Positions 1 to 64,000 of a stretch of 64,000 nt of DNA are shown here, one piece after another; the stretch's first letter is position 1; the number at the start of each line of letters is the position of its first letter. The position numbers and the translations under genes were made by a program. The notes beneath the pieces are model-generated. The model saw nothing but the letters and a program-made list of their open reading frames with translations. It searched no databases and was not told the DNA's origin. Origin of the DNA: an uncultured Candidatus Peribacteria bacterium (lineage in GTDB: Bacteria; Patescibacteriota; Gracilibacteria; UM-FILTER-43-11); assembly GCA_964458485.1 (NCBI GenBank), contig CAYWJA010000003.1, forward strand, positions 30,524 through 94,523, read 5' to 3'.

Positions 1-126
1 TTCTTCTTGCTGACTTTTTTACTGATTGATGCAGGTGTATGTAATACATCATCCGGTATTGTTACCCAGTTTGTATCTTTTTTCATTTTGTTTTTGTTAT
101 TTTTATTTTTTATTAGTTATATATTG

Positions 127-146
127 GCGAGGATATTCATCCTCGC
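127..146. terminator. Short GC hairpin downstream of the 787-aa gene
   Basis: GCGAGGAT-ATTC-ATCCTCGC, followed by TTTC on the plus strand. Confidence 0.4.
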
Positions 147-155
147 TTTCATTAC

Positions 156-2519
156 TTACTTATTCTTTCTCCTTCTGCCGATAATGGCAGCACCACCAAG
201 CATGGAAGCGGAAATTACAATCCATACTGCAACAGGACCACTTTTCGGCTGACTAGGTACTTTGGTCAAACTTGTATTAGAAAGTTTACTTGTTGTCTTT
301 TTTGCATTGCTATCGTTAGTAGTTGTTGTTTTCGAATCTGTAGATGAGCTAGTTGATTCAGTTTTAGCAGTAGAAGTGGATGAGCTTGTGTTTGATGATG
401 TTTGAGTAGCTACCACACCTGGCTGTAAATAACTTAAATATTTTGCCCCTTTCCCTGTAATAGTCACATTAGATGTTACTGGTAATTTTGAGCTAAGGTC
501 TTTAAGTGTTATGCCATCTATTGCTACATCTGTTTTATCTTTCGTTGTCACAAGTCTGCTATAAGTAATGGTGGCGATCTTATTAACAGCAATACTATCT
601 ATAATAATATTATTATTCTTATCTAACTTGGCCCCTGATAAATTTTCTATTGCACCAGCAGTCACATCACCGGTCGCAGAGCTAAAATATGGTTCAAGCT
701 GAATATTTGCTGCTGAAACTGCACTCGGATTTTTAATATTCATCTTAAAATAAACACGGGTGGTTTTGTTTTTTGGTAAAACAAGACCTGAACTTTTTAC
801 GCTTGCCTCTTTATATACATTGCCATCAATAGATGCTAATTTGCTGACTTCTAATCTTAATTCTCCAATATACATGGTACCTCCGCCGGAAGATGAAGTA
901 GAAGAATGACCTCCTCCGCCCAAGCCACCACCGGATGAAGAACTGCTTGAGCTACTGCCAGATCCACCAGACGAAGAAGATGAACCGGAAGAAGAACTTG
1001 ATGAAGAACTACTGGAGCTACTACTGGAAGAACTTGAAGATGAGCCAGATGATTTTTTAATATATTTCCCCACATAAACATGACTAGCTCCTGAAATAAG
1101 ATTAAATGTTATATCTTTTGGTGTTGTAAACCCGGATATTGCTTTAAATACAATTTTATATTGTATTCCAGGGCTAACACTTGATTTAAGCATAAAATTG
1201 TCTGGAGTCTTCCCTGAGCCATAATTATCTATATAAGTTGGATCGGTAACTGAAGAAATAGTATAAAAACCACTCAAGTTATTGGTACTAACTGTGATTT
1301 GTGTAGTTTCACTTGAAAGTGAAGAACTACCACTACTTTTTGATGAACTTGAGCTGGAAGATGAACTACTACCGGAGCTACTACCAGATGAAGAACTTAT
1401 ATATGTTCCTTCAAATCTTAGTGGCTTGCCGGTAATCAAATTGAATGTAATGTCTTTTGGTTTTGTGAAACCTATTACACTATCAAAAATTATCATATAT
1501 TTTGTACCGGGCTCCCCCATGGAACTCAAATTAAACGTTTTCTCACCTATCCCATATCTTGGTTCATCTAACAGATTGGTAAGGGATCTGATTGTGTACT
1601 TACCCTTTTCTATATTTGGCTTAACCGTTACGCTTGTAACACCTCTGGATGAAGAACTAGTGTTATCTGACGAAGTACTAATATATGTACCAGAGAATCT
1701 TTGTGGCTGATTAGTAATTAAACTAAAAGTAATATCTCTTGGGGTTATATAACCTGTAACACTATCGAATGTGATTTTATATTTTAATCCCGGGTTATCT
1801 CCTGAGCTTAAATTTATAGTAGATTCTCCTGTTCCCGTTCTTGGTTCATCTATTGGATTGTCAATTGATCGAATAGAATATTTACCATCAGAAATATTTG
1901 TTGAAACAGTTACAGCTGTGTAGCCTGTTGGAATAACGGCAGTAGAAGTTTTTTTTGCTATTTGATCAGATGGCCTTGTGGCCGGTTTAGTTGGATCAAT
2001 TGCATCGGACTTTGAATCTGTAAGCCCATCTGTTGGCACCTTAGCAGGCTTGGTTGGGTCGATCGCAACAGGAGCCTTTGTTTTATCCGTAATTTGATCA
2101 GATGGTAATTGTGTAATTTTAGTCGAATCGGTGGTCTTATCCACCATTTTGTCACTAGGCGTTTTTGGAGGGTATACATCATCCTTAAAAACCGGAACTT
2201 TTGTTAATGAGTCTGTTGGTACCTCCGCAGGCTTTGTGGGATCTGTGACTACGGGGGTCTTTTCAACTTTTTCTATAGTTGTTTTTACTGTTGTATCTGT
2301 TGTTGTTAAATCTCCTTTTAATAACTTCGATAATTGATTGAAGTTAAGTGCACCTGCAACAACTAAAACTATAAATACAGAAGCTAACCCAATAAATAAT
2401 GGTTTTTTGTATATTGGTATACTTTGAGCCGATTTATTTACAGGCTGTGCAGTATTTTGTGTGGGCGTTTGTGCCGTCACATTACCCTGTGTGTTTTGTG
2501 GGTTATTTTCTGTGTTCAT
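156..2519 (-). CDS. Large cell-surface repeat protein (787 aa) with Ser/Gly linkers and a C-terminal sorting-signal-like tail
   Basis: Long ORF. N-terminal hydrophobic segment PLFIGLASVFIVLVVAGAL. Pro/Thr-rich PTKPA-type repeats. Three ~85-aa repeats (KYKITFDSVTGYITPRDITFSLI / KYMIIFDSVIGFTKPKDITFNLI / QYKIVFKAISGFTTPKDITFNLI) separated by long Ser runs. C-terminus is VPSQPKSGP + hydrophobic helix + GRRRKNK. Confidence 0.8.
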   Translation of the reverse strand: MNTENNPQNTQGNVTAQTPTQNTAQPVNKSAQSIPIYKKPLFIGLASVFIVLVVAGALNFNQLSKLLKGDLTTTDTTVKTTIEKVEKTPVVTDPTKPAEVPTDSLTKVPVFKDDVYPPKTPSDKMVDKTTDSTKITQLPSDQITDKTKAPVAIDPTKPAKVPTDGLTDSKSDAIDPTKPATRPSDQIAKKTSTAVIPTGYTAVTVSTNISDGKYSIRSIDNPIDEPRTGTGESTINLSSGDNPGLKYKITFDSVTGYITPRDITFSLITNQPQRFSGTYISTSSDNTSSSSRGVTSVTVKPNIEKGKYTIRSLTNLLDEPRYGIGEKTFNLSSMGEPGTKYMIIFDSVIGFTKPKDITFNLITGKPLRFEGTYISSSSGSSSGSSSSSSSSSSKSSGSSSLSSETTQITVSTNNLSGFYTISSVTDPTYIDNYGSGKTPDNFMLKSSVSPGIQYKIVFKAISGFTTPKDITFNLISGASHVYVGKYIKKSSGSSSSSSSSSSSSSSSSSSSGSSSSSGGSGSSSSSSSSGGGLGGGGHSSTSSSGGGTMYIGELRLEVSKLASIDGNVYKEASVKSSGLVLPKNKTTRVYFKMNIKNPSAVSAANIQLEPYFSSATGDVTAGAIENLSGAKLDKNNNIIIDSIAVNKIATITYSRLVTTKDKTDVAIDGITLKDLSSKLPVTSNVTITGKGAKYLSYLQPGVVATQTSSNTSSSTSTAKTESTSSSTDSKTTTTNDSNAKKTTSKLSNTSLTKVPSQPKSGPVAVWIVISASMLGGAAIIGRRRKNK

Positions 2520-2527
2520 TTTTTTTA

Positions 2528-3622
2528 TTATTTATTTATTTTAATTTTCCTCCCCTTTTTCCTCCCAAAAACAACTGCACCACCAAGGCCTGCCGCGGAA
2601 AAAATTAACCACCCAACAAGTGGGCCGTTTTGCGGCTGCAAAGGAATACTGGCAACTGTTTTTTGAAATAAGGTGGCAAAAGGATGCGTTGAGCTAAGTG
2701 GCTGATTTACTATCACACCTACTTCATTTGAGTAATCACTTTCCTTATTATTACTATCGTAAGCAGTTACTGCAAAATAGTAGGTTTGATTATTGGTAAG
2801 ACCACTAAGTCGGTAACTGGTTAAATTTCCTATAACTCTACGTCTGGAATATTGACCACTAACTTGTCCGTAATAAATATTGAAACCAGACCTATATAAA
2901 TCAGTTGTACCATCCCATTTTAAATCAACATATCCAGACCCTGTATTAACTTTAAGATTTGTAGGGCGTTTTAATGTTATTACCGATGTACCCCCTCCTA
3001 TATTTGTATTTAATGTGGTTACTGGTGTTGAAGTTGTAGTTGTTACCACAGGTGGTGTTGTAACCGTTGGAGCTGCAATAACTCCTGGATTTAATGTAAT
3101 AGATAATTCTGCTGGTTTTTTAGATAAAATATTTAAAGGAAATCCTGAATCAATTATATTTACACTCGCATGGCCAAGTTCACTTACCTGATAATCATAA
3201 AAGCTGATTTTGGATGTTGCAGCAGTAGCTGCAATAACCTCAAAGTTCACAGAGGCTACTGTTGTTTCTGTCTTCGTTACACCTCCGGAAATATTAGATC
3301 GGCCAATTTTAACACGCCCTTCAGATGAAGCAACTGTATCTTCCCCTGGCGCAGATAATGTAAAAAGTGAACTTTTTGTATCTATTCCAGTGGCTTTTAA
3401 AGACTTTGCATCATAAGTTAACCAAGATCGAACGGAGATTATCTTATTTGCACTTGGATTCTTTAATACAATATCCACCTTAAATTTATCGCCTTTCTTG
3501 GCACTAGTTACAGAAGATTTCAGCATAAGCTCTGCATCTTTTGTAGCTGCTGCGTATGTTGGCACAATCCCTGATAGGATTATTACTATTGCCGTTAGTG
3601 TTGTTATTAGTTTTTTCATCAT
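2528..3622 (-). CDS. Secreted cohesin-like + FN3 protein with C-terminal sorting-signal-like tail (candidate anchoring scaffoldin)
   Basis: Signal peptide (..GIVPTYAAA). Residues ~28-165 are cohesin-like (KGDKFKVDIVLKNPSANKIISVRSWLTYDAKSLKA..VASVNFEVIA). Residues ~219-305 are FN3-like (PTNLKVNTGSGYVDLKWDG..YYFAVTAYDSNNKESDYSNEV). C-terminus is IPLQPQNGP + hydrophobic helix + GRKKGRK. Confidence 0.75.
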   Translation of the reverse strand: MMKKLITTLTAIVIILSGIVPTYAAATKDAELMLKSSVTSAKKGDKFKVDIVLKNPSANKIISVRSWLTYDAKSLKATGIDTKSSLFTLSAPGEDTVASSEGRVKIGRSNISGGVTKTETTVASVNFEVIAATAATSKISFYDYQVSELGHASVNIIDSGFPLNILSKKPAELSITLNPGVIAAPTVTTPPVVTTTTSTPVTTLNTNIGGGTSVITLKRPTNLKVNTGSGYVDLKWDGTTDLYRSGFNIYYGQVSGQYSRRRVIGNLTSYRLSGLTNNQTYYFAVTAYDSNNKESDYSNEVGVIVNQPLSSTHPFATLFQKTVASIPLQPQNGPLVGWLIFSAAGLGGAVVFGRKKGRKIKINK

Positions 3623-3623
3623 T

Positions 3624-3727
3624 CCTATTGGTGATCCTATTGGTGATCCGATTGGTGATCCGATTGGGGTTAAGCGGTTAAGCCCCTATTGGATTCCCTA
3701 TGGATCTCCCATTGGATTCCCTATTGG
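3624..3727. repeat. Tandem-repeat-armed hairpin, ATTGGTGATCC family
   Basis: Left arm (CCTATTGGTGAT)x4-like. Right arm CCCCTATTGGATTCCCTATGGATCTCCCATTGGATTCCCTATTGG. Loop around TTAAGCGGTTAAGC. Confidence 0.85.
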
Positions 3728-4347
3728 TTAATAATTAAAAGTGGGCTACTCGGTTTTTCGAGTACGTTATAAGGTCTTGTATCGATTAATGTATTTGCGG
3801 AAGTATGTCCGGTTAAATCTTCACGATAGTCATAGGCATCAATTGCAGCACTTTTTCCTTCTAAAACTTCAAAAGTAACTACTGCAACGTGTATTTCTTT
3901 GTCTGTAACAGCTGTAGAGCTAGAACGCCCCAATTTCATTAAGCCATTTGTACTATCGAATGCATTAGCATATGGTGCATTAAGCGTAAAAGCTGATTTT
4001 GCAACATCAACTTCCACACCTTTTAACTTCGTTGGATCATAACTCAACCAACTTTGTACCGAAGTTATTGGCTTTTGATTTGTATTATCTAAAACAATGG
4101 TTACTTTTACTTTTTTATCTTCCTTTGTGGATTTAAGCACTAATTTCACATCTTTTGCAGCAACTTTGGCTTTTTTTAATGTTTCCTGAATGCTCTCTGT
4201 TGTAGATTTTTTTGATGTTTTTACAGTTTTGGTTATCGATTTTTTATTGTCGACTTTTGAAACTGCACTATCATCCTTACAACCAGTAAGTAAACTGGAA
4301 AGGATTAGAATGACTGCCGTTGCGATGATTATATCCTTAGGTTTCAT
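3721..4347 (-). CDS. Lipoprotein with a single cohesin-like module
   Basis: Lipobox LSSLLTGC after an N-terminal hydrophobic stretch. Module KVKVTIVLDNTNQKPITSVQSWLSYDPTKLKG..IHVAVVTFEVLEG parallels the cohesin-like module of 2528-3622. Confidence 0.7.
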   Translation of the reverse strand: MKPKDIIIATAVILILSSLLTGCKDDSAVSKVDNKKSITKTVKTSKKSTTESIQETLKKAKVAAKDVKLVLKSTKEDKKVKVTIVLDNTNQKPITSVQSWLSYDPTKLKGVEVDVAKSAFTLNAPYANAFDSTNGLMKLGRSSSTAVTDKEIHVAVVTFEVLEGKSAAIDAYDYREDLTGHTSANTLIDTRPYNVLEKPSSPLLIINQ

Positions 4348-4373
4348 AATTGTTTGGGTTATTTTTGTTTTTT

Positions 4374-4430
4374 AGGTTGTAGGCTTATAGGTTGTAGGCT
4401 TGTAGGGATCTATTATAATCCTACATCCTA
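4374..4430. repeat. GTAGGCTTGTAGG-family hairpin (short right arm)
   Basis: AGGTTGTAGGCTTATAGGTTGTAGGCTTGTAGGGATCTATTATAATCCTACATCCTA. Shares unit and loop with 25051-25124. Confidence 0.8.
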
Positions 4431-4437
4431 ATTTTTA

Positions 4438-7400
4438 TTATTTAGTTGGTATTGTTGGTATTTTTGGAGATGAAGTAGTCTTAATAACAGTCCCACCGGC
4501 TGGCACAGATGTTGTAGGTACTGTTGAATCTGGTGTCTTTTTTATAGGTTTTAATACCTGACCAGATGTTGTTGTAGTGGTAGTTGTTGTACTTGCGCTA
4601 GATGCTGCAGATGAACTTGTGGTTTTGCCCGTACTATATGTTTTTCCATACATCGCAGAGAACATCGTAAAGTCTATAAAATCTACTTTTCCATCACCAT
4701 TAAAATCTCCCTGCATAGTAGTGGCCGCCTTTTTAACTGCACTAACATTTACAGCCTTAAAGAATTTTGCAACCGGAGCCTTCATTTTAACTCCTCCGGC
4801 AGAAGCAATATTTTTTATTTGTACACTATAACGCTTGCCAGATGTTTGAGTTGCAGTTTTTAAAATAATATCTTTACCTGTTTTTCCGAATGCAACTGAG
4901 TAAATAGGTAATTTTGTAGATGAATTTTCAGGGAATATTTCAAAATCATAACTGCCTCCATTCGAACTTGATGATTTACCAAGTTTTACACTTGAAGGCC
5001 TTAGTGGTTTCTGAAATTCAATTTCTACAGTATTAGAAGATGTAGCAGACACATAATGTACAACCGGCGGCCAAGTATTTGCTGTATACCCCTTAAAGAA
5101 TGCCTTAGTTGTTCCGGAAGAAAGAGAAATACCAGATGAATCTGTTATTTTGCCGCTGCCATTTACTGCATACTCAGTGCCTGACGTTTGACTTGCTGTA
5201 GTAAGGGTAACTATATTATTTGTTGCATTAATGGTGGCACCAATTACATTTAGAGTTTTACTTACGTTGTTCTTGTCGGTAATTGTAAATTCTTTACCAC
5301 TTGCTGATATTGTTGAAGATAATATTTCTTCATTAAATGTAACCTCAAGCTGTGTAGAAGACGTAGGAACTGCTGCTACAATTTTTGGAGGAGTACTGTC
5401 TGCTGTATAGCCTTTACTGTCTTTTACAATAACGGCAATTTTACCCCTTCCTACTTTTCCGCTTTTATCTGTAGCTACAACTTCGACATCGTAAGCTTTG
5501 GAGCTACCTAGTGTAGTTTTTGCAATAGTAACTCCGGATAGTACAAACCATTGGCCGGCACTTCCTTCTTTATAGCTCGGCTTCATACACACAATAGTTT
5601 TTGAATTTGTATTACATGCACTGCTAACAGATGATGAGCTACTGGTACTAGTACTGGTTTTAGATGAGCTTGTACCAATTCCTATACTACTTGCGCTAGT
5701 GGTAGTACTGGCTTGCTTAAAATCAGGTGGTGTTACAGCACCTAATTGTCCAATTTTAGAAAGATTTACAATTACTGATGACAAATCGCTATCATCATCA
5801 CGCACGAATGCATAAAGTGTAGTGGTTGTCTTGCCGTCGTTAATTGCAACTTTTGGAGATGTATATGATTTTGAAGAAAGAACTATTGGTGCATCTCCAA
5901 CTATTTTCGGATTGGCTAAGTCTAATTGTAAAATCATACTTGCTGTTGTGCCATTTGAATCTGTAGCAATAACCTGAATTTTATGGACACCATAAGTTGC
6001 TGTTTTTGGGGGAATAATTGCTTTTGATGAATAAAGCGCGCTTTTTGCAGTTTTAGAAGCAGTTGTGCTTGCTGTTAACGCGGTAGGTGTAATGCCCATT
6101 GAAGATGAATAAGCAACTACGCTAGTAATATCACTTATGCCACTAGAGTCGCTAACCATTGCATTTACAGTAAATGAAGTTTTTCCATCTCTTGCAATTC
6201 TTTTCCCTGGAGAAACGTAGCTATTTACACTATCAATTTTTGGTCCGGTTGCTGCAGCAGATACATTTACACTTATTGTTTTTGTAACACTTTCACCAGT
6301 GCTATCTGAAGCAGTAATTTTTACTGAATATGTTTTCTGCGTAGCAGTTGTAGGTATAGTGAATTTATCAGAAACATAAAATCCTGTTGTTTGTTCTGTC
6401 GGAGTACTGGCTGTTTTTGTAGTACTTGTAGTTGATGTAGATGCAGTAGTTGATGTAGATGCAGTAGCTGATTTCAATGTTACGAATCCGGCACCTAAAG
6501 CTCCTAAGTCTGCTACAACTGATTTAATAGTACCAATTCCATCAGTATCCGTAATTTTTGCAGAAATTGTTGCAGTAGTTTTACCGTCTGGCGGAATAGT
6601 AGTAGGGCTAATATATGCCTGATCTATCTTTGGTGCCACACTCTTGTAAATATCTTTAGTAACCATTAAAGAAACAGTACCTTTAACCGCCTCCGATCCT
6701 TTTTTAATTTCTACAGGCAATGCATATGCTGTAGTACTAGTTGGTGTGATTGTAGAAACTGTAGTTGTATATGTGTAATATTGTTGATTTTTTGGCTGAA
6801 TACCACTTGCCTTTGTTAAAAGTTGTGATTTATTACCACCAATTTGTGCAAGATTAATAATTGCACTATCTATATTATTCAAACCTACTTCATCTTCTAC
6901 AAGCACCCAGAAAGTCACCTTAGTTTTTCCATCTGGAGCTACTTTATAAGGTAATGCTTTGGAACTTGCAGATACAATTTTCATTTGTTTTTTAAGTCCG
7001 CTTACTACCAATGCCTTAGAAAAAGTTGTTGTTTCACTACTTTTGTTTATAAATTTAAGATCATAAACTCCTGCAGTAAAAGCCTTGGCAACTGTAAAGC
7101 TTAATGCTCCTGAACTTTGTTTGGCAATTTTTGCCTCTACAGTGCCAACAAGTACTTTCGTAACTGTATCTAAATTTGTACCAACTGCTACAACTGTTTT
7201 ATCAGCATCATTTGTAATAGTAGATGGAGTAACCTTAGTTACACTAATTGAAGCTGCTTTGTACCCAATAAAGTTCATTAAAGTATTATTTACCAATTTT
7301 AATCCACCTGAGTCTGTTACTCCGTTGAATCTGATAAAGTAATTTTTGTCTGCAATTAATTTAGGAAGTGTTACATTTATTGTTGTACCTGCTGTATCTA

Positions 7401-8664
7401 GTTCAGTTTTTACAAGTGTTACCTTTGCGGAAGAATTATCATAAATTTCTATATTTATAGGGGTGACTGTACTAGATGTAAGCGCTCCGCTAAAAGTTAA
7501 TGCTACATTTGTACTTGATTTTACAGTCACAGTTTTTAGCAATACATCACTAACATTAATACCATCTGGGTTTTGGTATCCATCGAATTTAACTATATTA
7601 TATTTTGAACCTAATGCTCCTGTTGTATTACCCGTTATATTTTTATTCTTTAAGGTTAATACATATTGCTGTCCCTTCTGTAAATCTGCACTTGTTTTTA
7701 AAATTACTGTTTTTTGATCATAGCCTGTAAATGTTAAATGGCCATATCCAGTTACTGCACTTGATATAGCTACAGGTGTATTTGTTGAACTATGAGTTAA
7801 TACATAATCTGCTGCATTACCAACATTAGTTAAAAGGTCGGAAAAACGAACAACTATATGATCTTTACTTAATGCTTCTGCATTAAAAGCCCGCAGGTTC
7901 GCCTTGCTGGTTAGCTTTAATGTTCCCGTATCTATACTAGTAAAAGTTTTACTTGTTTTATAAGGAATTGATCCTGCAGCTGCCTCAACTACTTCAACAT
8001 TGGAGGTTGTCATAGTAATGCTGCTGCCAGCAGTACCACTAACCTTTGTAGATAATTTTATAAGAGGTCTTGTATCGTCCTTTTTCAAATTAACTGCTTT
8101 ACTTGAAAAAAGAGATACTGTTACTTCTCCGTTTGTACTTGTATTTACACTTTTTAAATCTGCAGACTGAAATACTGTACCGGTTGTAGCATTACTATCG
8201 AATACAATTGAATTGGTATTAAAAGTAAGTGCGGTTACTGGGCTATATTTTAATTTAAATTTAATACTATGTAATTTTACATCTGAGGTAATTGCACTCT
8301 GCCTTAATTTAACTGCTATATTTCCACTATCTGCATGACCTGCTGTGTAACTTGGAATATATAAAGCTGCAGATCCTGCCGGAGCTTTTTTAACCTCCGT
8401 AAGAGCTGCCCTGAACAAACTTGGATTTGTGTAGCCAAGTACACCCACCGCGACCGCAAATACAGCTGCCACACTTATTAGTGCATATTTTATTTTTGGG
8501 ACTTGATACCATTTCGCCGGTTGTGATTCCGATTGGTGATCCATTGGTGATCCATTGGTGATCCCATCGGGGTTATTGTGATCATCCGTTTGAGTTCCCC
8601 CATTGGATCCCTCCATTGGATCTCCTACTGGATCCCCTATTGATTGTGTGTTTGTTTCGTCCAT
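4438..8664 (-). CDS. Giant surface protein (1408 aa): N-terminal TM anchor, cohesin-like module, many Ig-like repeats, dockerin/EF-hand-like loop near C-terminus
   Basis: TM YALISVAAVFAVAVGVLG followed by NPSLFRA. Repeated beta-rich ~90-aa units with Thr/Ser linkers. DFNGDGKVDFIDFTMF near the C-terminus. The first ~55 codons are encoded by a repeat hairpin (8529-8643). Confidence 0.8.
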   Translation of the reverse strand: MDETNTQSIGDPVGDPMEGSNGGTQTDDHNNPDGITNGSPMDHQSESQPAKWYQVPKIKYALISVAAVFAVAVGVLGYTNPSLFRAALTEVKKAPAGSAALYIPSYTAGHADSGNIAVKLRQSAITSDVKLHSIKFKLKYSPVTALTFNTNSIVFDSNATTGTVFQSADLKSVNTSTNGEVTVSLFSSKAVNLKKDDTRPLIKLSTKVSGTAGSSITMTTSNVEVVEAAAGSIPYKTSKTFTSIDTGTLKLTSKANLRAFNAEALSKDHIVVRFSDLLTNVGNAADYVLTHSSTNTPVAISSAVTGYGHLTFTGYDQKTVILKTSADLQKGQQYVLTLKNKNITGNTTGALGSKYNIVKFDGYQNPDGINVSDVLLKTVTVKSSTNVALTFSGALTSSTVTPINIEIYDNSSAKVTLVKTELDTAGTTINVTLPKLIADKNYFIRFNGVTDSGGLKLVNNTLMNFIGYKAASISVTKVTPSTITNDADKTVVAVGTNLDTVTKVLVGTVEAKIAKQSSGALSFTVAKAFTAGVYDLKFINKSSETTTFSKALVVSGLKKQMKIVSASSKALPYKVAPDGKTKVTFWVLVEDEVGLNNIDSAIINLAQIGGNKSQLLTKASGIQPKNQQYYTYTTTVSTITPTSTTAYALPVEIKKGSEAVKGTVSLMVTKDIYKSVAPKIDQAYISPTTIPPDGKTTATISAKITDTDGIGTIKSVVADLGALGAGFVTLKSATASTSTTASTSTTSTTKTASTPTEQTTGFYVSDKFTIPTTATQKTYSVKITASDSTGESVTKTISVNVSAAATGPKIDSVNSYVSPGKRIARDGKTSFTVNAMVSDSSGISDITSVVAYSSSMGITPTALTASTTASKTAKSALYSSKAIIPPKTATYGVHKIQVIATDSNGTTASMILQLDLANPKIVGDAPIVLSSKSYTSPKVAINDGKTTTTLYAFVRDDDSDLSSVIVNLSKIGQLGAVTPPDFKQASTTTSASSIGIGTSSSKTSTSTSSSSSVSSACNTNSKTIVCMKPSYKEGSAGQWFVLSGVTIAKTTLGSSKAYDVEVVATDKSGKVGRGKIAVIVKDSKGYTADSTPPKIVAAVPTSSTQLEVTFNEEILSSTISASGKEFTITDKNNVSKTLNVIGATINATNNIVTLTTASQTSGTEYAVNGSGKITDSSGISLSSGTTKAFFKGYTANTWPPVVHYVSATSSNTVEIEFQKPLRPSSVKLGKSSSSNGGSYDFEIFPENSSTKLPIYSVAFGKTGKDIILKTATQTSGKRYSVQIKNIASAGGVKMKAPVAKFFKAVNVSAVKKAATTMQGDFNGDGKVDFIDFTMFSAMYGKTYSTGKTTSSSAASSASTTTTTTTTSGQVLKPIKKTPDSTVPTTSVPAGGTVIKTTSSPKIPTIPTK
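8529..8643. repeat. ATTGGTGATCC-family hairpin inside the 5' coding end of the 1408-aa gene
   Basis: CCGATTGGTGATCCATTGGTGATCCATTGGTGATCCCATCGGGG ... CCCCCATTGGATCCCTCCATTGGATCTCCTACTGGATCCCCTATTG. Confidence 0.85.
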
Positions 8665-8714
8665 TTTATTTTTGTTATTTATTTGTACGTGGACAAACGA
8701 TTGTCCACTTTCGA

Positions 8715-11700
8715 TTACTTATTTACTTTATTAAAAAGAACTGCAACGTCGATCATGTCGACATCTCCGTCACCGTCCATGTCCGCAGCCTGTTTTTGGG
8801 CTGCTGTAGCAGTTGGTAAATTACCTCCTGCAATCTGAAAAGCTATTAATGCGTCTATTGTTGTAATTTTTCCATCACCATCTACATCACCACTTGCCAC
8901 CTTACCTATATATATAGGCATTACAGCGCTTGTCACCTTTCCTGACTTATCAACTATTTGCAAAACTAATGTATAACTTCCATCCGCCATATTTGCATCA
9001 ACTGGAATTTGAACTGGAATTTCGTAAATTTTATAATACTTTGCAGTAGTTGTTGTACCTCCTCCAGAAGAAGGACTACTTGAAGATGAGCTGGAACTAC
9101 TTGAAGAACTGCTTGAACTTGAACTAGATGAACTTGAGCTACTTGAAGAACTGGATGTCCCACTAGTCGTTCCGCTACTCGCTGTTGTTACATTATTTAC
9201 ATGTGTAGTAGCTGTATACCAAACAGCGCTTTTATCATCTTTTATTGTCGGATAAGTTTTTTTCTCTGTTCTAACAATATAAGAATTGATCTGGTCAATG
9301 TCGGCAATTGTTTCCGGTGAAGTTACTTTTACACTCAATTTAACCTGCCCACCTTTCTCGGCAGGATTACTACCAATTCTTTTTATATAATCAATTATGG
9401 CTTTTGAAGACACCTCTACGGTTAATGTGTTAACACTATTAACCTTTGTCCCATCAGGCTTTGCTATCTGTACATATAAATTAGTAGTACCAGTTGTGTC
9501 GCCTTTTGCCAAAATGCCAGAAGTTAAATATTTGTTACTTAATTTGTTGGTAGGATTATATTTCCATGTAACGTCATTGAAATTTAATTCCTTCATGGAG
9601 CCATCTAGATATTTTCCAAGAATGCGCAATTTATAAGTTGAATTTGGATGCAATGCTAATTTGCTTTCTACAGCAGGGACAACTATCACCTCCCCGCTTG
9701 AGGTTGTAACATCCTCTAGAGAAATTGTGCTATCTGCAGGTGTTAATTTTAAAAGACCTGGTGTATTTGATACTTTTGTAACTTTAATAAATGGCTGACC
9801 ATTCAACTCACTCAGTGCATCGATTAATCCATCTTTTGTTGTAGCTTTGCCATCAGGATCATTTAATATAGCATTTATTTTGTCTTTTTCTGTTGTAGCT
9901 GTAGATGTGGAAGGTAGAGTAGGAATTATTTTTGTGGTACTTCCGATTGTTATTGTTGCACCTGCAGCCTTAGATGAATTAACCATAAGGTATGCACTTT
10001 TATATGCATTACTTTTATCCATTACATCTAATTTTGAGATTGTGTCTTTATGTAAGGTTAAAATAAGGCTCGACAAAGTACTGAATGCACTTTTTTCGCA
10101 TGCTAATTTTGTAGTTGTACTTTTAGATGACTTTCCGTAACCGTTTTTAGAATCACATACATCACATAATCCTGATGTGCCACCATATCCTGTATTGCAT
10201 TGACATTTTCCCGTTGTGGTGTTGTATTGCCCATATACACATTTTAGTAACGGAGCTTTTGCTTTTACCGTAACTAAACCTTGTCTAAAATTTATAGCAT
10301 TTTTTGTAGTTGCTGAGGCAGAAGTTGTATAATATGAATTTGACGTTGATTTTTCATCGGCGTCTATAAGAATCTTTGTACCATCTGCCAATCCAGACAA
10401 AATACTTGTTTGAATTCTAAACAATAAAGCATTATCAGCCACATTTTTAGCAACCGTAGGTTTAACCTTAAGAGTTATTGTATCTTTTCCGCTTAATGTA
10501 GTAGATAAAGTAGTAACTACTGTTTCTCCACTAAATATAGTATCTGGTGAATAATTATTAACAAAGGCATATTGACTCTGAGTAGCGGTCGAAACTGGCT
10601 TAAGTTTAATCTGCAGTTCTGTTAATCCTGTTATTGCCTGAGCTGCTTTCACATCTATATATCCTTTAGTGCCAGCCTCAGCTGTATAGTCTGCAGGGAT
10701 ATAAACATTACGCAATGGTGTAGATGTATCTGTGGAAACATTTTCTGTACCACCTTTAAATGTACTTGTGATTTTTGTGACGGGAGTAGCTGTCTTGGTT
10801 TTTAATGTACAAACTGAACTTTTTAATTCATAACCATCAAGACAAGTGGCACAATCCTTTTTCGGATCAAGATTGGAACCTGTAGCACAAGCAGTACATA
10901 CTGCTACACCCTTAGTAGCCTTACAAGTTCCTCCATTTTTCTTACATACATTAGATGTGGATGAACAAGGATCTGTAATACATTTATTAGAGGAATCTAA
11001 TACATAACCTGTACTACATTTACACTGACCTGTTGATGCATCACACGAGCTATTTGTATCACTACATGTAACTCCGTAACACTTATCTACAACACATGTT
11101 GGGTAGCCCTTAAAACCTGCACTACATTTGTCACATACGGTGGTTTTAGTGCCCGCATAACCAGTATTGCATGTACACTTGCCATCACTACAAGTGCCAT
11201 AACCACAGCTGATATTTTTACATGTGTCTATGGTTATTTGTCCTGATTTAAAACTTGGCGCACCTCCTATACCCCCAATCCCTAAATCAATATAAGACGA
11301 AGAAGATGCGGAGGTTGATATTTTTTTATTACGTATATATATAGTCTGTTTGTTTTTACTCTTATTGCTAACTGATACAAAAAGCTTAAACAATACATCA
11401 TTATCTTTGAACTCATATAATTTATTAAAAGGGCCAAATTCAACCGAATATTCGCCAATGCCAACATTAATTTTTTCACTTTCTTTTTCTAATTTTGCCC
11501 CTTTCTTATCAATCTTCCATATAGCATATTCGTCCGAAGAAATTATAAATGTCAATTTAAATGCTTTAACATTTTTTAAATTCCTTCCTGCTCTAACTTC
11601 CACATAATCAAAATCACCTGGTGCTGCAATATAATTTGGTATATAAAACATATCATCTATCTTTGATGTATCATTTGTGCCAAGTTGAAATTTATCGTAG

Positions 11701-12035
11701 CTACCAGTAGTTTTCCCAACAATTTGTGAGCCTCCTCTGGTTTGACTAGCTGTCGGATCTGTCGGTATAATTGGTGCAACACCTCTAGTATTTCTGGCAG
11801 CATCTATGGCTCTATCTTGCCCCTCTGCCGATTGTGGTCCACCAGCCCCCCCTTCCTCTTCCACTACGATTGCAGGAGCCCCTCTTCTACCTTCTCCAAT
11901 AGTTGCCTTAAACAAACTCGGATTCTTATAAGCCACAATGCTCAATGCAGTTACTACAACCACAACGAATACGGTTAGAATATTGCGCCATAGGTGGCTT
12001 GTTTTTTTGATTTCTGTTTGGTTTTCGTTTTCCAT
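8715..12035 (-). CDS. Giant surface protein (1106 aa): TM anchor, EGF-like Cys-rich region, cohesin-like modules, poly-Ser, C-terminal two-repeat dockerin
   Basis: TM ILTVFVVVVVTALSIVA followed by NPSLFKA. Cys-rich residues ~272-409 (CGYGTCSDGKCTCNTGYAG..QCKCSTGYVLD). 26-residue Ser run. C-terminus GDVDGDGKITTIDALIAF..ADMDGDGDVDMIDVAVLF matches the type-I dockerin duplicated Ca-binding pattern. Confidence 0.85.
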   Translation of the reverse strand: MENENQTEIKKTSHLWRNILTVFVVVVVTALSIVAYKNPSLFKATIGEGRRGAPAIVVEEEGGAGGPQSAEGQDRAIDAARNTRGVAPIIPTDPTASQTRGGSQIVGKTTGSYDKFQLGTNDTSKIDDMFYIPNYIAAPGDFDYVEVRAGRNLKNVKAFKLTFIISSDEYAIWKIDKKGAKLEKESEKINVGIGEYSVEFGPFNKLYEFKDNDVLFKLFVSVSNKSKNKQTIYIRNKKISTSASSSSYIDLGIGGIGGAPSFKSGQITIDTCKNISCGYGTCSDGKCTCNTGYAGTKTTVCDKCSAGFKGYPTCVVDKCYGVTCSDTNSSCDASTGQCKCSTGYVLDSSNKCITDPCSSTSNVCKKNGGTCKATKGVAVCTACATGSNLDPKKDCATCLDGYELKSSVCTLKTKTATPVTKITSTFKGGTENVSTDTSTPLRNVYIPADYTAEAGTKGYIDVKAAQAITGLTELQIKLKPVSTATQSQYAFVNNYSPDTIFSGETVVTTLSTTLSGKDTITLKVKPTVAKNVADNALLFRIQTSILSGLADGTKILIDADEKSTSNSYYTTSASATTKNAINFRQGLVTVKAKAPLLKCVYGQYNTTTGKCQCNTGYGGTSGLCDVCDSKNGYGKSSKSTTTKLACEKSAFSTLSSLILTLHKDTISKLDVMDKSNAYKSAYLMVNSSKAAGATITIGSTTKIIPTLPSTSTATTEKDKINAILNDPDGKATTKDGLIDALSELNGQPFIKVTKVSNTPGLLKLTPADSTISLEDVTTSSGEVIVVPAVESKLALHPNSTYKLRILGKYLDGSMKELNFNDVTWKYNPTNKLSNKYLTSGILAKGDTTGTTNLYVQIAKPDGTKVNSVNTLTVEVSSKAIIDYIKRIGSNPAEKGGQVKLSVKVTSPETIADIDQINSYIVRTEKKTYPTIKDDKSAVWYTATTHVNNVTTASSGTTSGTSSSSSSSSSSSSSSSSSSSSSSSSSSSPSSGGGTTTTAKYYKIYEIPVQIPVDANMADGSYTLVLQIVDKSGKVTSAVMPIYIGKVASGDVDGDGKITTIDALIAFQIAGGNLPTATAAQKQAADMDGDGDVDMIDVAVLFNKVNK

Positions 12036-12044
12036 TTTTTTTCT

Positions 12045-12108
12045 AGGAGTCAGGAGTCAGGAGTCAGAAATCAGTACTGATTTCTTATTCCTTATTCCTT
12101 ATTCCTTA
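12045..12108. repeat. Tandem-repeat-armed hairpin (AGGAGTC x3 / TTATTCC x3)
   Basis: AGGAGTCAGGAGTCAGGAGTCAGAAATCAGTACTGATTTCTTATTCCTTATTCCTTATTCCTTA. Pairing needs G-U wobbles. Confidence 0.75.
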
Positions 12109-13113
12109 AGTTAATAAGTTCATAGCTAAAAGGATTCCGAGGCTCATAGATAGGGATTCCTCTAGTAAATTAAAATTAATATGTCTTACAATCGGTAAAT
12201 GTTTCCATAATCGAGAAAAATATTGAAACCGATTTTTGTGTGGTTCTGACTCCTTTAACATTTGCATAAGTTCTTTGTGCACATGGCTCCTACTCCAATG
12301 ATTTGTATATTTTTCTATTAAGATGTAACGAACTGTGGAGAATGTAATTAATGTAATGAAGTAAAGAGAAAGTGCCACTGCAAAAATTCCTGCAAAGAAG
12401 TAAACTATCATTGATCCGGTTAATGCAAAAAACATTGCCGTAATTATTTGTGCAGGATTTATGTAATCTTCTTTTGTTTTAAAATAAATTTTTGTAAGAC
12501 TATGTATTAAATAAATAATACTTGCTGTAACTGGTATCCAGATACTAGTTGATTTTGAAAGCAGGCTAAAATTTAATATATTCCACGATCCGTAAAGCAT
12601 TTCTGGAACCTTAACCATTAGGTTTAATCCCCAGAATGTAAAAAAGAATAAAGCTATTTGAGCAACAACAAGTATTGCACCACGATGATGAATTCTTTCG
12701 TTAACATCATAAATTTTATGTAATTCATCTTCAGCTGCACCAACGCTAAGTTCACCTCGGTTAAAACGATCCACAAGCTTCTTGTGAAATAGATGAATCT
12801 TTTTTTGTTTAAACTGAATTCTCGCACTTGGATACAAAAGTATTAATTCAACTGCAATAGCAAGAACTACGATGGAAATTAATACACTTCCACCTGACAT
12901 TTGCATTAAGCTGTTAAACACGATTGAAAAAATCTTAGCAACTTCTGCTTTGAACCCAGTGTAAACCAAAGGACTGACCTGTGCGCCGGTTAGCACACTT
13001 TCTGTAGCACTGTTGTGCAATTCTACACCAGATGTATTGCCTTGCATAAAGGCCAGGTAAACACTTAGTGCAAATAGTGTTAGTGTTGCTGTTATTAAAC
13101 TTAATTTTTTCAT
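12106..13113 (-). CDS. Polytopic membrane protein, probably a divergent YidC/Oxa1-type insertase
   Basis: Signal/TM at the N-terminus. The pattern GSVLISIVVLAIAVELILLYPSARIQFKQKK..ELHKIYDVNERIHHRGAILVVAQIALFFFTFWGL resembles the YidC TM2, coiled hairpin and TM3 layout. About 5 TM segments. Assignment is by eye only. Confidence 0.45.
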   Translation of the reverse strand: MKKLSLITATLTLFALSVYLAFMQGNTSGVELHNSATESVLTGAQVSPLVYTGFKAEVAKIFSIVFNSLMQMSGGSVLISIVVLAIAVELILLYPSARIQFKQKKIHLFHKKLVDRFNRGELSVGAAEDELHKIYDVNERIHHRGAILVVAQIALFFFTFWGLNLMVKVPEMLYGSWNILNFSLLSKSTSIWIPVTASIIYLIHSLTKIYFKTKEDYINPAQIITAMFFALTGSMIVYFFAGIFAVALSLYFITLITFSTVRYILIEKYTNHWSRSHVHKELMQMLKESEPHKNRFQYFSRLWKHLPIVRHINFNLLEESLSMSLGILLAMNLLT

Positions 13114-13297
13114 TTTTATTTAATTTTTATTGCTCAATTACTCGATTTCTCAATTGCTCAATTTAAATCTCATAACAAATCAACAAATAAGGAAATCTTA
13201 ATATTATAGCAAATTTTCTTATAATGAGCAATTCCTTGGGGTTGACACGTTATTTGGTTTATTGCGCATAAAAAACTGAAAATCAGACTAGCGTAAA

Positions 13298-13326
13298 TTG
13301 ACACTTTTGCAGATTTTGTGTAAAAA
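13298..13326 (+). promoter_or_regulatory. Sigma70-like promoter candidate for the VirB6-like/pilin operon
   Basis: TTGACA, 17 nt, then TAAAAA. It would place MITE copy a in the 5' leader. Confidence 0.35.
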
Positions 13327-13407
13327 ATTTGTCAAGTTTGGTGTTTTTTCGTTAATCCTGGTTTGTAGTTGTGGTGAGTTTGTATGAAGACGGAGTGTAT
13401 TAACCCT

Positions 13408-13595
13408 GTTTGTCATCCCGCACTTGATGCGGGATCCAGATAATGAAGTGATGGTTATTTTACTAATACACTAATTATCCTATTTACTGATATTGCGAAA
13501 ATATTCGCATATTCAGATTGTCTGATTATAAGTAAATAAGTGATAATATAATTCATTAATCATATGGATCCCCAGTCAAGCTGAGGATGACAAAC
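13408..13595. mobile_element. MITE-like element, copy a (188 bp)
   Basis: Left end GTTTGTCATCCCGCACTTGATGCGGGATCC. Right end GGATCCCCAGTCAAGCTGAGGATGACAAAC. AT-rich core homologous to copy e. Confidence 0.8.
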
Positions 13596-13622
13596 GGTAG
13601 CAATATCATTCATACCATTAAG

Positions 13623-13643
13623 TCCGGGATGACAAATAGTGAA
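13623..13643. mobile_element. Solo right-end fragment of the MITE-like family
   Basis: TCCGGGATGACAAATAGTGAA shares GGGATGACAAATAGTGAA with the right end of copy c (18714-18734). Confidence 0.5.
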
Positions 13644-13737
13644 GCGATACTCCATTCAAAATAGGATGAAAATTATAGAGACAAATTTGCTTTTCCTCCC
13701 TGTTCATGCTATAATAAAGGGATATATTTGTATCTAT

Positions 13738-16341
13738 ATGCAAAGTAAAACAAAAAACATATTTAAAAAAATTGCGTTTTCACTGCTTTTTGCGGGAATA
13801 TTATGTATTCCAAATTTTGTAATGGCTGCTAGTGATCCTGGTGTTAAAAAATTAACAATTACACCAGATAAGCCAGGGCCTGGAGAATCAACAACCTTTG
13901 TGGCTACTTATGCAAACGAAGGCAATGCAAAATCCGGCAAGGTTGAACTGACAATCGATTACAATGAAAATATTTTTGAAAAAATTTCATTAAATGATTC
14001 AAAAAATTGTATCGACACAAAATTTACTGTTTATTGTACATTCGACAAATTACCCGCAAATTATACAAATACCATTAGCTTCAAGGCATCCGTAAAGTCA
14101 GCCGTAATAGTTGGTACTAAGTCTTTAGCAATTGCGCGAATAGATGATGTAAATAATCCAAATGACAATATCAAAAATAATTCCGCAAGTGCCACAACTA
14201 CTATTGCCCCAATGTCCAGCGGGAAAATATCTCAGGCGGGTCTCCCGGCGGCACTTGGATTAACAAAAAGTGTTAAATTAGAAAAGCCTTCTAAAAATCA
14301 GGGAGTTGCTGTTTTTGATGTAACAAATAATAAAAACTGGAAAACAAGCGGTCTTTTTACAACCGGTTTAAAGTTTATGATACGGGGTAAGGAAGCTTTG
14401 GCATGGACACTGGGTATTAGTGACGGTGGTTTTCATAATCCTGCGATAAAAAGCAGTTATTTAAAAGTTCTTACAATTGTTAATAGCTTGTTTATAATCG
14501 GACTTCTTGCGATCGCTGGCATGTGGATGTTTAGTATTTTGATTCCGAGAGCGTATTTAAAGCGAGTCGTATTAATTTATGGAATGGCTGTAATTTTTGT
14601 GAATTTCGCACTGCCGATGAATCAGCTTTTGATAGATACAACAAATCTTCTGCAAAAGACATTTATGGATGGTGTAAAGATTACAAATATTGTGGAAATT
14701 CCGAGTTATAACGATAAAAAAGCTGTTGGTTATCAGAATGAAACTGGTTTTCTTAAAAAAGCGGATACCAGCAAGCTTACATTCAATTTGAGTGATCCTA
14801 AAGTTGCGGCAAGTAGTACGTCGACAAAATCGACAGTAGCCGGTGCAGGTGCAAAAACTAAAACTACTACACCCACAATTACTGTCAAACCGACTAGTAT
14901 TAGTGTTGGGAAAATTACCCAGGATCCTTCAAAAACAAGTTTTATCGGTAATATAAAAAGTTCTAAAACAGCTGAGACAATTTCTTTATCTACTTATGGT
15001 AATGACCCGGAAATTAAATTAAACGCCAGCCAGAATGTTGAACTTATCAATTCAAATAAATTTAACCCAGACCAGGAACATTCAATTTTTGCTTTTGTAA
15101 TGATGATTCTTACGAGCCTTGCCTACTTTGGAATGGCATTAGTTCTAATATTACGGATCGTGATCTTATGGGCACTAATGATTGTATCTCCGGCACTATT
15201 CCTTCTAATAATCTTCCGTGCAACCCGTAGTTATTTTGTAAATTGGCTTGGGCTTTATGCAAGATGGTTACTAATTGGCCCACTAATGGCACTTGGAATT
15301 GCGGTTGTTGTGAACATATGGAAAACAACAGGACTGCCTATCACTAGTTCATATTCCGGAGGGCAGTTTGGTGTGTTTACTAATATCGGATTCTTTTTGC
15401 CTGGCAAAGATACAGCTAATACACTGAGTACAACGGGGCAAATGATGGAATATATTTTGTTTTTGATAATGCTATATCTGCCGATAATATTTGCATTTAT
15501 GCTAACCAGGCAAAAAACATGGGCTGGAGCACTTTCTACTATTATTAATAAAAAAGGTGCTGTGCAAAAGCCAATGGAGGATCCAATGGGAGGATCCAAT
15601 GGGAGGATCCAATCGGGGCAAGAAGGTAAAGAAGAATCTAAAGCTACATCTTTCACTCAAGATATTAAAGGATTTTTGAATGATAAATTTACAAAAACCA
15701 CTGCAACAGCAATACCTGGTAATATGAGAGGTGGTGATGTTACATCAGGTACCATTGCTACAGGAGAATCCAAACCTAAGATAGAAAATGCTGGACATTT
15801 TTTACCGGAAAATTTAGAAAAATCTGATATGAAGAGTATGGTTAATCTTGCATCAGGTGATAAAGGATCTCGCAATTCACATCAAAAAGCTATTGAAAAG
15901 TTAGCAAAGCCACAAAGTATTATAGACCCACAGGAAAGAAAAAAGGTTAGTGCGGTCAAAGAGGAAATTGGCAAACGTGCAGAACAAGGTGATGTGGAGG
16001 CTATACGTGTAATGGGGGAAATTAGTCAAGCTGAACAAAGTCCAGTAGGTGGATCCAATCGGGAATCCGTTGGGGACCCAGTTGGGGTAAGTACCGAAAT
16101 TGTAAAAGAAAAGGAGATAATTAAGGAAGAAAAACCCGAAAAAGATACGGCACAAACGTCAGGTGGTGCCGTAGGGGACGCACATGTGCGTCCTGATGAT
16201 ATGAAAAAAATAAATAAACCAAATGATGATGAAGATTCTGACGAAGATGCTGTAGATCCGCAACACGATGCGGATACAGATAAGGAGGACGAAGATGAAT
16301 CTGATGAGATAAAAGAGGAAAGGAAAAGTCGTCGCAAGTAG
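13738..16341 (+). CDS. Polytopic membrane protein, VirB6/TrbL-like candidate, with N-terminal beta-sandwich domain and long acidic C-terminal tail
   Basis: The ORF track starts at GTG 13639, inside a MITE fragment. ATG 13738 gives a normal signal peptide (MQSKTKNIFKKIAFSLLFAGILCIPNFVMAAS). About 6 further TM helices. It sits directly upstream of three pilin-module genes. The tail contains repeat-derived segments. Confidence 0.6.
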   Translation: MQSKTKNIFKKIAFSLLFAGILCIPNFVMAASDPGVKKLTITPDKPGPGESTTFVATYANEGNAKSGKVELTIDYNENIFEKISLNDSKNCIDTKFTVYCTFDKLPANYTNTISFKASVKSAVIVGTKSLAIARIDDVNNPNDNIKNNSASATTTIAPMSSGKISQAGLPAALGLTKSVKLEKPSKNQGVAVFDVTNNKNWKTSGLFTTGLKFMIRGKEALAWTLGISDGGFHNPAIKSSYLKVLTIVNSLFIIGLLAIAGMWMFSILIPRAYLKRVVLIYGMAVIFVNFALPMNQLLIDTTNLLQKTFMDGVKITNIVEIPSYNDKKAVGYQNETGFLKKADTSKLTFNLSDPKVAASSTSTKSTVAGAGAKTKTTTPTITVKPTSISVGKITQDPSKTSFIGNIKSSKTAETISLSTYGNDPEIKLNASQNVELINSNKFNPDQEHSIFAFVMMILTSLAYFGMALVLILRIVILWALMIVSPALFLLIIFRATRSYFVNWLGLYARWLLIGPLMALGIAVVVNIWKTTGLPITSSYSGGQFGVFTNIGFFLPGKDTANTLSTTGQMMEYILFLIMLYLPIIFAFMLTRQKTWAGALSTIINKKGAVQKPMEDPMGGSNGRIQSGQEGKEESKATSFTQDIKGFLNDKFTKTTATAIPGNMRGGDVTSGTIATGESKPKIENAGHFLPENLEKSDMKSMVNLASGDKGSRNSHQKAIEKLAKPQSIIDPQERKKVSAVKEEIGKRAEQGDVEAIRVMGEISQAEQSPVGGSNRESVGDPVGVSTEIVKEKEIIKEEKPEKDTAQTSGGAVGDAHVRPDDMKKINKPNDDEDSDEDAVDPQHDADTDKEDEDESDEIKEERKSRRK
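15571..15618. repeat. GGATCCAAT-type repeat arm inside the VirB6-like CDS
   Basis: CCAATGGAGGATCCAATGGGAGGATCCAATGGGAGGATCCAATCGGGG, translated PMEDPMGGSNGRIQSG. Confidence 0.8.
16042..16088. repeat. Second GGATCCAAT-type repeat arm inside the VirB6-like CDS (same orientation)
   Basis: CCAGTAGGTGGATCCAATCGGGAATCCGTTGGGGACCCAGTTGGGG, translated PVGGSNRESVGDPVG. Confidence 0.75.
16171..16193. repeat. GTAGGGGACGCA-CATG-TGCGTCC palindrome, in frame in the VirB6-like CDS
   Basis: Variant of the GGACGCAGATCTGCGTCC family with a CATG centre. Encodes VGDAHVRP. Confidence 0.8.
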
Positions 16342-16360
16342 CCTTATTTCGCATTTACAC

Positions 16361-16470
16361 TTTGTCATCCCGGACTTGCCTGCCCCGCCATAGGCGTGGG
16401 ATCCGGGATCCACCGATTGCGGGCAAACCATGGATCCTGATCCCGATAAAATCGGGACAGGATGACAAAA
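16361..16470. mobile_element. MITE-like element, short copy b (110 bp)
   Basis: TTTGTCATCCCGGACTTGCC...CCCGATAAAATCGGGACAGGATGACAAAA with three internal GGATCC sites. Lies between the VirB6-like stop and the first pilin start. Confidence 0.75.
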
Positions 16471-16477
16471 AACAAAA

Positions 16478-17143
16478 ATGATAAAAGCAATATTCAAAAA
16501 ATCACTGAGCATTGTAATACTTGCAGGACTTCTATTAAGTCCGGTAATGGCTTATACAGCAGGTTCGACAACAGGTGGCACTGTTATTAAAAATGCAACA
16601 ACAGCAAGTGGCACTGCAACAACAGCAAAAAAGGCTGTGGTAACTAAAACTCAGACTGCGTTGGGAGAAGTATCGAATTTTGGTGAATTAATTTCATTGA
16701 TTTGGAATTATGGTTCACAAATTATTATTGCATTTTCTGTTTTCTTTATAATCCTCGGAGCCTTGTTCTATATAACATCTGCGGGGAATGAAGAAAAAAT
16801 CAATCAGGGCAAACAAATGGTATTCGGATCACTTATTGCTGTTATAATTGTGATGTTTTCCGGAGTTTTAATGCGTACTTTGCATAAAACATCTCAAGGC
16901 ACCACCGGGAATTTAACCGATGTGCCAACTGTAATTAATAATGCCACTAATATATTGGTTGGGTTCGTGGCGGCATTCTCGGTTTTAATGTTTATTTACG
17001 CTGGCATTAATTATATGCTTGCCCGCGGTGATGCAGATAAAATTAATAAAGCACATCGGGCTTTACGATACGCAGTACTTGGGCTTATTATTGGAGTACT
17101 TGCTTACGGAATAGTAAATTCTGTAATCGCCTATCTTATTTAG
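16478..17143 (+). CDS. Protein with two tandem VirB2/TrbC-like (T4SS pilin) modules
   Basis: Signal peptide, then two copies of TM helix + loop + TM helix: ..FFIILGALFYITSAGNEEKINQGKQMVFGSLIAVIIV.. and ..FSVLMFIYAGINYMLARGDADKINKAHRALRYAVLGLIIGVL.. Confidence 0.7.
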   Translation: MIKAIFKKSLSIVILAGLLLSPVMAYTAGSTTGGTVIKNATTASGTATTAKKAVVTKTQTALGEVSNFGELISLIWNYGSQIIIAFSVFFIILGALFYITSAGNEEKINQGKQMVFGSLIAVIIVMFSGVLMRTLHKTSQGTTGNLTDVPTVINNATNILVGFVAAFSVLMFIYAGINYMLARGDADKINKAHRALRYAVLGLIIGVLAYGIVNSVIAYLI

Positions 17144-17217
17144 TTTTTATTTTTTAATTTTTAATTTTTATTGAACTACTAATTAGTTAGCCAAATAAAA
17201 ACTAAAAACTAAAAATT
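17142..17217. repeat. AT-rich tandem-repeat-armed hairpin between pilin genes
   Basis: AGTTTTTATTTTTTAATTTTTAATTTTTATT..CTAATTAG..AATAAAAACTAAAAACTAAAAATT. Confidence 0.7.
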
Positions 17218-17535
17218 ATGAGTAAATTAATCCCCTGTTCAGACGGTACAATGGCTGACCCCTCAATTGGCTGCGTAAGCGCGCCAAGTAGTGTGGTGAA
17301 TCCGGATTCAAGTGCGGTTGAGCTTATATTAAAAATTTCCGGAATTCTTATGACAGTCGCTGCTGCAATTGCGGTTATGTTACTAATTTATGGAGGCATT
17401 ATTTATGCAATGGCCGCAGGTGAGGAAGAAAAAATTAAAAAAGCAAAACGTACTATGATTTGGAGTGTAATTGGTTTAGTGGTAGCGATTCTTGCGAAAT
17501 ATGGAGTGGAATATATTTTGGGGGCTATTGTATGA
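17218..17535 (+). CDS. VirB2/TrbC-like T4SS pilin (105 aa)
   Basis: C-terminal module VAAAIAVMLLIYGGIIYAMAAGEEEKIKKAKRTMIWSVIGLVVAIL has the same pattern as the neighbouring genes. Confidence 0.7.
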   Translation: MSKLIPCSDGTMADPSIGCVSAPSSVVNPDSSAVELILKISGILMTVAAAIAVMLLIYGGIIYAMAAGEEEKIKKAKRTMIWSVIGLVVAILAKYGVEYILGAIV

Positions 17536-17565
17536 GAAGCTGTTTTGACTTATGGATAGGTTTAT

Positions 17566-17720
17566 ATTTCTGATTTCTGATTTTTGATTTCAGATTCGAT
17601 TTAGTATTTAGTATTTTTACATTTACTATCTGATTATTTAATTAATATGGTTAGTAAATGATAAATATCAGAATCCTAAATCTAGATTCGAATCTGAAAT
17701 CTGAGTTCTGAAATCTGAGA
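17566..17720. repeat. ~155-bp imperfect palindrome (TCTGATTTC units)
   Basis: ATTTCTGATTTCTGATTTTTGATTTCAGATTCGA... ...TCGAATCTGAAATCTGAGTTCTGAAATCTGAGA. Confidence 0.8.
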
Positions 17721-17853
17721 TAATCATTTTTTAGCTATAAAACAATAAAATTATAAAACGTCTACAAAAAGTTATCATTTCCCCCTTGTGCTAAAAAATG
17801 ATTCTTGTATACTTTTTTTGAACAATAAACACTGAAATCAACACTTAATTATC

Positions 17854-18540
17854 ATGAAAAAACTCACCAAATTAACAAGCTTGATCTTCTCGATTGCCTT
17901 TTTTGGCTTTCTTATGGCGCCATCTGCTTTAGCGGTTGAATGCGACACAGATGGAGATGGCTATATTACTATATCCGACAAAATAATGAAGGAGGTTGTT
18001 CCAACTGCAACATCTTACAAAGCTGATGGGAATTTTACCGCAGCGCAATGGGCTAACTTCTATAAATTATATAAAGAGGGTAAAAAGACCACAGAAGAAA
18101 CCTGCAATAGCCTTAACTTTAAAAAGGGTGCTGAGCCATCTAGGTGTGACGCGACTATAGTAAGTGCAACAAGTGGCGTATACGACACATCTAAGGTCAC
18201 CTCAAGTATCTCCGGTAGCTCAGTCTATCCGGGCGCACTAGATAAGGCTGGTAATGGAATTGATGAAGACTGTGATGGAAAAGATGGAAAGCTCTTGGCT
18301 GGAACCGGAACAAAAAAAGATCTGGGGGGATTGGTTGATAAAACAATTTCACTTCTTAGTAAATTAGTAGTTGTTGTTTCTATATTGATTATGATTTGGG
18401 GTGGTGTATTATACTCCACAGCCGCTGGGGATGAAGCAAAAACTGCTAAAGCAAGAAAGGCAATTATCGGAGCGGTTATCGGTTTAATCGTTGGACTACT
18501 CGCGCCATCAATCGTTACTTGGGTAGCGTCCAACATCTAG
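17854..18540 (+). CDS. Chimeric pilin: signal peptide + Cys/Asp-rich metal-binding-like domain + VirB2/TrbC-like module
   Basis: Signal ..LMAPSALA. ECDTDGDGYITISD is a Ca-binding/dockerin-like loop. PGALDKAGNGIDEDCDGKDG is a MopE-type motif as I recall it. C-terminus is VSILIMIWGGVLYSTAAGDEAKTAKARKAIIGAVIGLIVGLL. Confidence 0.7.
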   Translation: MKKLTKLTSLIFSIAFFGFLMAPSALAVECDTDGDGYITISDKIMKEVVPTATSYKADGNFTAAQWANFYKLYKEGKKTTEETCNSLNFKKGAEPSRCDATIVSATSGVYDTSKVTSSISGSSVYPGALDKAGNGIDEDCDGKDGKLLAGTGTKKDLGGLVDKTISLLSKLVVVVSILIMIWGGVLYSTAAGDEAKTAKARKAIIGAVIGLIVGLLAPSIVTWVASNI

Positions 18541-18570
18541 TTTTATTTTCAAACAAAAACAAAAACAAAT

Positions 18571-18615
18571 AAAAAGGCCTGTCGAAATATTTGAAGAATG
18601 ACGGGCCTTTTTTAT
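18571..18615. terminator. Bidirectional intrinsic terminator between the third pilin gene and argH
   Basis: AAAAAGGCCTGTC..loop..GACGGGCCTTTTTT. A-tract and T-tract flank the stem. Confidence 0.7.
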
Positions 18616-18643
18616 TTCTGATTTTAGATTTGTGATTTCGCAC

Positions 18644-18734
18644 TTTTTGTCATTTCGACCCTGTGGAGAAATCCCTTCGATCAACCGAAAGGGCAAGGGA
18701 TCCCTCCATGCTAGTCGGGATGACAAATAGTGAA
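18644..18734. mobile_element. MITE-like element, short divergent copy c
   Basis: TTTTTGTCATTTCGACC...GGGATCCCTCCATGCTAGTCGGGATGACAAATAGTGAA. Overlaps the 3' end of argH. Confidence 0.65.
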
Positions 18735-20029
18735 TCAGAAATGCGAAATTTAGAGATTTTTTTCTCCAAAATTTTCAACCCCAAATTCCCAGTTGCACCC
18801 AAATGTGTTTTGGATTTAATATTCTTCACAACATTCTGTTTTTTTATACCCTTCAATTTTAATGCAACCTGCCTGTAAGCATCACGGAAGGGTGTGCCAT
18901 TTTTAACCATATCGTTGACCATATCAGTGGCAAAAATTTCCGGATCAAAGGCTGCCTGAAGCTGCTTCGTATTTGGCTTTAAATGGTTAAAAAGGAGCTC
19001 TGTTATATTAATGCTCGAAAGTACAATGTCAAATGAATCTATTAATGCTTTCTTGGTTATTTTTAAATCTTTATTATAACCGGAAATTAAATTCTGACTG
19101 ACTGACTGAACTTTGAATTGCTCTCCTGCAACCACACTAACATTCGCCCTTAGAACCTCCATAATATCCAAATTTTTCTTTTGAGGCATAATACTGGAAC
19201 CAGTAGTGAGCTGATCATTTACTTTGAAAAAATTAAATTCTTTAGTTGTAAATAAAATTAAATCATTAGCTATTTTACCTAGTGTTAGCATAGTCTGATT
19301 AAGTACACCTATGGTAAAACTCTCAATCTTACCTCTGCTATTTTGACAATAAAGCGAGTTAATCTGTATTTTGGCAAAACCTAATTTTTTTGTTGTATAT
19401 TCCCTATCGATAGGTAGACTTGTGCCAAATCCTGCAGCAGATCCAAGTGGATTTTGATCGTTTAGATTGTAGGCGGATGAGATTGTCTGATAATCATCTA
19501 ATAACGATTCCACAAAACTACCTGCCCACTGCCCAACGCTGGATGGCATCGCCTGCTGCATATGTGTGTATCCCGGTATAGGTAGAAACTCATGTTTTTT
19601 AGCAAATTTTAAAATCGTCTTAGCTAGTTTAATCGTAGCTAATTGGATTATCTTAAGTTGGTGCTTACTAAACAATCTGATGGCGACCAAAATCTGATCA
19701 TTTCTAGATCTGCCCATATGCACTTTTTTACCAACTGCACCTAACTTTTTTGTTAAATAATTTTCAATAGCAGTATGGCAATCCTCATTTATTTGCTTAA
19801 GTTTAAATTTGCCTTTCTTGTTTAAAGTTAAAACTTCTTTTAATCCTTTTATGAGAGATTCTGCCTCTTTTTTGGTTAACAACTTTACTTTCGCGAGCAT
19901 TTCAACGTGTGCAATTGACGCCTGGATGTCGTATGGAAGTAAAATTTTATCCTGTGCAAGATTTACATCAATAATATATTGATTCACCATTGGGTGCATT
20001 TTTTGATAGGTTTCCCATAATTTACCCAT
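18650..20029 (-). CDS. argH: Argininosuccinate lyase
   Basis: Motifs GRSRNDQ, GYTHMQQAMP and SSIMPQKKNLD. Length 459 aa. The last ~26 codons and the stop lie inside a MITE-like element. Confidence 0.9.
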   Translation of the reverse strand: MGKLWETYQKMHPMVNQYIIDVNLAQDKILLPYDIQASIAHVEMLAKVKLLTKKEAESLIKGLKEVLTLNKKGKFKLKQINEDCHTAIENYLTKKLGAVGKKVHMGRSRNDQILVAIRLFSKHQLKIIQLATIKLAKTILKFAKKHEFLPIPGYTHMQQAMPSSVGQWAGSFVESLLDDYQTISSAYNLNDQNPLGSAAGFGTSLPIDREYTTKKLGFAKIQINSLYCQNSRGKIESFTIGVLNQTMLTLGKIANDLILFTTKEFNFFKVNDQLTTGSSIMPQKKNLDIMEVLRANVSVVAGEQFKVQSVSQNLISGYNKDLKITKKALIDSFDIVLSSINITELLFNHLKPNTKQLQAAFDPEIFATDMVNDMVKNGTPFRDAYRQVALKLKGIKKQNVVKNIKSKTHLGATGNLGLKILEKKISKFRISDSLFVIPTSMEGSLALSVDRRDFSTGSK

Positions 20030-20897
20030 TTTCTGATTGGTTAGTGGCTAAATAACAAGCAATTTTCCCCTTGTGAATGTCCTTTTTAGGAAAAATAATA
20101 AAAGAATTTTGATCTATTGTAATTTTCTGGCCATTATCTTGTGCAATTATTGTTTTATTATCCAAAAAATCAAAATTGTTATAATCAGAAGTAAATTTAA
20201 ATTGATCCGATTTTGGCACTATATGATCGTAAATTATCAGATGCTTTGGATTAGACTGATTAGATATAGGAATATTTAAAAAACATGAACCAATTTTTTG
20301 TAAAAACTGCTGAATTTTTTTTAAAATAATTATTTCTTTACCATTTTCTCTATACCATCCTGTTTCATAAGTAATACCAATACCCCCATGTGCATCTACA
20401 AAAGTATCTATTGATGAGGTAAGGTCTTCAGTTTTAAAATCTGACGCTTTTGAGACCATATAACCTACATCAAATATTGACGCTAAATCTAAATGATCTT
20501 TTGTCGATTTTGTGTAAATAAAAGGTACTGAAGGTTTAAGTGTGGAATGAATATCTAATAAAAAATCTGCCTTTTTTAAAATCGGAGCAATACTTAATGC
20601 TCTTTCTTCTTCATAATTAAGATCTGACTCCTGTTTCTTTTTAAGTAAATCAAAGTTAAACCCAAATTGTCTGTTTAAATCGCAGTCGATGTATCTTTTT
20701 TCCGCTACATAAGCTGGAGGATTTCCAACAATAATGTAAATTTCTCCGTTAATATCCTCTTTTTGCATAATTAATAACAAAATTTCTATTATATGCGCAC
20801 CTATCCTCTCGTTACCATGTACGCTACCAGTAATAACCACGGTTGGACCTGGATTTTTTCCTTTAAAATAATATGTATAAGAAGGTAATTTAGTCAT
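20022..20897 (-). CDS. Succinylglutamate desuccinylase/aspartoacylase (AstE/AspA, M14-like) family deacylase
   Basis: N-terminal VVITGSVHGNERIG zinc-ligand motif and later LLDIHST. The ORF overlaps argH by 8 nt and ends 1 nt after argB, so it is inside the arg operon. Confidence 0.65.
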   Translation of the reverse strand: MTKLPSYTYYFKGKNPGPTVVITGSVHGNERIGAHIIEILLLIMQKEDINGEIYIIVGNPPAYVAEKRYIDCDLNRQFGFNFDLLKKKQESDLNYEEERALSIAPILKKADFLLDIHSTLKPSVPFIYTKSTKDHLDLASIFDVGYMVSKASDFKTEDLTSSIDTFVDAHGGIGITYETGWYRENGKEIIILKKIQQFLQKIGSCFLNIPISNQSNPKHLIIYDHIVPKSDQFKFTSDYNNFDFLDNKTIIAQDNGQKITIDQNSFIIFPKKDIHKGKIACYLATNQSENG

Positions 20898-20898
20898 G

Positions 20899-21753
20899 TC
20901 ATTCTTTTAAATAAGTATTTTTCTCATTTTGATTGGTAAACATAGTGCCAACGCCTTTTTGTGTAAGTACCTCGTTAAGCAAGCTATGTTCCGAAAGACC
21001 ATTTAAAATATGAATACGTTTTACATTGTTTTTAACCGCATGAATGCAGTTTTGAATTTTTACAACCATTCCGTTCTTTGCGATTTTTTTATTAATTAAA
21101 TCCATTCCTTCCTTTGGCGTGAGTACACTAATGAGCTTTGAGCCTTTATAGACACCATCTGTTTTTGTAAATAAGATGAGCTTTTCAGCCTGCATAGCTA
21201 TCGCAATTTCAGTTGCAATCGTATCTGCATTAATGTTTAAAATTGTTCCATTGTTTGAAACTGCTAAGGGGGAAATAATAGGTAAATAACCTTTGCTGAT
21301 CAGATCCGAAAGTATTTGTGGATTAACATTATTGATATCGCCTACATAACCATAATCCACTTTTTTAATTGCCCTCTTCTTAACATCAAGCAAATTTCCA
21401 TCAAGTCCACTAACCCTTATGCCTTTTAGGCCAATTTGCTTCATAATACTGAGAATTTCGAGGTTCAAAGTGCCACCATAAAGCATTTTTACTATTTCCA
21501 GATCTTTTTTAGTTGTCACCCTTCTCCCCTTAATTTTGATAGGGCTATGGCCAAGTTTAAAAGCAAGATCATCAGCCTGTGTACCACCTCCGTGCACTAA
21601 GATTATATGAATACCAAAATCATGAATTGATTTAATATCTTTTAGTATATTTTTTAAATTTCCCTTTGAATTAATCACCTCACCTCCAACTTTTAAAACA
21701 AAGACCTTGTTTTTGAATTTAGAGAGGTAAAATTGTTTCTGAAAATTATTCAT
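20899..21753 (-). CDS. argB: Acetylglutamate (N-acylglutamate) kinase
   Basis: VLKVGGEVI and ILVHGGGTQ amino-acid-kinase motifs. 284 aa. Operon context. Confidence 0.9.
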   Translation of the reverse strand: MNNFQKQFYLSKFKNKVFVLKVGGEVINSKGNLKNILKDIKSIHDFGIHIILVHGGGTQADDLAFKLGHSPIKIKGRRVTTKKDLEIVKMLYGGTLNLEILSIMKQIGLKGIRVSGLDGNLLDVKKRAIKKVDYGYVGDINNVNPQILSDLISKGYLPIISPLAVSNNGTILNINADTIATEIAIAMQAEKLILFTKTDGVYKGSKLISVLTPKEGMDLINKKIAKNGMVVKIQNCIHAVKNNVKRIHILNGLSEHSLLNEVLTQKGVGTMFTNQNEKNTYLKE

Positions 21754-22904
21754 GGCAACTGTTTTATTGATTTAGTAAAAATTTCTAAAAACTGATTTAG
21801 CTCTTCCCACGAAACATTAAGTGGTGGCATGATTCTGATTATATTTTTTATTGAAGAGCTTCCAATTATTAATCCATTCTTCAGACATAATTTAGGTAAA
21901 TCCTGTGCAGGTTTTTTAAATTCAATTCCGATCAACAAACCCTTTCCGTGTATTTGGTTAATTTGTGGATGAGACTTGAGCCTCTTCTTCAGATATTCTC
22001 CTTTTTTCTCTACTTCAAAATCATTTTCAAGCAACATTTTAATTGTCGCCAAGCCTGCTGCACAAACCACCAAACCGCCACCAAAAGTCGTTGCATGTTC
22101 ACCAACCCCAATTGTTTTAGCTATATCTTCTTTGACTAAAACTGCAGATAGAGGTAGGCCAGATGCTATGCCTTTGGCAGTGGTTATAACATCCGGAATT
22201 ACACCAACTGACTGGCAAAACCAAAATGTACCGGTTCTACCAAGTCCGGTTTGTACTTCATCAAAAATGAGTAAAATATTTTTTTCTTCACAAAATTCTG
22301 CAAGCTTTTTATAAAATTTGGTTTCTGCCATTTTAATCCCTCCAATACTTTGAATGGGTTCACAAATAACAGCGGCTACATCTTTGTTGTATACTTTTTT
22401 AATGCTTTCCATATCACCTAGATCAGCAAAACAAGTATATTCATCTAAATTCGGTTCAAATTGATGATATGAAGACAAGCCTGTTACACCTAATGCCGAA
22501 ATACTTCTGCCGTGAAATGAATTTTTAAAAGCAATGATATGTTTTTTGCCGGTTTTTTTTCGTGCTATTTTCAGAGCTGTTTCGTTTGCTTCTGAGCCTG
22601 AATTTGCAAAATAGACCTGGTAAGGCTCCTTTAATGTGCCAGCTAGCTTATCTGCAAGTTGGATAGCGGGATTCGTCTTAAAAATATTGGAATAAAATAT
22701 TAATTTTTCCGATTGCTCCTTTATTGCTTTTACTACCTGTGGTGGGCAGTGGCCAAGTAAACAAACTGCATGCCCACCGTAAAAATCTAAATATTTTTTA
22801 CTTTTACTATCCCAGACGCTACTACCATCCCCTTTTACAATCTCTATAGGATACTGCGCATAAGTTTGAATTAATGCTGATAATTTGGATGATTTTAAAT
22901 TCAT
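21750..22904 (-). CDS. argD: Acetylornithine/succinylornithine aminotransferase (class III)
   Basis: SGSEANETALKIARK, DEVQTGLGRTG and TTAKGIASGLP (PLP lysine). 4-nt overlaps with both neighbours. Confidence 0.9.
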   Translation of the reverse strand: MNLKSSKLSALIQTYAQYPIEIVKGDGSSVWDSKSKKYLDFYGGHAVCLLGHCPPQVVKAIKEQSEKLIFYSNIFKTNPAIQLADKLAGTLKEPYQVYFANSGSEANETALKIARKKTGKKHIIAFKNSFHGRSISALGVTGLSSYHQFEPNLDEYTCFADLGDMESIKKVYNKDVAAVICEPIQSIGGIKMAETKFYKKLAEFCEEKNILLIFDEVQTGLGRTGTFWFCQSVGVIPDVITTAKGIASGLPLSAVLVKEDIAKTIGVGEHATTFGGGLVVCAAGLATIKMLLENDFEVEKKGEYLKKRLKSHPQINQIHGKGLLIGIEFKKPAQDLPKLCLKNGLIIGSSSIKNIIRIMPPLNVSWEELNQFLEIFTKSIKQLP

Positions 22905-23911
22905 GGGTAAATTGGGCTAAATAAATTCAATCCGGTGGACTGACTAAGGCCGAACATTAGGTTCATATTCTGAATAGCATTGCCAGCCGCGCCTTTTATT
23001 AAATTGTCGATTACGGCCTGAATTACAACTTTTTGATTAATAATTTGTATGCTGATATCACAAAAATTTGAGCCAATTACAGAAACAAGTTCTACTTCTG
23101 ATTTCATACGTATAAATGGGAAATCTTGATATGCCTTTTTAAATAAATTATCTAAATCTGATTGATTTATCTTTTTCTTTAAATCAATAAAAGCAGTTAA
23201 ATGTATACCCCTGGTAAATGGTCCACTAGTTGGCACAAAATTAATATTCGATTCAGACAATTTTAAACTTTGTATAATTTCCGGAATATGCTGATGAGAT
23301 CCGATTTTATAACTCTTCATATTATGTCCACGTATGGGGTGATGAGTATTTTCTTTGGCTGTTTTGCCGGAACCACTAGAGCCAGTGACAGCTAAAATAT
23401 CTACATGTTTAATAAAATTTGTAATTGGCAATAATACAAGTTGGGCTGCTATTGCAAAACATCCGGGATTAGCAATGTTATCTGATTTTTCAATAAATTT
23501 TTTCTGGTATTCCGGTAAACCATATGCAAATTTACCTATTAAATTCTGACTTTGATGACAATTGCCGTAATATTTTTTAAATAATGAGATATCTTTAATC
23601 CTGAAATCACCGGAAAGATCAATTATTTTAGTTTTTCCGATAAGTTCTGGAATAATTTTTTGAGACTGCAAATTGGGAAGTGCTAAAAATACCAAGTCAC
23701 TTTCATTTGCAACTATTGCCGGATCAGTATTTGTTAATTCAATATTGCAAACACCTTCTAAATGTGGATATACGTTGTTAATTGTTTCACCTGAATTATT
23801 TTTAGATATAAGGTATTTAAATTCGACATTTGGATGTCCGGCAAGAAGTCTTATTAGCTCAAGTCCTGTATAGCCCGTAGCGCCGATGATTGAGATACTT
23901 ATTTTAGACAT
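22901..23911 (-). CDS. argC: N-acyl-gamma-glutamyl-phosphate reductase
   Basis: IIGATGYTGLELIRLL Rossmann motif and NPGCFAIA active-site Cys. 336 aa. Confidence 0.9.
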   Translation of the reverse strand: MSKISISIIGATGYTGLELIRLLAGHPNVEFKYLISKNNSGETINNVYPHLEGVCNIELTNTDPAIVANESDLVFLALPNLQSQKIIPELIGKTKIIDLSGDFRIKDISLFKKYYGNCHQSQNLIGKFAYGLPEYQKKFIEKSDNIANPGCFAIAAQLVLLPITNFIKHVDILAVTGSSGSGKTAKENTHHPIRGHNMKSYKIGSHQHIPEIIQSLKLSESNINFVPTSGPFTRGIHLTAFIDLKKKINQSDLDNLFKKAYQDFPFIRMKSEVELVSVIGSNFCDISIQIINQKVVIQAVIDNLIKGAAGNAIQNMNLMFGLSQSTGLNLFSPIYP

Positions 23912-23919
23912 AATTTTAT

Positions 23920-23994
23920 AGTCTCATGTGCGAGTGCGAGTCTCAAGTAGCACATTAATAAACCTTGAGACTTGAGACATGCACTTGAGACTTA
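23920..23994. repeat. CTTGAGAC-family hairpin overlapping the 3' end of CDS 23955-25007
   Basis: AGTCTCATGTGCGAGTGCGAGTCTCAAG..loop..CTTGAGACTTGAGACATGCACTTGAGACT. Confidence 0.8.
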
Positions 23995-25007
23995 ATTAAA
24001 ATATAGTTAAATAATTCATCTCCACTATTAAGTGCATTAATAGCCGGAATATTGAGTTTCTTTTTGATAAAATTAACACCCACACTATTGTCGCTTACTG
24101 GCCCCGAAATGACATCTAGGGGTGCACCAATTTCTTTGCATATTTCGGCTAATTGCAATGCCCCTGCAGGATCGTGGGCACAGCCGATGTGGGATACAAT
24201 ATTTTTTTGAATTTCAGGATCTTTTAAGATATTTAAAACACCATATTCACCATAAACACCATCACCGAATTCAATTACAATTGCGTCTGGATTATCCTCA
24301 GAAAGATAATCAATAGATCCTTTGGTAACAGTAACTGGTAACTTACAGCCATTAACGGTAGATGGATAGCCAGCATCGACAAAGGAGGTTACTTTTTTAG
24401 CACCATAATCTTTCATATTCTCAGTATCTTTCAGTGCTGCTACACCTGCCAGCTTAGCCCCAAAAATTGTCATTTTGTTGTGCAATGCGTGTTTTATAAT
24501 TTCACATGCAGCTGAAGTTTTACCAACATGCATACAAGTTCCGCTTACTACGATTAACGGAGTATTGGATTTTAAATTATCTTTCTCTGAAAATAATTTC
24601 GCCTGTTTAATGTTTAAATTTTTTCCACTATTTACTATGGCACCGAGTACTTTGATTTTTAGGACATGTCCTACTTCTTTTATGTTTTCACTGATGCATT
24701 CCCCTGCAACTCCGCCTAAATTAAGTACGCTGATTACATTCCCCACCTCAAGTGACTCAGGAGTATTTCCAACAAACCCCTTCAATGCCTTTCTGTTACC
24801 GAGCGATACAGCAATAACATCTCCTTTTTTAAGGGTCGAGAGCCTACCTGAAGGAAGTTCCAGCTTATTATATTTCTTTTTATCTTCCAATACTTCCACT
24901 GCAAGAACAGCTCCTTCTTCAGAAATTATATTATCTGAAATTTCAACTTCTGTAGGAAGTTTTAAATTATAAGTAACTGATGCGATTTTGTCTAAAGTGA
25001 TGTTCAT
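23955..25007 (-). CDS. P-loop (BioD/DUF1611-like GTxxxVGKT) protein of unknown function embedded in the arg operon
   Basis: VVSGTCMHVGKTSAACEI P-loop, then a Walker-B-like DAIVIEFGDG. The N-terminal ~130 aa are beta-rich. The C-terminal codons (..SQVHVSSLKVY) are encoded by one arm of a repeat hairpin. Confidence 0.6.
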   Translation of the reverse strand: MNITLDKIASVTYNLKLPTEVEISDNIISEEGAVLAVEVLEDKKKYNKLELPSGRLSTLKKGDVIAVSLGNRKALKGFVGNTPESLEVGNVISVLNLGGVAGECISENIKEVGHVLKIKVLGAIVNSGKNLNIKQAKLFSEKDNLKSNTPLIVVSGTCMHVGKTSAACEIIKHALHNKMTIFGAKLAGVAALKDTENMKDYGAKKVTSFVDAGYPSTVNGCKLPVTVTKGSIDYLSEDNPDAIVIEFGDGVYGEYGVLNILKDPEIQKNIVSHIGCAHDPAGALQLAEICKEIGAPLDVISGPVSDNSVGVNFIKKKLNIPAINALNSGDELFNYILIKSQVHVSSLKVY

Positions 25008-25050
25008 GATTTTGATGCTTAGTGCTGTTTTTGTGCTTTTTGTAAGTGCT

Positions 25051-25124
25051 GTAGGCTTGTAGGATGTAGGCTTGTAGGATGTTCTATTATAATAAATTCC
25101 TACATCCTACGTCCTACAAGCCTA
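25051..25124. repeat. GTAGGCTTGTAGG-family hairpin downstream of argF
   Basis: GTAGGCTTGTAGGATGTAGGCTTGTAGGATGTTCTATTATAATAAATTCCTACATCCTACGTCCTACAAGCCTA. Confidence 0.85.
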
Positions 25125-25131
25125 ATTAGTG

Positions 25132-26145
25132 TCATCCCAGCAAATAATCAATTATCCCCATTTGTACCCACATGCGATTTTCAGCCTCCTGGATGACAAC
25201 TGACTGTTCGCTGTCTAGTACTTCATCTGATGCAACTACATTCCTTCTGACAGGCAGGCAGTGCATAAAAATGGCATTATTTGTTAAATCCATCTTATTT
25301 TTATCTACCATCCAATCTGTAAATTTCTTGCGATAGTCTGATTCTGCTTTCCAGTCTCCAAAATATTTGAGCGATGCCCAGCTTTTGGCGATCACAACAT
25401 CAGCATCTTCAAGTGCTGATACTTGATTATTTGTAATTGAAAATTTACCCGCCTTACCCTTAGCAAAATTCATCACATCTGCATCCAATTCAAATCCGGA
25501 TGGACAGGCAAGTGTTACATCAGCGCCAAATATGGATGGTGTAAGTAACTGCGAATGGGGGGTGGCTAAAGGTAAGGCTTTTGGATGCGGTGCCCATGTA
25601 AGAACTATCTTTTTACCTGTAAGTGATCCAAAATGCTCCTGCATTGTCATTACATCCGCCATCGACTGGCATGGATGGAACATATTAGATTCCATGCTGA
25701 TAATCGGTTTATCTGCATACCTGGCAAGTTCATAAATTGGTTGGTCTTTTTTTAACTCTTCCCAAGTTTGCTCAACTTCTTGAGTACTGCTTTTCTTAGT
25801 CATCAAATCACTTTTCCTTAATGCAATCAGATCCGTGTAGGATGAAATCACCTGTGCTGCTTCTTTGATGTATTCCTGTGTATTACCATTCATCACAACA
25901 CCTTTTTTATATTCAAATTCCCATGCATCAGTTGCAGAAAGCACATTAACTTTTCCACCCAATTTTTTCATACCGGATTCGAATGATAATCTGGTTCTGA
26001 GCGATGGGTTTGCAAAAATTAATGTAAGAATTTTATTTGAATAATCAGGTATTTCCTGTCCTTTTTTATATGCAATAGCTTTATCAATTATCAATTGTAG
26101 CTGTGCTTTAGTGTAATCCCCTGTGGTTATAAAATTTTTAGTCAT
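25132..26145 (-). CDS. argF: N-acyl-ornithine (acetyl- or succinyl-) carbamoyltransferase, argF-prime type
   Basis: SLRTR instead of STRTR, HPCQ, TWAPHPKALP and FMHCLPVRRN. These are the motif variants I recall for the Xanthomonas AOTCase and Bacteroides SOTCase clade rather than classical OTCase. Confidence 0.8.
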   Translation of the reverse strand: MTKNFITTGDYTKAQLQLIIDKAIAYKKGQEIPDYSNKILTLIFANPSLRTRLSFESGMKKLGGKVNVLSATDAWEFEYKKGVVMNGNTQEYIKEAAQVISSYTDLIALRKSDLMTKKSSTQEVEQTWEELKKDQPIYELARYADKPIISMESNMFHPCQSMADVMTMQEHFGSLTGKKIVLTWAPHPKALPLATPHSQLLTPSIFGADVTLACPSGFELDADVMNFAKGKAGKFSITNNQVSALEDADVVIAKSWASLKYFGDWKAESDYRKKFTDWMVDKNKMDLTNNAIFMHCLPVRRNVVASDEVLDSEQSVVIQEAENRMWVQMGIIDYLLG

Positions 26146-27337
26146 GATTATTTTGGGTTAAATATGCGTTGACACTTTCCATTCCATATAATTTACAAAA
26201 AGAAGCTGCGTCCTGGCCGCTCCAGTTGCCAACCTCTTCACCATAAATTCCCATGTTTGAATTAAGTAGAGAATATTTACTTTTGATAGACTGAACTTCC
26301 AAATTTCCTTTATATAATTTTATCTGCACTGTTCCTGTAGCGTATTTATTAGATGAGTCTAAAAATGCCTCCAGATTTTTTACCAGCGGATCAAGAAAAA
26401 GTCCTTCGTGGATTAGGTCTCCATATAAATTCCCTAAAATATTTTTCCAAAAAAGCTGTTTAGAAGTTAGGGTAATTTTTTCCAGTTCGCTATGGGCTTT
26501 AATTAATAATTTAAGTGCTGGAGCCTCAAAGCCGATCTTTCCTTTAATGCCGATAATCGTGGTGCCAATGTGATAATCCTTTCCAAAGCTGTGACTAACT
26601 GTAATAGTATTGAGTTTATTAATAATGCTGACACCATCCATTTTCTTGCCATTAAGGGAAACTGGTAAGCCTTTTTTAAATTTTATAGAAATTGAAATGT
26701 ATTTATTACTTGCCTCATTTATACTTTTTACATTGGGAAAAACTGAATCCGGCAATTCTTTATCAGTGCCTTTAGTTTCTTTGCCACCAATAGTAGTACC
26801 AAGTAAACCAATATTAATTGAATAATCTTTTATTTCCGGATTTACATTAATACCTGCCTTTTTTAAGACCGTAACTTCCTGTTTCCTTGTATGCCCCCCA
26901 TCACGGATCGGTGTTAGAATTTCAACTTCTGGCATTAAAGCCTTAAATGCAAAATCAAACCTTGCCTGATCATTGCCAGCACCAGTTGACCCATGTGCGA
27001 TTGCAGTTGCCTTTTCCTTTTTCGCTACCTCGACGATCTTTTCTGCAATTACATTTCTTTCCGGACCAACGCATGCAGGGTAAACACCGCCTTTGAGGTA
27101 GTTGGCCTTTATAATGTAGCTGGCGAACTTGTCGTATAGATCTTTTTTAGCATCAACTTCGTAATGTTTTATTGCGCCAAGTTTTTTGGACTGCATTTTG
27201 ATAGCCTGCAGCTCATCTTTCATAAAACCTCCTGTATGCACAGTTGCAGTTATAACTTTATATCCCTTTTTTTGAAGGTGTGGGATACAAAAGCTGGTAT
27301 CAAGACCACCGGAGAATGCGAGAATTACTGTTTTCAT
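26138..27337 (-). CDS. argG: Argininosuccinate synthase
   Basis: AFSGGLDTS N-type ATP-pyrophosphatase motif. 399 aa. First gene of the operon. Confidence 0.9.
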   Translation of the reverse strand: MKTVILAFSGGLDTSFCIPHLQKKGYKVITATVHTGGFMKDELQAIKMQSKKLGAIKHYEVDAKKDLYDKFASYIIKANYLKGGVYPACVGPERNVIAEKIVEVAKKEKATAIAHGSTGAGNDQARFDFAFKALMPEVEILTPIRDGGHTRKQEVTVLKKAGINVNPEIKDYSINIGLLGTTIGGKETKGTDKELPDSVFPNVKSINEASNKYISISIKFKKGLPVSLNGKKMDGVSIINKLNTITVSHSFGKDYHIGTTIIGIKGKIGFEAPALKLLIKAHSELEKITLTSKQLFWKNILGNLYGDLIHEGLFLDPLVKNLEAFLDSSNKYATGTVQIKLYKGNLEVQSIKSKYSLLNSNMGIYGEEVGNWSGQDAASFCKLYGMESVNAYLTQNNHD

Positions 27338-27581
27338 ATTATTAATTATTAATTAAAAAAACCTCCACACTAGGCAGAGGCTGTATAAATTGATATATCA
27401 CTAAATCACCGCAGCTTCTGCCGTTTTTTTACGCGTCGTCGATTTCTGTTAAATTGATTCATGATTATTACGATTATTACTATTGTGCTTTTCATTATAG
27501 GGTATTGTGGAAGTATTGTCAAGAATCTTACGTCAGTTATTTTGTTTACATTTGGAGGCTTATTGATGATAAAATATGAGG

Positions 27582-27610
27582 TTGACGTAAATTTTTCGTC
27601 AATATATAAT
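27582..27610 (+). promoter_or_regulatory. Sigma70-like promoter with an embedded inverted repeat, upstream of the TrmB-family gene
   Basis: TTGACG, 17 nt, then TATAAT. TTGACG..CGTCAA is a 6-bp inverted repeat spanning the -35 element and the spacer. Confidence 0.55.
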
Positions 27611-27655
27611 TTTGTTGGAATTTGTTCACGGAATCATAAATAACCCAACAAAATT

Positions 27656-28411
27656 ATGATCAACAAAGCCCTCTCACAATTCAACCTCAAATCCTCCGAA
27701 ATCGATACGTACACAACCCTTTTGCAAATCGGTGCGCAACCGGCGAGCGTTGTTGCAAAAAAGCTCGATAAACCGCGCACTACGGTAACCGTGTATCTTA
27801 AAAAACTCAAAAAAGAAGGGTTCATCCGAGTTATATGGAAGGGGCGAACGCAATATTATGTACCGGAGGATCCAAAACAGATTCTTAAAAACCTTCAGGA
27901 AAATAAAATCCGCTCAATGGAAAAAATGGATATGGGAATGCGTGCTTTTTCTACGATCATTCCGGAGCTTGCCTCTATAACGAGGACTGATTATGTTTTA
28001 CCAAAAGTAACATTTTACGAAGGAACTTCTGAATTAAAACAGATGTACAAAGATACACTTACATCTAAAACAGAAATTCTCTGTCTTAGCTCAGTTGAAG
28101 ATTTATGGGATCTTTTTGGCAGAGAATATGATAGTTGGTATGTAAAAAAGCGTGCAAAAAATCAAATTCCATTAATGTATTTGGCAAAAGATACACCAAT
28201 TGAGAGGAGTGAGATTAAAAAGGATAAAGAATTCTTCCGTCAGTCGCGACTACTACCGCCGGAACTTTTTGATATTACTAATGAGATAAATATTTATGAC
28301 AATAAAGTTTCTATAATTACATTAAAGGAGGAGAAGATTGGGATACTTATTGAGAGCAAAGAAATCTATCATACTATGAAGACTATATTTCGGATGTTGT
28401 GGGGGAAATAG
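27656..28411 (+). CDS. TrmB-family HTH transcriptional regulator
   Basis: N-terminal winged helix LSQFNLKSSEIDTYTTLLQIGAQPASVVAKKLDKPRTTVTVYLKKLKKEGFI. 251 aa. Divergent from the arg operon. Confidence 0.7.
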   Translation: MINKALSQFNLKSSEIDTYTTLLQIGAQPASVVAKKLDKPRTTVTVYLKKLKKEGFIRVIWKGRTQYYVPEDPKQILKNLQENKIRSMEKMDMGMRAFSTIIPELASITRTDYVLPKVTFYEGTSELKQMYKDTLTSKTEILCLSSVEDLWDLFGREYDSWYVKKRAKNQIPLMYLAKDTPIERSEIKKDKEFFRQSRLLPPELFDITNEINIYDNKVSIITLKEEKIGILIESKEIYHTMKTIFRMLWGK

Positions 28412-28437
28412 AAGTAGTGATATAAGGGTGTTCCGCT

Positions 28438-28589
28438 GTTTGTCATCCCGGACTTGATCCGGGATCCATGTAATAAAATAACGGCAATATTGCTAATCTA
28501 CATACATACTATTTTGCCCACTATTCAAAAAACGCATATTCGTTTTATACGTAAATGGTGGATCCTGAATCAAGTTCAGGATGACAAAA
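28438..28589. mobile_element. MITE-like element, copy d (152 bp)
   Basis: GTTTGTCATCCCGGACTTGATCCGGGATCC ... GGATCCTGAATCAAGTTCAGGATGACAAAA. Lies between convergent genes. Confidence 0.8.
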
Positions 28590-28598
28590 GGAAGCTAA

Positions 28599-29588
28599 TT
28601 ATTCCGTCTCTTTTGCTACAAATATTTTAGGATCCACTTCTTTGTCTTGTTCCTGTAATTTGGATATAACATCTTCTCGAACCTCTTGATTTGTGATGCC
28701 TGAGTACCTAAAATTTTCATAAAATTCTATAACAGTATCTGGCTGATGTTCTGCAGCCATTAATAAAAAGGTTTTAACATGTAAAATGTCAATTCTCCAT
28801 TGAAATGTGTCTACTATATTAATAGCTGCATGTACTTTTTCCGAATCTCCCCAAATTTCATTAATATCATCTACTTCTGCAGCACCTAAAATGCGTTCGC
28901 CATCATCTGTGCTTTCAAGGTCTTTCATTACCTCAAGGCTCTCCGTATCTTCTGTAACCTGAGCCGGCATACCTGCTTCTGGAGCATCTGGTATTTTACT
29001 ATCAGGTGATCTTTTTTTAGCAACCTCCAGTGCTGCCTGTAGCGCTTTTTCATTTTTAATTATACTTTCCATACCTGTATCTTCTATCCCCTCTATCGGT
29101 CTTTCAGCATAAAGATTGAAAAAAACATCAGGCTGAATGGTGGCTGCTATTATTAATAAAACTGCAAAATCTTCCGATTCCATTTCATATTCAAGTTTTG
29201 CAAAATCAATACAAACTTCATAAAAATGTTCTACAAACAATTCAAGAAGTGTTTCACATTTATAAATTTTTAAAAGGCGTTTGCATACTTCGGTATGTTC
29301 TATTTTTTCAGCCAATTCTTCAATGCCCTCATCTATATCTTCCGTTTCAATTTTTATAATCCCCTGAATGCCCCGCCTTACTGTAATTGCCGCTATTTCT
29401 TTTTCTAATTTTATGAAACTTTCCTCCTTCATCCTTGCTACAATTCCAATAACACCATCGTCAACATAATCATCAACAATATTCCCAAGGTTACTTTGTA
29501 TAAGCTCACGTATTTCTTGTGCAGCGCCAGATTCTGCTTCGGATGGCTTTTTTCCTTCCATTTTTATATCAATATGTATTTCTTTCAT
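28599..29588 (-). CDS. Highly acidic hypothetical protein (329 aa) with an internal duplication
   Basis: Long ORF, no TM or signal. Duplicated segment LLIIAATIQPDVFFNLYAE / FLLMAAEHQPDTVIEFYEN. Confidence 0.6.
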   Translation of the reverse strand: MKEIHIDIKMEGKKPSEAESGAAQEIRELIQSNLGNIVDDYVDDGVIGIVARMKEESFIKLEKEIAAITVRRGIQGIIKIETEDIDEGIEELAEKIEHTEVCKRLLKIYKCETLLELFVEHFYEVCIDFAKLEYEMESEDFAVLLIIAATIQPDVFFNLYAERPIEGIEDTGMESIIKNEKALQAALEVAKKRSPDSKIPDAPEAGMPAQVTEDTESLEVMKDLESTDDGERILGAAEVDDINEIWGDSEKVHAAINIVDTFQWRIDILHVKTFLLMAAEHQPDTVIEFYENFRYSGITNQEVREDVISKLQEQDKEVDPKIFVAKETE

Positions 29589-29703
29589 AGTAAGTGGTGA
29601 GAAACGAATGTAAAATTAAAAAATTAATGAATCAATTTATTATACTCTTTTTTTAGTTAAAAATCAAATTTTGTTATATATAATGTTAAAAAGCATGTGA
29701 TGC

Positions 29704-29756
29704 TTTTACCCTTACGAAAATGCTATACTTTTACTATACTTTTCGTAAGGTAAAAA
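29704..29756. terminator. Hairpin downstream of uvrB
   Basis: TTTTACCCTTACGAAAA..loop..TTTTCGTAAGGTAAAA. Confidence 0.4.
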
Positions 29757-29818
29757 ATAGCTAACAACTAGAAAAAGGGTAGCAAATTTTTTGGTCAATT
29801 TTGGTTATATGTATAAAC

Positions 29819-29846
29819 GTAGTGGACGCAGATCTGCGTCCACTAC
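29819..29846. repeat. Perfect 28-bp palindrome GTAGTGGACGCAGATCTGCGTCCACTAC
   Basis: Read directly. Lies just downstream of the uvrB stop. Confidence 0.95.
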
Positions 29847-29876
29847 ATGATTACATAATACCTTGCAAAAAATTTG

Positions 29877-31832
29877 CTAAATATTCTTCAGCTCATCAAT
29901 CTGATCCCTAAATCCTGCGGCTTTTTCGAATTCAAGGTTTTGAGACGCGATGTCCATCTTTGCGTTAAGTTCTTCGAGTAAACGAGGGATTTCTTCAGCT
30001 GGTATATTTGATTTAGTGTATTTCTTTTTCGGTTTACTTGTTCCCTGCTGAATATCACGGATTTCTTTTTGGATTGTCTGTGGAGTAATGCCGTGCTTTT
30101 TGTTATATGCCATTTGAATTGTACGACGACGGTTGGTTTCATCAATCGCCCCCTTCATGGCAGCAGTCATAACATCACCGTACATTATCACCTTTCCATT
30201 CACATTACGCGCGGTACGGCCGATGGTTTGAATAAGTGCATCGCGGGAGCGAAGGAAGCCTTGCTTATCTGCATCTAAAATCGCAACAAGAGATACCTCC
30301 GGTAAATCTAGGCCTTCACGCAATAAGTTGATTCCTACGATAATATCAATTTTACCCAAACGAAGGTCACGTAAAATTTCGATTCTTTCCATTGTATCTA
30401 CATCTGAATGCAGATATTTAACTTTATGATCTGCCTCGAGTAGGAAATCTGTGAGTTTTTCTGAAGATTTTTTAGTTAAAGTTGTGATAAGTATTCGCTC
30501 ATTTCTTTCTAATACCTGCCTGATTTCTTCCAAAAGATCATCTATTTGCTCTTTAGTTGGCCGAACTTCAACCGGCGGATCTATGAGGCCTGTTGGGCGA
30601 ATAATCTGTTCTATAATGTACTTCTTTTTTGTATTTTTAAATTCATATTTACCAGGTGTGGCGGATGTATAAACCACATTATTCATATGCTTTTCAAATT
30701 CTTCAAACTTTAAAGGGCGATTATCGTGTGCACTGGGCAATCGGAATCCATGTTCTATTAAATTTGTTTTACGAGAGTAATTTCCACTATGCATACCTCC
30801 TATTTGTGGAATCGAGATATGGGATTCATCTATCATCATCAAATAATCATCAGGAAAATAATCAAGCAATGTTGCCGGTTGTTCACCTGGTTCACGGCTA
30901 TTAATATAACGGATGTAATTTTCAATTCCACCGCAGTATCCTGTTTCCATCATCATTTCAATGTCATATTCCGTTCGAGTTTTAATTCTTTCCGCTTCAA
31001 CTAATTTTCCGATTTTTTTGAATTGTTTATAGCGAACATCCAAGTCTTCCCGAATTTGCTCAACTGCCTCATTAATTTTTTCTTTAGTAGTTACATTATG
31101 TTTGGATGGAAAGATTTTAACTTCGGTAAGATCTTTAATCACCTCACCTGTAAATGAGTCCGCCTCCTGCATCGCTTCAATTTCATCCCCAAAAAATTCA
31201 ACGCGAATCATATTATCTGAACTTGGTGGAATAATCTCCACAACATCACCCAGTACATGGAACATGCCGGATTTGAAATCTTTATGGGATCGGCTGTATT
31301 GCAGATCGGTTAGTTTGCGAAGGAGTTTGTCTCGTTTTACAAATTCGCCAACTTTTAATGTAATGGCTAAATCTTCATAGCTCGATACATCCCCAAGACC
31401 ATAAATAGCGGACACAGATGCAATTACTAAAACATCATTACGAGTTAACAGATTATGCGTAGCCATATGGCGGTGCTTATCGATTTCTTCATTTATAGAA
31501 GCATCTTTTTCAATATAAGTATCTGTTTTTGCTATATATGCTTCCGGTTGGTAGTAATCGTAGTAACTGACGAAATACGATACAGCATTATCCGGAAAAA
31601 ATTCCTGAAATTCTGAGCATAGCTGGGCGGCGAGCGTCTTATTATGCGACATGATAAGTGTAGGACGCTGAATCTCCTGAATTACATTTGCCATTGTGAA
31701 AGTTTTACCGGAACCAGTTACACCTAAAAGAGTTTGGTGTTTTTCACCTTTTTTTATACCTTTGATCAGTTTTTCTATTGCCTGCGGCTGATCGCCTGTG
31801 GGTTTGAATTTGGTTTTGAGATTGAATTTCAT
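29877..31832 (-). CDS. uvrB: Excinuclease ABC subunit B
   Basis: GVTGSGKTF Walker A, helicase motifs and a C-terminal UVR domain (..FEKAAGFRDQIDELK). Start moved to ATG 31832 (MKFNLKTKFKPTGDQPQAI). The longer track ORF reads through a repeat element. Confidence 0.92.
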   Translation of the reverse strand: MKFNLKTKFKPTGDQPQAIEKLIKGIKKGEKHQTLLGVTGSGKTFTMANVIQEIQRPTLIMSHNKTLAAQLCSEFQEFFPDNAVSYFVSYYDYYQPEAYIAKTDTYIEKDASINEEIDKHRHMATHNLLTRNDVLVIASVSAIYGLGDVSSYEDLAITLKVGEFVKRDKLLRKLTDLQYSRSHKDFKSGMFHVLGDVVEIIPPSSDNMIRVEFFGDEIEAMQEADSFTGEVIKDLTEVKIFPSKHNVTTKEKINEAVEQIREDLDVRYKQFKKIGKLVEAERIKTRTEYDIEMMMETGYCGGIENYIRYINSREPGEQPATLLDYFPDDYLMMIDESHISIPQIGGMHSGNYSRKTNLIEHGFRLPSAHDNRPLKFEEFEKHMNNVVYTSATPGKYEFKNTKKKYIIEQIIRPTGLIDPPVEVRPTKEQIDDLLEEIRQVLERNERILITTLTKKSSEKLTDFLLEADHKVKYLHSDVDTMERIEILRDLRLGKIDIIVGINLLREGLDLPEVSLVAILDADKQGFLRSRDALIQTIGRTARNVNGKVIMYGDVMTAAMKGAIDETNRRRTIQMAYNKKHGITPQTIQKEIRDIQQGTSKPKKKYTKSNIPAEEIPRLLEELNAKMDIASQNLEFEKAAGFRDQIDELKNI

Positions 31833-31963
31833 GTTGTTACCAAATGGTTTCCAGATAGTTTCCATGTTGTTACCAAATAGTTTCCAGATAGTTATTTTAG
31901 TAAACAATTTGGCAACTATTTGGAAACGCGATCCCGATGAAATCGGGAGAGCTGGGAACAATA
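31833..31963. repeat. CCAAATAGTTTCC-family element upstream of uvrB
   Basis: Tandem TACCAAATGGTTTCCAGATAGTTTCC units plus the core hairpin ATCCCGATGAAATCGGGA. Shares blocks with 57954-58060 in the opposite orientation. Confidence 0.8.
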
Positions 31964-32034
31964 GAATTATTAACCTAAAAAGAGTATCAAAAAAGACCTT
32001 GATGAGCAAGTGAGAGTTAAAAAAGCAAACTTTT

Positions 32035-32469
32035 TTACCTAAAACATCCAGATCGCCTAATGCCGTCACTACATACCATTGACCTCTCTTTTATCAATCT
32101 GCGCAAAGACTTCAGTAAAACAGATACATGTTCTATAAAACTATTTAATTCATTAGTAAATTGCGACTCTTTTAATTCAGCCAATGCCTGTTGAGATTCA
32201 CTCATCATAGATTCAATTTCTTCGTCAGATTGTCTTACTGGCTTAAGCTCATTAATATCTCTATAGATAGGTATTATTGCATATGCCGTATTTATCGTTG
32301 CCCTCATATCATCCGGCAATTGATTGCTCATTTCATCCATACCCACAAAAGTGTGTAAAACTTCAGCACTAATGACTACATCTACAGATTCTCTGGTAGA
32401 CGAAGCTACAGCACTTGACTCATCAGGTGATTCACTTGATTCTGGTGGAGTTTCTCCGGCAACTGGCAT
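32035..32469 (-). CDS. Acidic hypothetical protein (144 aa)
   Basis: ORF only. Ser/Glu-rich N-terminus and helical C-terminus. Confidence 0.4.
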   Translation of the reverse strand: MPVAGETPPESSESPDESSAVASSTRESVDVVISAEVLHTFVGMDEMSNQLPDDMRATINTAYAIIPIYRDINELKPVRQSDEEIESMMSESQQALAELKESQFTNELNSFIEHVSVLLKSLRRLIKERSMVCSDGIRRSGCFR

Positions 32470-32536
32470 TTTAAAAATGGTTAAAATATAGAAGGATTAA
32501 GAGTTTAGAATATTAATTAGGATTTGACAATGTTTT

Positions 32537-33454
32537 TTATTCCAAAATTTCAAACCCCTCCATAACAGCATCGCATATGAAGTCCTCTAGTAAGCTGGCG
32601 TCATCTGTAGTTTGTGCTTTTTGGAGGTAGGTGTAATAAAGTTGCTTATTTTCCTGCATTATCATTGCAGGTGGAAAATTTGCCTTAATAAGAATTGCAT
32701 TTAAAAGCAAACGGCCAACACGCCCATTACCATCGGAGAATGGGTGAATTTGTTCAAAACGACTGTGAATTTTGGATGCATGCAGAATGATATCTTTTCT
32801 TTTTCTGTTGATATATCTGACTAACTTATCCATTAAATAGGGTATTTTTATAAAATTGGCAGTCGGCACATTAGAGCCTACAATACGAACCCCGTGATTA
32901 CGGTAAAAACCCGCATCGTCGCGTATGCTGTTCATAAGGATTCCGTGAAGCTTTAATATAAACTTTTCATTAATCCTTTTTCTGCCCGCAAGGTGCCTGA
33001 TTAAATATTCAAAAGCTGCCTGATGATTTTTGGCTTCAATTTGTTCAATAAGGCTTTTATTTGGCAAGGGGCGATTTCTAAAAATCACCTGAGCTGTTTC
33101 ATTTTCACTTAAAGTACTGCCCTCGATACCATTAGAATTATAAGTTAAAGATAGTACAAATTCCTCCTGGATATCAGGAAATCCAGCAATTTTTTTTAGT
33201 ACACCAGGATGTGCGTTACTTCTGTCGGACAAAAATAACTTCTTTGCCTTTAAAAGGCTTGTTGGAATAACTTTTTGACCAGTGTACTCTTTATACATTT
33301 CATCGATCAGTTTTCCAGCTTCTCGACGGGGTTTTGAATGGTTATTTATCCAGCTATTTAAGGTTGCAAAAGAAACATCAAACTTTTGTGCAAGTTTTTC
33401 CTGAGTTAGCCGAGACAGGCGTTTGATGATTTGGAGCTTTTGGGATGTGTTCAT
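32537..33454 (-). CDS. HTH (XRE-like) + Fic-domain protein, class II (N-terminal inhibitory helix)
   Basis: Fic motif HPFSDGNGRVGRLL. Upstream SNGIEG fits the (S/T)xxxE(G/N) inhibitory motif. N-terminus is RLSRLTQEKLAQKFDVSFATLNSWIN. Start taken at ATG 33454. Confidence 0.8.
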   Translation of the reverse strand: MNTSQKLQIIKRLSRLTQEKLAQKFDVSFATLNSWINNHSKPRREAGKLIDEMYKEYTGQKVIPTSLLKAKKLFLSDRSNAHPGVLKKIAGFPDIQEEFVLSLTYNSNGIEGSTLSENETAQVIFRNRPLPNKSLIEQIEAKNHQAAFEYLIRHLAGRKRINEKFILKLHGILMNSIRDDAGFYRNHGVRIVGSNVPTANFIKIPYLMDKLVRYINRKRKDIILHASKIHSRFEQIHPFSDGNGRVGRLLLNAILIKANFPPAMIMQENKQLYYTYLQKAQTTDDASLLEDFICDAVMEGFEILE

Positions 33455-33614
33455 AACCACCTTTAAATTGATAACTTTATAAACTATCTTAATTTTATCA
33501 AACTTTATAAAGTTAGTCAATTATAAAAAAATTTATAAAGTTATCAATAATTATACTTCACAAAAAATACACCTCCTGATCTATAAAAGTCAGTGGTGAT
33601 AAAATTTTAAAGTC

Positions 33615-34346
33615 CTAATTAGCATCTTCATCATCTATTACCAATCTCTCCTTAGTCAATTTTATAACATCTTTAGATAACTCAGGGTCAACCTTTACTC
33701 CCGTAAAATCTCTTGCCATAAGTAATTGCTCGGCCGTTATATTGGAACCCCGTAAATCTGATCCATTTAAAGTTACGCTATCGAAAGTAGCACCTGCAAA
33801 ATTGACACTGCGCAAATCTGTATTGATAAAATCAACAGATCCAATGTCACCCCCTAATATAGCATCTCTTAAGTTAGCTCCTTTCAAATCAGATCCTTTA
33901 AATGTAGCCACATTTATCTCAGCACCTCTTAGATTGGCTCCTGCTAACGAACATTCAATAAAACCATTAAATGCAAATATACTTGCGGCAGCTAAATTTG
34001 CACCATTTAAATTTGATCTGCGCATACTGGTACTCAAATAACCCCCTTCAAGATTAATCCCCATGAGATGGAGATCTGTAATTTCTCTGCCTGCAAGATT
34101 AGGATGCCATTGTGGATATTCCTGTCGAAGTTTATTAAATTCCTCTACTTTATTTTGCAAAAACAGTATTCCTGCCTCTTCATTAATCGCTTGATTGAGA
34201 GCTGCTTCGATCCTAGATCTTCTTGTGCTAACTTTTTTTCTATTTTTCTCTTCTTCTCCAATTACCCTATTAAGATCCACTTCAAGTTCAAATCTTCTCA
34301 CCCTTGCATCTTCTCTTTCTTTGTTTGCTGTAGCTGCTGTAGCCAT
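33615..34346 (-). CDS. Pentapeptide-repeat protein with N-terminal coiled-coil
   Basis: About 20 A(D/N)LxX-type pentapeptides (NLNGANLAAASIF..LAGANLRGAEINVATFKGSDLKGANLRDAIL..). Confidence 0.85.
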   Translation of the reverse strand: MATAATANKEREDARVRRFELEVDLNRVIGEEEKNRKKVSTRRSRIEAALNQAINEEAGILFLQNKVEEFNKLRQEYPQWHPNLAGREITDLHLMGINLEGGYLSTSMRRSNLNGANLAAASIFAFNGFIECSLAGANLRGAEINVATFKGSDLKGANLRDAILGGDIGSVDFINTDLRSVNFAGATFDSVTLNGSDLRGSNITAEQLLMARDFTGVKVDPELSKDVIKLTKERLVIDDEDAN

Positions 34347-34471
34347 AGTTTTAGAAATTTTGATTGATATATCTGTATATTATAACATAGATTAATAAAT
34401 AAATAAAGATATTTACAATAAAAAATTATAATTTTCTGCTATTATGCCCCCCACTTAAATATTAAATAATA

Positions 34472-36736
34472 ATGCTTAAAAAACTATTCCTCCCATTTCT
34501 TGCCACCCTATTATTTATTATCCCTACGCAGGTATCTGCATCTGAGGATTTTAATAATATGAGTCCAACTGTTAAGGTTACGAGCTATAAAAAATTATTT
34601 ATTAATAATGTACAGGGTCATGGCAGTGGTTCCGGTACTGTAATTAGTGCTGATGGGATCGTTGTTACAAACCATCATGTTATTTTTGATGAAGATGATT
34701 TTGAAAATCTGGATGCATTTAAAATTTGTATTACATTTGACACCAAAAAAGAGCCTGTTTGTAAATATACAGCACGCCTAATGGCAAGTGATAAAGATAT
34801 GGACATAGCACTTCTTAAAGTTAACCAAAAAGATGTATTTGGAAACACACTTCCTGCTTTAAAGTATCTGGATTATAAAAATTCTAAAAAACCAACAAAT
34901 CAGGATGCTATAAGTATAGTTGGATACCCTGGCAGCGGCGGTGATACTATAACAATTACCAAGGGGCAAATAAGTGGTTCAGAAAAATACAATAATTATA
35001 ATTATTTTAAAACAGACACTGACTTTGATCATGGCAGTTCCGGCGGTACAGCACTGGATGCATCCGGCAACTTTGTAGGTATTCCTACTTATTTAAGATC
35101 TTATGCAGCAAATGTGGGATATTTTTTAGATATTAGTGAAGCTAAAGGCTGGATTAGTAACAATACATTCAAAACTCCAAAAGAAAATAAAAAAGCTGAA
35201 GAATTTTTAACAAAAAATTTGGCCAGGCTATCTAGGGCAAATACTACTTTTACATATACACAGGATAAATACCCATATGTAAGTGTTGATTTGCCTTCTG
35301 ATTGGGAATTTTTAGCATTAAACGGGGATAGTTTTTATGTATCACAAAAAAATCTTGGCAATCCTGCTTCACTTTCTTTTGCTGCATTTGAGAATCAATT
35401 TCAAATAGATAAGGCCTATATGGATGAAATTAATAAACAGATGGATAAATATAAAAAAAATTATCCTGATTTTAAAAAAGAAGAGGTTATATTTGCAGGA
35501 GCCAAGGGTTGGAAAGCTACCTTTACAAGTTATTCCAATAAAAATGTAACCTATTATATTCCATATGGATATTCGCTTGTAATGATTACTTATTCAATAG
35601 ATTTGAATGAATCGGCAAAGCAGGAAAAAGCAATTGAGCCCGTACTTCAATCATTTAAATTTACAAAATCTGCAGTAAATAATCGGGCACTTCCTGTAAC
35701 AATGACTTTTGATGATCCAAAATTCGGCATATCTTCTGCGGATAAATGGATTTTACAAAAGAATTTTAGTAAGCAATCACCTACATTGCTTGTGGATGGT
35801 TCGGAAAAAAATAATTTTAAAGGTAATTTTAATGTTTATTATGGCAGAATTCCTAAGGATGAAAAAAGCCTGACAAGCAAAGAAAGGCTTGATGACAGAA
35901 CAAAAAACTTATATGGAGATAAATTGGTTTATAAAAATGATAAAGTTGTCTTAAGCGGCCTTGAAGGCTTTGTTTATACTTATGAATATGAAGGAAGTGA
36001 ATATCAGGAGATAAAAAAGAGTTTTAATATGAAACTAAAAAATGGTGATTTTGAATTTACTCTTGTTTATGATGATCTTTCTAAAAACTTTGATAAAAAT
36101 CTGCCTTCTATAAAAAAGATTCTTAATTCTTTCAAATTTCAGGGCAAGACGAATAAGAGTAAAGCTACCTATTCATATGGCAGCCTAAATTATACTTTTA
36201 ACGATATTCAATTTCACACCTATGCACTTTCTATAAGCGAACTTGCAGACAAGGATATTGTAAATGGTTACCCAGATGGAAATTTTTATCCGGAAAAAAA
36301 TGTAACCAGAGCAGAGGCTCTAAAAATGATACTTACCAGCAAAAATCACCTGGAAAAAAAGAATAATTCTACAAAACATGTTGATTTTAATAAGTTCGAG
36401 GAAGTTGTATCTTATTTTTGGGACATAAAGGATGCTGGTAAAGATCTTGCTAAATATATAAACTATGCCACTAGCAAAAAAATAGTTAAGGGGTATTCTA
36501 ATAAAAAATTTAAACCAAATAATCCTGTAACACTTGCTGAAGCACTAAAAATTATTACTAATGTTTATGAGTTATCTATTTGGCAGAAGGAAACTAATCC
36601 ATGGCATAAAAAATATATGGAAAAAGGATTTGAGCTTAATATTATTCCTTATGGAATGTATAATCCAAATAAGAAATTGACTAGGGCTGAGCTTTCTTAC
36701 TTGATTGATACGGTTTATAAGCAGGCTAAATATTAA
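34472..36736 (+). CDS. Secreted trypsin-like (S1) serine protease with three C-terminal SLH domains
   Basis: Signal peptide. Triad context TNHHV / DIALLKV / DHGSSGGT. C-terminal SLH-like repeats (..IVNGYPDGNFYPEKNVTRAEALKMIL.. and ..IVKGYSNKKFKPNNPVTLAEALKII..). Confidence 0.8.
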   Translation: MLKKLFLPFLATLLFIIPTQVSASEDFNNMSPTVKVTSYKKLFINNVQGHGSGSGTVISADGIVVTNHHVIFDEDDFENLDAFKICITFDTKKEPVCKYTARLMASDKDMDIALLKVNQKDVFGNTLPALKYLDYKNSKKPTNQDAISIVGYPGSGGDTITITKGQISGSEKYNNYNYFKTDTDFDHGSSGGTALDASGNFVGIPTYLRSYAANVGYFLDISEAKGWISNNTFKTPKENKKAEEFLTKNLARLSRANTTFTYTQDKYPYVSVDLPSDWEFLALNGDSFYVSQKNLGNPASLSFAAFENQFQIDKAYMDEINKQMDKYKKNYPDFKKEEVIFAGAKGWKATFTSYSNKNVTYYIPYGYSLVMITYSIDLNESAKQEKAIEPVLQSFKFTKSAVNNRALPVTMTFDDPKFGISSADKWILQKNFSKQSPTLLVDGSEKNNFKGNFNVYYGRIPKDEKSLTSKERLDDRTKNLYGDKLVYKNDKVVLSGLEGFVYTYEYEGSEYQEIKKSFNMKLKNGDFEFTLVYDDLSKNFDKNLPSIKKILNSFKFQGKTNKSKATYSYGSLNYTFNDIQFHTYALSISELADKDIVNGYPDGNFYPEKNVTRAEALKMILTSKNHLEKKNNSTKHVDFNKFEEVVSYFWDIKDAGKDLAKYINYATSKKIVKGYSNKKFKPNNPVTLAEALKIITNVYELSIWQKETNPWHKKYMEKGFELNIIPYGMYNPNKKLTRAELSYLIDTVYKQAKY

Positions 36737-36841
36737 CCCATAGGGGATCCATAGGAGATCCATAGGAGATCCAATAGGGGTTGTAACCGAGCTAGCCCCA
36801 ATCGGATCACCAATCGGATCACCAATCGGATCACCAATCGG
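36737..36841. repeat. ATTGGTGATCC-family hairpin
   Basis: CCCATAGGGGATCCATAGGAGATCCATAGGAGATCCAATAGGGG ..loop.. CCCCAATCGGATCACCAATCGGATCACCAATCGGATCACCAATCGG. Confidence 0.9.
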
Positions 36842-36844
36842 AAA

Positions 36845-37747
36845 GTGTACAAACAAATATCTTCCAATAAGCGTAACACCTGGATCCTCCTAATAGTATT
36901 CATAATGTTCTTTTTAGGACTTGGATACTTAATGGGTTTTATTTATACAGAAAATGACCAGGCAGCAATTGGTTATATGGGTGCTTTTGGAATTGGCGCG
37001 ATGATTTATTCGACCATAAGTTATTATGCAGCTGGCAAACTAACACTTGCGATTGCACATGCAAAAGAGATTCAAAAACGGGATAATCCGACTTTATATA
37101 GAACTGTTGAAAATTTATGTATTGCATCCGGTTTGCCTACGCCAAAGATATATTTAATTGATGATACTGCTTTAAATGCTTTTGCGACCGGCAGGGACCC
37201 CAAGCACGCAGCAGTTGCTATAACAAAAGGGCTTTTAAATAAACTAGAAAAAACTGAGCTTGAGGGGGTAATGGCACATGAACTTTCTCATATTAAAAAT
37301 TACGACATCCGTTTACAAAGTTTTACAGTAGCGCTGATTGGATTGATTGCACTTGTTTCCGATATATTTTTGAGATCTATGTTTTATGGAAGGCGCTCAA
37401 ATAATCGAAGTAAGGGGGGTGGAATACTTATAATTATTGGTATTGTACTTGCAATTCTGAGTCCAATTATCGCAAAACTGATGCAACTTGCCATTTCCCG
37501 CGAACGAGAATATTTAGCAGACGCAAGCGGTGCACTTATGACGAGGTATCCGGAGGGACTTATAAAAGCTCTTCAAAAAATTTCTGCAGATCATGAGCCT
37601 TTGGAAGTTGCAAATAAAGCAACTGCACATTTATACATTGAAAATCCCTTAAGGAATGAAAAGGGAATGAAGTGGTTAAATAAATTATTTTCAACACATC
37701 CTCCTATGGAGGAAAGGATTAAAAGATTAAGGCATATGGGGACATAG
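36845..37747 (+). CDS. htpX: Zinc metalloprotease HtpX (M48)
   Basis: HELSHIKNYD HExxH motif, 4 TM segments and C-terminal STHPPMEERI. GTG start abuts a repeat hairpin. Confidence 0.88.
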   Translation: MYKQISSNKRNTWILLIVFIMFFLGLGYLMGFIYTENDQAAIGYMGAFGIGAMIYSTISYYAAGKLTLAIAHAKEIQKRDNPTLYRTVENLCIASGLPTPKIYLIDDTALNAFATGRDPKHAAVAITKGLLNKLEKTELEGVMAHELSHIKNYDIRLQSFTVALIGLIALVSDIFLRSMFYGRRSNNRSKGGGILIIIGIVLAILSPIIAKLMQLAISREREYLADASGALMTRYPEGLIKALQKISADHEPLEVANKATAHLYIENPLRNEKGMKWLNKLFSTHPPMEERIKRLRHMGT

Positions 37748-37812
37748 TAACATACTATTGACTTTTAGTCAAAAATACTGTATTATATATAGATAAATAT
37801 ATAGTGCTTTTT

Positions 37813-38574
37813 ATGCCTAAATCCACCCCCACACCACTGGAGGATCAGCTAGCTGATATAAAAGAAACTCTTGAAAAAGAGAAGGTAAAACTTACTCCGG
37901 AAGTTGAGAAATATATCAGAAATCATCTGCGAGTTGTACAGGATAAAATTGCAGATAAAAAGGATATTACTGAGGGGGATTTGGCTTTTATTGGGAAGGT
38001 GAAGATATGGATATTGTTGCCAAAAAATATAAGGGATAAATATGATAGCATTGAAAAAATGGAAGGACCTGATGTAGTTAAAAATGCACAAGAACGAGGA
38101 CTCTCATTGCAACAATGGTTGGGTCTTTTGCATGTGGCAGAAGCTGACGACAAAGGGGAAGATTGGATTGATGAAACTTTTACTTTTTCAGGAGGAAAAA
38201 TAATATGTGAAGAATATTTGAATCTCACAAACTGTACTTCACTCACATCTCTCCCTGAAGGGCTGAATGTGGGAAAAGATTTGTATCTAAGAAACTGCAC
38301 TTCTCTCACATCCCTCCCAGAAGGGCTGACTGTGAAAGGAAATTTGGGTCTCACAAACTGTACTTCCCTCACATATCTCCCCGAAGGGCTGAATGTGGGA
38401 GAACATTTGCATCTCGACGACTGCACCCCCCTTACATTCTTGCCTGAAGATATGAAAGTGGGTAGAAATTTGTGTTTATCTGGCAATATTAATGAGTATG
38501 TAGAAGATGACGCTGACAAATTAAGGAGTGAGGGGAAAATTAGAGGAATTCAATATACCTATTATAATTGTTGA
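37813..38574 (+). CDS. Leucine-rich-repeat protein (four 21-aa CxxLxxLPEGL repeats)
   Basis: NCTSLTSLPEGLNVGKDLYLR appears x4, encoded by four 63-bp near-identical tandem units at 38230-38481. Start taken at ATG 37813. Confidence 0.7.
   Translation: MPKSTPTPLEDQLADIKETLEKEKVKLTPEVEKYIRNHLRVVQDKIADKKDITEGDLAFIGKVKIWILLPKNIRDKYDSIEKMEGPDVVKNAQERGLSLQQWLGLLHVAEADDKGEDWIDETFTFSGGKIICEEYLNLTNCTSLTSLPEGLNVGKDLYLRNCTSLTSLPEGLTVKGNLGLTNCTSLTYLPEGLNVGEHLHLDDCTPLTFLPEDMKVGRNLCLSGNINEYVEDDADKLRSEGKIRGIQYTYYNC
38230..38481 (+). repeat. Four 63-bp tandem repeats encoding the LRR units
   Basis: AACTG(T/C)ACTTC(A/T/C)CTCACAT(C/A)(T/C)CTCCC(T/A/C)GAAGGGCTGA.. is repeated. The fourth unit is more divergent. 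Confidence 0.85.
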
Positions 38575-38769
38575 TCGCAGAATGAAACCAAAAGTAAAGC
38601 AGGATGCTGAAAGGCTAATGAAAAATCAACAAATATATGAAATTAGATATTGGTGATAATTAAATACTTTTTTATTGCTGAAGCTTTTTGCAATATTTTT
38701 CTGCATTTTTAAATTTATTTTACAAAATATAAAAAAACTGTATAATATACTACATTAAACATTTTTAAA

Positions 38770-39030
38770 ATGACTAATAAAGAAATCGTACGTTTCGACA
38801 ACGATCATAAAGATCCAGAAATTCCTGGCGTAAGCCATGTTGCAATTCAAAAAGGAACAAGAAGTAAAATAATATTAATGGCTTTTCAGGAAGGTCAAAG
38901 AATTCCACCTTCTATTACCGAAGATCCGAACACAAAAGTTTTGGATTTAAAGTCTGCAAGAAAAAAATACAATTTTCAGCCATTTGCAGAGGGAGCGGAG
39001 ATAAAGCTTCATTCGCCATCGTATAATTAA
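38770..39030 (+). CDS. Hypothetical protein (86 aa)
   Basis: ORF only. Confidence 0.35.
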   Translation: MTNKEIVRFDNDHKDPEIPGVSHVAIQKGTRSKIILMAFQEGQRIPPSITEDPNTKVLDLKSARKKYNFQPFAEGAEIKLHSPSYN

Positions 39031-39092
39031 AAAATACAAAATACCAGACTGTAATGTGTCGGCCATAGCGTAGATAGGCTGTTATTAGATAT

Positions 39093-39187
39093 TTTTATTG
39101 TTGTCGGTTGCGGTTGTTGTTGTGTATATTGTAGGGGACGCAGATCTGCGTCCAATACCGTATATATATACAACACAACAATAAAAA
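39093..39187. repeat. Hairpin with GTTGTTGT/ACAACAAC arms around the GGACGCAGATCTGCGTCC core
   Basis: TTATTGTTGTCGGTTGCGGTTGTTGTTGTGTATATTGTAGGGGACGCAGATCTGCGTCCAATACCGTATATATATACAACACAACAATAA. Confidence 0.85.
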
Positions 39188-39188
39188 T

Positions 39189-39995
39189 ATGAACGGACAA
39201 TTAATAAAATTAAAAATCCTCCAAATAGCAGTTGATGCAATTTTAATACTCAGTGCATTTGCATTAGCTTATTTTTTGCGAATCGGATTTTATTTTTCAT
39301 CGGACTTTCCATTTGATAAATACGCGGAAATAGCCTTAATCACAACGCCGATTACATTGCTTTTTATGTTTTTTGCACGTGCATATAAATTAACTCAACA
39401 AATAAAAAGCTTTAGGCATATACAGCGCATTGCCTTTGTAGCCATAGAGAATGTGGCTGTATTTATGGTTCTTTATTATTTTGCATATAAAAATTTCTTT
39501 TCCAGATTAATTTTAGTTTATATATTCCTTCTGACATTCGTATTTGTTTACTTTTGGCATAGGATATTTAAATGGATTATGCAAGAAAGTGCACAAAGAG
39601 AGGTTGGAATATATAGAACACTTGTTGTTGGAGCAAATAGGCCTGCGGAAGAGATTGTTAAACATCTTTTAAAAAATAAATCCCACATCAAACCTGTTGC
39701 GATAATCGATGCGTTCGGCAGTGGCAAATCCCACATTCATGGAATACCGGTTGTTGGCAAAATGAATATGTTTGAAAAAGCAATTGCAGAGCATGAGATT
39801 GATCATATTTTACAAACTGACCATTTGGAGCAAACTTTAAATATTATAAATTACGCATTAAATAACAATATTAAATACATCATGCCGCCGGAACTCCTTG
39901 GAGTATTTCAAGGTCATCATCATGTTGAAGAAATTGACGGACAACCCTTTTTGAAGATACATAGGAATAAGAGGTGGTGGGATCATATTTGGTAG
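39189..39995 (+). CDS. N-terminal (TM + CoA-binding-like) part of a WbaP/EpsB-type polyprenyl glycosylphosphotransferase, with no catalytic domain
   Basis: About 4 TM helices, then LVVGANRPAEEIVKHLLKNKSHIKPVAIIDAFG..IHGIPVVG..IDHIL. The ORF stops where the Bac_transf catalytic domain normally begins. Confidence 0.5.
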   Translation: MNGQLIKLKILQIAVDAILILSAFALAYFLRIGFYFSSDFPFDKYAEIALITTPITLLFMFFARAYKLTQQIKSFRHIQRIAFVAIENVAVFMVLYYFAYKNFFSRLILVYIFLLTFVFVYFWHRIFKWIMQESAQREVGIYRTLVVGANRPAEEIVKHLLKNKSHIKPVAIIDAFGSGKSHIHGIPVVGKMNMFEKAIAEHEIDHILQTDHLEQTLNIINYALNNNIKYIMPPELLGVFQGHHHVEEIDGQPFLKIHRNKRWWDHIW

Positions 39996-40080
39996 TTTTT
40001 AGTTTATAGTTTATAGTTTTTATTTGCTGATCTGATTAGCTATATTAAATAAAAATTAAAAATTAAAAATTAAAAACTAG
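39994..40080. repeat. AT-rich tandem-repeat-armed hairpin
   Basis: AGTTTTTAGTTTATAGTTTATAGTTTTTATTT ... AAATAAAAATTAAAAATTAAAAATTAAAAACT. Confidence 0.65.
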
Positions 40081-40083
40081 TTT

Positions 40084-41031
40084 ATGAAATGTATTATTCT
40101 GGCAGGCGGCTTTGCCACCAGACTCTGGCCACTTACAGAAAATAAGGCAAAACCATTATTACACCTGAAGGACAGGCCGTTAATTTCGCATATTGTGGAT
40201 GGTTTGCCGGAAGATATGGAAGTTATTGTTTCTACAAATGCGGTTTTTGCGGATGAATTTAATAAGTGGGCTAAAAACTTCCCAGATAGAAAAATTAAAA
40301 TATTTATAGAAGATTCGACTGGTGAAAAAACAAAAAAGGGTGCACTTGGTGCAACATCACTTGTTATCCAAAGGGAGAAAATCGAGGAGGATCTGATGCT
40401 CATTGCTGGTGATAACTATTTTGGATTCCAAATGAATGATTTTATTGATTTCTACAAAAATAATCCGATTTTGGCAGCCTATGACATACAAAATTTAGAT
40501 GAAGCCCGAAAATTTGGGGTTGTTGTAGAAAAAGATGGTCAGGTTGTCGAATTTCAGGAAAAACCACAAGAGCCTAAAAGTACTTTAGTAAGTACCGGGT
40601 GTTATATCTTCCCACAAAAAAACCTTAATGACATAATTGAGTACGCCAAACATAAAAATGATGACCTTGGAGGTATTTTTGAATATTTAAAACAAAAAGA
40701 TCAGACAATCGATGTATTTTCTTTCAAAGAAAAATGGTTTGATGTGGGCTCTTTTGATGGCTACCTAAAGGCAAATCATGATTTATTGAACGATCAAATT
40801 ATCGAAAACGGACATGTCGAAAAAAACGACAATAATAAACTCATTGGCGGTGTTTATCTTGGTGATGAGGTTATCATTGATGACTCTACGATTGAAAACT
40901 CTGTAATTTTAAATGATTGTAAAATCAAAAACTGCGTTATCCGGAATTGCATTATTGACGAAAAATGCGATCTAAAAAATATAGATCTAAGTCATAAGAT
41001 GATTAGGCAGGGAAGTGTGATTGAGAAATAA
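40084..41031 (+). CDS. Sugar-1-phosphate nucleotidyltransferase with C-terminal left-handed beta-helix
   Basis: MKCIILAGGFATRLWPLT signature. Hexapeptide-like C-terminus (IENSVILNDCKIKNCVIRNCIIDEKCDL). Confidence 0.8.
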   Translation: MKCIILAGGFATRLWPLTENKAKPLLHLKDRPLISHIVDGLPEDMEVIVSTNAVFADEFNKWAKNFPDRKIKIFIEDSTGEKTKKGALGATSLVIQREKIEEDLMLIAGDNYFGFQMNDFIDFYKNNPILAAYDIQNLDEARKFGVVVEKDGQVVEFQEKPQEPKSTLVSTGCYIFPQKNLNDIIEYAKHKNDDLGGIFEYLKQKDQTIDVFSFKEKWFDVGSFDGYLKANHDLLNDQIIENGHVEKNDNNKLIGGVYLGDEVIIDDSTIENSVILNDCKIKNCVIRNCIIDEKCDLKNIDLSHKMIRQGSVIEK

Positions 41032-41050
41032 TTTTTCATTCTAAAATACT

Positions 41051-41242
41051 GTTTTGTCATCCTGAACTTGGTTCAGGATCCATAATAATGGAGTTATGGT
41101 TGTATTACTATAATACTTATAATCTTATTCTCCGATATGCGATTAATAGTTTTGTATATACCGAAAAACCGATAATAAGTAAATCAGTTATAATATAATA
41201 CATCAATCACATGGATCCCGCATCAAGTGCGGGATGACAAAC
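41051..41242. mobile_element. MITE-like element, copy e (192 bp)
   Basis: GTTTTGTCATCCTGAACTTGGTTCAGGATCC ... GGATCCCGCATCAAGTGCGGGATGACAAAC. Core aligns with copy a. Confidence 0.8.
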
Positions 41243-41318
41243 GGATTATTATCCTCTTATCTCTCAAACATTCAATTGCACTTATCCCCTCTTTGGGGTA
41301 AACTATTTCAGCCTGATT

Positions 41319-41436
41319 CCAATTGGAGGTCCTATAGAGGACCCAATAGAGGACCCAATAGAGGACCCAATAATTGATAATTAATTAAATGTTCAATTGG
41401 GTCACCAATCGGGTCACCAATCGGGTCACCAATTGG
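41319..41436. repeat. Tandem-repeat-armed hairpin (AATAGAGGACCC x3 / GGGTCACCAATC x3)
   Basis: CCAATTGGAGGTCCTATAGAGGACCCAATAGAGGACCCAATAGAGGACCCAATAATTG...CAATTGGGTCACCAATCGGGTCACCAATCGGGTCACCAATTGG. Confidence 0.85.
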
Positions 41437-41468
41437 ATATTTCAATTATATAAAATTAAATAAGAAGT

Positions 41469-43829
41469 ATGTTTAGTAAAATTTCAAAAAGTCTGGTTTT
41501 AATAATCATCGCCAGCATATTCATGGGGGCTATTTCCCTCCCTGGTTCTGTTAAATCTAAATTACCAAACCACAAAGCATTTAATTGGCTAAAAAACCCC
41601 AAGGTTACACTCGGTTTGGATCTGCAAGGTGGTACGCAATTGGACTATAGAATTGATCTTAGGAATGCAGAAGCTAAAAATAAAGATGATGACAAAAGTA
41701 ATGATGTGCGAATTAAAGATATTGTGGAGGGTGTGCGCGCAACCATTGAAAGACGTGTAAACGGTCTTGGTGTTTCTGAGCCGCAAATTTATTTGTCTAA
41801 TATTGCTGATGAACAGCATATTATTGTGGAGTTAGCAGGAATAAAGGATGTTAATAAGGCTAAGTCTATTGTTGGCAAAACAATCCAGTTAGAATTCAAA
41901 GAAAAAAAGACTGAAATGGATGCAGGCGAAAAAGATAAGGTAAAAAAAGAAGCGGAAGCCACTTTAAAAAAGGTACTTGCCAAAAATGCTGATTTTACGA
42001 AAATCGGAAAAAGCACTGCAACTTCTGATAAAAAAATCCAGTTCTTTGTCAATAAAACGAAGTATGAATCCGATATCCCATCTCATTACAAAGATGTACT
42101 TTCTAAATTAAAAGAAGATCAGATTCATAAAAAAATAGTGGAGGGTAGTGATGGTTATATGGTTGGGGCCAATAATCAACTCCAAAAGAAGGTGGGGATG
42201 TTTATTGTTCAGCTTGTTAAAGCTGAAGTAAAAGACCGCACACAAAAAAAGAAACCTACATTTAGTGAAATTGCAAAGGAATTAAATACTAAACTTGAAA
42301 CATTAAATGACAAACCTGCATCAGCATTTACAGACGGTGAGGCTGAGGCTGTTTGGAAAATGACTGAAACCGGTGCAGATAACAAGACAAAGCCTCTTGA
42401 GGTTAAAGATGAACTAAGGGTATATAAACTTATAAAACATAATAAGGGTGAGAAAGAGATAAAGGCAAGCCATATCCTTATTGCATACAAAGGTGCACAG
42501 AGGGCTGATGCTAAAGTTACACGTACTAAAGCTGAAGCTGACAAAAAGGTCAAAGAAGTATATATACAGGCAAATAAAGATCCTAGTAAGTTTGCAGAAC
42601 TTGCTAAAAAACATTCTGACGGTCCATCTGCCAGCAAAGGTGGTGATTTAGGATTCTTTGGCAAAGGAAAAATGACTAAGGCGTTTGAAAATGCTGCATT
42701 TGCAAGAAAAAAAGGTGAAATTGCTCAAATAACTGAAACTGAATTTGGATATCACATTATTAAAGTTACCGATACAAAACCTCCAAAAGATGAAACTGTG
42801 AATTTAGAACTTCTTAAACTTAAAAAGTCTGATGAAAATAAGAAAAAATTAGAAGCAGGTTTAAAAAAGATTAAAGAAGGTTATGACGTTACTACCAAGG
42901 AAAAGGAATATAAATATAATGAAATTTATTTCGATATGACACCGGATCCATGGAAATCAACAGGACTTGATGGATCTCATTTTAAGTTTGCATCTGTAAC
43001 TTATAATCAAATCGGATCCCCGGAGGTTAGTATTAGATTTGATAGCAAAGGTGGAGACATGTTTGAAAAAATAACAGGCCGTTTGGTTGGTCAGCCTTTG
43101 GCTATTTTTGTAGGAGGGCAACTTATTTCTGCTCCAAATGTTAATGGTAAAATTTCTGGTGGAAGTGCTGTAATTACGGGTAATTATAATATTAAAGAAG
43201 CTATGCAGCTAGCAAACGACTTAAATACCGGTGCCATAGATGCCCCTGTAATACTTTCCGGTCAATATACTATTAGTGCCACACTTGGAGAAAGCGCATT
43301 ACGCGTTTCTTTAATCGCCGGCTTGCTCGGTTTAATTGTTTTGGCACTATATATGATTGTTTATTATCGTATTTTTGGACTATTTGCAGTTTTTGCGCTA
43401 CTAATTTATTCAATCATTATTATGTTCATTTTAAATACAACAGGTATTGTAATGACGCTCGCTGGTATTGCAGGAATTATCCTTTCTATAGGTATGGCGG
43501 TTGATGCAAATATTCTGATTTTTGAAAGAACGAAGGAAGAATTAAATACCGGAAAAAACTTCTCAGCTTCTATCACAGCTGGTTTTGAAAGGGCATGGTC
43601 TTCTATTCGAGATTCTAATGTTTCTTCTTTAATTACATGCGCGATTTTATGGTTTTTTGGCAATTCGATTATCCGCGGATTTGCTTTGATGCTTGCTATT
43701 GGTATTTTGATTTCAATGTTTACAGCAATTACCATTACCCGCAAATTCCTTCAATCCCTAACCGGTACTTCGCTTTCTAAAAAACGCTGGCTTTTGGGGG
43801 TTAAGAAGGTTGAGACAATAAATCGATAG
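41469..43829 (+). CDS. secD: Protein translocase subunit SecD carrying a ~335-aa PrsA/SurA-like insertion with a parvulin PPIase domain
   Basis: SecD hallmarks [45 protein letters not shown] and the C-terminal TM bundle ..[20 protein letters not shown]. Residues ~331-435 are parvulin-like ([38 protein letters not shown]). No secF follows. Confidence 0.85.
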
Positions 43830-43839
43830 TGGATCGAAT

Positions 43840-43963
43840 AGTAGGGCGAATTGTTGGGCGAATTGTTGGGCGAATTGTGGATTGCTATCCAGTATAAATA
43901 CCACAACCCGCCCCACAACTTGCCCTACAAAGCAAAGCGTCGCCCCACAACCTGCCCTACAAC
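43840..43963. repeat. Tandem-repeat-armed hairpin (GGGCGAATTGTT x3 / CCCCACAAC..GCCCTACAA) abutting the rnhA ATG
   Basis: Read directly. Arms pair imperfectly. Confidence 0.75.
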
Positions 43964-44491
43964 ATGAATTTAGATAAATCTCTACAACAAAAGTTAGACA
44001 AGCATATCCCCAAAAAGGACCAAAATTCCTTTGTAGAAAAAGCTGTTAAGAAAGAATTGGATCAGCATGTGGCAAAAACAACTAATGTAATTGATCTATT
44101 TGTAGATGGCGGATCTCGAGGGAATCCTGGTATCGCAGGTGGTGGCTTTGCAGTATTTAGAGGTGTAGAAAATGTTTTGGAAGGCTCTGAATTTTATGGC
44201 ACAAAAACAAATAATCAAGCGGAGTATTTGGCATTGCGGACAGCACTGCGAGAAACTTATGAACGCTTTCCGGATGCCAATATTCATTGTTTTATGGATA
44301 GTCAACTTGTAGTTGAGCAGATGAAGGGCAATTATAAGGTTAAGAGTGCAAATGTACGGCCATTGTACGATGAAGTAAGCCGGATCGCGGAGCAGTTTAC
44401 ATCTTTTACCATTGAACATATAGAACGGGAGCAGAATGGATTGGCGGATAGGTTGGCAAATGAGGCGATGGATACTTCCAAAAACCTTTAA
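43964..44491 (+). CDS. rnhA: Ribonuclease HI
   Basis: DGGSRGNPG, NNQAEYLAL, DSQLVVEQ and NGLADRLAN. About 45-aa N-terminal extension. Confidence 0.85.
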   Translation: MNLDKSLQQKLDKHIPKKDQNSFVEKAVKKELDQHVAKTTNVIDLFVDGGSRGNPGIAGGGFAVFRGVENVLEGSEFYGTKTNNQAEYLALRTALRETYERFPDANIHCFMDSQLVVEQMKGNYKVKSANVRPLYDEVSRIAEQFTSFTIEHIEREQNGLADRLANEAMDTSKNL

Positions 44492-44496
44492 CAAAT

Positions 44497-44785
44497 CTAC
44501 CACACTCCAAAAACGGGTCTAAAATCACCTTTGCCCTCAAGATAAATAGAAATTTGTTCCCTTACCATCTCACAGGCATTTTGAATGTTGATCTTTGTAC
44601 GTGCTGCACGAACTATACCCCCCCCTATCAAGCTCACTAATTTTCCTTCCTTCTGCCATACTTTCAATAGTCTGACCATTTAATAATATATAAATTTTCC
44701 CCCTACCACCCCCTTCTTCTACAGCACCCCAAACTCCTTCACCTTCCATTGGCCCCCGCCATTCAACTTCATAGGTATCTATCAT
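44497..44785 (-). pseudogene. ~95-codon gene split into two frames at a G8 homopolymer (possible HicB/UPF0150-like fold)
   Basis: ORFs 44570-44785 and 44497-44679 overlap in different frames. C8 on the plus strand lies at 44618-44625. Removing one G fuses ..ELDRGG to IVRAARTKINIQNACEMVREQISIYLEGKG.. The fold guess is weak. Confidence 0.5.
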
Positions 44786-44866
44786 CTTGGAATTAATTAA
44801 AGGAGGATATTTTAACTAAATTATGTCGAAAAAGCCATGAAATATTTCTGATTTTAGATTTTTGAT

Positions 44867-45136
44867 TCAATTTATTTCATTATAATAACAATCCTCACAA
44901 TAAATAATATATGGTGTGTCAGGCGAATAAGTACTTGCTAGCTTAACATCACATTTATCGCATTTACGTTTATACAACCTTCTCTCATTTCGCAGTGACC
45001 TTCGCCTATTTCTCCTGCATTCATGGCAATTTAACGGAAGTGGTAACCTCTTTTTTACATAAAATGCTTTTTCCTGGGGAATTATGTTGAATTCCTTTTT
45101 GCATTGCCGACAATTTTTTGTAAGAGAATTTTTCAT
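44867..45136 (-). CDS. Stand-alone double zinc-ribbon protein (89 aa)
   Basis: CRQCKKEF..CHECRRNRR..RKCDKCDVKL..YCEDCY. Paralogous to the C-terminal 80 aa of the upstream gene. The start overlaps the upstream stop (TAATG). Confidence 0.7.
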   Translation of the reverse strand: MKNSLTKNCRQCKKEFNIIPQEKAFYVKKRLPLPLNCHECRRNRRRSLRNERRLYKRKCDKCDVKLASTYSPDTPYIIYCEDCYYNEIN

Positions 45137-46434
45137 TATTTAAAATTATTTAACCAGCAATCTAGACAATAAATTACGTAAGGGCTATCACTTGGATATG
45201 TAGTAATAAGAGTGTTTTTACATTTGTCGCATTTGCGTTTGTACATTGTTCTGTCATTACGGAGGCCGACACGCTGTTTGGCACGGCAATCAGGGCAATA
45301 AATAGGGTATTCAATGTCCATTTTTTTGTAAAATTTGATTTCTTTGTCGATAATTTTAAATTCATTTTTACATAGGGTGCAGTTTCGGGTTAATTCATTA
45401 TTTTGGGGATGCAGATCTGCGTCCCCTACGGCATCGCCTGACCCCTCAACTACGTTCGGGACATGCGTTGTTGCCGTATTTTTATTAATTAAATCATAAA
45501 ATGTAAAAATGCCTGCCTTTCTTAATTCTTTATCGATGGCTTTTGTGGTTTTTTTGTAAAAGTCTTCATCAACTTTTTGGTTCAAAATATAATAACCATC
45601 ATCTTTATGTTTTAAATAATTACAGCCAAAGAGATTTTTGGATTCCATACAGCATGTTGTCCATTTGCAGTCTTTTAGGTTTCCACACCAATGCAAATGC
45701 TGACAGTTAAAAAGGTAATGCGCGTATGCAATGTCATAACATAAATCCATTCCTGTAGGTATAGGGCCACAATCCCAGCTGTCTTTTGTTCCCATCTCCA
45801 GATTTGCCTGATTTATATATCCACTATCTTCTGTATGGCGTGTATCAAAGCACATGTGGCAATTTTTGCTGTGATAAATATAATCCCCTGTACAATTCTG
45901 CGTATCGAATTGATGGACGAACATGCGGGGGGTTTTCTTCTTTATTTTTTCTAACTTTTTATCAATCACCTTTAGGATATCAGAATTAGACATATCTAAA
46001 GTTTTCAATGCCTTTTTGTATTCTGATTCTGACTTTTTTTCATTAAATATATAATACTGTTTATCTCGCAGTCCAACGCAGCCGATACAATGTTTACATC
46101 TTCTTAAATCATAAGAAAAATGAATATCTTCGCAGTTTGCACTGTCCTGGCAATAATTAGAATTATAACAGCTATTGCAATCAACACATTCATAACAAAG
46201 CTGGCAATCTTCGCAAAAAGCACAGTCTGTACAATCATTTAATGCACGACTGTCTTCACAATAATAGGTATCGCGGCAATTTCCAGAATTAAAACACATG
46301 TAACAGTCTTTAGATACTGTAATGATGTCACCATAATCACAATTTTCACTCCCACGCGACCACGAGCCGCATTTAGGCGACCTCATGTATAAATTTCTGA
46401 AATCTTGGATGAAGGTTTTCGGGGAGATGTTCAT
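45136..46434 (-). CDS. Cys-rich repeat protein (432 aa) ending in the same double zinc-ribbon module
   Basis: Two blocks of densely spaced Cys (..DCTDCAFCEDCQLCYECVDCNSCYNSNYCQD..) each followed by a ..YYI(F/L)N(E/Q)K.. segment. C-terminus is CTLCKNEF..CPDCRAKQR..RKCDKCKNTL..YCLDCW. The linker carries an in-frame palindrome copy. Confidence 0.75.
   Translation of the reverse strand: MNISPKTFIQDFRNLYMRSPKCGSWSRGSENCDYGDIITVSKDCYMCFNSGNCRDTYYCEDSRALNDCTDCAFCEDCQLCYECVDCNSCYNSNYCQDSANCEDIHFSYDLRRCKHCIGCVGLRDKQYYIFNEKKSESEYKKALKTLDMSNSDILKVIDKKLEKIKKKTPRMFVHQFDTQNCTGDYIYHSKNCHMCFDTRHTEDSGYINQANLEMGTKDSWDCGPIPTGMDLCYDIAYAHYLFNCQHLHWCGNLKDCKWTTCCMESKNLFGCNYLKHKDDGYYILNQKVDEDFYKKTTKAIDKELRKAGIFTFYDLINKNTATTHVPNVVEGSGDAVGDADLHPQNNELTRNCTLCKNEFKIIDKEIKFYKKMDIEYPIYCPDCRAKQRVGLRNDRTMYKRKCDKCKNTLITTYPSDSPYVIYCLDCWLNNFK
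45405..45429. repeat. GGACGCAGATCTGC(A)TCC palindrome copy, in frame in the Cys-rich CDS
   Basis: Minus strand reads GTAGGGGACGCAGATCTGCATCCCC and encodes VGDADLHP. Confidence 0.85.
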
Positions 46435-46445
46435 GTTTTTTATAA

Positions 46446-46532
46446 GTCCTGTAGTGCTTTAGTGCTGTAGTCCTTTCGTGCTAATTGACAGAATAGAACG
46501 AAAGCACTACAGGACGACAGGACGAAAGCACT
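46446..46532. repeat. GTGCTGTAG-family hairpin
   Basis: GTCCTGTAGTGCTTTAGTGCTGTAGTCCTTTCGTGC..loop..GAACGAAAGCACTACAGGACGACAGGACGAAAGCAC. Confidence 0.85.
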
Positions 46533-46647
46533 TGTTATTAAATGTCAAAACAGTGCCAACCTCAAGTAACATCAATATTGTAACATTTTGCCTAAAAATG
46601 TGTATATAACTATGCAAAAGCAGCTTTAATTTTTAACCCCCACCGAC

Positions 46648-46746
46648 ATGACCTACCTAATAGCAATTACAGCATTGACCTTGATAGCAAATATATATGC
46701 AGACTACAAATTAAATTCCAAAAGTTACATCAAAGTTAAATCTTAG
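46648..46746 (+). CDS. Possible 32-aa small hydrophobic peptide (MTYLIAITALTLIANIYADYKLNSKSYIKVKS)
   Basis: Not in the ORF track (too short). It lies alone in a 480-bp intergenic gap and is followed immediately by a strong A7-stem-T4 hairpin. Speculative. Confidence 0.25.
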   Translation: MTYLIAITALTLIANIYADYKLNSKSYIKVKS

Positions 46747-46764
46747 GATCTCTAAAAAAACCAA

Positions 46765-46814
46765 ACTGAAGCGCTTCCTCTCTTGGCAGAAAGGCTGTAA
46801 GGGCTTCAGTTTTC
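46765..46814. terminator. Bidirectional intrinsic terminator (trxA side and small-ORF side)
   Basis: A7, then ACTGAAGCGCTT..AAGGGCTTCAGT, then TTTT. Confidence 0.65.
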
Positions 46815-46917
46815 GAATGTGATTAAAAAATGTAAAAATGATAAATTCTACATATGAATCTGAAATCTAAAATCAGAAATGCAAAATCCTAAAAATGTTT
46901 CGTATAACGAATCATTT

Positions 46918-47241
46918 TTAGGAGTGTTTCTCAATCATTTCCATCAATTGATCTTTTTGATGAACTCCGACTAATTCTTCAGCTACCTCACCATTTTTGA
47001 AAACTTTTAGGGCAGGAATGCTCATAATTCCGTATTTTTGGGCGAGGTCACCATTTTCATCTACATTTACTTTGTAAACTTTAGCTTTATCACCAATTTC
47101 ATCGGCAAGTTCATCGAGGATCGGGCCTTGAGCTTGGCATGGACCACACCATGGTGCCCAAAAATCTACAAGAACTGGTATATCTTTAACTTCTAATACA
47201 TCTGCCGGAAAGGTGTCTCCGCTTGTTTGTTGTGCTGGCAT
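46918..47241 (-). CDS. trxA: Thioredoxin
   Basis: WAPWCGPCQ active site. 107 aa. Confidence 0.92.
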   Translation of the reverse strand: MPAQQTSGDTFPADVLEVKDIPVLVDFWAPWCGPCQAQGPILDELADEIGDKAKVYKVNVDENGDLAQKYGIMSIPALKVFKNGEVAEELVGVHQKDQLMEMIEKHS

Positions 47242-47267
47242 AATATAAAAATTTATGGAATAAATTT

Positions 47268-47406
47268 TTCATTTCGCATTTTGCATTTCTGATTTCGCAA
47301 TCACATTTAGCATTTTTTCATTTGGCAATTTATTTGATTATTTTAGTAAATGCAGAATGCTAAATGTAAAATGACAATGCGAAATCTGAGATGCGAGATG
47401 CGAAAT
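47268..47406. repeat. ~140-bp imperfect palindrome (CATTTCGCAT units)
   Basis: The left arm CATTTCGCATTTTGCATTTCTGATTTCGCAATCACATTTAGCATT pairs with the reverse complement of AATGCTAAATGTAAAATGACAATGCGAAATCTGAGATGCGAGATGCGAAATG. Confidence 0.85.
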
Positions 47407-47529
47407 GTTTATTGTAGCATACAAGATCATCAAAAATTTTTCAATCATCAAAAGTAGCTTATGTTACATAATACAAAAAACCTCCTCGACAATATGCCAG
47501 AGAAGGTTTTATCTTGTAATTAGACGAAT

Positions 47530-47805
47530 TTATCTAACTGCATCTTTTAAGCTCTTACCAGCTTTAAATGCAGGAATCTTCATAGCTGGAATTTTGATTT
47601 TTATAGATGGATTGCGTGGGTTAACACCAGTGCGAGCTGCACGTTTGCTAACACGGAAAGTTCCGAAACCAGTAATGGTTACATTCTTTCCTTTTTTAAG
47701 TTCTTTTGTTACTGCAGAAAGAAGAGCATCTAAAGAAACAGCGGCTGTTTTTTTTGTAACGCCTGCTGCAGATGCAATTGCTGCAATTAGATCTTGTTTA
47801 GTCAT
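47530..47805 (-). CDS. hup: HU/IHF-family nucleoid protein
   Basis: MTKQDLIAAIA..GFGTFRVSKRAARTGVNPRNP..IPAFKAGKSLKDAV. 91 aa. Confidence 0.92.
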   Translation of the reverse strand: MTKQDLIAAIASAAGVTKKTAAVSLDALLSAVTKELKKGKNVTITGFGTFRVSKRAARTGVNPRNPSIKIKIPAMKIPAFKAGKSLKDAVR

Positions 47806-48129
47806 AGCTAAATTAAGTTAAAATGATAAAATCTGCTACTTCATAATTTCGGAAGAGCAGGGGCAAGTATAGTAGTATAAAAAGTGTCTGGCAAGGGTTT
47901 TTTCGCTTTATTTAGCGAAAAAGTCATATGTATGCTTTTTTTATTCAAATAAAATGGCTTATTTAAGCCAAAATTTAATAATTTGACGAAATAACGATTT
48001 TTCTGTCAAAGCTAATTTTTGGCTCTATTAACACAAAAAAACGCTTGACTTTGATATTTTGAAATGGTAAATAAGAGTTCCTAATCAGTAATTAAAAAAT
48101 AATTTTTTGTATTAACGTGAATATTTTGT

Positions 48130-48489
48130 ATGAAACATCGTAGTATTGAACGCAAACGTCTCCGGTTATCCGGATACGATTATTCATCGGATGGATATTA
48201 TTTTATTACGGTTTGTACACAAAATCGTGCATGTTTTTTTGGGAATGTGAAAAATGGAATAATGGGATTAAATGACATTGGTTGTATTATTGCAAAATCT
48301 TGGCAGGATATTCCCAATCATTTTTGCGATGTACAATTGTATGATTGGGTTGTAATGCCAAATCATTTTCATGGGGTCATGGTTTTGGAACAACAATTTA
48401 ACCATGATACGGTTGTTATTGGTATCCGTAAAACTTTTTCCAAATCTGAAATTAAAAAACATTATGACAGTTTATTTGATGATCCATAA
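48130..48489 (+). CDS. Truncated REP-associated tyrosine transposase (RAYT, IS200-like Y1 HUH) homologue
   Basis: LSGYDYSSDGYYFITVCTQNRACFFG..WVVMPNHFHGVMVL matches the COG1943-type N-terminus and HUH motif. Only 119 aa, so the usual C-terminal helix with the catalytic Tyr seems to be missing. A REP-like hairpin lies 58 bp downstream. Confidence 0.65.
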   Translation: MKHRSIERKRLRLSGYDYSSDGYYFITVCTQNRACFFGNVKNGIMGLNDIGCIIAKSWQDIPNHFCDVQLYDWVVMPNHFHGVMVLEQQFNHDTVVIGIRKTFSKSEIKKHYDSLFDDP

Positions 48490-48546
48490 GAAATCATTTG
48501 AAAATAAGAAATTAATAATGTATCGTTTCGGCGATATTAAATTATT

Positions 48547-48627
48547 AGTGCTTTAGTCTGGTAGTGCTTTAGTGCTGTAGTGCTTGCTATATAAAATAGC
48601 ACTACAGGACTACAGCACTACAGCACG
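48547..48627. repeat. GTGCTGTAG-family (REP-like) hairpin next to the RAYT fragment
   Basis: AGTGCTTTAGTCTGGTAGTGCTTTAGTGCTGTAGTGCTTGCTATATAAAATAGCACTACAGGACTACAGCACTACAGCACG. Confidence 0.9.
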
Positions 48628-48686
48628 TATAAAAAGTGTAAATACAGCAACAACGACAAATAATATATAAGTTAACGAAAAATAGT

Positions 48687-50921
48687 ATGAATCATGTAAT
48701 AATAGTAGAATCACCGGCAAAAGCCAGAACTCTGAAAAAATTTTTGGGTGCCAAATATAATGTAAAAGCCTCTATGGGGCATATTCGTGATCTGCCTAAA
48801 AAGGAACTTGGAATTGACATAGACAATGAATTCCATCCTAAATATGAAATTAGCCCTGATAAAAAAAAAGTTGTCCGGGATCTAAAAACACTCGTCCATA
48901 AATATGCCGATACAATGGTGTGGCTCGCAGCTGATGAGGACCGCGAAGGAGAAAGCATTGCCTGGCATTTAATACATGCGCTTGGTCTGAAAAAAGGGCA
49001 ATTTAAGCGTATTGCATTTCATGAGATAACCAAGCCAGCAATCCTGAAGGCGCTTGAAAACCCTCGTAGTGTTAATATTAATTTAGTGCATGCACAGCAG
49101 GCACGTAGGGTATTAGATCGTTTAGTTGGATATAAATTATCTCCACTGCTTTGGAAAAAGGTAAGGTCTGGATTAAGTGCAGGACGTGTACAAAGTGTAG
49201 CGGTGCGCCTTATTGTTGAGCGAGAAAGAGAAATCGAAAAATTCAAACCAGAGGAATATTGGAAAATTGATACTGATTTGAAGGCTAAAAAAGGTGACTT
49301 TAATGCAGGTTTGATAAAAATAGAGGGTAAAAAAGCAAAGGTAGATAATAAAAAAGATGCCACTACTATACTGGATGATTTAAATAAAGCTAATTATAAG
49401 GTAGTTGATTTGAAGGAGAAAAAGGCAAAGCGCCATCCTGCTCCGCCATTTATAACAAGTACGTTACAGCAGGAAGCATCACGTAAGCTTGGCTTTTCCG
49501 TTAAACAGACAATGATGATTGCACAACAATTATATGAAGGTATTGAGCATGGCAAACATCATACAGGTTTAATAACTTATATGCGTACCGATTCTTTTAA
49601 TTTATCTATGGAGTTTTTAAAAAATGTGCCGAAAATTATTAAAAAAACATATGGTGATGAGTATGTCTTAGATAAACCGCGTTTCTTTACTAAAAAGACT
49701 AAAGGTGCACAAGAAGCTCATGAAGCCATACGCCCTACTCATGCAGATAAAACACCTGCTGATTTAAAAGCCCATTTAGACACCAGACAATACAAATTAT
49801 ATAAACTGATATGGGAAAGATCTATTGCCTCGCAAATGCCTACCGCAGAACTTAGCGTTACTACTGTTACAGTTGAAACAGATAACAATTATATCCTTGA
49901 GGCTAAGGGGCAGGTGATAAAATTCCCAGGATTTATGAAGGTATATGTTGAAGGTACTGATCATCCGGATGATGCACTAGCGCATAAAGAAAAATTATTA
50001 CCACCAATAGAAAATGGTGAGGTATGCGATTTAATTAAAGTAAATACTGAGCAAAAATTTACACAACCACCTGCAAGATATACTGAGGCAACTCTTGTTA
50101 AAAAATTAGAATCTGAAGGCATCGGACGACCTTCTACTTATGCTCCAACAATTTCTACAATAGTCAGCCGTGGATATATAGAGAAGCAAGAGGATAAAAA
50201 ATTACACCCTATGGAAATTGGCTGTATTGTTAATGACTTTTTAGTTAAACATTTCCCGGATATTGTAGGCTACAACTTCACTGCTGGTATGGAAAAACAA
50301 TTGGACGATATTGCTGAAGGAAAAATTAAATGGGAGCCTGTTATTGGTGATTTTTATGCGCCATTCGAAAAAAGATTGGAAGAAAAGGCCAAAAGCATTA
50401 AAAAGGAAGATATTATTCATGAAAAAACCGATGAAGTCTGCGATATATGCGGTGAGCCAATGCTTGTTAAGCTTGGTAAAAATGGTAAATTTTTAAGCTG
50501 CAGTGCTTATCCTAAATGTAAAAATGCCAAACCAATGAAGGAAGATAGGGAAAAAGAAGAAAAATTGCAAAAAGAATTTAAAGATGAAAAGTGTGAAAAA
50601 TGCGGATCTGCTATGATCGTGAAAAAGGGACGATTTGGTGAATTCCTCGCTTGCAGTGCTTACCCAAACTGCAAAACTACCAGGCCCCTTGCGCATGCCC
50701 TAAATATAAAGTGTCCTAAATGCGATGGTGATATTACTGAAAAGAGAACTAAAAGAGGAAAAGTATTTTATGGATGTAATAATTATCCTAAATGCGATTT
50801 TGCCGTTTGGGGCAAACCCCTTGAAGATCCATGTACCGTATGTAAAGGGTTACAAATACAGGCTAAAAAGAATTTGATTAAATGCCAGCAGTGTGGGAAG
50901 GAGACCGAGGTTAATGCATAA
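48687..50921 (+). CDS. topA: DNA topoisomerase I
   Basis: TOPRIM VIIVESPAKA, active-site LITYMRTDS and four C-terminal CxxC zinc ribbons. Confidence 0.93.
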   Translation: MNHVIIVESPAKARTLKKFLGAKYNVKASMGHIRDLPKKELGIDIDNEFHPKYEISPDKKKVVRDLKTLVHKYADTMVWLAADEDREGESIAWHLIHALGLKKGQFKRIAFHEITKPAILKALENPRSVNINLVHAQQARRVLDRLVGYKLSPLLWKKVRSGLSAGRVQSVAVRLIVEREREIEKFKPEEYWKIDTDLKAKKGDFNAGLIKIEGKKAKVDNKKDATTILDDLNKANYKVVDLKEKKAKRHPAPPFITSTLQQEASRKLGFSVKQTMMIAQQLYEGIEHGKHHTGLITYMRTDSFNLSMEFLKNVPKIIKKTYGDEYVLDKPRFFTKKTKGAQEAHEAIRPTHADKTPADLKAHLDTRQYKLYKLIWERSIASQMPTAELSVTTVTVETDNNYILEAKGQVIKFPGFMKVYVEGTDHPDDALAHKEKLLPPIENGEVCDLIKVNTEQKFTQPPARYTEATLVKKLESEGIGRPSTYAPTISTIVSRGYIEKQEDKKLHPMEIGCIVNDFLVKHFPDIVGYNFTAGMEKQLDDIAEGKIKWEPVIGDFYAPFEKRLEEKAKSIKKEDIIHEKTDEVCDICGEPMLVKLGKNGKFLSCSAYPKCKNAKPMKEDREKEEKLQKEFKDEKCEKCGSAMIVKKGRFGEFLACSAYPNCKTTRPLAHALNIKCPKCDGDITEKRTKRGKVFYGCNNYPKCDFAVWGKPLEDPCTVCKGLQIQAKKNLIKCQQCGKETEVNA

Positions 50922-50926
50922 GTGTT

Positions 50927-53900
50927 CTATAAAATAATCTCCACTTTATAATTTCTGTCTTTGGGATATTCTCCATAATGCCTACCTAGTATTCTTTTTT
51001 TATGCATTAGCTTAGAATGTCCAATTATACGTTTTGTAGCTAAATCTGTAACATGTGCCAATTGCTCATCATCAGACTGCTTAATATGATCATGCAATTT
51101 CATCGCGGCTTTTGGTATTTGTATATCAACCTCAGGCCCCTCTATAAGATCACTATGTGAATCATTATAGAAAAATTGTAATATATTTAATTCTTCTAAA
51201 AACTCAAGCTGCTGTCCATCGCTCAATTTCCCATATACATCAATCAACACATCTCCATATCCTTCGTCATTCCACCTATTTTCATCTAAAAATAATAAAT
51301 CAATTAAATATGGGAAATTATCATTTTTAGACAATCTTAGAACGACAGAATGAAATATGTCTTTGTCGGAATGTGCAGCTTTATAATCTACAGTCCATAA
51401 CCTTAAAAATTCAACCTCATCTTTAATACTTAAAATAAAATCCATTTTTTGCTGCTGCAAATCTAAAGATTTCCTTTTGTATTTTCCATTTATCCTTTTC
51501 TGTAAAGCACCCCTTGATAAGGCTAGATCTTGATCAATATTTTTTTGATCTTTGGCAAATTGTTCAAACCAGCTGTCTTCTTTTAGATCTAGTCCATACT
51601 CCTCATCCCAATCTTCTTGTAATCTTTCCATTAGTTCTGCAGGCATCTGTTCAATTCCAAGCTTTGTTGCAATAGAATTAATAATTAAAACAACTTTTGC
51701 CAAATTGTATTTTAGTTGTGCATATTTAGACCCTTCTTCTTTTGATAAATCACAAATTTTTTCAATAATAATTGGTAATTGATTAATTTGATATTGCCAA
51801 AAATCTATTATTCCCTGCTTCATCTCTCCAGGCATATCATCAATGATGGCTAACATTCCAATCATACGCTTACGAGTTGGTTTTCTTGTGAATATTAAAT
51901 CAGTGGTTTCCAAAAAGTCGTTAGCATAAAAACTAATTGAATCGTTAGGGTCCATTTTACTGTCATCTTCTTTAATTTCCTCGATAATATCTGGAGTAGA
52001 ATGCCCCCAAAACAATAATTGCTTATAAAATTCCACCTGCTTCAATCTTAAAAGTTTCTCGTCATCACTATCTGCATCATTAATATATCTGAATAATCTC
52101 AATAATACATCTTGCTTTTTTGTATCTAATTCAAAAAAATCACACATTCTCCTTTTAGACCAGCTATTCCCACCTTGTAAGAAATATTCTAATACACTTT
52201 CTGCATGCACATTTTCATCAATATCAACACTCCTATATACACCATGTGATTGATATAAATTTTCTTTTAATATATTTAAAGATACATTATCGTCAAAGTC
52301 TCTGGCTTCAGGATAACTGACTGGACATGTTAAGAATACCTGATTTCTTTCGGATGCCGCATTATAATCATGAAAATCCTGACAATCGACCAAATTCCAA
52401 ATATCTGATTCGTTATCAAGTTGTCCATCTGTTGCAATGCATAAATCACTATGTGAATCAATCGATCTGCCTCTGGCTGCATTATAAATTACATCAAAAA
52501 TAAATTTTGAAACTGCTGCTACATAAAATGGTATATTCTCCCTTGTTAGCAGGCTGCTTCTAGATTCTACTAATACCTTTCTGACCTCTCCTCGTGCCTC
52601 TTGTTCTATGCTTACTTCATCTTCCTCAGCTAAAAAAGATTGTGCAACTTTCTGTATGCGATTATATAAATTGCTTTCAAAATCACAATCCCTGCTATGA
52701 TGCAGTACCTGCCCATCTTTACAATGAGTAATAAAAAATTCACTCTCAGGCATATAATACCTGCCCCAATTATATAAACCTCCGCCTCTTTCATGATCAT
52801 TATCTGCAGCATCTGGTGTCCTACGAAATGTCTTACATTTAAAAGATCTGGGGTTATTACCAATAGACACCATCATTCTTATGCCTTCTTCTGAAGATTT
52901 TTTTTGAAATAATTCTACCAAATAAGAATCACCTTCCGCCGTGCTGTTATGCGATCTAACTATATAACACTTTCTATCATGACTAAGTAAAAATTGAATA
53001 TCTGTTGGTAAGTTATCTTCGAATTCTTCGAGTATAGCCTCTGTCGAAAAATCAGCACTATAATCAGATTCATGCTCAAGGCTATTAACATACATTATTT
53101 CGCCTAATTCACTTTGCTGACCCCATATAAGAGGTTCTGCAAAATATTTAATAATATCAGCAATATCAGCAATTTTAGGTAACTCACCCTCCATCACATC
53201 AGCATTAAGCAATGTTCTAAAAAAATCATTAACACAAGCTTTCTCATAATTTTTTATAGATTTATCAAATACAATAGGATTTGTTATATGCTTTACAGCT
53301 GTAGGGCGAGACACATACCTTCTTTTGGTGACATCGTAATAACTAAGCATTAAAACGCTATTGCACTTCTTTCTCTCTTCCCAATACTCCTTACCCTTTG
53401 TGTGCATATGTTGGCTTGCAGTACGATGGTCAATCGTAGCAGTCCTGTATCTAAGTCCTTCCCAACTTGTTATACTTGGCCGCTTTGCCCCCAGCCTACC
53501 AAGCTTAAAAATTTGTTCATACTCATCACCAATTCCATATAATTCCCTTGCAACACCTATTGGCAATGTGCCAAATCCTCCAAATGCACCCGCAGGGCTA
53601 TGGGCATAACGAAGAATATGTGATTGAAAAATTTCAGTCCTATTCTGCCCTTTTGTTGGCCCCGAATAACCAGCCTTATCTCTTAGCTTAGCAATTGTTT
53701 TAAATAAATTGGCAAAAAAATTATCTGGATCATCTAAAATTCTATCAGCTATTAATAATATTTGTGCATCTAGATCTGGGTGTGCATCTGATGCACCTAT
53801 ATTATCAAGAATGCCATAAGCCTCTTTGGATATTTCTGACACTAAACCATATCCGATAAAGCTGAATAAATTTTTACTGTATACATCTTTATGGTCCTTA

Positions 53901-54136
53901 TTTTTCTCTGAAAAATCTCGTAATCCATCCCCAGCACTTTCCGTGAATTCATACATTATCCATCTGCTATATGCTGTTTGCAGGGAAGAGAATTTATCTA
54001 AGTCAATCGCTGCAAGCCTTTCGTGAAAATATTGGAAAAAATTATCCGGCTTTTTTAGCCTAGGTTCTTTTTCCCGAACATGTTCAGTGTCAGGGATAGA
54101 ATGCAACCCGTTCTCATGACTATGAGGTGTTTCCAT
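50927..54136 (-). CDS. Orphan protein, 1069 aa, no signal/TM and no motif I recognise
   Basis: Uninterrupted ORF. Starts 3 nt after the upstream ORF ends. Confidence 0.7.
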   Translation of the reverse strand: METPHSHENGLHSIPDTEHVREKEPRLKKPDNFFQYFHERLAAIDLDKFSSLQTAYSRWIMYEFTESAGDGLRDFSEKNKDHKDVYSKNLFSFIGYGLVSEISKEAYGILDNIGASDAHPDLDAQILLIADRILDDPDNFFANLFKTIAKLRDKAGYSGPTKGQNRTEIFQSHILRYAHSPAGAFGGFGTLPIGVARELYGIGDEYEQIFKLGRLGAKRPSITSWEGLRYRTATIDHRTASQHMHTKGKEYWEERKKCNSVLMLSYYDVTKRRYVSRPTAVKHITNPIVFDKSIKNYEKACVNDFFRTLLNADVMEGELPKIADIADIIKYFAEPLIWGQQSELGEIMYVNSLEHESDYSADFSTEAILEEFEDNLPTDIQFLLSHDRKCYIVRSHNSTAEGDSYLVELFQKKSSEEGIRMMVSIGNNPRSFKCKTFRRTPDAADNDHERGGGLYNWGRYYMPESEFFITHCKDGQVLHHSRDCDFESNLYNRIQKVAQSFLAEEDEVSIEQEARGEVRKVLVESRSSLLTRENIPFYVAAVSKFIFDVIYNAARGRSIDSHSDLCIATDGQLDNESDIWNLVDCQDFHDYNAASERNQVFLTCPVSYPEARDFDDNVSLNILKENLYQSHGVYRSVDIDENVHAESVLEYFLQGGNSWSKRRMCDFFELDTKKQDVLLRLFRYINDADSDDEKLLRLKQVEFYKQLLFWGHSTPDIIEEIKEDDSKMDPNDSISFYANDFLETTDLIFTRKPTRKRMIGMLAIIDDMPGEMKQGIIDFWQYQINQLPIIIEKICDLSKEEGSKYAQLKYNLAKVVLIINSIATKLGIEQMPAELMERLQEDWDEEYGLDLKEDSWFEQFAKDQKNIDQDLALSRGALQKRINGKYKRKSLDLQQQKMDFILSIKDEVEFLRLWTVDYKAAHSDKDIFHSVVLRLSKNDNFPYLIDLLFLDENRWNDEGYGDVLIDVYGKLSDGQQLEFLEELNILQFFYNDSHSDLIEGPEVDIQIPKAAMKLHDHIKQSDDEQLAHVTDLATKRIIGHSKLMHKKRILGRHYGEYPKDRNYKVEIIL

Positions 54137-54139
54137 GGA

Positions 54140-55591
54140 TTATAATTCACGTTCATCATCTGAATCCTTATCCGGTGTGCTTGAATCTGCTAAAGGTATG
54201 TCTTTTTTTGCGGCAGTAGAATGAGGTTCTGTAGAACTAGCACGACCTGCTCCTATCCTTCTTTCGGCTGCTGACTGTGTAAGCAAAGCAACGGCGGGGT
54301 TAAGATAAGCTTGAGTTTCTAATTTTAATTTATCTATTTCTACACCTAAAAAATTACTAAAAACAGCATCAATATAAGCTTTTAATGGCATTCCAACTGG
54401 CATTTGTATGCTCCATTTAAGCTTTCTCCATCTTGCCTTAGTAATCAATTCTTTTATAACTGGATCATATAACTCTTGGTGATGAGTAAAAAGTGTATCT
54501 AAGTATTCCTCTACTCCCTCGGCCTCAGTAAAAATTCTTGAAGGATGTGCAATTTGTGGTGCATCAAGGTCAAGGCCTACCGGAGATATTGCTGTAGATA
54601 ACAACTCATCGTCATTGTTGTGCATTATATGAGATGCCTCAGCCTCTCCTTGAAGATACTGCTCCTCCTCTTCTATTTCTTCATTTTCCAACACCCTGTG
54701 TGTAGATGGAAGAATAAGATCTCCAGATTCTTCTACGAGCCTATAATTTAATAATTTCAAAGCAATTAAATACGCTAATCCATCGCTAGGATCCTGTAGA
54801 TCTCCAACTACTTCATCGTCCAATTTTTTTGCGCACTCAATTAAACGATTATAAGCTCTTGGTGATAAACCTTCATCTACTTCTTTTAATAAACGATAAA
54901 TTGGTGTTGTGCCTGGTCTTTTCTTAACCTTCATGAGGATCAAAGCAATTAAAAGTGCAGGCTCTGTCCTTGGGAACAAGTCTAATTTCTCAACGCCTAA
55001 TAAACCTACTAATACATCATAAATATCACGATTTCCCAACATTTCTGTATACCGCATTCCAATTATTAATTGTTCGCGTGTTGACAGTGTTCCAAACTTT
55101 CTGCCAATAAAAGTTCTTCTAAAAGATGCAAGAGCTTTATTTGCAGAAAACTTTCTTGCACTTCTGTCCGCACTTACTGCCTTAATTAAAATACTAAACA
55201 CTTCTGCTATCAACTGAGGCCTTGCATCCACATCAAAAGAGCTTTCCATAAGACCTGGCATTCCTTTTGTCATGCCATCTATAACTCTAAATGGATCTTC
55301 TCCAAGTGTACTTTGAACACCTCTTCTTTGAGTCAATGAAACACTAACTGCACCGGGGGTCTTTTTGTCTGCCTCAGTGCCATGTTCTGATGACTCTGGA
55401 ATTGCAGTCTCTTTTGATTCTACCATACCTGAATCTTTAGGCTGTGATAGATCTTCTGGTGCACTAGCTCCAGATTCATCTTGTTCAGGTGTCATTTTTA
55501 ATAAATCACCTACTTCAGAACGCTTTATTTCTGCACTTGGCGCTTGTGCTTGTGCAGGGTCTTTAGGCCCTTTTGGAGTGTTGGAAGGCAT
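54140..55591 (-). CDS. Orphan protein, 483 aa, with disordered acidic/Pro-rich N-terminal ~100 aa
   Basis: Uninterrupted ORF. First gene of a two-gene minus-strand unit. Confidence 0.65.
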   Translation of the reverse strand: MPSNTPKGPKDPAQAQAPSAEIKRSEVGDLLKMTPEQDESGASAPEDLSQPKDSGMVESKETAIPESSEHGTEADKKTPGAVSVSLTQRRGVQSTLGEDPFRVIDGMTKGMPGLMESSFDVDARPQLIAEVFSILIKAVSADRSARKFSANKALASFRRTFIGRKFGTLSTREQLIIGMRYTEMLGNRDIYDVLVGLLGVEKLDLFPRTEPALLIALILMKVKKRPGTTPIYRLLKEVDEGLSPRAYNRLIECAKKLDDEVVGDLQDPSDGLAYLIALKLLNYRLVEESGDLILPSTHRVLENEEIEEEEQYLQGEAEASHIMHNNDDELLSTAISPVGLDLDAPQIAHPSRIFTEAEGVEEYLDTLFTHHQELYDPVIKELITKARWRKLKWSIQMPVGMPLKAYIDAVFSNFLGVEIDKLKLETQAYLNPAVALLTQSAAERRIGAGRASSTEPHSTAAKKDIPLADSSTPDKDSDDEREL

Positions 55592-55675
55592 AATATTTTG
55601 ATTAATTTTATAAAGATGGATTCTACTTTATACTATTTTTATTTACTTGTCAATAAAAAAATTACAAGGCTTTAT

Positions 55676-55717
55676 ATTACAAGAATTACAAAAATTAATC
55701 TTTGTAATTCTTGTAAT
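55676..55717. repeat. Perfect 17-bp inverted repeat ATTACAAGAATTACAAA-N8-TTTGTAATTCTTGTAAT in a divergent promoter region
   Basis: Read directly. ATTACAAG also occurs at 55661. Confidence 0.9.
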
Positions 55718-55768
55718 AGTCATTTTACGTATGTAATATAATGATTGTAATCTTTATAATCAACAACC

Positions 55769-57502
55769 ATGAAGAAGAAAGAGCTCCTAAAAAAAATCAT
55801 AGAGCATAAGAGTAAAAAGAAGAAAAGTGTTGTGATTCTAGACAGAGTCCTCTACATAATACTTGGAATTGGAGGCTTATTGATGCTTACTTTTATTGCA
55901 TATTTTTTATGGTTTTATGCAACAAATAAAAGCATTACGCACTTTCTTCCTGCACAAAAAACTGTAGCTTATTTTGAACTGGAAAATGCATCACTCCCAC
56001 CAAAATTAAATCAAAATATTATTAATAATTTATTAAATTTTAACCCCTTAATTCAAAAAAATCTGAAAGGCTTTCAGAATATTATACAAGGTAGATTTGG
56101 AGTATCTTTCATACAGGGAAAAAATAAGAAAAATGATTTAATTTTATTTTTTAGAAAATATAGTAAGAAAAAAACATTAAAATACTTTAAAAAATTAGGA
56201 TTAAAAAATGAAATTTTACAAATTAAAGATGGTATTTATTCATATCCGCAAAGCCAGTCGTTTGTATTCAGCTTTGTTGGCCCATATGTTTTTGCTGCAA
56301 AAAATGCAGATGCCCTACAAACGATTAAATCTGTATATAAAAAAAATATAACCAGCCTTAAAGATAATAAGGATTATCAAAAAACACTATCTAATCTACC
56401 TAAATATACATGGGGTAAGGGGTATCTGGATTTAAAATTACTGGCATCAAATTCTGCTGATCCTATAAGCCAGATAGCTGATCCGCTTAAGTATATTGTT
56501 AACCATTTTGCATTAACTATACGCAAGCAACCAAATGGGTTTCATTTTAATACATTAACTTCTGTTAATCCCAAACTACTTCCTAATCAAAAAGGCTATA
56601 CCGATACAAGTTTATTTACATATAAGTTAGCCGATTTTATAGGTGTAAAAAATACAGCTATATATATAGGTGGTGCTAATTTAGGTGATGAATGGGAAAA
56701 TACGTTAAAAACAATAAGTGGTTTAAACCCTGCATATGGTGTAATTCTGGAGGGAATGCTTAGGGCTAAGATTAATAAAATCTTCGGTGATACTGTAAGT
56801 TTGCGGAATGATATTTATCCATTACTGGATAACGAATATGCGCTCTCTATAGAAAGACTTCAGATTTCAGATGTCGGAATCCAGGATCAGCCTGAAAATA
56901 AATCAAAATTACCCAAAATACCAAAGTCCAATATCCAAAATAGCTTAGGGATAAAATTAATATTAAGCCATTCAGATAAAAAATTTACGGAGGTAAAAAT
57001 GAAGAAATTGTTAAGAGGATTTAGGCTTCTTGCCGCGCAATTTGCGCCAAAGCTGAAAATATTAAAACTTCCAGGTGACAAGATTAATAAGGAGCTTGTC
57101 GCAGAGACTTCACAAATAAAAGAAGCTAGTACAAATTATAAAAACTATATAATTAACTGTCTTGATGTTACAAACTCGCTATATGGCTTTTGCTATTTGG
57201 TTACAGATACTCTGCTTATAATTGCAACTAATGCCAGTTCAATAGAAGAAACTATAGATCTTGGCACAAATCAAACCAATGCCTTGTCTCAATCTAAATC
57301 ATTTAAACAAATTTTAGGTAAACTTAGCTCTATTAGTGATGAAATTACCTTTGTCAATTTTGAAAATATGAATAAGCTTATTGGGAATATAGATATTAGT
57401 GCAGTAATTAGTAATCCTTTTACTTCATTTGATTCCTCGGCATGGGTTAAACATTATTTTAAAGATGGAGTATCTTCAGAGGGATATCTTTTGATGAAGT
57501 GA
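55769..57502 (+). CDS. N-terminally membrane-anchored protein of unknown function (577 aa)
   Basis: Lys-rich N-terminus, then TM VLYIILGIGGLLMLTFIAYFLWF, then a large extracytoplasmic region. Confidence 0.65.
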   Translation: MKKKELLKKIIEHKSKKKKSVVILDRVLYIILGIGGLLMLTFIAYFLWFYATNKSITHFLPAQKTVAYFELENASLPPKLNQNIINNLLNFNPLIQKNLKGFQNIIQGRFGVSFIQGKNKKNDLILFFRKYSKKKTLKYFKKLGLKNEILQIKDGIYSYPQSQSFVFSFVGPYVFAAKNADALQTIKSVYKKNITSLKDNKDYQKTLSNLPKYTWGKGYLDLKLLASNSADPISQIADPLKYIVNHFALTIRKQPNGFHFNTLTSVNPKLLPNQKGYTDTSLFTYKLADFIGVKNTAIYIGGANLGDEWENTLKTISGLNPAYGVILEGMLRAKINKIFGDTVSLRNDIYPLLDNEYALSIERLQISDVGIQDQPENKSKLPKIPKSNIQNSLGIKLILSHSDKKFTEVKMKKLLRGFRLLAAQFAPKLKILKLPGDKINKELVAETSQIKEASTNYKNYIINCLDVTNSLYGFCYLVTDTLLIIATNASSIEETIDLGTNQTNALSQSKSFKQILGKLSSISDEITFVNFENMNKLIGNIDISAVISNPFTSFDSSAWVKHYFKDGVSSEGYLLMK

Positions 57503-57569
57503 CGAGTGCAAGTGCGAGTCACAAGGTCTACTAACCCGCTACTTGAGACTGGCACTTGCACTTGAGACT
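57500..57569. repeat. CTTGAGAC-family hairpin
   Basis: TGACGAGTGCAAGTGCGAGTCACAAGG...CTTGAGACTGGCACTTGCACTTGAGACTA. Confidence 0.75.
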
Positions 57570-57578
57570 AAAAAAATA

Positions 57579-57606
57579 TTGACACCACGTCGAACATTGC
57601 TAGAAT
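57579..57606 (+). promoter_or_regulatory. Sigma70-like groESL promoter
   Basis: TTGACA, 16 nt, then TAGAAT. Confidence 0.65.
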
Positions 57607-57609
57607 GGA

Positions 57610-57637
57610 TTGGCACTCAAATAGTTGAAGTGCTAGC
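57610..57637 (+). promoter_or_regulatory. CIRCE-like HrcA operator
   Basis: TTGGCACTC-N9-AAGTGCTAG versus the consensus TTAGCACTC-N9-GAGTGCTAA. Lies immediately after the -10 element. Confidence 0.7.
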
Positions 57638-57661
57638 TTTTTATCATCTAATCAATCAATC

Positions 57662-57952
57662 ATGAATATACAACCATTAAACGGTTATGTGGTCATTAAA
57701 CCTCTTGAGCAAGAGGAGATGACAAAAAGTGGAATTGTAATTCCCGATACTGCAAACAAAGAAAAACCCCAAGAGGGTGAAGTTGTAGCTGTGGCAAATA
57801 AAAATATAAGTTCAAATGGCACAGATCTTCCTATCGAATTAAAAGTTGGGGATAAGGTTTTATATGGCCGTTATTCCGGAGAAGATGTAAAGGTGGATGA
57901 AGTTGAATATAAAATAGTCGAGATGACCTCTGTGCGCGCTATTATTAATTGA
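57662..57952 (+). CDS. groES: Co-chaperonin GroES
   Basis: MNIQPLNGYVVIKPLEQEEMTKSGIVIPD..GDKVLYGRYSG. 96 aa. Confidence 0.95.
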   Translation: MNIQPLNGYVVIKPLEQEEMTKSGIVIPDTANKEKPQEGEVVAVANKNISSNGTDLPIELKVGDKVLYGRYSGEDVKVDEVEYKIVEMTSVRAIIN

Positions 57953-57953
57953 T

Positions 57954-58060
57954 CCAAATAGTTTCCAAATAGTTACCAGCTTCGCGTTTCCAAATAGTTG
58001 CCAATCCCGAGTTCATCGGGACTGGAAACAATCTGGAAACCATTTGGTCACTATTTGAAA
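57954..58060. repeat. CCAAATAGTTTCC-family element filling the groES-groEL spacer
   Basis: CCAAATAGTTTCCAAATAGTTACC..CGCGTTTCCAAATAGTTGCCAATCCCGAGTTCATCGGGACTGGAAACAATCTGGAAACCATTTGGTCACTATTTG. Confidence 0.85.
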
Positions 58061-58083
58061 TTTATAAACTAACCAAATTAAAA

Positions 58084-59745
58084 ATGTCTAAAACAATATT
58101 ACACGGTGACGAAGCACGTCAAAAATTACTAGATGGAATTGAACAGCTCAATAATGCTGTCCGAGTTACAATGGGGCCAAAAGGAAGAAATGTTCTTCTG
58201 GAGAAAAAGTTTGGATCACCAACAGTTACAAATGATGGCGTAACCATCGCACGAGAGATTGAACTTGAGGATCCAAATGAAAATATGGGTGCTCAAATGG
58301 TTAAAGAAGTTGCTAATAAAACCAATGATGTTGCCGGTGACGGTACAACTACAGCAACTGTTATGGCTCATGCAATCATAAAAGAAGGTATGCACCATAT
58401 TACAACAAATAAGGTTAACCCTATGTTGCTTAAAAAGGGTATTGAAGAAGCTGTAAAAACCGTTGTGGATGAATTGGATAAAATGAGAAAAGATATTAAA
58501 TCTAAGGAAGAAATGGCACAGGTTGCCACTATCTCTGCACAAAACCCTGAAGTTGGTGATTTGATTGCTGAAGTTTTTGAAAAAATAGGCGGAGAAGGTG
58601 TAGTACAAGTAGAGGAAGGTCAAACTATGGGGCTTTCTATCGATATGGTAGAAGGTATGCAGTTTGATAATGGCTATATTTCTCCTTACATGATTACAGA
58701 TACCGCAAGAATGGAAGCAGTGTTTGATGATGCACATATTCTTTTAACTGATTCAAAAGTATCTAATATCAAAGAAATCCTTCCACTTCTTGAAGCTATG
58801 GCTCAAGCAGGTAAAAAGAATTTAGTAATTATTGCTGAAGATATTGATGGTGAAGCTCTCGCTACATTGGTAGTTAATAAACTCCGAGGTACTTTTAATA
58901 CTCTTGCTATCAAAGCTCCTGGCTTTGGTGACAGAAGAAAGGCGAGCTTACAGGATATCGCAATTCTTACTGGCGGACGAGTTATTAGCCAAGAGGTTGG
59001 ATTAAAGCTCGAAAACGCAACAATGGAAGATCTTGGAACTGCCCGTAAAGTTGTTTCCGGCAAAGATCATACAACAGTAGTTGAAGGTAAAGGCAGAAGT
59101 GAAGCTATAAAAACCAGAGTTGAACAAATAAAGATGGAATTAAGTAATTCTACTTCTGATTTTGATAAAGAAAAGCTGCAAGAAAGACTTGCTAAGCTTA
59201 CGGGCGGAGTTGCTGTAATTAAAGTAGGTGCCGCTACAGAAATTGAGCTAAAGGAAAAGAAACATCGTATCGAAGATGCACTTTCTGCAACACGTGCTGC
59301 TATGGAAGAAGGTGTAGTTATTGGTGGTGGCGCTGCGCTTTTGCAAGCCAGCTTAAAAATTAATCCGGATAAATACGAAAATGAAGCTGAAAAACTTGGT
59401 GCTGAGATTGTAAAAGGTGCACTTGCCTACCCTTCAAATCAGATCGCTGAAAATGCCGGTGTTGACGGTGCAACTGTTCAAAATAAATTAATTGAAGCAT
59501 GGAGTAAGGATAAAAATACTGGTTACGATGCCAATTCATCGATCAATGATCCACTTTATACGGATATGTTCAAAGCTGGTATTATTGATCCCAAAAAAGT
59601 TACACGTAGTGCATTACAAAATGCAGCTAGTGTTGCAGCAATGTTCCTAACTACAGAAACTGCAGTTTCTGAAATTCCTAAAGATGAACCAGCTATGCCT
59701 GCTATGCCAGGAGGTGGAATGCCAGGCATGGGGGGGATGATGTAG
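58084..59745 (+). CDS. groEL: Chaperonin GroEL
   Basis: [22 protein letters not shown] and a C-terminal [10 protein letters not shown] tail. Confidence 0.97.
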
Positions 59746-59750
59746 GTACT

Positions 59751-59777
59751 CTGAAAACCTTTAAAAAAGGTTTTCAG
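59751..59777 (+). terminator. Hairpin just after groEL
   Basis: CTGAAAACCTTT-AAA-AAAGGTTTTCAG, a perfect 12-bp stem with no clear T-tract. Confidence 0.5.
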
Positions 59778-60103
59778 CCTTTCCCAAATATCTGTCTTCG
59801 CTCTACAGAAAGTTCGCTTTGCTTCGATTTTTTTAGCTTCGGGGCCCACCGAAGGATACCCAAAACTAAAAAAATTCTACACATGCTCACTTTCTTATGA
59901 GCTCACTTATTTTATATTTTCCGAAAACCTTTAAAAACTAAGCCGCTTATCATAAATTGAATGGGCGGTTTTTGGAATTAAAATTTGTTGAACGACCGCC
60001 TGGAGTGAACCAGGCGGCCGCTTGTTGCGAGTTGGACATCAGCCTTCCTGAAGCACGGGGTATCCGGGCTTAGGTGACTACTGCCACAGTGGTTGTCCTG
60101 CCA

Positions 60104-61153
60104 TTACTTCCTCTTCCCCTTCTTCTTCTTCTCCTTCTTCTTCTCCTTCTTCTGCACGACCTCCTGTATGAACATGGGGCCACCCATATACATTATACCT
60201 CTGGTCACCGGCGCTCCCATGATGAATGGCCAGGACGACGGATTGATCTTCTTTGCGTTAAACGGGATCCTTTGGGCGGGGCGTATGGTGAAGATTACAC
60301 CGCTCGTGCCGTTCGTGATGTAAGCCATGAAAGACTTCTGCTTCATGAATCGGTCCGACTCGGTGTCGATGGTGAAGGTTCGATCGTAGATGCGGAGGCT
60401 GTAAATCTTGGGGTCGAGCCTGTAGGTCTTCATGCCCCCCATACGGCCGTGGTGCTCTAGCCTGACGGACTTCCTGGGCTTGGCCTTCTTGAGGTAGAAG
60501 TCATTCTTCTTGCCGAAGTAGTACCTCTTGTCATTCATGTGGAAGTAGGTGTAGACGAACTTCTTGCTGCTGGTGGGGTGCTTGATCTGGACCACGTTGT
60601 CGAAAACCCTGAGGCCGACAGCACCTTGGCGCAGCTTAAGCCCATCCTCCTCCTTTTTAGCATCCGAGATGTAGCGGTTGTGGTACTGCCAGTCGCCCTT
60701 CTTGTAGATAAGGAGCCCTGCGAACTTGTTGGAGTTGTCCTTGGGGCGCAAGGAGTAGATCATGGTCTGGCCGTTGGGGTACAGCACGGGCTTGGTGCCG
60801 TCGATGCGGTACTCCTCGGACCAGACGAGGGCGTGGTACCACACTCCGTTGAAAATGGCAACCTTCGACCCCTTACTGGAAGAGGTAAGCAGGAAGATGC
60901 TCCTCGTCCTCTTATCCTGGACCAGCCCGTTGAAGATCGCGGCCTCCAGGCCGTGCATGATGGGGCGTTTCTTGTACCCATCCGCAGAGTTTCCGATGTA
61001 GCTAGGGACACCCTTGGAGAGGGAGAAATGCACCGACTCGTCGCCGAGCTCGAAGCTGAAGTCCGCGGCGTAGCCGGAACCGGCGTAGGTGGGTGCGGTG
61101 CCCAGGAGGACAACCGCAAAAAGGGTGAATGCAATCAACTTTCGATAACTCAC
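60104..61153 (-). CDS. Secreted protein of unknown function encoded by a compositionally foreign high-GC gene
   Basis: 349-aa ORF. GTG start preceded by GGAGG with a 7-nt spacer. Signal peptide ..LLGTAPTYAGS. Lys/Glu tail QKKEKKKEKKKKGKRK. G/C-ending codons, unlike all neighbours. Confidence 0.75.
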   Translation of the reverse strand: MSYRKLIAFTLFAVVLLGTAPTYAGSGYAADFSFELGDESVHFSLSKGVPSYIGNSADGYKKRPIMHGLEAAIFNGLVQDKRTRSIFLLTSSSKGSKVAIFNGVWYHALVWSEEYRIDGTKPVLYPNGQTMIYSLRPKDNSNKFAGLLIYKKGDWQYHNRYISDAKKEEDGLKLRQGAVGLRVFDNVVQIKHPTSSKKFVYTYFHMNDKRYYFGKKNDFYLKKAKPRKSVRLEHHGRMGGMKTYRLDPKIYSLRIYDRTFTIDTESDRFMKQKSFMAYITNGTSGVIFTIRPAQRIPFNAKKINPSSWPFIMGAPVTRGIMYMGGPMFIQEVVQKKEKKKEKKKKGKRK

Positions 61154-61201
61154 TTCAACACCTCCATGGTATTGAATAATGATCGGCCAAAATTGACCCC
61201 T

Positions 61202-61252
61202 TCGAAGTCACATACTTAATATTAAATATTAAAACCAAATATGTGACTTCGA
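61202..61252. promoter_or_regulatory. Perfect 13-bp inverted repeat TCGAAGTCACATA-N25-TATGTGACTTCGA at the AT-rich edge of the GC island
   Basis: Read directly. Lies 49-99 bp upstream of the GTG start of the GC-rich gene. Confidence 0.6.
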
Positions 61253-61400
61253 GTTACTTAACAGGCAGGACATTTAGAGGTCATATAATATACCTCCAAA
61301 TCAATACCTGCTAAGAATTAATAATGTAAAAGAACATAGGATTATATATATAATACATATTTTATAATTTTGTCAACTTAAAACTCAAAAATATATTCTC

Positions 61401-61430
61401 TTGCAAGTCAATCCCAACATAGGTTAAAAT
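61401..61430 (+). promoter_or_regulatory. Sigma70-like promoter for 61461-62003
   Basis: TTGCAA, 18 nt, then TAAAAT. Confidence 0.45.
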
Positions 61431-61460
61431 ACGATCCTTTAATATATAAAATATATAATT

Positions 61461-62003
61461 ATGGTACAAGAAAAGCACAAATTAAGTGAATTATTAGATA
61501 AAAAGCTTGATATGAGCAATGTAATGGACCCTGGAGAAGTTAAGCAACTTTTCGAATTAATAAATTCTGCTGATAAATTAGAAGAAGGCTTTGCTGAAGC
61601 AGTTGCAAAGTTAATTAACACCCTTAGGACTGTAATGGGCGGAGGTATGAATAATGCAGAAGGCGATGATGGCTATATTTCAAGCTTATCTGATGGTAAT
61701 ATGCCTGGCTTTATCGTAAAGCTAACAAAAAATCCCCAAGGATTAGTGGTGCAAACAACAGACCCCGATAATGATCATTTATATAAATTGAAACTCATTG
61801 CTGACGGAGAAAGGTGTGGTATGCAATACGCATCGGAAGATGGAAAAGATGAGCCAAGTGGTGAACTTTCATTTAAAAGACTATGGACTATGGACGATGC
61901 TGGTAATTTTGCCGGCTCAACTCTTGATCATGAAGGCAGAAGTCCATTTAAAATTATCAGGCAGGAGATCGAAAGAGTGCTGGAAGAAGCTGAAGCTGCT
62001 TAA
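61461..62003 (+). CDS. Acidic hypothetical protein (180 aa)
   Basis: ORF with a sigma70-like promoter about 30 nt upstream. Confidence 0.5.
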   Translation: MVQEKHKLSELLDKKLDMSNVMDPGEVKQLFELINSADKLEEGFAEAVAKLINTLRTVMGGGMNNAEGDDGYISSLSDGNMPGFIVKLTKNPQGLVVQTTDPDNDHLYKLKLIADGERCGMQYASEDGKDEPSGELSFKRLWTMDDAGNFAGSTLDHEGRSPFKIIRQEIERVLEEAEAA

Positions 62004-62077
62004 TAATCAAATTTGCCTACGTTTCTAATTACTGGTAAGTTATTAGAGCTTATTTTTAATGAAGTGTGATTGTTAAG

Positions 62078-62109
62078 CCTTGAGACTTGAGACTCGCACT
62101 TGAGACTTA
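62078..62109. repeat. Solo arm of the CTTGAGAC family
   Basis: CCTTGAGACTTGAGACTCGCACTTGAGACTTA, close to 23966-23994. Confidence 0.7.
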
Positions 62110-62114
62110 ATTTT

Positions 62115-63410
62115 ATGATAATAACAATTAATGATGCCAAAAACCACATAGATAAAGAAGCCACCATCCAAGGCTGGATGTATAACAAACGTGGTAGTGG
62201 GAAAATTTATTTTTTACAACTTCGTGATGGTACTGGCATGATGCAGGCTGTGGCTTTTAAGGGTGACACCCCGAATAATGTAATGCAAATTGCAGATGAA
62301 CTTACCATGGAATCATCTGTAAAAGTTACTGGTAAAATTACTCAGCATCCAAAAAAAGATGATGTATTTGAGATGCAGGTAAAAGATATTGAGGTAGTAC
62401 AAATGGTTGAAGGAGAATATCCAATTAGTAAAAAGGAGCATGGGCCGGATTTTTTACTGGATAACAGGCATTTATGGCTTAGATCCGGTAAACAATGGGC
62501 AATTCAGAGAGTAAGAAATACAATTATTAATGCAACCTATGAATATTTGAATAATAATAATTTCATTAAGATTGACTCCCCTATTTTTACTCCAAATGCT
62601 TGTGAAGGAACTACTGAGCTTTTTGAAGTACCTTATTTTGAGGATGAAAGTGCATACCTTACGCAATCCGGACAGCTTTATATAGAGGCTGCAATCATGA
62701 GCCATGGCAGAGTATTTGATTTTGGCCCTGTTTTCCGGGCCGAAAAATCTAAAACAAGGCGTCATCTAACAGAATTCTGGATGATGGACGCAGAAATGGC
62801 ATTCGTAGAACACACAGGTAATATGGATATTCAAGAGGGGCTTATTTGCCATATTGTTAAAAAAGTATTGGAAATTAATAAAAAGGAATTAGAAATACTA
62901 GAGCGTGATATTGAACCACTGACAAAAATTGAAGTGCCGTTTATTCGCAAAACTCATTCAGAAGTTATAGAAGAGCTTCATAGCATGGGTTCAGATATAG
63001 GTAAAAAAGATGATCTTGGTGCAGATGATGAAACAATACTTACCAAAAAATATGACAAACCTATATTTGTTGAAAAATACCCATCTGAAGTAAAGGCTTT
63101 TTACATGAAGAGAGACCCTGAGAATGAGTCGCTGGCATTATGTTCAGATCTATTAGCACCTGAGGGTTATGGCGAGATAATAGGTGGCAGTCAACGTGAA
63201 GATGATTATGATGTCATTCTAAATAGAATAAAAGAGCATAATCTAGACCCAAAAGTATTTGAATGGTATTTGGATTTGCGAAAATACGGCTCTGTACCGC
63301 ATAGTGGGTTTGGCTATGGTCTCGAAAGGATTACTGGCTGGATTACAGGTGTAAAACACATACGCGAAACAATACCATTCCCGAGGATGCTTAGTAGGCT
63401 GACTCCTTAA
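62115..63410 (+). CDS. asnS: Asparagine--tRNA ligase
   Basis: Class IIb motifs FRAEKSKTRRHLTEFWMMDAEMAF and GFGYGLERITGW. About 430 aa. Start taken at ATG 62115; the TTG at 62100 lies in a repeat arm. Confidence 0.88.
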   Translation: MIITINDAKNHIDKEATIQGWMYNKRGSGKIYFLQLRDGTGMMQAVAFKGDTPNNVMQIADELTMESSVKVTGKITQHPKKDDVFEMQVKDIEVVQMVEGEYPISKKEHGPDFLLDNRHLWLRSGKQWAIQRVRNTIINATYEYLNNNNFIKIDSPIFTPNACEGTTELFEVPYFEDESAYLTQSGQLYIEAAIMSHGRVFDFGPVFRAEKSKTRRHLTEFWMMDAEMAFVEHTGNMDIQEGLICHIVKKVLEINKKELEILERDIEPLTKIEVPFIRKTHSEVIEELHSMGSDIGKKDDLGADDETILTKKYDKPIFVEKYPSEVKAFYMKRDPENESLALCSDLLAPEGYGEIIGGSQREDDYDVILNRIKEHNLDPKVFEWYLDLRKYGSVPHSGFGYGLERITGWITGVKHIRETIPFPRMLSRLTP

Positions 63411-63424
63411 AAAATTTTTAATTA

Positions 63425-63955
63425 TTAAATATATTTATTTAATTGTGATTCATATTTTGCTATAGCTTTCTTTATAGTGTTTCTTATATTTACAGAAGTA
63501 TATCCCCAGATATTATCATCATAATCAATTGGTATTTTTAATACTCCATCCTTAAAGGAAGTGCGATATCCCCGTCCATCAATTAGATCTAATTGGATTT
63601 TTGGTAAATGTCTTTTTTCATCTTTGGTTAAGCCATTAATTGCGTCTTTGATTTGATCAAGGTTTTTTTCTGCATTGTCGATGTCAGCATTATGATCATT
63701 TTTAAATAACATCCTCCTAATGCCAAGTTCATCTGCTAAGTTATTCAATTTAGATTGAAATTTTGCTATTCTTGGATTTGACATCCTCTTGCCTACCTGT
63801 TCATTTTTACGTTTTATAGGATTTTTTGGTACAACTAAATCTTCTACTCTTATTTCACCATTATTAATTTGTTTTATAACTTTATTAATCTCATCTACGC
63901 CTTTTTTTGTCCATGGATTATATTTATTTGGTTTTCGAGACATTATTAATACCAT
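63425..63955 (-). CDS. Basic hypothetical protein (176 aa)
   Basis: ORF only. Confidence 0.45.
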   Translation of the reverse strand: MVLIMSRKPNKYNPWTKKGVDEINKVIKQINNGEIRVEDLVVPKNPIKRKNEQVGKRMSNPRIAKFQSKLNNLADELGIRRMLFKNDHNADIDNAEKNLDQIKDAINGLTKDEKRHLPKIQLDLIDGRGYRTSFKDGVLKIPIDYDDNIWGYTSVNIRNTIKKAIAKYESQLNKYI

Positions 63956-64000
63956 TTTATCATGAAACCCTGAAAGCAGATCTGAATCTTCTATAAAGTA

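Follow-up and report, generated by a model that had tools for sequence, protein, structure and literature searches.

The locus described here raises the question of how a gene set with cohesins and dockerins, and with no glycoside hydrolase, is to be read in a CPR bacterium. The window, the whole 64-kb stretch of DNA analysed, belongs to a member of the Peregrinibacteria, related complete genomes of which measure 1.2-1.4 Mb, in agreement with the small, AT-rich genome supposed by an earlier, sequence-only reading. That reading had placed five ORFs on the minus strand, all of which have been found with exactly the coordinates it gave. The claimed extent of 156-12035 holds for these five genes, but the unit includes one more gene, a YidC-like one at 12106-13113.

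Gene content and conservation of the cassette

All features discussed below lie on the minus strand. In cassette order, the genes encode the YidC-like protein (335 aa), giant 1 (8715-12035, 1106 aa), giant 2 (4438-8664, 1408 aa), the lipoprotein cohesin p208 (3721-4347, 208 aa), the cohesin-FN3-tail protein p364 (2528-3622, 364 aa) and a second tail-bearing protein, p787 (156-2519, 787 aa), and together they carry five cohesins, a full dockerin and a half-dockerin. The first protein has at least four hydrophobic helices and aligns with Pfam 60KD_IMP (PF02096) over model positions 2-162 of 163, scoring 24.6 bits and thus below the cutoff of 35; TIGR03592 has given 23.9 bits with near-complete model coverage, and PF02096 is listed in the precomputed Pfam annotation of orthologs. 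With the PF02096 cutoff missed, we grade the protein as YidC-like only.

The synteny check proposed for related genomes has returned a conserved six-gene cassette, of which we have found no published description in the literature. About 25 loci drawn from different Peregrinibacteria MAGs show this gene order, with identities as low as ~45%; essentially every Peregrinibacteria locus that was examined has the cassette, and Gracilibacteria possess its core. In almost all Peregrinibacteria loci the YidC-like gene immediately precedes giant 1, and the p208 gene always directly follows giant 2 in the loci examined. At two loci (L028 and L029) the small cohesins are both retained although the cassette lacks a giant 1, and at a third (L033) the two tail proteins occur with no giants nearby, so that the parts of the cassette may not be strictly interdependent. 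No proteins other than those of the cassette carry dockerin-type loops or the tails, either in the 64-kb window or in the flanking CPR DNA (~500 kb).

Small anchored cohesins and the tail-bearing proteins

The cohesins expected in the two small proteins both score above the Pfam Cohesin (PF00963) cutoff of 24.1 bits, with 34.3 bits for p208 (3754-4155) and 32.3 bits for p364 (3104-3553), and the two modules share 42% identity (E ~1e-26). In p208, the lipobox that had been claimed is LTGC with Cys23 (4279-4290), which fits [LVI][ASTVI][GAS]C and appears in orthologs as LAGC, FNGC, LTSC, LTAC or LSSC; the cohesin fold of this protein is a prediction by homology only. For p364, a signal peptide (3551-3622) leads into the cohesin, an FN3 domain (2726-2968, residues 219-299) and a C-terminal sorting tail (2531-2644), and the FN3 assignment of the earlier reading has held at 29.1 bits against the fn3 (PF00041) cutoff of 25. 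The structure prediction that had been called for has yielded a confident fold, with an AlphaFold2 pLDDT of 84-96 for the cohesin and ~76-89 for a seven-strand FN3 domain, and Foldseek aligns the cohesin with type I cohesins at TM values up to 0.78. Structurally, p364 is matched best by the cohesin+FN3 dyad of Clostridium perfringens GH84C (2w1n, E 1.7e-14). Orthologs of p364 fall into more than 120 clusters at 50-80% identity, in which PQNGP is invariant.

The tail of p364 resembles a sortase signal, as had been proposed, and is common to p787 (159-254), with 44% identity between the two. Both tails are laid out as a motif, a hydrophobic helix and a basic tail, the motifs being QPQNGP in p364 and SQPKSGP in p787, and the consensus across loci is x-P-x-(T/S/N)-G-P, not the canonical LPXTG. 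When isolated, the p787 tail scores 18.2 bits against the TIGR01167 LPXTG_anchor cutoff of 15.9, with any match to this model in just 2 of 29 tails, and no curated model covers the x-P-x-(T/S/N)-G-P tail family. Apart from its tail, p787 has an N-terminal TM segment (2346-2402) and three repeats of ~80-100 aa with poly-Ser between them (1059-1913), and it matches no Pfam family; at every locus examined, the corresponding position is taken by an analog whose tail reads (T/Q)P-x-(T/S)-G-P. The tail is most probably a sorting signal, of the sortase type or similar, and its processing is putative. A sortase gene has been found neither in the 64-kb window nor in the related loci retrieved; sortase A is reported from Peribacteria genomes, along with S-layer genes and exported proteins that are large and Cys-rich (PMC4736985). 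Both small proteins are putative anchoring scaffoldins, p364 with a cohesin and a sortase-signal-like tail, p208 with a cohesin and a lipobox. An SLH-type anchoring system is present separately in the window.

Among known proteins, p364 can be likened to ScaE of Ruminococcus flavefaciens (type III cohesin with an LPXTG sortase signal; 2zf9), which is likewise small and exported, with one cohesin followed by motif, TM segment and basic tail, a tail that holds ScaE on a Gram-positive-type envelope. In contrast to ScaE, p364 has an extra FN3 domain and QPQNGP in place of LPXTG, with no cognate sortase in the window or fetched loci, and its presumed ligands are the giant non-enzymatic proteins, whereas ScaE serves a cellulosome.

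The two giant membrane-anchored proteins

Both giants had been credited with N-terminal TM anchors and a common juxtamembrane NPSLF(R/K)A motif, and both features have been recovered. In giant 1, a single TM helix (11928-11984, residues 18-36; Kyte-Doolittle mean 2.39 over 19 residues) is preceded by K10, K11 and R17 and followed by NPSLFKA (11904-11924, residues 38-44), as read from the sequence. The single helix of giant 2 (8431-8487, residues 60-78), assigned from hydropathy and sequence, is predicted on hydropathy to follow a cytoplasmic N-region of ~57 residues and stands before the juxtamembrane NPSLFRA (8407-8427, residues 80-86), which was read in the same way and is kept in orthologs. 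The wider pattern Y-x-N-P-x-L-F-(R/K)-A has been found in most giant orthologs, and the anchors of both giants look uncleaved.

Behind its anchor, giant 2 is laid out as a cohesin, an Ig-like stalk of the DUF4625/Big_5 type, a single dockerin repeat and a conserved tail motif. The membrane-proximal module (7879-8382, residues 95-262) has been modelled by AlphaFold2 with a pLDDT of 93 and a pTM of 0.86; every one of the best 40 Foldseek matches of this model in the PDB is a cohesin (lowest E 2.3e-6, TM values up to 0.71), ScaE (2zf9) being among the matches, and a profile search of the PDB has returned cohesins only (4uyp, 5m2o and 5aoz, E 0.0014-0.0086). The model thus predicts the nine-stranded beta-sandwich (jelly-roll) fold of cohesins for this module, as the p364 model does for the cohesin of that protein. 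Further out, a DUF4625 Ig-like domain has been matched in two stretches, one of them at 6262-6432 (residues 745-801), with 30.4 bits against the Pfam cutoff of 27. Orthologs of giant 2 carry Big_5/DUF4625 Ig-like domains, and the best database names of 17 of them are 'Ig-like' or 'IPT/TIG domain-containing protein'.

Near the C-terminus of giant 2, where a single dockerin loop had been seen, one repeat has indeed been found, GDFNGDGKVDFIDFTMFSAMYG (4645-4710, residues 1319-1340), consisting of a Ca loop and a helix. It covers Dockerin_1 model positions 2-23 only, at 17.7-19.5 bits and hence below the cutoff of 22.9, and a Dockerin_1 scan for a second repeat has given none, covering the first repeat of the model only. 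Loop and helix align with one repeat of the dockerin 2y3n_B, and the Ca loop by itself also resembles those of FG-GAP and EF-hand domains. Dockerin_1 matches the C-termini of giant-2 orthologs in 20 of 24 cases and is the top family there. Since the Gracilibacteria ortholog (L034) has two dockerin repeats, 32 residues apart, the repeat of giant 2 looks like a dockerin-derived half module. It is followed by the C-terminal motif PDSTVPTTSVPAGG (4492-4533, residues 1378-1391), which is conserved in most orthologs as the pattern PDSTVP(H/I/T)TSxPAGG.

Giant 1 combines its N-terminal anchor with two divergent cohesins, Cys-rich EGF-like regions, Ig-like domains and a C-terminal dockerin. A local HMM of the giant-2 N-modules matches module a (11226-11657, residues ~127-270) over residues 130-244 with E 5.7e-5 and module b (10251-10712, residues ~442-595) over residues 443-595 with E 2e-11, and hhalign has related the two module families with a probability of 98.7%; modules a and b are therefore assigned as probable cohesins through homology only. 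In the window proteins, the giants' internal modules have given no Pfam Cohesin match, direct sequence comparison has likewise remained empty, and 2 of 26 orthologous giant modules match Pfam Cohesin (best E 2e-5). The internal cohesin-like modules claimed earlier thus find no counterpart in Pfam, but are borne out by fold model and PDB profile in giant 2 and by homology to giant 2 in giant 1. A similar division applies to the claimed EGF-like repeats (10806-11222, residues 272-410), the Cys-rich spacing of which is visible in the sequence, whereas the Pfam threshold is not reached (EGF_Teneurin 18.5 bits with a cutoff of 24.3; EGF_2 15.8 bits, likewise sub-threshold).

The duplicated dockerin proposed for the extreme C-terminus of giant 1 (8718-8891, residues 1049-1106) has been recovered with the full Dockerin_1 model (PF00404), matched above cutoff at 42-46.7 bits over model positions 2-57 of 57 (residues 1049-1105; 8721-8891). 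Both 12-residue Ca loops are canonical, D-x-D-x-D-G-x-(I/V)-(T/D)-x-x-D, and PDB dockerins are matched with E 1.2e-8 (8x3a_A) and 6.4e-5 (4uyq_B). The dockerin adjoins the conserved end of a beta domain (8904-9038, residues 1000-1044), which shows weak DUF4625 and RbmA-like FnIII matches in Pfam at residues 1002-1043 and invariant G, Y, I and G columns in the ortholog alignment, a layout that resembles the X-module/dockerin pair. Orthologs of giant 1 occupy the same cassette position with 559-1409 aa and vary in domain content (EGF-like, Big_2), and Dockerin_1 is the top family at their C-termini, matching 14 of 15.

A predicted non-enzymatic surface assembly

As had been claimed, glycoside hydrolases are missing: neither these nor other CAZymes have been detected in the cassette or in any scanned ORF of the 64-kb window, no CBM family matches a cassette protein or any other part of the window, and no further dockerin lies in the window beyond the cassette giants. 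Nor has any GH, CBM or further dockerin turned up in the ~500 kb around the cassette in some 25 related genomes. Of the traits of a cellulosome, dockerin-bearing CAZymes are thus absent from the window and the related flanks, and a scaffoldin CBM is absent from the cassette proteins.

On the observed domain identities, predicted anchors, conservation and synteny, we favour, with a probability of roughly 0.55, a lineage-specific envelope cassette of the Peregrinibacteria, its core common to Gracilibacteria, in which cohesins and dockerins would form a non-enzymatic surface assembly through a pairing that we infer. The assembly is best read as a Ca-dependent, non-enzymatic variant of anchoring and adaptor scaffoldins, with the binding itself predicted. 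The YidC-like insertase, together with Sec, would insert the two giants as type-II (N-in) membrane proteins, each with a cohesin beside the membrane, then a long Ig-like stalk (in giant 1 also Cys-rich EGF-like), and finally a dockerin-type module of two repeats in giant 1 and one in giant 2. Further cohesin sockets at two envelope depths would be supplied by the small proteins, lipid-anchored in p208 and held by x-P-x-(T/S/N)-G-P, TM segment and basic tail in p364. Ca-loaded dockerins might then plug into cohesins and link the giants with the anchors, with one another or with cohesins of a neighbouring cell, resulting in a cross-linked coat that could act as surface architecture and/or in adhesion. 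The cassette apparently builds or decorates the cell's own surface, a role that we predict, and it offers a testable lead on envelope organisation in tiny CPR bacteria and perhaps on their attachment to partners.

The anchoring-scaffoldin logic of the sequence-only reading has stood for the cohesins on anchored small proteins and the two-repeat dockerin on a giant, but not for the giants as plain cargo. Simple dockerin-bearing cargo is ruled out by their N-terminal membrane anchors and their own membrane-proximal cohesins, features because of which the giants resemble adaptor scaffoldins. This layout poses a geometrical difficulty: the five cohesins all sit close to the membrane, and the dockerin-type modules of the two N-anchored giants are at their distal ends, so that cis pairing with the small anchored cohesins would need the giants to fold back.

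The chief competing explanation, which we consider possible yet doubtful, takes the cassette for a housekeeping envelope lattice, that is, the main S-layer-like canopy with cohesin-dockerin joints and no specific adhesion to a host or partner. Presence in essentially every Peregrinibacteria locus examined, always next to the YidC-like gene, points in this direction, as do the conservation of p364, unusual for a surface protein with its many invariant columns, and the Big_5/DUF4625 Ig-like domains of giant-2 orthologs, domains that are common in S-layer and surface proteins. The universal cassette and its conserved anchor proteins (50-80% identity) suit a core envelope structure no less well than they would a variable adhesin, the adhesin and host-attachment roles proposed by the sequence-only reading being putative. 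Giant 1, however, varies in length and domain content, as expected of an exposed, diversifying adhesin, no lattice-forming family has been detected, and the window holds its SLH-type anchoring system separately. It is improbable, by comparison, that the resemblance of the domains is coincidental, with the cohesins serving as generic beta-sandwich spacers or binders of other ligands and the dockerin repeats as Ca stabilisers. Although most non-cellulosomal cohesin and dockerin modules are reportedly without a demonstrated partner, as Peer et al. are said to have noted in 2009, and although the single repeat of giant 2 falls below the Dockerin_1 cutoff with a loop that also fits FG-GAP and EF-hand, and Pfam fails to recognise the giants' divergent cohesins, cohesins and dockerins share one operon across a whole bacterial class. 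The restriction of dockerin-type loops to cassette proteins and the position of the terminal dockerin behind a conserved beta domain, as in functional X-dockerin arrangements, argue in the same sense.

We hold it to be just as unlikely that the five cohesins recruit dockerin-bearing hydrolases encoded elsewhere, with the giants as scaffoldins in the degradation of host or environmental polymers. The architecture would fit anchoring and adaptor scaffoldins, the cohesins outnumber the two dockerin-type modules of the cassette, and for the uncultured phylum Cloacimonadota a combination of scaffoldin-like proteins with peptidases and GHs that bear dockerins has been inferred (PMC8542988). Against this reading, the window and the flanks described above have shown no GH, CBM or further dockerin.

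Returning to the favoured non-enzymatic assembly, the giants are like the scaffoldins of Clostridium thermocellum and Acetivibrio cellulolyticus (OlpA/OlpC/SdbA; ScaA/ScaB) in joining cohesin(s) to a C-terminal dockerin placed after an Ig-like module, and the cohesins of OlpA, OlpC, ScaB and ScaC are among the top Foldseek matches of the cassette cohesins. Those scaffoldins dock onto single-cohesin anchor proteins, and the cassette has similar anchors for which docking is predicted. Unlike them, the giants keep an N-terminal membrane anchor, which renders their cohesins membrane-proximal; the cassette has no CBMs and no dockerin-bearing enzymes nearby, one of its 'dockerins' is a single repeat, and its anchoring relies on a lipid and on a sortase-like tail rather than on SLH modules. 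The toxin complexes of C. perfringens likewise use cohesin-dockerin modules outside cellulose degradation (the pairing being predicted in the cassette), but on secreted glycoside hydrolases, whereas the cassette modules sit on envelope-anchored structural proteins without an enzyme. Closer in lineage is SEML1_0315 of the cultured saccharibacterium Southlakia epibionticum, likened here by domain description alone; it belongs to a different CPR class and has been reported with no cohesin partner or cassette, but is likewise an envelope protein with a dockerin domain in a CPR bacterium, where it is essential and matters for growth on the host (PMC10633639).

Composition and conservation of the cassette

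The sequence-only reading had described five consecutive minus-strand genes, and open reading frames for proteins of 787, 364, 208, 1408 and 1106 aa have been found exactly where it placed them; the unit reaches further, however, and a sixth gene, YidC-like (12106-13113, minus strand, 335 aa), belongs to it. The gene order is YidC-like, giant 1 (the 1106-aa protein, 8715-12035), giant 2 (the 1408-aa protein, 4438-8664), the lipoprotein cohesin p208 (3721-4347), the cohesin-FN3-tail protein p364 (2528-3622) and the second tail protein p787 (156-2519), and it is kept in essentially all loci long enough to display it. Giant 1 is missing in two loci (L028 and L029), the Gracilibacteria locus comprises giant 2, the lipoprotein and both tail proteins, and the Altimarinota locus the two tail proteins only. 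In L017, L023 and L032, an extra gene with thrombospondin-type-3-like DTDSDGILDCNDNC calcium-binding repeats lies between the yidC-like gene and giant 1 (e.g., 849-2306 in L032).

For p364, more than 120 full-length ortholog clusters with 50-80% identity have been obtained, the named ones belonging to Candidatus Peregrinibacteria or Patescibacteria. Among GTDB representative genomes, full-length orthologs are restricted to Peregrinibacteria/Peribacteria; Gracilibacteria and 'Altimarinota' have more distant ones, and matches in other phyla are confined to the FN3 domain. Publicly, the cassette proteins are named 'hypothetical', 'fibronectin type III domain-containing', 'Ig-like' or 'IPT/TIG'. 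The exact sequences of the giants are absent from the protein collection searched for homologs, and the N-terminal region of giant 2 alone has retrieved no relatives there, while the full-length query succeeded. Synteny in related genomes, which had been proposed as a check, has been observed in ~25 MAGs. Since the cassette genes are also present on five independent metagenome contigs, an assembly artefact is excluded, and contigs and synteny together rule out a mobile element as well. The first observation is confirmed and extended by the sixth gene, five cohesins and class-wide conservation. A promoter and terminator scan has given no more sites than shuffled sequence and says nothing on operon boundaries.

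Cohesin, dockerin and anchor modules

Both small proteins carry the parts that had been claimed for them. In p364, Pfam Cohesin (32.3 bits, residues 39-143, over the gathering score) and fn3 (over cutoff) are followed by a C-terminal tail of motif, hydrophobic helix and basic residues, whereas p208 combines an LTGC lipobox with a cohesin (34.3 bits, residues 70-167, likewise over the gathering score). The two cohesins are paralogs (42% identity, E ~1e-26). By sequence, the PDB has yielded only a marginal Coh5 match for p364 (E 0.018) and no cohesin for p208 alone. In the AlphaFold2 model of p364, the cohesin is predicted with confidence (pLDDT 84-96) alongside an FN3 domain and a C-terminal helix, the Thr/Pro linker being disordered; among PDB structures, the cohesin+FN3 double module of C. 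perfringens GH84C comes closest to it (2w1n, E 1.7e-14), and type I cohesins come next with TM up to 0.78.

The internal cohesin-like modules claimed for the giants have proven more difficult. Neither Pfam nor direct phmmer/BLASTP comparison with the p364 and p208 cohesins has detected them, and local hhalign against these cohesins gives a merely suggestive 26% probability (P 7e-4). The membrane-proximal modules of the giants (residues 95-262 of giant 2, ~127-270 and ~442-595 of giant 1) are, however, mutually homologous among the orthologs of both giants (hhalign 98.7%), and an HMM of the giant-2 module matches both giant-1 modules (E 5.7e-5 and 2e-11). Their profile retrieves cohesins only from the PDB (4uyp, 5m2o, 5aoz; E 0.0014-0.0086, over the whole domain), and the giant-2 module, modelled from an alignment of 14 orthologs, is all-beta (pLDDT 93, pTM 0.86), with cohesins of types I, II and III as all of its best 40 Foldseek matches. 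On the strength of the profile matches in the PDB and of the predicted structure, we accept these modules as cohesins. A failure of the cohesin HMMs together with another fold has thus not been found: Pfam hits exist in both small proteins, and cohesin folds have been modelled.

Regarding the dockerins, the duplicated module at the end of giant 1 has been corroborated by a match to the complete Dockerin_1 model (42 bits, residues 1049-1105). In giant 2, which further carries DUF4625 Ig-like domains, the claimed single repeat is present but matches only the first Dockerin_1 repeat, at 17.7 bits and under cutoff. Across orthologs, Dockerin_1 is the top Pfam family for 14/15 giant-1 and 20/24 giant-2 C-termini. 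In Peregrinibacteria, giant 2 carries a single repeat (ADLNGDGKVDFxDFTxFSxVYG) and, behind it, the conserved motif PDSTVPxTSxPAGG; in Gracilibacteria, two repeats are found 32 residues apart. The loop and helix of the single repeat align with one repeat of dockerin 2y3n_B, and the Ca loop by itself also resembles FG-GAP and EF-hand loops; the preferred interpretation of the repeat is a half module of dockerin origin. In total, five cohesins, a canonical dockerin with two repeats and a lone dockerin repeat are thus encoded in the cassette. As the helix faces of the two dockerin-type modules differ (DVIxAFQ / DVIxLFN vs DFTxFSxVYG) and three sequence classes can be distinguished among the cohesins, distinct binding specificities within the cassette are plausible. 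The conserved end of a beta-domain directly precedes the giant-1 dockerin, an arrangement that recalls X-module/dockerin pairs as a resemblance only.

Each giant begins with one 19-residue hydrophobic helix behind a charged N-region of 17-57 residues. Core and N-region lengths disfavour a cleavable Sec signal peptide, and the helix accordingly looks like a signal anchor. The N-terminal anchors and the NPSLF(R/K)A motif behind them, both noted before, have been recovered in the two giants. In its extended form, Y-x-N-P-x-L-F-(R/K)-A (8407-8427 and 11904-11924, minus strand), the motif stands right behind the TM helix and is conserved in orthologs; a processing site, insertase recognition or partner recognition are candidate roles.

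The tail of p364 recurs in p787, with QPQNGP invariant in orthologs of the former and (T/Q)P-x-(T/S)-G-P in those of the latter. It is carried by exactly two proteins per locus and has been seen in no other protein of the ~500 kb of CPR DNA that flank the loci. The isolated p787 tail barely exceeds the TIGR01167 LPXTG_anchor cutoff (18.2 vs 15.9 bits), and no NCBIfam model covers the family. With only 2/29 tails matched by TIGR01167, the family is, by its sequence pattern, a sortase-signal-like variant without a curated model. No sortase has been found in the window or related loci by TLxTC regex and by Pfam scans of all sizeable window ORFs; genomes of Peribacteria reportedly encode sortase A (PMC4736985). 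SLH-type wall anchoring exists in this organism as well, as indicated by a trypsin-like serine protease with SLH domains (34472-36736, plus strand, 97.6 bits), in addition to the lipobox and the tails by which the cassette proteins are anchored. Direct reading of p787 has revealed three repeats of ~80-100 aa (VTVSTNISDGKYSIRS..., VTVKPNIEKGKYTIRS..., ITVSTNNLSGFYTISS...; 1059-1913, minus strand) with long poly-Ser tracts between them; they match no Pfam family, and self-BLAST of p787 and giant 2 for repeats returned the identity match alone. Across genomes, only the N-terminal TM with a QFxxLLKGxLFD segment and the C-terminal tail of p787 are conserved.

Predicted surface assembly and related systems

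We consider it somewhat probable (about 0.55) that the cassette encodes a calcium-dependent cohesin-dockerin surface assembly, with binding predicted from the modules. This reading is favoured because the parts resemble two kinds of scaffoldin in their logic, the anchoring kind, in which a single cohesin is joined to a wall or membrane anchor, and the adaptor kind, in which cohesins are combined with a C-terminal dockerin; enzymes and CBMs are absent from the cassette. The closest systems are the clostridial anchoring and adaptor scaffoldins, R. flavefaciens ScaE (cohesin plus sortase signal) and the non-cellulosomal C. perfringens cohesin-dockerin system, and all appear in the structural matches. 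The interpretation proposed earlier is partly supported: its cohesin-dockerin logic stands, its adhesin cargo is a hypothesis, and the topology of the giants is more complicated. Every cohesin lies near the membrane, and the dockerin-type modules are both placed at the distal ends of giants that are anchored by their N-termini. Pairing in cis would produce loops, and pairing in trans would connect cells.

What such an assembly does may be structural and S-layer-like, in line with the strong conservation of the anchors and giant 2, or adhesive; giant 1, variable in both length and content, speaks for an exposed, diversifying element. The cohesins may instead recruit enzymes encoded elsewhere in the genome; Pfam scans of all sizeable window ORFs have found no glycoside hydrolase. 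A bolder combination, which we hold to be unlikely, takes the cassette as a Ca-dependent surface 'Velcro' core to this CPR class. The anchored giants would link head-to-tail or bridge in trans to the cohesins of a neighbour, giving Ca-dependent cell-cell or symbiont-host cohesion; the giant-2 repeat would be a split dockerin, competent only on pairing with a second copy, a binding mode not seen in cellulosomes; and the x-P-x-(T/S/N)-G-P tail would be a novel sorting signal, specific to CPR and processed by a dedicated enzyme.

To our knowledge, almost no CPR/Patescibacteria have been cultured, and their envelope organisation and partner attachment are little understood. The cassette is approachable without growing the organism, as its modules (five cohesins, one dockerin, one half-dockerin) are small and well-defined and could be assayed for Ca-dependent binding. 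If they pair, the cohesin-dockerin principle would no longer be limited to enzyme display but would also cover the architecture of the envelope, or adhesion, in a major radiation of uncultured bacteria, naturally orthogonal pairs would become available for protein engineering, and a dockerin of one repeat and a C-terminal sorting signal that no curated model describes would be brought to light. Several features set the cassette apart, namely half a dockerin, a new type of tail, the motif next to the membrane and a YidC-like gene of its own. A literature search has found no paper on Peregrinibacteria cohesin-dockerin modules or a comparable CPR cassette; the Peribacteria genome paper mentions neither domain (PMC4736985), and in a Tn-seq study of Saccharibacteria, an envelope protein with a dockerin domain is listed as essential, with no cohesin partner given (PMC10633639).

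Genomic surroundings

The window (GC ~35%, reaching 0.40 within its final 4 kb) is ordinary chromosomal DNA of a bacterium, and its genes include T4SS-pilin and VirB6-like ones, a cluster for arginine biosynthesis, uvrB, secDF, topA, groEL and an aminoacyl-tRNA synthetase; no tRNA genes and no Rfam families at gathering threshold have been found across 1-64000. Two neighbouring large ORFs of 1069 and 483 aa (50927-55591, minus strand) lack any Pfam match, as do those at 45136-46434, 23955-25007 and 28599-29588. A Fic/DOC protein with HTH domain, a pentapeptide-repeat protein and a small RNase H/RVT_3-like protein (32537-34346, minus strand, and 43964-44491, plus strand) do not seem connected to the cassette.

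The genes for a 900-aa membrane protein of VirB6/TrbL-like type and for two T4SS_pilin proteins (13639-18540, plus strand) run divergently from the YidC-like gene, and the virB6-yidC adjacency recurs in L012, L014 and L027. The second T4SS_pilin (17854-18540, plus strand) holds a single dockerin/EF-type Ca loop, DTDGDGYITISD, at residue 31. The near-complete arginine cluster (18650-27337, minus strand), comprising an argH-like lyase, an AstE/AspA-type deacylase, argB, argD, argC, a 350-aa ORF, ornithine carbamoyltransferase and argG, is a notable biosynthetic capacity for a CPR genome. In the SecD/SecF-type protein (41469-43829, plus strand), a PpiC-type peptidyl-prolyl isomerase domain is inserted between the N-terminal P1 segment of SecD and the P1 head, which is an unusual fusion.

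Follow-up and report, generated by a model that had tools for sequence, protein, structure and literature searches.

The question raised by this locus is whether two adjacent genes, whose products end in closely similar C-terminal tails, carry a new kind of sorting signal or a variant of a known one. The genes, which encode proteins of 787 and 364 aa and are 8 nt apart, lie in the window (the whole 64-kb stretch of DNA that was analysed), which belongs to the 1.64-Mb genome, estimated to be 92.7% complete, of an uncultured ultra-small bacterium of the Peregrinibacteria/CPR (Table 1). The initial annotation had described both tails as a tripartite sorting signal that is none of LPXTG, PEP, PGF or GlyGly and had suggested its recognition by a dedicated enzyme encoded outside the window. 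Both tails are present in the sequence exactly as quoted there, and the tripartite layout is borne out for each: the pattern [VI]P-x-QP-x-[NS]-GP is followed by a helix of 19 residues with W/SA/LGG and then by basic residues, and the hydrophobic segment and positively charged extreme C-terminus of LPXTG-type substrates are thus found in both proteins. The secretion signal of such substrates is represented by a classical signal peptide in the 364-aa protein (MMKKLITTLTAIVIILSGIVPTYA↓AA, ending TYA↓AA) and by an N-terminal membrane segment in the 787-aa protein, which follows after 38 residues and has a possible AGA↓L site; its cleavage is uncertain, and the segment may be retained. Pfam searches of the 364-aa protein identified Cohesin (E 1.3e-7) and fn3 (E 1.2e-6), and a conserved PLSSTxPF segment is located between fn3 and the tail. 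An Rfam search over the window gave no match.

Table 1. Positions of the two tails, of neighbouring genes and of the sortase genes (window coordinates unless a contig is named).
Feature	Position	Strand	Remarks
488-aa gene, next downstream, 5′ end	1..86	-	G000:C3:29173-30639; tail outside the window
787-aa protein gene	156..2519	-	Ser/Thr-rich repeats, N-terminal membrane segment, sorting-type tail
787-aa tail, ...TKVPSQPKSGPVAVWIVISASMLGGAAIIGRRRKNK	159-260	-	C-terminal end of ORF 156-2519
787-aa basic tail RRRKNK	159..176	-	ORF sequence
787-aa hydrophobic helix VAVWIVISASMLGGAAIIG	177..233	-	ORF sequence
787-aa motif VPSQPKSGP	234..260	-	Predicted cut Q-P-K-S↓G-P; register same as in the 364-aa tail
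364-aa protein gene	2528..3622	-	Sec signal peptide, cohesin, Thr/Pro linker, fn3, PLSSTxPF, sorting-type tail
364-aa tail, ...IPLQPQNGPLVGWLIFSAAGLGGAVVFGRKKGRKIKINK	2531-2647	-	C-terminal end of ORF 2528-3622
364-aa basic cytoplasmic tail RKKGRKIKINK	2531..2563	-	ORF sequence
364-aa hydrophobic helix LVGWLIFSAAGLGGAVVFG	2564..2620	-	Invariant Trp at +5 after Gly; conserved S-A-x-G-L
364-aa motif IPLQPQNGP	2621..2647	-	Predicted sortase site Q-P-Q-N↓G, Pro after Gly
208-aa cohesin protein	3721..4347	-	Lipoprotein signal LLTGC; Pfam Cohesin E 3.2e-8
1408-aa surface protein	4438..8664	-	Pfam Dockerin_1 17.7 bits, under the 22.9 cut-off, E 0.004
Short sortase, 252 aa	C24:10562-11320		Membrane segment and sortase domain
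Long sortase, 369 aa	C4:28716-29825		Signal peptide, two SLH domains, sortase domain

Outside their tails the two proteins are unrelated: only the last 42 residues are aligned by BLASTP (38% identity, 67% positives, E 3e-9), and a tail profile built from homologues of the 364-aa protein matches the 787-aa tail with 51 bits (E 2e-13, genome-wide). The exact string P.QP..GP is absent from every other ORF of the genome. The 787-aa gene is a mosaic, in which the N-terminal anchor resembles that of the 488-aa neighbour, the repeats have their counterparts in two proteins of contig C22, and the tail is like the one on the 364-aa protein. Its ectodomain is paralogous to the two C22 proteins (within-genome BLAST, E 7e-20 and 1e-13), the C-terminal signals of which are LAKTGP and LAQTGP; QPKSGP therefore occupies the place of a class-E-type LAXTG signal in these paralogues. 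In relatives, the 488-aa orthologue directly follows the 364-aa orthologue, indicating that the 787-aa gene is an insertion. A homologue search with the 787-aa protein recovered none, Ser/Thr low-complexity words having filled the candidate list. The adjacency of the genes, and the position of a lineage-specific mosaic inside a conserved gene pair, would suit the explanation that the likeness of the tails is a by-product, without functional meaning, of recent local duplication or gene conversion. That explanation is very improbable, as the conserved positions are exactly those invariant in approximately 120 homologues and the tails are only modestly alike at the DNA level, where synonymous and non-synonymous differences are numerous and identical runs are short, such that the event would not be recent; because of this modest identity, gene conversion of recent date was rejected.

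The search for homologues of the 364-aa protein retrieved 182 sequences, which belong to the Peregrinibacteria/Patescibacteria wherever they are named, and in approximately 180 of them IPxQPQNGPLxGW..FSAxGL is nearly unchanged at an overall identity of 50–60%. Among 120 homologues, the motif columns hold P 120, Q 114, P 119, Q 113, N 117, G 120 and P 120, position 4 of the pentapeptide being N in 117 and S in three, and the helix columns hold W 120/120, S 112, A 107, G 118 and L 115. Few 10-residue windows of the protein are as conserved as that with IPLQPQNGP, and the mean top-residue fraction in the family is 0.70–0.84 for the C-terminal helix versus 0.36–0.43 for the N-terminal signal peptide. 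Strong constraint on the motif and several helix residues is thus evident both in the homologue alignments and in window-by-window conservation; among the helix details in the initial annotation, W, S-A and G-L proved near-invariant in the 120 homologues, whereas the terminal GR is variable (G in 35/120). Beyond the helix, an [RK]-rich cluster is kept and the residues past it are unconstrained. A search of 1.84 billion representative proteins with the strict tail profile returned only seven clusters, all representing the 364-aa family, and the strict tail is therefore not a module in wide use among proteins.

Ordinary LPXTG signals show much less conservation than is seen here at the x position (Gln 113/120) and at the intramembrane W and S-A-x-G-L residues, which suggests a further or different constraint. 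The helix of a sortase signal is normally discarded, and intrahelix conservation of this degree is unusual for such a signal; this favours a plain, uncleaved C-terminal membrane anchor, in which the conserved Pro-rich motif next to the membrane and the W/SA/GLGG helix would be needed by the protein itself, for example as a rigid stalk exit, for small-residue helix–helix packing, or for interaction with a partner in the membrane, of which a VirB6-like/pilin platform would be one candidate. The confinement of the strict tail to one protein family fits such a family-specific structural role, a further membrane segment is located at the N-terminus of the 787-aa protein, and Asn at P1 is not known from sortase motifs. 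An uncleaved anchor is nonetheless considered rather unlikely, since a distant orthologue of the 364-aa protein (28% identity) retains VPTMPENGP with an altered helix sequence, which identifies the motif and not the helix as the persistent element, and since [T/S/N]-G-P recurs at the same distance from the helix in unrelated proteins, far above chance, with LPQTG, LAxTG and TPxTG recognizable at that position in paralogues and neighbours.

This recurrence was apparent throughout the genome, in which the tripartite tails bear LPQTG, LAKTGP, LAQTGP, LAATGP, TPSSGP, QPKSGP, QPQNGP and KTKTGPE, and every candidate tripartite tail has [T/S/N]-G at the helix edge and basic residues after the helix. 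A C-terminal helix with [TSN]GP at its edge and a basic tail was observed five times in this genome against 0.098 expected (P 5e-8), which is far above chance, and three times against 0.14 expected in a complete relative. The signals in the genome of a complete relative are LATTG, LAQTGA, LTKSGP, TPETGP, LPQTGA and QPQNGP. The tail of the 488-aa protein is KKTPSSGPTEMLLITFVITFLGLVGWKFRKVFG, and its orthologues end in TP[EDQGS][TS]GP, a helix and basic residues in at least 14 relatives; further families carry xPx[TS]GPE (e.g., VPQTGPE, SPETGPE, TPKTGPE and APQSGPE). As to whether the motif is limited to the two adjacent proteins, the strict form is confined to one orthologous family and the mosaic paralogue, whereas the looser class spans unrelated families. 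The claim that the motif stands apart from LPXTG as a new, dedicated system is not supported by these data, since QPQNG and QPKSG fill the place of L-P-x-T-G, with Pro at 2 and Gly at 5, and since LPQTG, LAxTGP, TPxTGP and xPxTGPE occupy the same place in paralogues, neighbours and relatives. For the class, the observed signal grammar can be written x-[P/A]-x-[T/S/N]-G-P(E), within which [VI]P-x4-[T/N]GP-x3-W forms a subclass.

In a 906-aa Big_1/fn3 family (113 homologues retrieved, with the tail register taken from 82), the tail reads [KR]VP-x4-TGPE-xx-W; P3 is neither Pro nor Ala, so that the common core is only [T/S/N]-G-P, and the most persistent element is [KR]VP, seven residues ahead of Gly. 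The register common to this family and the 364-aa family consists of [IVL]P at −7/−6, T/N at −1, G at 0, P at +1 and W at +5. The two families also have a C-terminal fn3 and tail in common (27% identity over 141 aa), and common descent of this module explains part of the likeness. The 787-aa protein joins both families in having [VI]P at −7/−6, P at +1, W at +5 and small residues at +9/+10 and +14/+15, an extended register that is part of no described sortase motif and is matched by no curated C-terminal sorting model. These features could represent a separate signal, [VI]P-x4-[T/N]-G-P-x3-W with a patterned helix, read by an undescribed non-sortase enzyme or partner. Such a signal is quite unlikely given the shared descent of fn3 and tail, the unbroken gradation into xPxTGPE, LAxTGP and LPQTG tails within the same genomes, and the lack of a candidate enzyme, exosortase/archaeosortase and rhomboid being absent.

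Curated models from NCBIfam and Pfam do not cover the motif part of either tail. TIGR01167 (LPXTG_anchor) matched the helix and basic tail of the 787-aa protein with 17.1–18.9 bits (cut-off 15.9), over model positions 11–34 only, and did not match the 364-aa tail; PF00746 was reported for neither protein. Apart from this helix part of LPXTG_anchor, no NCBIfam CTERM sorting model matched either tail at E ≤ 10, and the GlyGly-CTERM model gave no match. VPXXXP-CTERM was dropped as a candidate because of its wrong spacing, the lack of a model match and the lack of an archaeosortase.

The likely processing enzyme is encoded outside the window, as had been anticipated: two sortase genes were identified on contigs C24 and C4, their products matching PF04203 with 87.9 and 67.7 bits and containing the catalytic triad of His (TGHSS, FGHSS), Cys (TLMTC, LYTC) and Arg. 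Neither gene is located beside the tail-bearing genes, and neither enzyme reaches the cut-off of a sortase class model (best 69 bits versus 160). Genes for an exosortase, archaeosortase or rhombosortase are absent from the genome: PF09721 (exosortase/archaeosortase) had no match at E ≤ 1 in the genome at its estimated completeness, and PF01694 (rhomboid) had none at E ≤ 0.1, whereas all 14 control genomes were positive. The proposed check of co-occurrence between sortase and tail was without discriminating power because a sortase is almost universal, being present in 30 of 31 relatives and 196 of the 201 genomes of the class; the tail was matched in none of the five sortase-negative genomes, which is not significant. 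The long, SLH-fused sortase was rejected as a dedicated QPQNGP enzyme because G019, a 98%-complete relative, has the QPQNGP family and the short sortase only. This long sortase is syntenic with a protein ending in ...VKSIRLPQTG, which G019 also retains, and the pairing is hence non-exclusive. An MraY-family gene is present in the genome, and peptidoglycan synthesis has been reported to be complete in Peribacteria (PMC4736985).

The most likely explanation is therefore that the tails are a variant within known sortase sorting and not a new sorting system. More specifically, they are probably a divergent LPXTG/LAXTG-type sortase signal of the Peregrinibacteria lineage by which a single-cohesin protein resembling ScaE is attached to the wall; from the sequences, we infer the cleavage itself, the cut position, the acting sortase and the attachment to peptidoglycan. 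The precursor would be exported by Sec and retained in the membrane by the C-terminal helix and basic tail, whereupon a membrane-bound sortase, likeliest the 252-aa enzyme of contig C24, would cut Q-P-x-[N/S]↓G-P in the predicted substrate peptides IPLQPQNGPLVGW and KVPSQPKSGPVAV and hand the protein to a peptidoglycan precursor. The 364-aa protein would thereby become a wall-bound, ScaE-like scaffold with a single cohesin, which could dock the adjacent giant dockerin-like adhesins. The 208-aa cohesin lipoprotein constitutes a second mode of cohesin anchoring within the same operon, and the 1408-aa protein, the dockerin match of which is sub-threshold, is a possible ligand of the anchored cohesins. 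A VirB6-like/pilin platform is also encoded nearby.

A more speculative reading, which we regard as unlikely, is that [VI]P-x4-[T/N]-G-P-x3-W and the fixed small helix residues form a distinct, extended Peregrinibacteria code that is read partly within the membrane, by either a CPR-specific sortase clade accepting Asn at P1 or a non-sortase partner, and that targets a large Ig/fn3 adhesin as well as the cohesin scaffold to a single surface structure and not to the wall generally. If the sortase-clade version were true, this would be the first natural sortase signal with Asn at P1.

The CPR/Patescibacteria are uncultured epibionts, and their attachment to hosts is mediated by surface proteins. 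Because curated LPXTG models miss their signals, wall-anchored surface proteins of the CPR are under-predicted, and a defined signal grammar for the class would permit their prediction. Such a grammar would also direct attention to a sortase clade in which specificity is relaxed or shifted and Asn may be accepted at P1, a property of possible interest for sortase-ligation work. The findings support the idea that this lineage builds a cohesin–dockerin adhesion scaffold on its wall.

Among known systems, PEP-CTERM/exosortase, PGF-CTERM and VPXXXP-CTERM/archaeosortase, and GlyGly-CTERM/rhombosortase resemble the present tails in combining a short C-terminal motif, a helix and a basic tail, but their motifs mismatch, their NCBIfam models do not match at E ≤ 10, and their enzymes are absent. 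Class B sortases of Staphylococcus, Listeria and Clostridioides recognize NPQTN, NPKSS or (S/P)PxTG, the substrates of Listeria SrtB including NPKSS with Ser at the Thr position, and Asn at P1 is not among the motifs in the same review (PMC8225981). These signals show that the first residue need not be Leu and that Ser can replace Thr; however, the genome has no class B-like sortase, the proteins have no haem-uptake context, and Gly is retained at position 5.

The LPXTG signals of class A sortases in Firmicutes (TIGR01167/PF00746) agree with the present tails in the tripartite layout, Pro at 2 and Gly at 5, the exported surface carriers, the start of the helix within one to three residues followed by a basic tail, and the presence of His-Cys-Arg sortases in the genome. 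QPQNG and QPKSG depart from the LPXTG pentapeptide at Leu1 and Thr4, where Leu is replaced by Gln, which is unusual at position 1, and the scissile Thr by Asn/Ser; the tails also differ in that Gly is invariably followed by Pro, Trp stands at +5, [VI]P lies upstream and the small residues of the helix are patterned. In addition, the models match the helix and tail of one protein only, and the sortases fit no class model. With the class E/LAXTG system of Actinobacteria, the likeness lies in LAKTGP, LAQTGP and LAATGP on three proteins of the same genome, two of which are the paralogues of the 787-aa protein, and in the short sortase, which scores nearly equally with the class E model NF033747 (62.3 bits) and the class C model (69 bits). 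SrtE1 of Streptomyces coelicolor accepts Ala or Pro at P3 (PMC5148588), a tolerance that would cover the [P/A] variation of the present signals. At P3 both tails have Pro instead of Ala, the short sortase scores far under the 160-bit cut-off and the organism belongs to the CPR; the tails and enzyme thus fall outside class E as defined.

A further parallel is ScaE of Ruminococcus flavefaciens, a single-cohesin protein anchored by sortase via LPXTG (PMC5301203). The 364-aa protein differs in having fn3 after the cohesin and QPQNGP instead of LPXTG, with no evident glycoside hydrolases and a sub-threshold dockerin match; like ScaE, it is a small, exported one-cohesin protein with a C-terminal sorting signal, encoded near genes for large proteins with dockerin-like modules.

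The two tails belong to the first two complete genes in the window, which encode proteins of 787 and 364 aa on the minus strand, and a check on the ORF translations placed both C-termini at the coordinates reported in the initial annotation. The 364-aa protein carries a classical signal peptide followed by cohesin (Pfam, E 1.3e-7) and fn3 (Pfam, E 1.2e-6) domains; no Pfam domain was found in the 787-aa protein. A BLASTP alignment of the two is limited to the last 42 residues (E 3e-9), indicating that the tail is a module common to two otherwise unrelated proteins. The DNA of the two tails shows moderate similarity only, which argues against recent gene conversion between them. The 787-aa gene itself is a mosaic: at the N-terminus its anchor is similar to that of the 488-aa protein encoded next downstream, the tail is similar to that of the 364-aa neighbor, and the repeat region has two paralogues on contig C22 (BLAST within the genome, E 7e-20 and 1e-13). 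Since the 364- and 488-aa orthologues are directly adjacent in relatives, the 787-aa gene represents an insertion between them. Just past the N-terminal membrane segment, the 787- and 488-aa proteins share the conserved stretch N-Q-[LF]-S-x-L-L-K-G-x-L (50 % identity, 34 aa), and in the 1408-aa protein, too, a similar stretch lies behind the N-terminal segment; such stretches may represent another signature of this group of surface proteins, located at the N-terminus.

Coordinates and characteristics of the features discussed (G000, genome of the window; G010, complete relative; C, contig)
Feature	Location	Strand	Characteristics
787-aa ORF	window 156-2519	-	C-terminus ...TKVPSQPKSGPVAVWIVISASMLGGAAIIGRRRKNK; QPKSGP
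364-aa ORF	window 2528-3622	-	C-terminus ...SIPLQPQNGPLVGWLIFSAAGLGGAVVFGRKKGRKIKINK; QPQNGP
N-terminal stretch, 787-aa protein	window 2400-2519	-	N-Q-[LF]-S-x-L-L-K-G-x-L
N-terminal stretch, 488-aa protein	window 1-116	-	N-Q-[LF]-S-x-L-L-K-G-x-L
Variant helix, 364-aa protein	window 2564-2620	-	GWFIF vs GWLIF
208-aa cohesin protein	window 3721-4347	-	lipoprotein signal LLTGC
Frame upstream of 364-aa start	window 3623-3690		PIGSPIGSPIG repeats
Frame upstream of 906-aa start	upstream of C17:8399-11119		PIGSPIGSPIG repeats
Short sortase (252 aa)	outside window		N-terminal membrane segment; TGHSS...TLMTCTP...RR
Long sortase (369 aa)	G000:C4:28716-29825	-	outside window; signal peptide, two SLH domains (E 1e-28), sortase domain; FGHSS...LYTCWPP...R
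~500-aa fn3 LPQTG protein	G000:C4:35271-36848	+	outside window
Sortase domain in 2325-aa open frame	G010:C1:1321804-1322187	+	56.9 bits

The tail is a genuine feature and is strongly selected. For the 364-aa protein, 182 homologues were found (E <= 1e-3), the best 120 of which share 48-80 % overall identity, and their tails follow the pattern [IVL]P-x-QPQNGP-L-x-G-W-..-F-S-A-x-G-L-..-F-[RG]-[RK]-K. Among these 120, conservation extends over the IPxQP part (P 120/120, Q 114/120, P 119/120), the QNGPL part (Q 113/120, N 117/120, G 120/120, P 120/120, L 113/120) and the helix (W 120/120, S 112/120, A 107/120, G 118/120, L 115/120). In the full-length alignment of the family, the QNGPL..W window reaches a conservation of 0.84, the level of folded-domain cores, and the N-terminal signal peptide is unconserved (0.36-0.43). 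A distant orthologue, 28 % identical and from a different family of the class, retains KVPTMPENGP with a different helix sequence. At one helix residue the window and the database entry for the 364-aa protein, P0001, disagree, a strain-level variation at a non-conserved position. Profile A1, comprising 34 columns built from the tails of the 364-aa homologues, detects members of the ~360-aa family in 17 of the 19 genomes that share the window's GTDB family and in one further genome of its order. In the window's genome the 787-aa tail scores 51 bits, and there are few other matches. A search of 1.84 billion representative proteins with this profile gave 7 clusters only, all from the same family, so the strict QPQNGP...W...SAxGL tail is family-specific.

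A looser form is more widespread. Scanning every ORF of the window's genome for a C-terminal helix and basic tail yielded LPQTG (C4, 525 aa), LAKTGP (C22, 743 aa), LAQTGP (C22, 882 aa), VPQLAATGP (C2, 342 aa, with a CARDB domain), TPSSGP (C3, 488 aa) and KTKTGPETTW (C17, 906 aa), together with QPKSGP and QPQNGP of the 787- and 364-aa proteins. A complete genome belonging to the same family contains LATTG, LAQTGA, LTKSGP, TPETGP, LPQTGA and QPQNGP tails, and in at least 14 relatives the gene that follows the 364-aa orthologue has a TP[EDQGS][TS]GP ending. For the 906-aa family, 113 homologues were retrieved, 82 of which yielded a tail register, [KR]VP-x4-TGPE-xx-W followed by a helix and HHKRK; counted from the Gly as 0, the conserved residues are V(-7) 65/82, P(-6) 72/82, T(-1) 71/82, P(+1) 68/82 and W(+5) 75/82. 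The 364-aa family has the same register, with [IVL]P at -7/-6, N at -1, G at 0, P at +1 and W at +5. The combined profile, A3, matches strongly in 22 of 22 genomes of the family, mostly twice in each, and more weakly in ~50 further genomes of the class, whose tails include VPQTGPE, SPETGPE, TPKTGPE, APQSGPE, TPESGPA, SKTGPEMFW and similar forms. [TSN]GP occurs at the C-terminal helix edge ~50-fold above chance (P 5e-8). The tails have as their common core x-[P/A]-x-[T/S/N]-G-P(-E) at the C-terminal helix edge, and the 787- and 364-aa tails are the most divergent form of it. The PIGSPIGSPIG repeats listed in the table are translations of stop-to-stop frames upstream of the 364- and 906-aa starts.

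The genome assembly (1.64 Mb, 56 contigs, ~35 % G+C, 92.7 % complete) encodes two sortases (PF04203); homologues with a named source belong to Candidatus Peregrinibacteria or the Patescibacteria group. Exosortase/archaeosortase (PF09721) was not found in this 92.7 %-complete assembly, nor was a rhomboid-family protease (PF01694) detectable in it, the latter being present in 14 of 14 bacterial and archaeal control genomes; within the limits of that completeness, these absences exclude the remaining enzyme families mentioned in the initial annotation. Sortase occurs in 30 of 31 relatives and in 196 of 201 genomes of the class. Neither sortase reaches the cut-off of a class model, the short one scoring best with classes C (69 bits), E (62 bits) and D (58 bits) against cut-offs of 160-165, and among solved structures those of class C and D enzymes are the closest. 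An MraY-family gene is present, and complete peptidoglycan synthesis has been reported in Peribacteria (PMC4736985). The sortase domain found within the 2325-aa frame of the complete relative may be part of a giant protein.

The long sortase gene is separated by 4-8 kb from that of a conserved ~500-aa fn3 protein with the C-terminus ...VKSIRLPQTG, a helix and RRK, a linkage seen in at least 8 genomes of the family: the window's own, the complete relative and at least six others (L129, L131, L134, L135, L137 and L139). This suggests a linked enzyme-substrate pair, in which the 369-aa protein would be a wall-bound (SLH) sortase acting on a canonical substrate. In a 98 %-complete relative from the same order the short sortase is the only one, yet the LPQTG protein and the QPQNGP family are both retained; of the two enzymes, the short, universal one is therefore more likely to act on the two tails.

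The two tails are best read as a lineage-specific, LPXTG/LAXTG-type predicted sortase signal, an interpretation that we consider reasonably probable. Their unusual features, namely Asn at P1 (position -1), the fixed Pro after Gly (P1'), Trp at +5, the upstream [VI]P and the patterned helix, allow two alternatives: an uncleaved anchor that plays a structural role, which seems unlikely, and a distinct recognition system, which seems more doubtful still.

CPR bacteria have been stated to encode sortases (PMC4736985; PMC6744442), and literature searches found no published description of CPR sorting motifs. The predicted sortase signal may be compared with LPXTG of classes A, C and F, (N/S/P)PXTG and NPQTN of class B, LPXTA of class D, LAXTG of class E, and NPKSS/NAKTN of Listeria SrtB (PMC8225981); SrtE1 tolerates Ala or Pro at P3 (PMC5148588). 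With the lipoprotein signal of the 208-aa cohesin protein, the operon encodes one lipid-anchored cohesin and one with a sortase-type tail. In R. flavefaciens, ScaE is a single-cohesin protein that is sortase-anchored through LPXTG (PMC5301203).

Follow-up and report, generated by a model that had tools for sequence, protein, structure and literature searches.

The question raised by this locus is what the long hairpins between its genes are. The first-pass annotation had described one architecture at 20 loci, in which tandem copies of a short unit are followed by a loop and by copies of the complementary unit, and folding finds a hairpin at every one of them (Table 1). In the window (the whole 64-kb stretch of DNA that was analysed), the sense-strand RNA of all 20 loci folds better than dinucleotide shuffles (200 each), with z scores from -1.95 to -10.15; at 18 of the 20, none of the 200 shuffles matched the native fold. 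The fold is weakest at 17142-17217 (z -1.95 in sense), followed by 4374-4430 (z -2.2). The elements are 42-155 nt long, and most carry tandem arrays detectable by TRF in one arm or both; tandem character is weak at 39093-39187, 55676-55717 (2.4 copies), and 57500-57569.

Table 1. Repeat hairpins, palindromes and unpaired arrays in the window, with z scores of the sense-strand fold
Position	Strand or setting	Feature	z	Remarks
3624-3727	(-)	Family F1 hairpin; sense RNA (CCAATAGGRGAT)n, loop, (GGATCACCAATC)n	-4.40 (MFE -36.2)	Occupies whole stop-to-start gap between two cohesin-domain genes; TRF period 12, 3.8 copies per arm; aligns full-length with other F1 copies
4374-4430	(-)	Family F2 array (GTAGGCTT/GTAGGTT), short complementary right arm, weak hairpin	-2.21	TRF period 8/15; 4/200 shuffles equally good
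8529-8643	(-)	Family F1 hairpin	-3.22	TRF period 11, 3.0 copies at 100%; 3' arm contains the likely downstream-gene ATG (8544), judged by translation
12045-12108	(-)	Heptamer hairpin (AGGAGTC)3 + (ATTCCTT)4	-4.60	Upstream TAA stop in stem base; start codon 9 nt beyond hairpin; identical C/T mismatch in each unit
13129-13163		Unpaired octamer array (ATTGCTCA)4.4		16 nt upstream of yidC-like gene start
17142-17217	(+)	AT-rich heptamer hairpin (TTTTTAA)n + (TAAAAAC)n, family F7	-1.95	Spans stop to start between two T4SS-pilin genes; opposite strand folds at -20.7 kcal/mol
17566-17720	(+)	Family F6 hairpin (ATTTCTG)4 + (ATTTAGT)2.6, other arm (AATCTGA)4	-7.41	Arms 61 nt, 74% complementary
18614-18639		Unpaired F6 array (ATTTCTG)3.7		Beside canonical bidirectional terminator
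23920-23994	(-)	Family F3 hairpin (GTGCGAGT / CTTGAGAC)	-5.39	Covers final 40 nt of ORF 23955-25007; stops 8 nt short of argC start
25051-25124	(-)	Family F2 hairpin (GTAGGCTTGTAGGAT)2.2 + (TCCTACA)3	-10.15	Begins 7 nt past argF stop
31833-31963	(-)	Family F5 hairpin (GTTTCCAAATA)5.3 + (AAACAATTTGG)2.4	-6.13	Nested 17-nt mini-hairpin; adjoins true uvrB ATG at 31832
36737-36841	(+)	Family F1 hairpin; 3' arm perfect (CCAATCGGATCA)3.8 (TRF)	-4.13	First base directly follows TAA stop of trypsin/SLH gene
39093-39187	(+)	Long hairpin, GTT-rich arms, apex palindrome GGACGCAGATCTGCGTCC (18 nt)	-6.69	Ends 1 nt ahead of start codon
39994-40080	(+)	Heptamer hairpin (TAGTTTA)3.9 + (TAAAAAT)3.9, family F7	-5.46	Stem base holds stop codon; start codon 3 nt beyond
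41319-41436	(+)	F1 variant (ATAGAGGACCCA)3.2 + (CAATCGGGTCAC)3.3	-4.82	
43840-43963	(+)	12-mer hairpin (CGAATTGTTGGG)3.7 + (CCACAACCCGCC)2.5	-6.87	Between secDF and RNase H gene; reaches start codon
44844-44866		Unpaired F6-type array		
46446-46532	(-)	Family F4 octamer hairpin (TAGTGCTT)3.9 + (ACGACAGG)3.5	-4.86	11 nt ahead of start codon
46857-46894		Unpaired F6-type array (AATCTAA/AATCAGA)5		
47268-47406	Divergent spacer	Family F6b hairpin (CATTTCG)6.7 + (AATGCGA)4.6	-8.66	Adjoins start of ORF 47405; related element in L002 3265-3379
48547-48627	(+)	Family F4 octamer hairpin (TTAGTGCT)5.1 + (AGCACTAC)3.6	-5.77	Upstream of topA
55676-55717	Divergent promoter region	Near-perfect 42-nt palindrome, two 9-mers per arm	-9.50	Arms 22 nt, 95% complementary; may be an operator instead
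57500-57569	(+)	Family F3 hairpin	-6.69	Starts at DUF3352-gene TGA stop; followed by groESL promoter (TTGACA-16-TAGAAT) and CIRCE element
57954-58060	(+)	Family F5 hairpin with nested mini-hairpin, between groES and groEL	-7.03	Orthologous spacers of L004, L105 and L107 have hairpins with other units
62079-62110	(+)	Unpaired F3 array (CTTGAGA)4.4		4 nt ahead of asnS/aspS-type gene start 62115

Short-period arrays are concentrated in the spacers: intergenic DNA makes up 12.7% of the window (coding density 87%), yet it holds 54 of the 77 arrays, a density approximately 16 times that of genes. An excess over shuffled intergenic sequence, on which the first-pass annotation had made its reading depend, is present in the window, with 52 arrays in the real spacers versus 1.55 (maximum 7) in shuffled intergenic DNA. 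Their periods are 7 (18 arrays), 8 (10), 9 (6), and 11-12 nt (15). Adjacent intergenic arrays are complementary in 10 of 25 pairs, versus 0.81 expected (P = 2.7e-9), and the density of paired arrays is approximately 2-3 per 10 kb with a conservative detector. 100-nt windows with a mean MFE below -35 kcal/mol constitute 5.8% of intergenic windows; outside the 59.7-61.3 kb region, a single coding window reaches this level, and it corresponds to the bidirectional terminator at 18.6 kb. The whole window has no Rfam match at gathering thresholds, and a permissive Rfam scan of the GC-rich 59.7-61.5 kb stretch returned sub-threshold chance matches only.

The hairpins are not an assembly artefact: at least seven independent metagenome assemblies yielded contigs that agree across them at 99.9-100% identity. 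Contigs encoding identical GroES or pilin proteins, from at least seven samples, differ by four SNPs, every one of which lies outside the hairpins; no polymorphism is seen within the hairpins of these near-clonal populations.

The hairpins are less widespread than the "nearly every gene boundary" originally described: they are present at 20 of the 47 junctions, equivalent to 20 of the 37 spacers of at least 43 nt. That each locus has its own unit is only partly true: approximately seven families recur, as had been partly recognized. A special role for GATC, or for its methylation, is not borne out (237 sites observed vs. 238 expected), and the enrichment of GGATCC in spacers is due entirely to family F1 and a MITE-like family. 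The latter is a separate, true MITE-like family present in the window. Five unpaired arrays of the hairpin families, absent from the earlier annotation, are also listed in Table 1.

Hairpins are found at 18 of 27 co-directional, two of five divergent, and none of three convergent junctions. This comparison of junction types, which the annotation had proposed and which was run within the window, favours co-directional junctions (18/27 vs. 2/10 others, P = 0.023). At 15 of the 18 co-directional loci, the nearest stop or start codon is no more than 11 nt away, and where a spacer has at least 50 nt of spare room, five of eight hairpins abut a codon versus 1.9 expected (P = 0.017), although these position statistics involve small numbers and gene starts that we predicted. 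The stem lies just past the stop codon at 11 of the 18. At six or seven loci (3624, 12045, 17142, 23920, 39994, 43840, and perhaps 36737), both codons are within approximately 10 nt of the stem base, and the starts at 8544 and 31832 lie within or against a 3' arm; the hairpins at 17566, 41319, 48547, and 57500 are far from one or both codons. The string of arg genes has two internal hairpins, a single promoter (12/12), and a terminator at its end. None of 42 gene starts has a Shine-Dalgarno (SD) motif at -15 to -5, apart from one AGGA located 4 nt upstream of a start.

Slippage, one of the origins suggested by the annotation, accounts for the arrays most economically because the periods are dominated by heptamers and the arms are homogenized unit by unit: in homogenized arms, the same mismatch is repeated in all units. 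Array growth needs no partner arm, given that many arrays are unpaired or unequal (5.3 vs. 2.4 copies at 31833) and that those in the groES-groEL spacers of L002 and L003 are not complementary. Family F1 has four copies in the window and one in contig L093, which can be aligned full-length despite their unrelated loci and all point the same way with respect to the flanking genes. The consensus stem of F1 comprises 35 pairs, and its GGATCACCAATC arm is almost invariant across copies. Copy number and period vary among them, suggesting local slippage after any spread. Clear covariation is limited to one event in one F1 copy, repeated over its units: at 41319, a compensatory U-A to C-G change is found on both sides in each of three units. 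Two resemblances in F1 are considered coincidental: the match of one arm (GGATCACC) to the 3' end of 16S rRNA, as other families have no match, and the SD-like AGGAG in the opposite arm, which is not common to other families. When the metagenome was scanned with an F1 unit dimer, 12 of 14 matches were unrelated (mostly repeats in apparent foreign coding sequence), while L093 has a true F1 copy and L087 has an F1-like array at the contig end. Several independent contigs terminate in or beside repeat hairpins. Families F2-F5 recur in the window and are absent from the sister-genome stretches compared; GTAG/CTAC is found within F2 and F4 units, and GTAG only there.

The window belongs to the chromosome of an uncultured Peregrinibacteria/Peribacteria bacterium of the candidate phyla radiation (CPR), and the closest relatives of its GroEL and GroES proteins are from Peregrinibacteria/Peribacteria MAGs. 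The groES-groEL spacer contains a hairpin in the window and in L004, L013, L025, L026, L035, L047, L080, L105, and L107; these hairpins are near the stop codon, with 23-36 nt of free leader remaining, and in L025 and L035 an SD is located downstream. Arrays are present in 15 of 30 SD-less and 4 of 48 SD-bearing groES-groEL spacers (P = 6.6e-5), an association that is confounded by phylogeny because the SD-less genomes are mostly CPR. Sister genomes have matching architecture in matching spacers with units that are usually unrelated. Among the window, L105, and L107, in which GroES is 95-96% identical, the CoA-binding/NTP-transferase, secDF/RNase H, and groES/groEL spacers each retain a hairpin in 3/3 genomes with the units replaced. 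Similar hairpins are scattered in other CPR and a few Bacillota. Our literature searches found no paper on repeat hairpins in CPR bacteria.

Short tandem-repeat hairpins of cyanobacterial spacers were described around 1990, with STRR1-3 units (CCCCAGT, TTGGTCA, and CAACAGT) to which those of the window are unrelated. The window has the short-unit tandem arrays, many intergenic loci, a few families, hairpins, and variability between relatives that characterize STRRs, and lacks the cyanobacterial host and the STRR1-3 sequences. In both cases, intergenic heptamer-type arrays pair into hairpins between co-transcribed genes (PMC2670836; and, judging from its title as cited in PMC4284476, Jackman & Mulligan 1995), there are several unit families per genome, and sequence varies among close relatives while structure stays. 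Proposed STRR roles, like those here, are transcript stability or translational coupling and are unproven: these were suggested for the hupS-hupL STRR hairpins (PMC2670836), and in Anabaena nif/vnf operons, intergenic stem-loops are found at processing sites and processed transcripts have longer half-lives (PMC4284476). In contrast to STRRs, which belong to filamentous cyanobacteria, the hairpins described here are from a small-genome CPR bacterium, have periods of up to 11-15 nt, and are present at very high density (54% of sizeable spacers).

Two further classes of repeats are similar in part. As summarized in PMC4679880, the long simple-sequence repeats of Mrazek 2007 (5-11-nt units) are heptamer-dominated and attributed to polymerase slippage; like the window, this class shows an excess of short-unit arrays, with heptamers commonest, and is sporadic across phyla, but it covers direct arrays only, whereas here adjacent complementary pairs abut gene ends. 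TAACTGA heptamers, found in marine Beggiatoaceae, some Cyanobacteria, and Bacteroidetes (MacGregor 2015, PMC4679880), are likewise intergenic, located a few nt upstream of starts in spacers without canonical ribosome-binding sites, and have a proposed post-transcriptional or translational role. They consist of one unit genome-wide in 169 direct sets versus one indirect set (PMC4679880), in contrast to the many families and typical hairpins of the window.

The annotation also set the elements apart from ordinary REPs and classical terminators, and we agree. Intrinsic terminators similarly have a stable stem shortly after the stop codon, but the window hairpins have no U-tract (the T-tract is lacking, as had been noted for most loci, and A-runs often trail the hairpin in the sense direction), have much longer stems with periodic mismatches, and are found inside operons but at none of the convergent junctions. 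Nostoc punctiforme reportedly carries very small palindromes embedded in tandem-heptamer hairpins, an observation credited to Elhai and colleagues in 2008; the 18-nt palindrome at 39093 and the 17-nt mini-hairpins at 31833 and 57954 are similarly nested at or near the apex, although in unrelated sequences and a different host. E. coli REPs stabilize upstream mRNA. REP, BIME, and REPIN elements resemble the window elements in being dispersed, plausibly transcribed extragenic stem-loops mostly downstream of genes (PMC3733652), but REPs are 20-40 nt in length, have stems of 5-13 bp plus an unpaired tag, and frequently accompany RAYT genes (PMC3733652), while the hairpins here are built of arrayed arms and carry no tag beyond the stem, and no RAYT was identified in the window.

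The best reading of these loci is that they are the CPR counterpart of the cyanobacterial STRR-type "variable but structured" spacers. On the evidence of sequence, we tentatively propose, at slightly less than an even chance, that they are slippage-built, transcribed stem-loops between cistrons that influence the stability, processing, or translation of the mRNA and are not classical terminators. Replication slippage would continually make and homogenize arrays in unconstrained spacers; some hairpins, most clearly F1, would additionally have spread within the genome as whole 105-118-nt copies; and arm complementarity would be kept while unit sequence is rapidly replaced. Transcribed inside polycistronic mRNAs, the stem-loops may shield either the preceding cistron at its 3' end or the following one at its 5' end, or may mark processing sites. 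Where the base encloses both a stop and a start codon, it could also act as a gate on translation of the next gene in this SD-less host. In the window, an STRR-like design is packed very densely into a streamlined CPR genome without SD motifs. If functional, the stems would provide sequence-independent, rapidly renewable control of mRNA stability or translational coupling in operons and would be relevant to operon prediction in CPR metagenome-assembled genomes; if a by-product, they would be a readout of a strong, lineage-specific mutational process of slippage and palindrome formation.

That second outcome, a tolerated mutational by-product or selfish DNA, is a serious rival, possible if rather unlikely: slippage and template-switch inverted duplication or copy-and-paste would go on making roleless array palindromes wherever a spacer permits, perhaps softened by mismatches. 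Unpaired and unequal arrays are common, the families are dispersed and genome-specific, units turn over completely between genomes with 95% identical GroES, similar arrays appear sporadically in unrelated lineages, and the sense-strand fold is usually the weaker of the two. However, 10 complementary adjacent pairs where 0.8 are expected require a directed process or selection, the architecture persists at orthologous spacers in 3-4 genomes, stop/start abutment exceeds random placement, and approximately 100 nt of ballast in half of the spacers would be odd beside the 87% coding density. The strand comparison does not favour folding as mRNA: the antisense fold is more stable at approximately 12 of 17 loci (not significant and family-dependent) because A.A or A.C mismatches in sense are U.U or G.U on the antisense strand. 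This wobble asymmetry was considered as a sign of RNA-level selection and rejected as uninformative, since purine-rich sense strands explain it. A rather improbable alternative is a translational gate or coupling device: with the stop of gene 1 and the start of gene 2 at one stem base, a terminating ribosome would melt the base and expose an SD-less start, making translation of gene 2 conditional on that of gene 1. The lack of SD motifs at the 42 starts (bar the one AGGA), the loci with both codons near the stem base, the starts at 8544 and 31832, the array counts in SD-less and SD-bearing groES-groEL spacers, and the Beggiatoaceae repeats beside start codons in ribosome-binding-site-poor spacers (PMC4679880) are consistent with such a gate. 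Against it, the SD association is phylogenetically confounded, many hairpins (17566, 41319, 48547, and 57500) are far from one or both codons, the groES-groEL hairpins leave their leader free, and the gene starts are predictions.

The remaining explanations involve mobility, termination, or DNA-level functions. REPIN- or MITE-like non-autonomous elements moved by RAYT or another transposase have a slim probability: F1 is present in full-length copies at unrelated loci with uniform orientation to flanking genes, F2-F5 recur in the window but not in the sister-genome stretches compared, and GTAG/CTAC is found in F2 and F4 units. Nonetheless, alignment of F1 with its flanks shows no target-site duplication and no terminal repeats apart from the arms, and the size and array structure differ from those of REPs, which are 20-40 nt long and tagged with an unpaired GTAG or CGTC (PMC3733652). 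The annotation's suggestion of RAYT substrates finds no support in the window, where no Y1 transposase was identified among the approximately 47 ORFs scanned, nor any transposase among the ORFs of the 64 kb. Its other suggestion, U-tract-independent terminators or insulators between genes, fares poorly and is very unlikely. Although the stable stems shortly after stop codons (11/18 co-directional loci) and the 57500 hairpin, located between a gene end and the following promoter, are in line with termination, there is no T-tract, none of the three convergent junctions has a hairpin (one has a canonical bidirectional terminator at 18541-18649), and hairpins are present inside likely operons, both within the arg gene string and between groES and groEL in many genomes. 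Terminator-like scans found 16, 18, and 19 sites, near the shuffle level (13.3, 13.0, and 11.9), and a scan for a stem plus U-tract picks up almost none of the 20 loci. Arrays of sites that bind a nucleoid or regulatory protein, and cruciforms with an effect on supercoiling or replication, are scarcely probable. The 11-12 nt periods are approximately one helical turn, the F1 arm is nearly invariant, and the 55676 palindrome is in a divergent promoter region; however, most units are 7-8 nt, most loci have no promoter link, and no single binding protein fits because the units show no relationship from locus to locus or among orthologous spacers.

A broader form of the stem-loop proposal, to which we assign only a small probability, is that fast-evolving repeat hairpins serve as general operon "punctuation" in SD-less bacteria: the stem base would join stop and start codons, and a terminating ribosome or a processing nuclease would control access to the next cistron. 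Slippage would supply the stems and selection would act on structure and position, not sequence; such punctuation might extend across CPR and perhaps to cyanobacteria, Bacteroidetes, and Beggiatoaceae. A coding interpretation of F1, which can be read as a repeat encoding a PIGD-type peptide in one frame, was rejected because periods of 7, 8, and 11 nt break the frame and the true starts are beyond or inside the arms. Gene starts called too far upstream turn the arms into coding sequence, as is the case for uvrB and ORF 4438-8664.

The repeat-arm hairpins are real structures and are hugely over-represented in the spacers of the window. All 20 loci listed in the first-pass annotation (each named here by its start coordinate) fold as long stem-loops at the coordinates given there: compared with dinucleotide shuffles, their sense-RNA folds have z-scores of -1.95 to -10.15, and at 18 of the 20 loci none of 200 shuffles folded as well. 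Folds of 100 nt with a mean MFE below -35 kcal/mol account for 5.8% of intergenic windows; leaving out the unexplained 59.7-61.3 kb region, a single coding window is that stable (a terminator at 18.6 kb). A tandem-repeat finder reports arrays in the hairpin arms, and 54 of the 77 arrays of period 5-16 in the whole window are intergenic, intergenic DNA being 12.7% of the sequence. Real spacers contain 52 arrays versus 1.55 in shuffled spacer DNA. Of 25 adjacent pairs of spacer arrays, the two members complement each other in 10, where non-adjacent pairs predict 0.81 (P = 2.7e-9). An assembly artefact is excluded, since the window sequence recurs at 99.9-100% identity in contigs of at least seven independent metagenome assemblies. 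The initial description of a hairpin at nearly every gene boundary was too strong: one is present at 20 of 47 junctions (in 20 of the 37 spacers that are at least 43 nt long).

The structures are made of arrays that fall into genome-specific families. Several units do differ between loci, as first described, but they group into about seven families (F1-F7, see table) rather than being distinct at each locus; likewise, tandem arms are present at most loci, with 39093, 55676 and 57500 only weakly tandem. Arms are 20-60 nt in length and usually carry 3-5 copies of a 7-, 8-, 11- or 12-nt unit. They are internally homogeneous (self-match 32/32 in the F1 3' arm and 14/14 in both arms of 12045), and the two arms are imperfect complements with an identical mismatch repeated in every unit. 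Because of this internal homogenisation and shared mismatch, the arms must have evolved through unit-wise duplication and homogenisation, not through one perfect inverted duplication. Unequal arms at 31833 (5.3 versus 2.4 copies) and unpaired arrays of hairpin families at 62079, 18614, 44844 and 46857 show that an array can grow without a partner arm. The GATC reported near the hairpin axes is at expectation genome-wide, and GGATCC is enriched in spacers only through F1 and a separate MITE-like family.

Repeat-unit families, nested elements and other located features
Feature	Coordinates	Unit or description
F1		ATTGGTGATCC type; 4 copies in window
F2		GTAGGCTT
F3		CTTGAGAC/GTGCGAGT
F4		GTGCTGTA
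F5		CCAAATAGTTT
F6		ATTTCTG/ATTTCGC
F7		TTTTTAA
Hairpin, L026 (Portnoybacteria)	4530-4659	(TAGAATT)9 and (ATTCTAA)9; very large
Hairpin, L057 (Ruminococcus MAG)	6827-7040	(GTTGAGT)6 ... (AACACTC)8; very large
Hairpin, L016 (Komeilibacteria)	8722-8798	near-perfect (GAAGCGNN)n; very large
groES promoter and CIRCE	57579-57640	sigma-70-type TTGACA, 16 nt, TAGAAT, with TG; CIRCE-like inverted repeat follows
CIRCE-like inverted repeat	upstream of groES	TTGGCACTC-N9-AAGTGCTAG
18-nt palindrome	16176-16193, 45407-45424	in ORFs, in frame, opposite strands
18-nt palindrome	29824-29841, 39136-39153	in spacers; apex of longer hairpins
17-nt mini-hairpin	16441-16457, 31932-31948, 58005-58021	TCCCGATnnnATCGGGA type; nested
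MITE-like family	13407-13595, 16362-16470, 28439-28588, 41053-41241	108-190 nt; four copies, all in spacers
ORF	60104-61153	minus strand; 349 aa; no Pfam hit
(CTTCTT)n array	60107-60153	within 47%-G+C stretch

The hairpins are sited at the ends of co-directional genes: one is found at 18/27 co-directional, 2/5 divergent and 0/3 convergent junctions, and at 0/2 of unknown orientation (co-directional versus all others, P = 0.023). Of the 18 co-directional hairpins, 11 begin no more than 10 nt from the upstream stop codon and 11 finish no more than 11 nt from the downstream start codon; six or seven do both (3624, 12045, 17142, 23920, 39994, 43840 and perhaps 36737). In spacers with at least 50 nt to spare, five of eight hairpins abut a codon versus 1.9 expected (P = 0.017). 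The true uvrB start (31832) adjoins a hairpin, and the start of ORF 4438 likely falls within an F1 arm.

Comparison with contigs and loci from other genomes (L-numbers) identifies the hairpins as a trait of this Peregrinibacteria clade with rapid turnover of units. Synteny with the window at 39-63 kb extends to L105 and L107 (GroES identity 96% and 95%) and to L002-L004 (GroEL, 78-85%). A repeated-arm hairpin occupies the same three spacers in the window, L105 and L107, namely those from the CoA-binding gene to NTP-transferase, from secDF to RNase H and from groES to groEL, but its units are unrelated between the three; in the first spacer they are AGTTTWT in the window, ATATCAAATTTTAA type in L105, and ATGTCCAGTGTCC and GGACATC in L107. 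The groES-groEL operon is co-transcribed in bacteria where it has been studied; its spacer contains (GTGGACCGAATT)3 in L004 and non-complementary heptamer arrays in L002 and L003. Some families are common to several genomes: F6/TTTCTGA to the window, L002, L105 and L107, and TTAGTCC to L105 and L107. A conservative detector counts paired arrays at 3.0 per 10 kb in L107, 2.0 in the window and 1.5 in L105, and finds none at most of 80 other GroEL-centred loci. Isolated cases occur in other CPR lineages (Portnoybacteria, Komeilibacteria, Saccharibacteria L080 and Falkowbacteria L078) and in a few Bacillota (L025, L035 and L057); in both L025 and L035, GGAGG and then the groEL start come after the hairpin. 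Among 78 groES-groEL spacers from other genomes, arrays are present in 15/30 without a Shine-Dalgarno (SD) motif versus 4/48 with one (P = 6.6e-5), a contrast confounded by phylogeny.

F1 is a genuinely dispersed family: its four copies in the window and a fifth in L093, an unrelated metagenome contig, can be aligned over all of their 105-118 nt, with unrelated flanks and the same orientation to flanking genes in 5/5 copies. The consensus structure has 35 pairs. In the 41319 copy, U-A is replaced by C-G on both sides in each of three units, which is one compensatory event propagated through both arms. The near-invariant F1 arm (GGATCACCAATC)n (3630-3667, 36798-36841 and other F1 arms) lies opposite an arm with AGGAG or AGGGG, and eight nucleotides of it (GGATCACC) are shared with the conserved 16S rRNA 3' end; 12045 likewise pairs AAGGAA with CUCCU units. 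This resemblance is probably a coincidence.

The closest documented precedents come from cyanobacteria. For the STRR hairpins that separate hupS from hupL, greater transcript stability or translational coupling was proposed as a role (PMC2670836); in nif/vnf operons of Anabaena, stem-loops are found at processing sites, and transcripts live longer once processed (PMC4284476). Elements of this kind have already been described in cyanobacteria and, in the form of direct arrays, in several phyla; we found no literature on hairpins of the window type in CPR bacteria. What stands out here is their high density in a streamlined genome, the recurrence of each of several families at unlinked loci, and an architecture that is conserved while its sequence is replaced.

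In the reading that we favour, arrays would arise through replication slippage, arm pairing would be maintained by selection or inter-arm copying, and the hairpins would be transcribed within operons, where they would act as stem-loops between cistrons and not as terminators. The heptamer-dominated period spectrum, which matches that of long simple-sequence repeats (reviewed in PMC4679880), suggests slippage; maintained pairing is supported by the surplus of complementary neighbouring arrays, by the one compensatory change carried through both arms and by hairpins that persist in orthologous spacers. As a whole this reading falls a little short of an even chance, its structural part being near certain and its functional part well under even odds. 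Its main rival, possible but doubtful, is that the hairpins are tolerated products of strong slippage and a palindrome-forming process; the unpaired arrays and unequal arms fit this, as do the complete turnover of unit sequence and a sense-strand fold that is usually the weaker (A.A and A.C mismatches).

A role in translational gating or coupling is the most interesting option, and an improbable one. REPIN/MITE-like elements are quite unlikely, as an alignment of the five F1 copies reveals no target-site duplication. It is very unlikely that the hairpins are terminators: tandem-arm hairpins lack T-tracts, a terminator-like scan is near shuffle expectation, and convergent junctions have none. 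An explanation as DNA-binding arrays has very little to recommend it.

Other palindromes are nested in or separate from these hairpins. The apex of 39093 holds GGACGCAGATCTGCGTCC, as does that of a non-tandem hairpin at 29803-29862. An 18-nt palindrome, GGACGCA(G/C)AT(C/G)TGCGTCC, occurs four times in the window; both in-ORF copies translate as AVGDA...P-type peptides, resembling in-frame palindromic insertions such as Rickettsia palindromic elements. The 17-nt mini-hairpin, hosted by two F5 hairpins (31833 and 57954) and one MITE-like copy, may be a very small insertion element. The MITE-like family is distinct from the tandem-arm hairpins, with terminal inverted repeats TTTGTCATCC(C/T)G.ACTTG.T.C.GGATCC ... 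GGATCC...GGATGACAAA, each end itself a small hairpin.

The window (G+C approximately 36%, coding density 87%) encodes bacterial-chromosome genes, including groES/groEL, topA, uvrB, secDF, an arginine-biosynthesis string and an asnS/aspS-type synthetase. Its GroEL and GroES have their nearest relatives in metagenome-assembled genomes that carry the label Patescibacteria, Candidatus Peribacteria or Peregrinibacteria. GGAG, GAGG and AGGA are all missing from the -15 to -5 interval, the usual place of an SD motif, at 42 gene starts; a single start has AGGA, at a distance of 4 nt. The leaders are A/T-rich, and the host thus appears not to use SD sequences. Canonical signals are present away from the tandem-arm hairpins: a bidirectional GC-stem and T-tract terminator lies at the convergent junction 18541-18649, and a further hairpin is located 3' of groEL. 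groESL has an 11/12 promoter match plus a CIRCE element that is also present in the equivalent spacers of L003, L004, L105 and L107; this CPR clade thus seems to have retained HrcA-type heat-shock control. The arg genes have a 12/12 sigma-70-type promoter (27522-27494); between it and the argG start (27337), a terminator-like stem and T-tract (27360-27382, minus strand) may be a leader attenuator.

The 59900-61250 stretch has 47% G+C versus approximately 35% elsewhere, strong predicted folds on both strands, long ORFs likewise on both, and no Rfam match; here an independent scaffold (L099) departs through a 10-N gap into sequence absent from the window. A 63-nt (21-codon) tandem repeat of 3.3 copies (38210-38472) lies inside ORF 37804-38574, whose product has no Pfam match and looks like a leucine-rich-repeat-type protein. 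The gene cluster at 1-18540 has the look of a secretion or attachment apparatus of the CPR type: it encodes three T4SS-pilin paralogues and a TrbL/VirB6-like protein, together with surface proteins that have cohesin and dockerin domains, a YidC-like insertase and a protein of 1400 aa.
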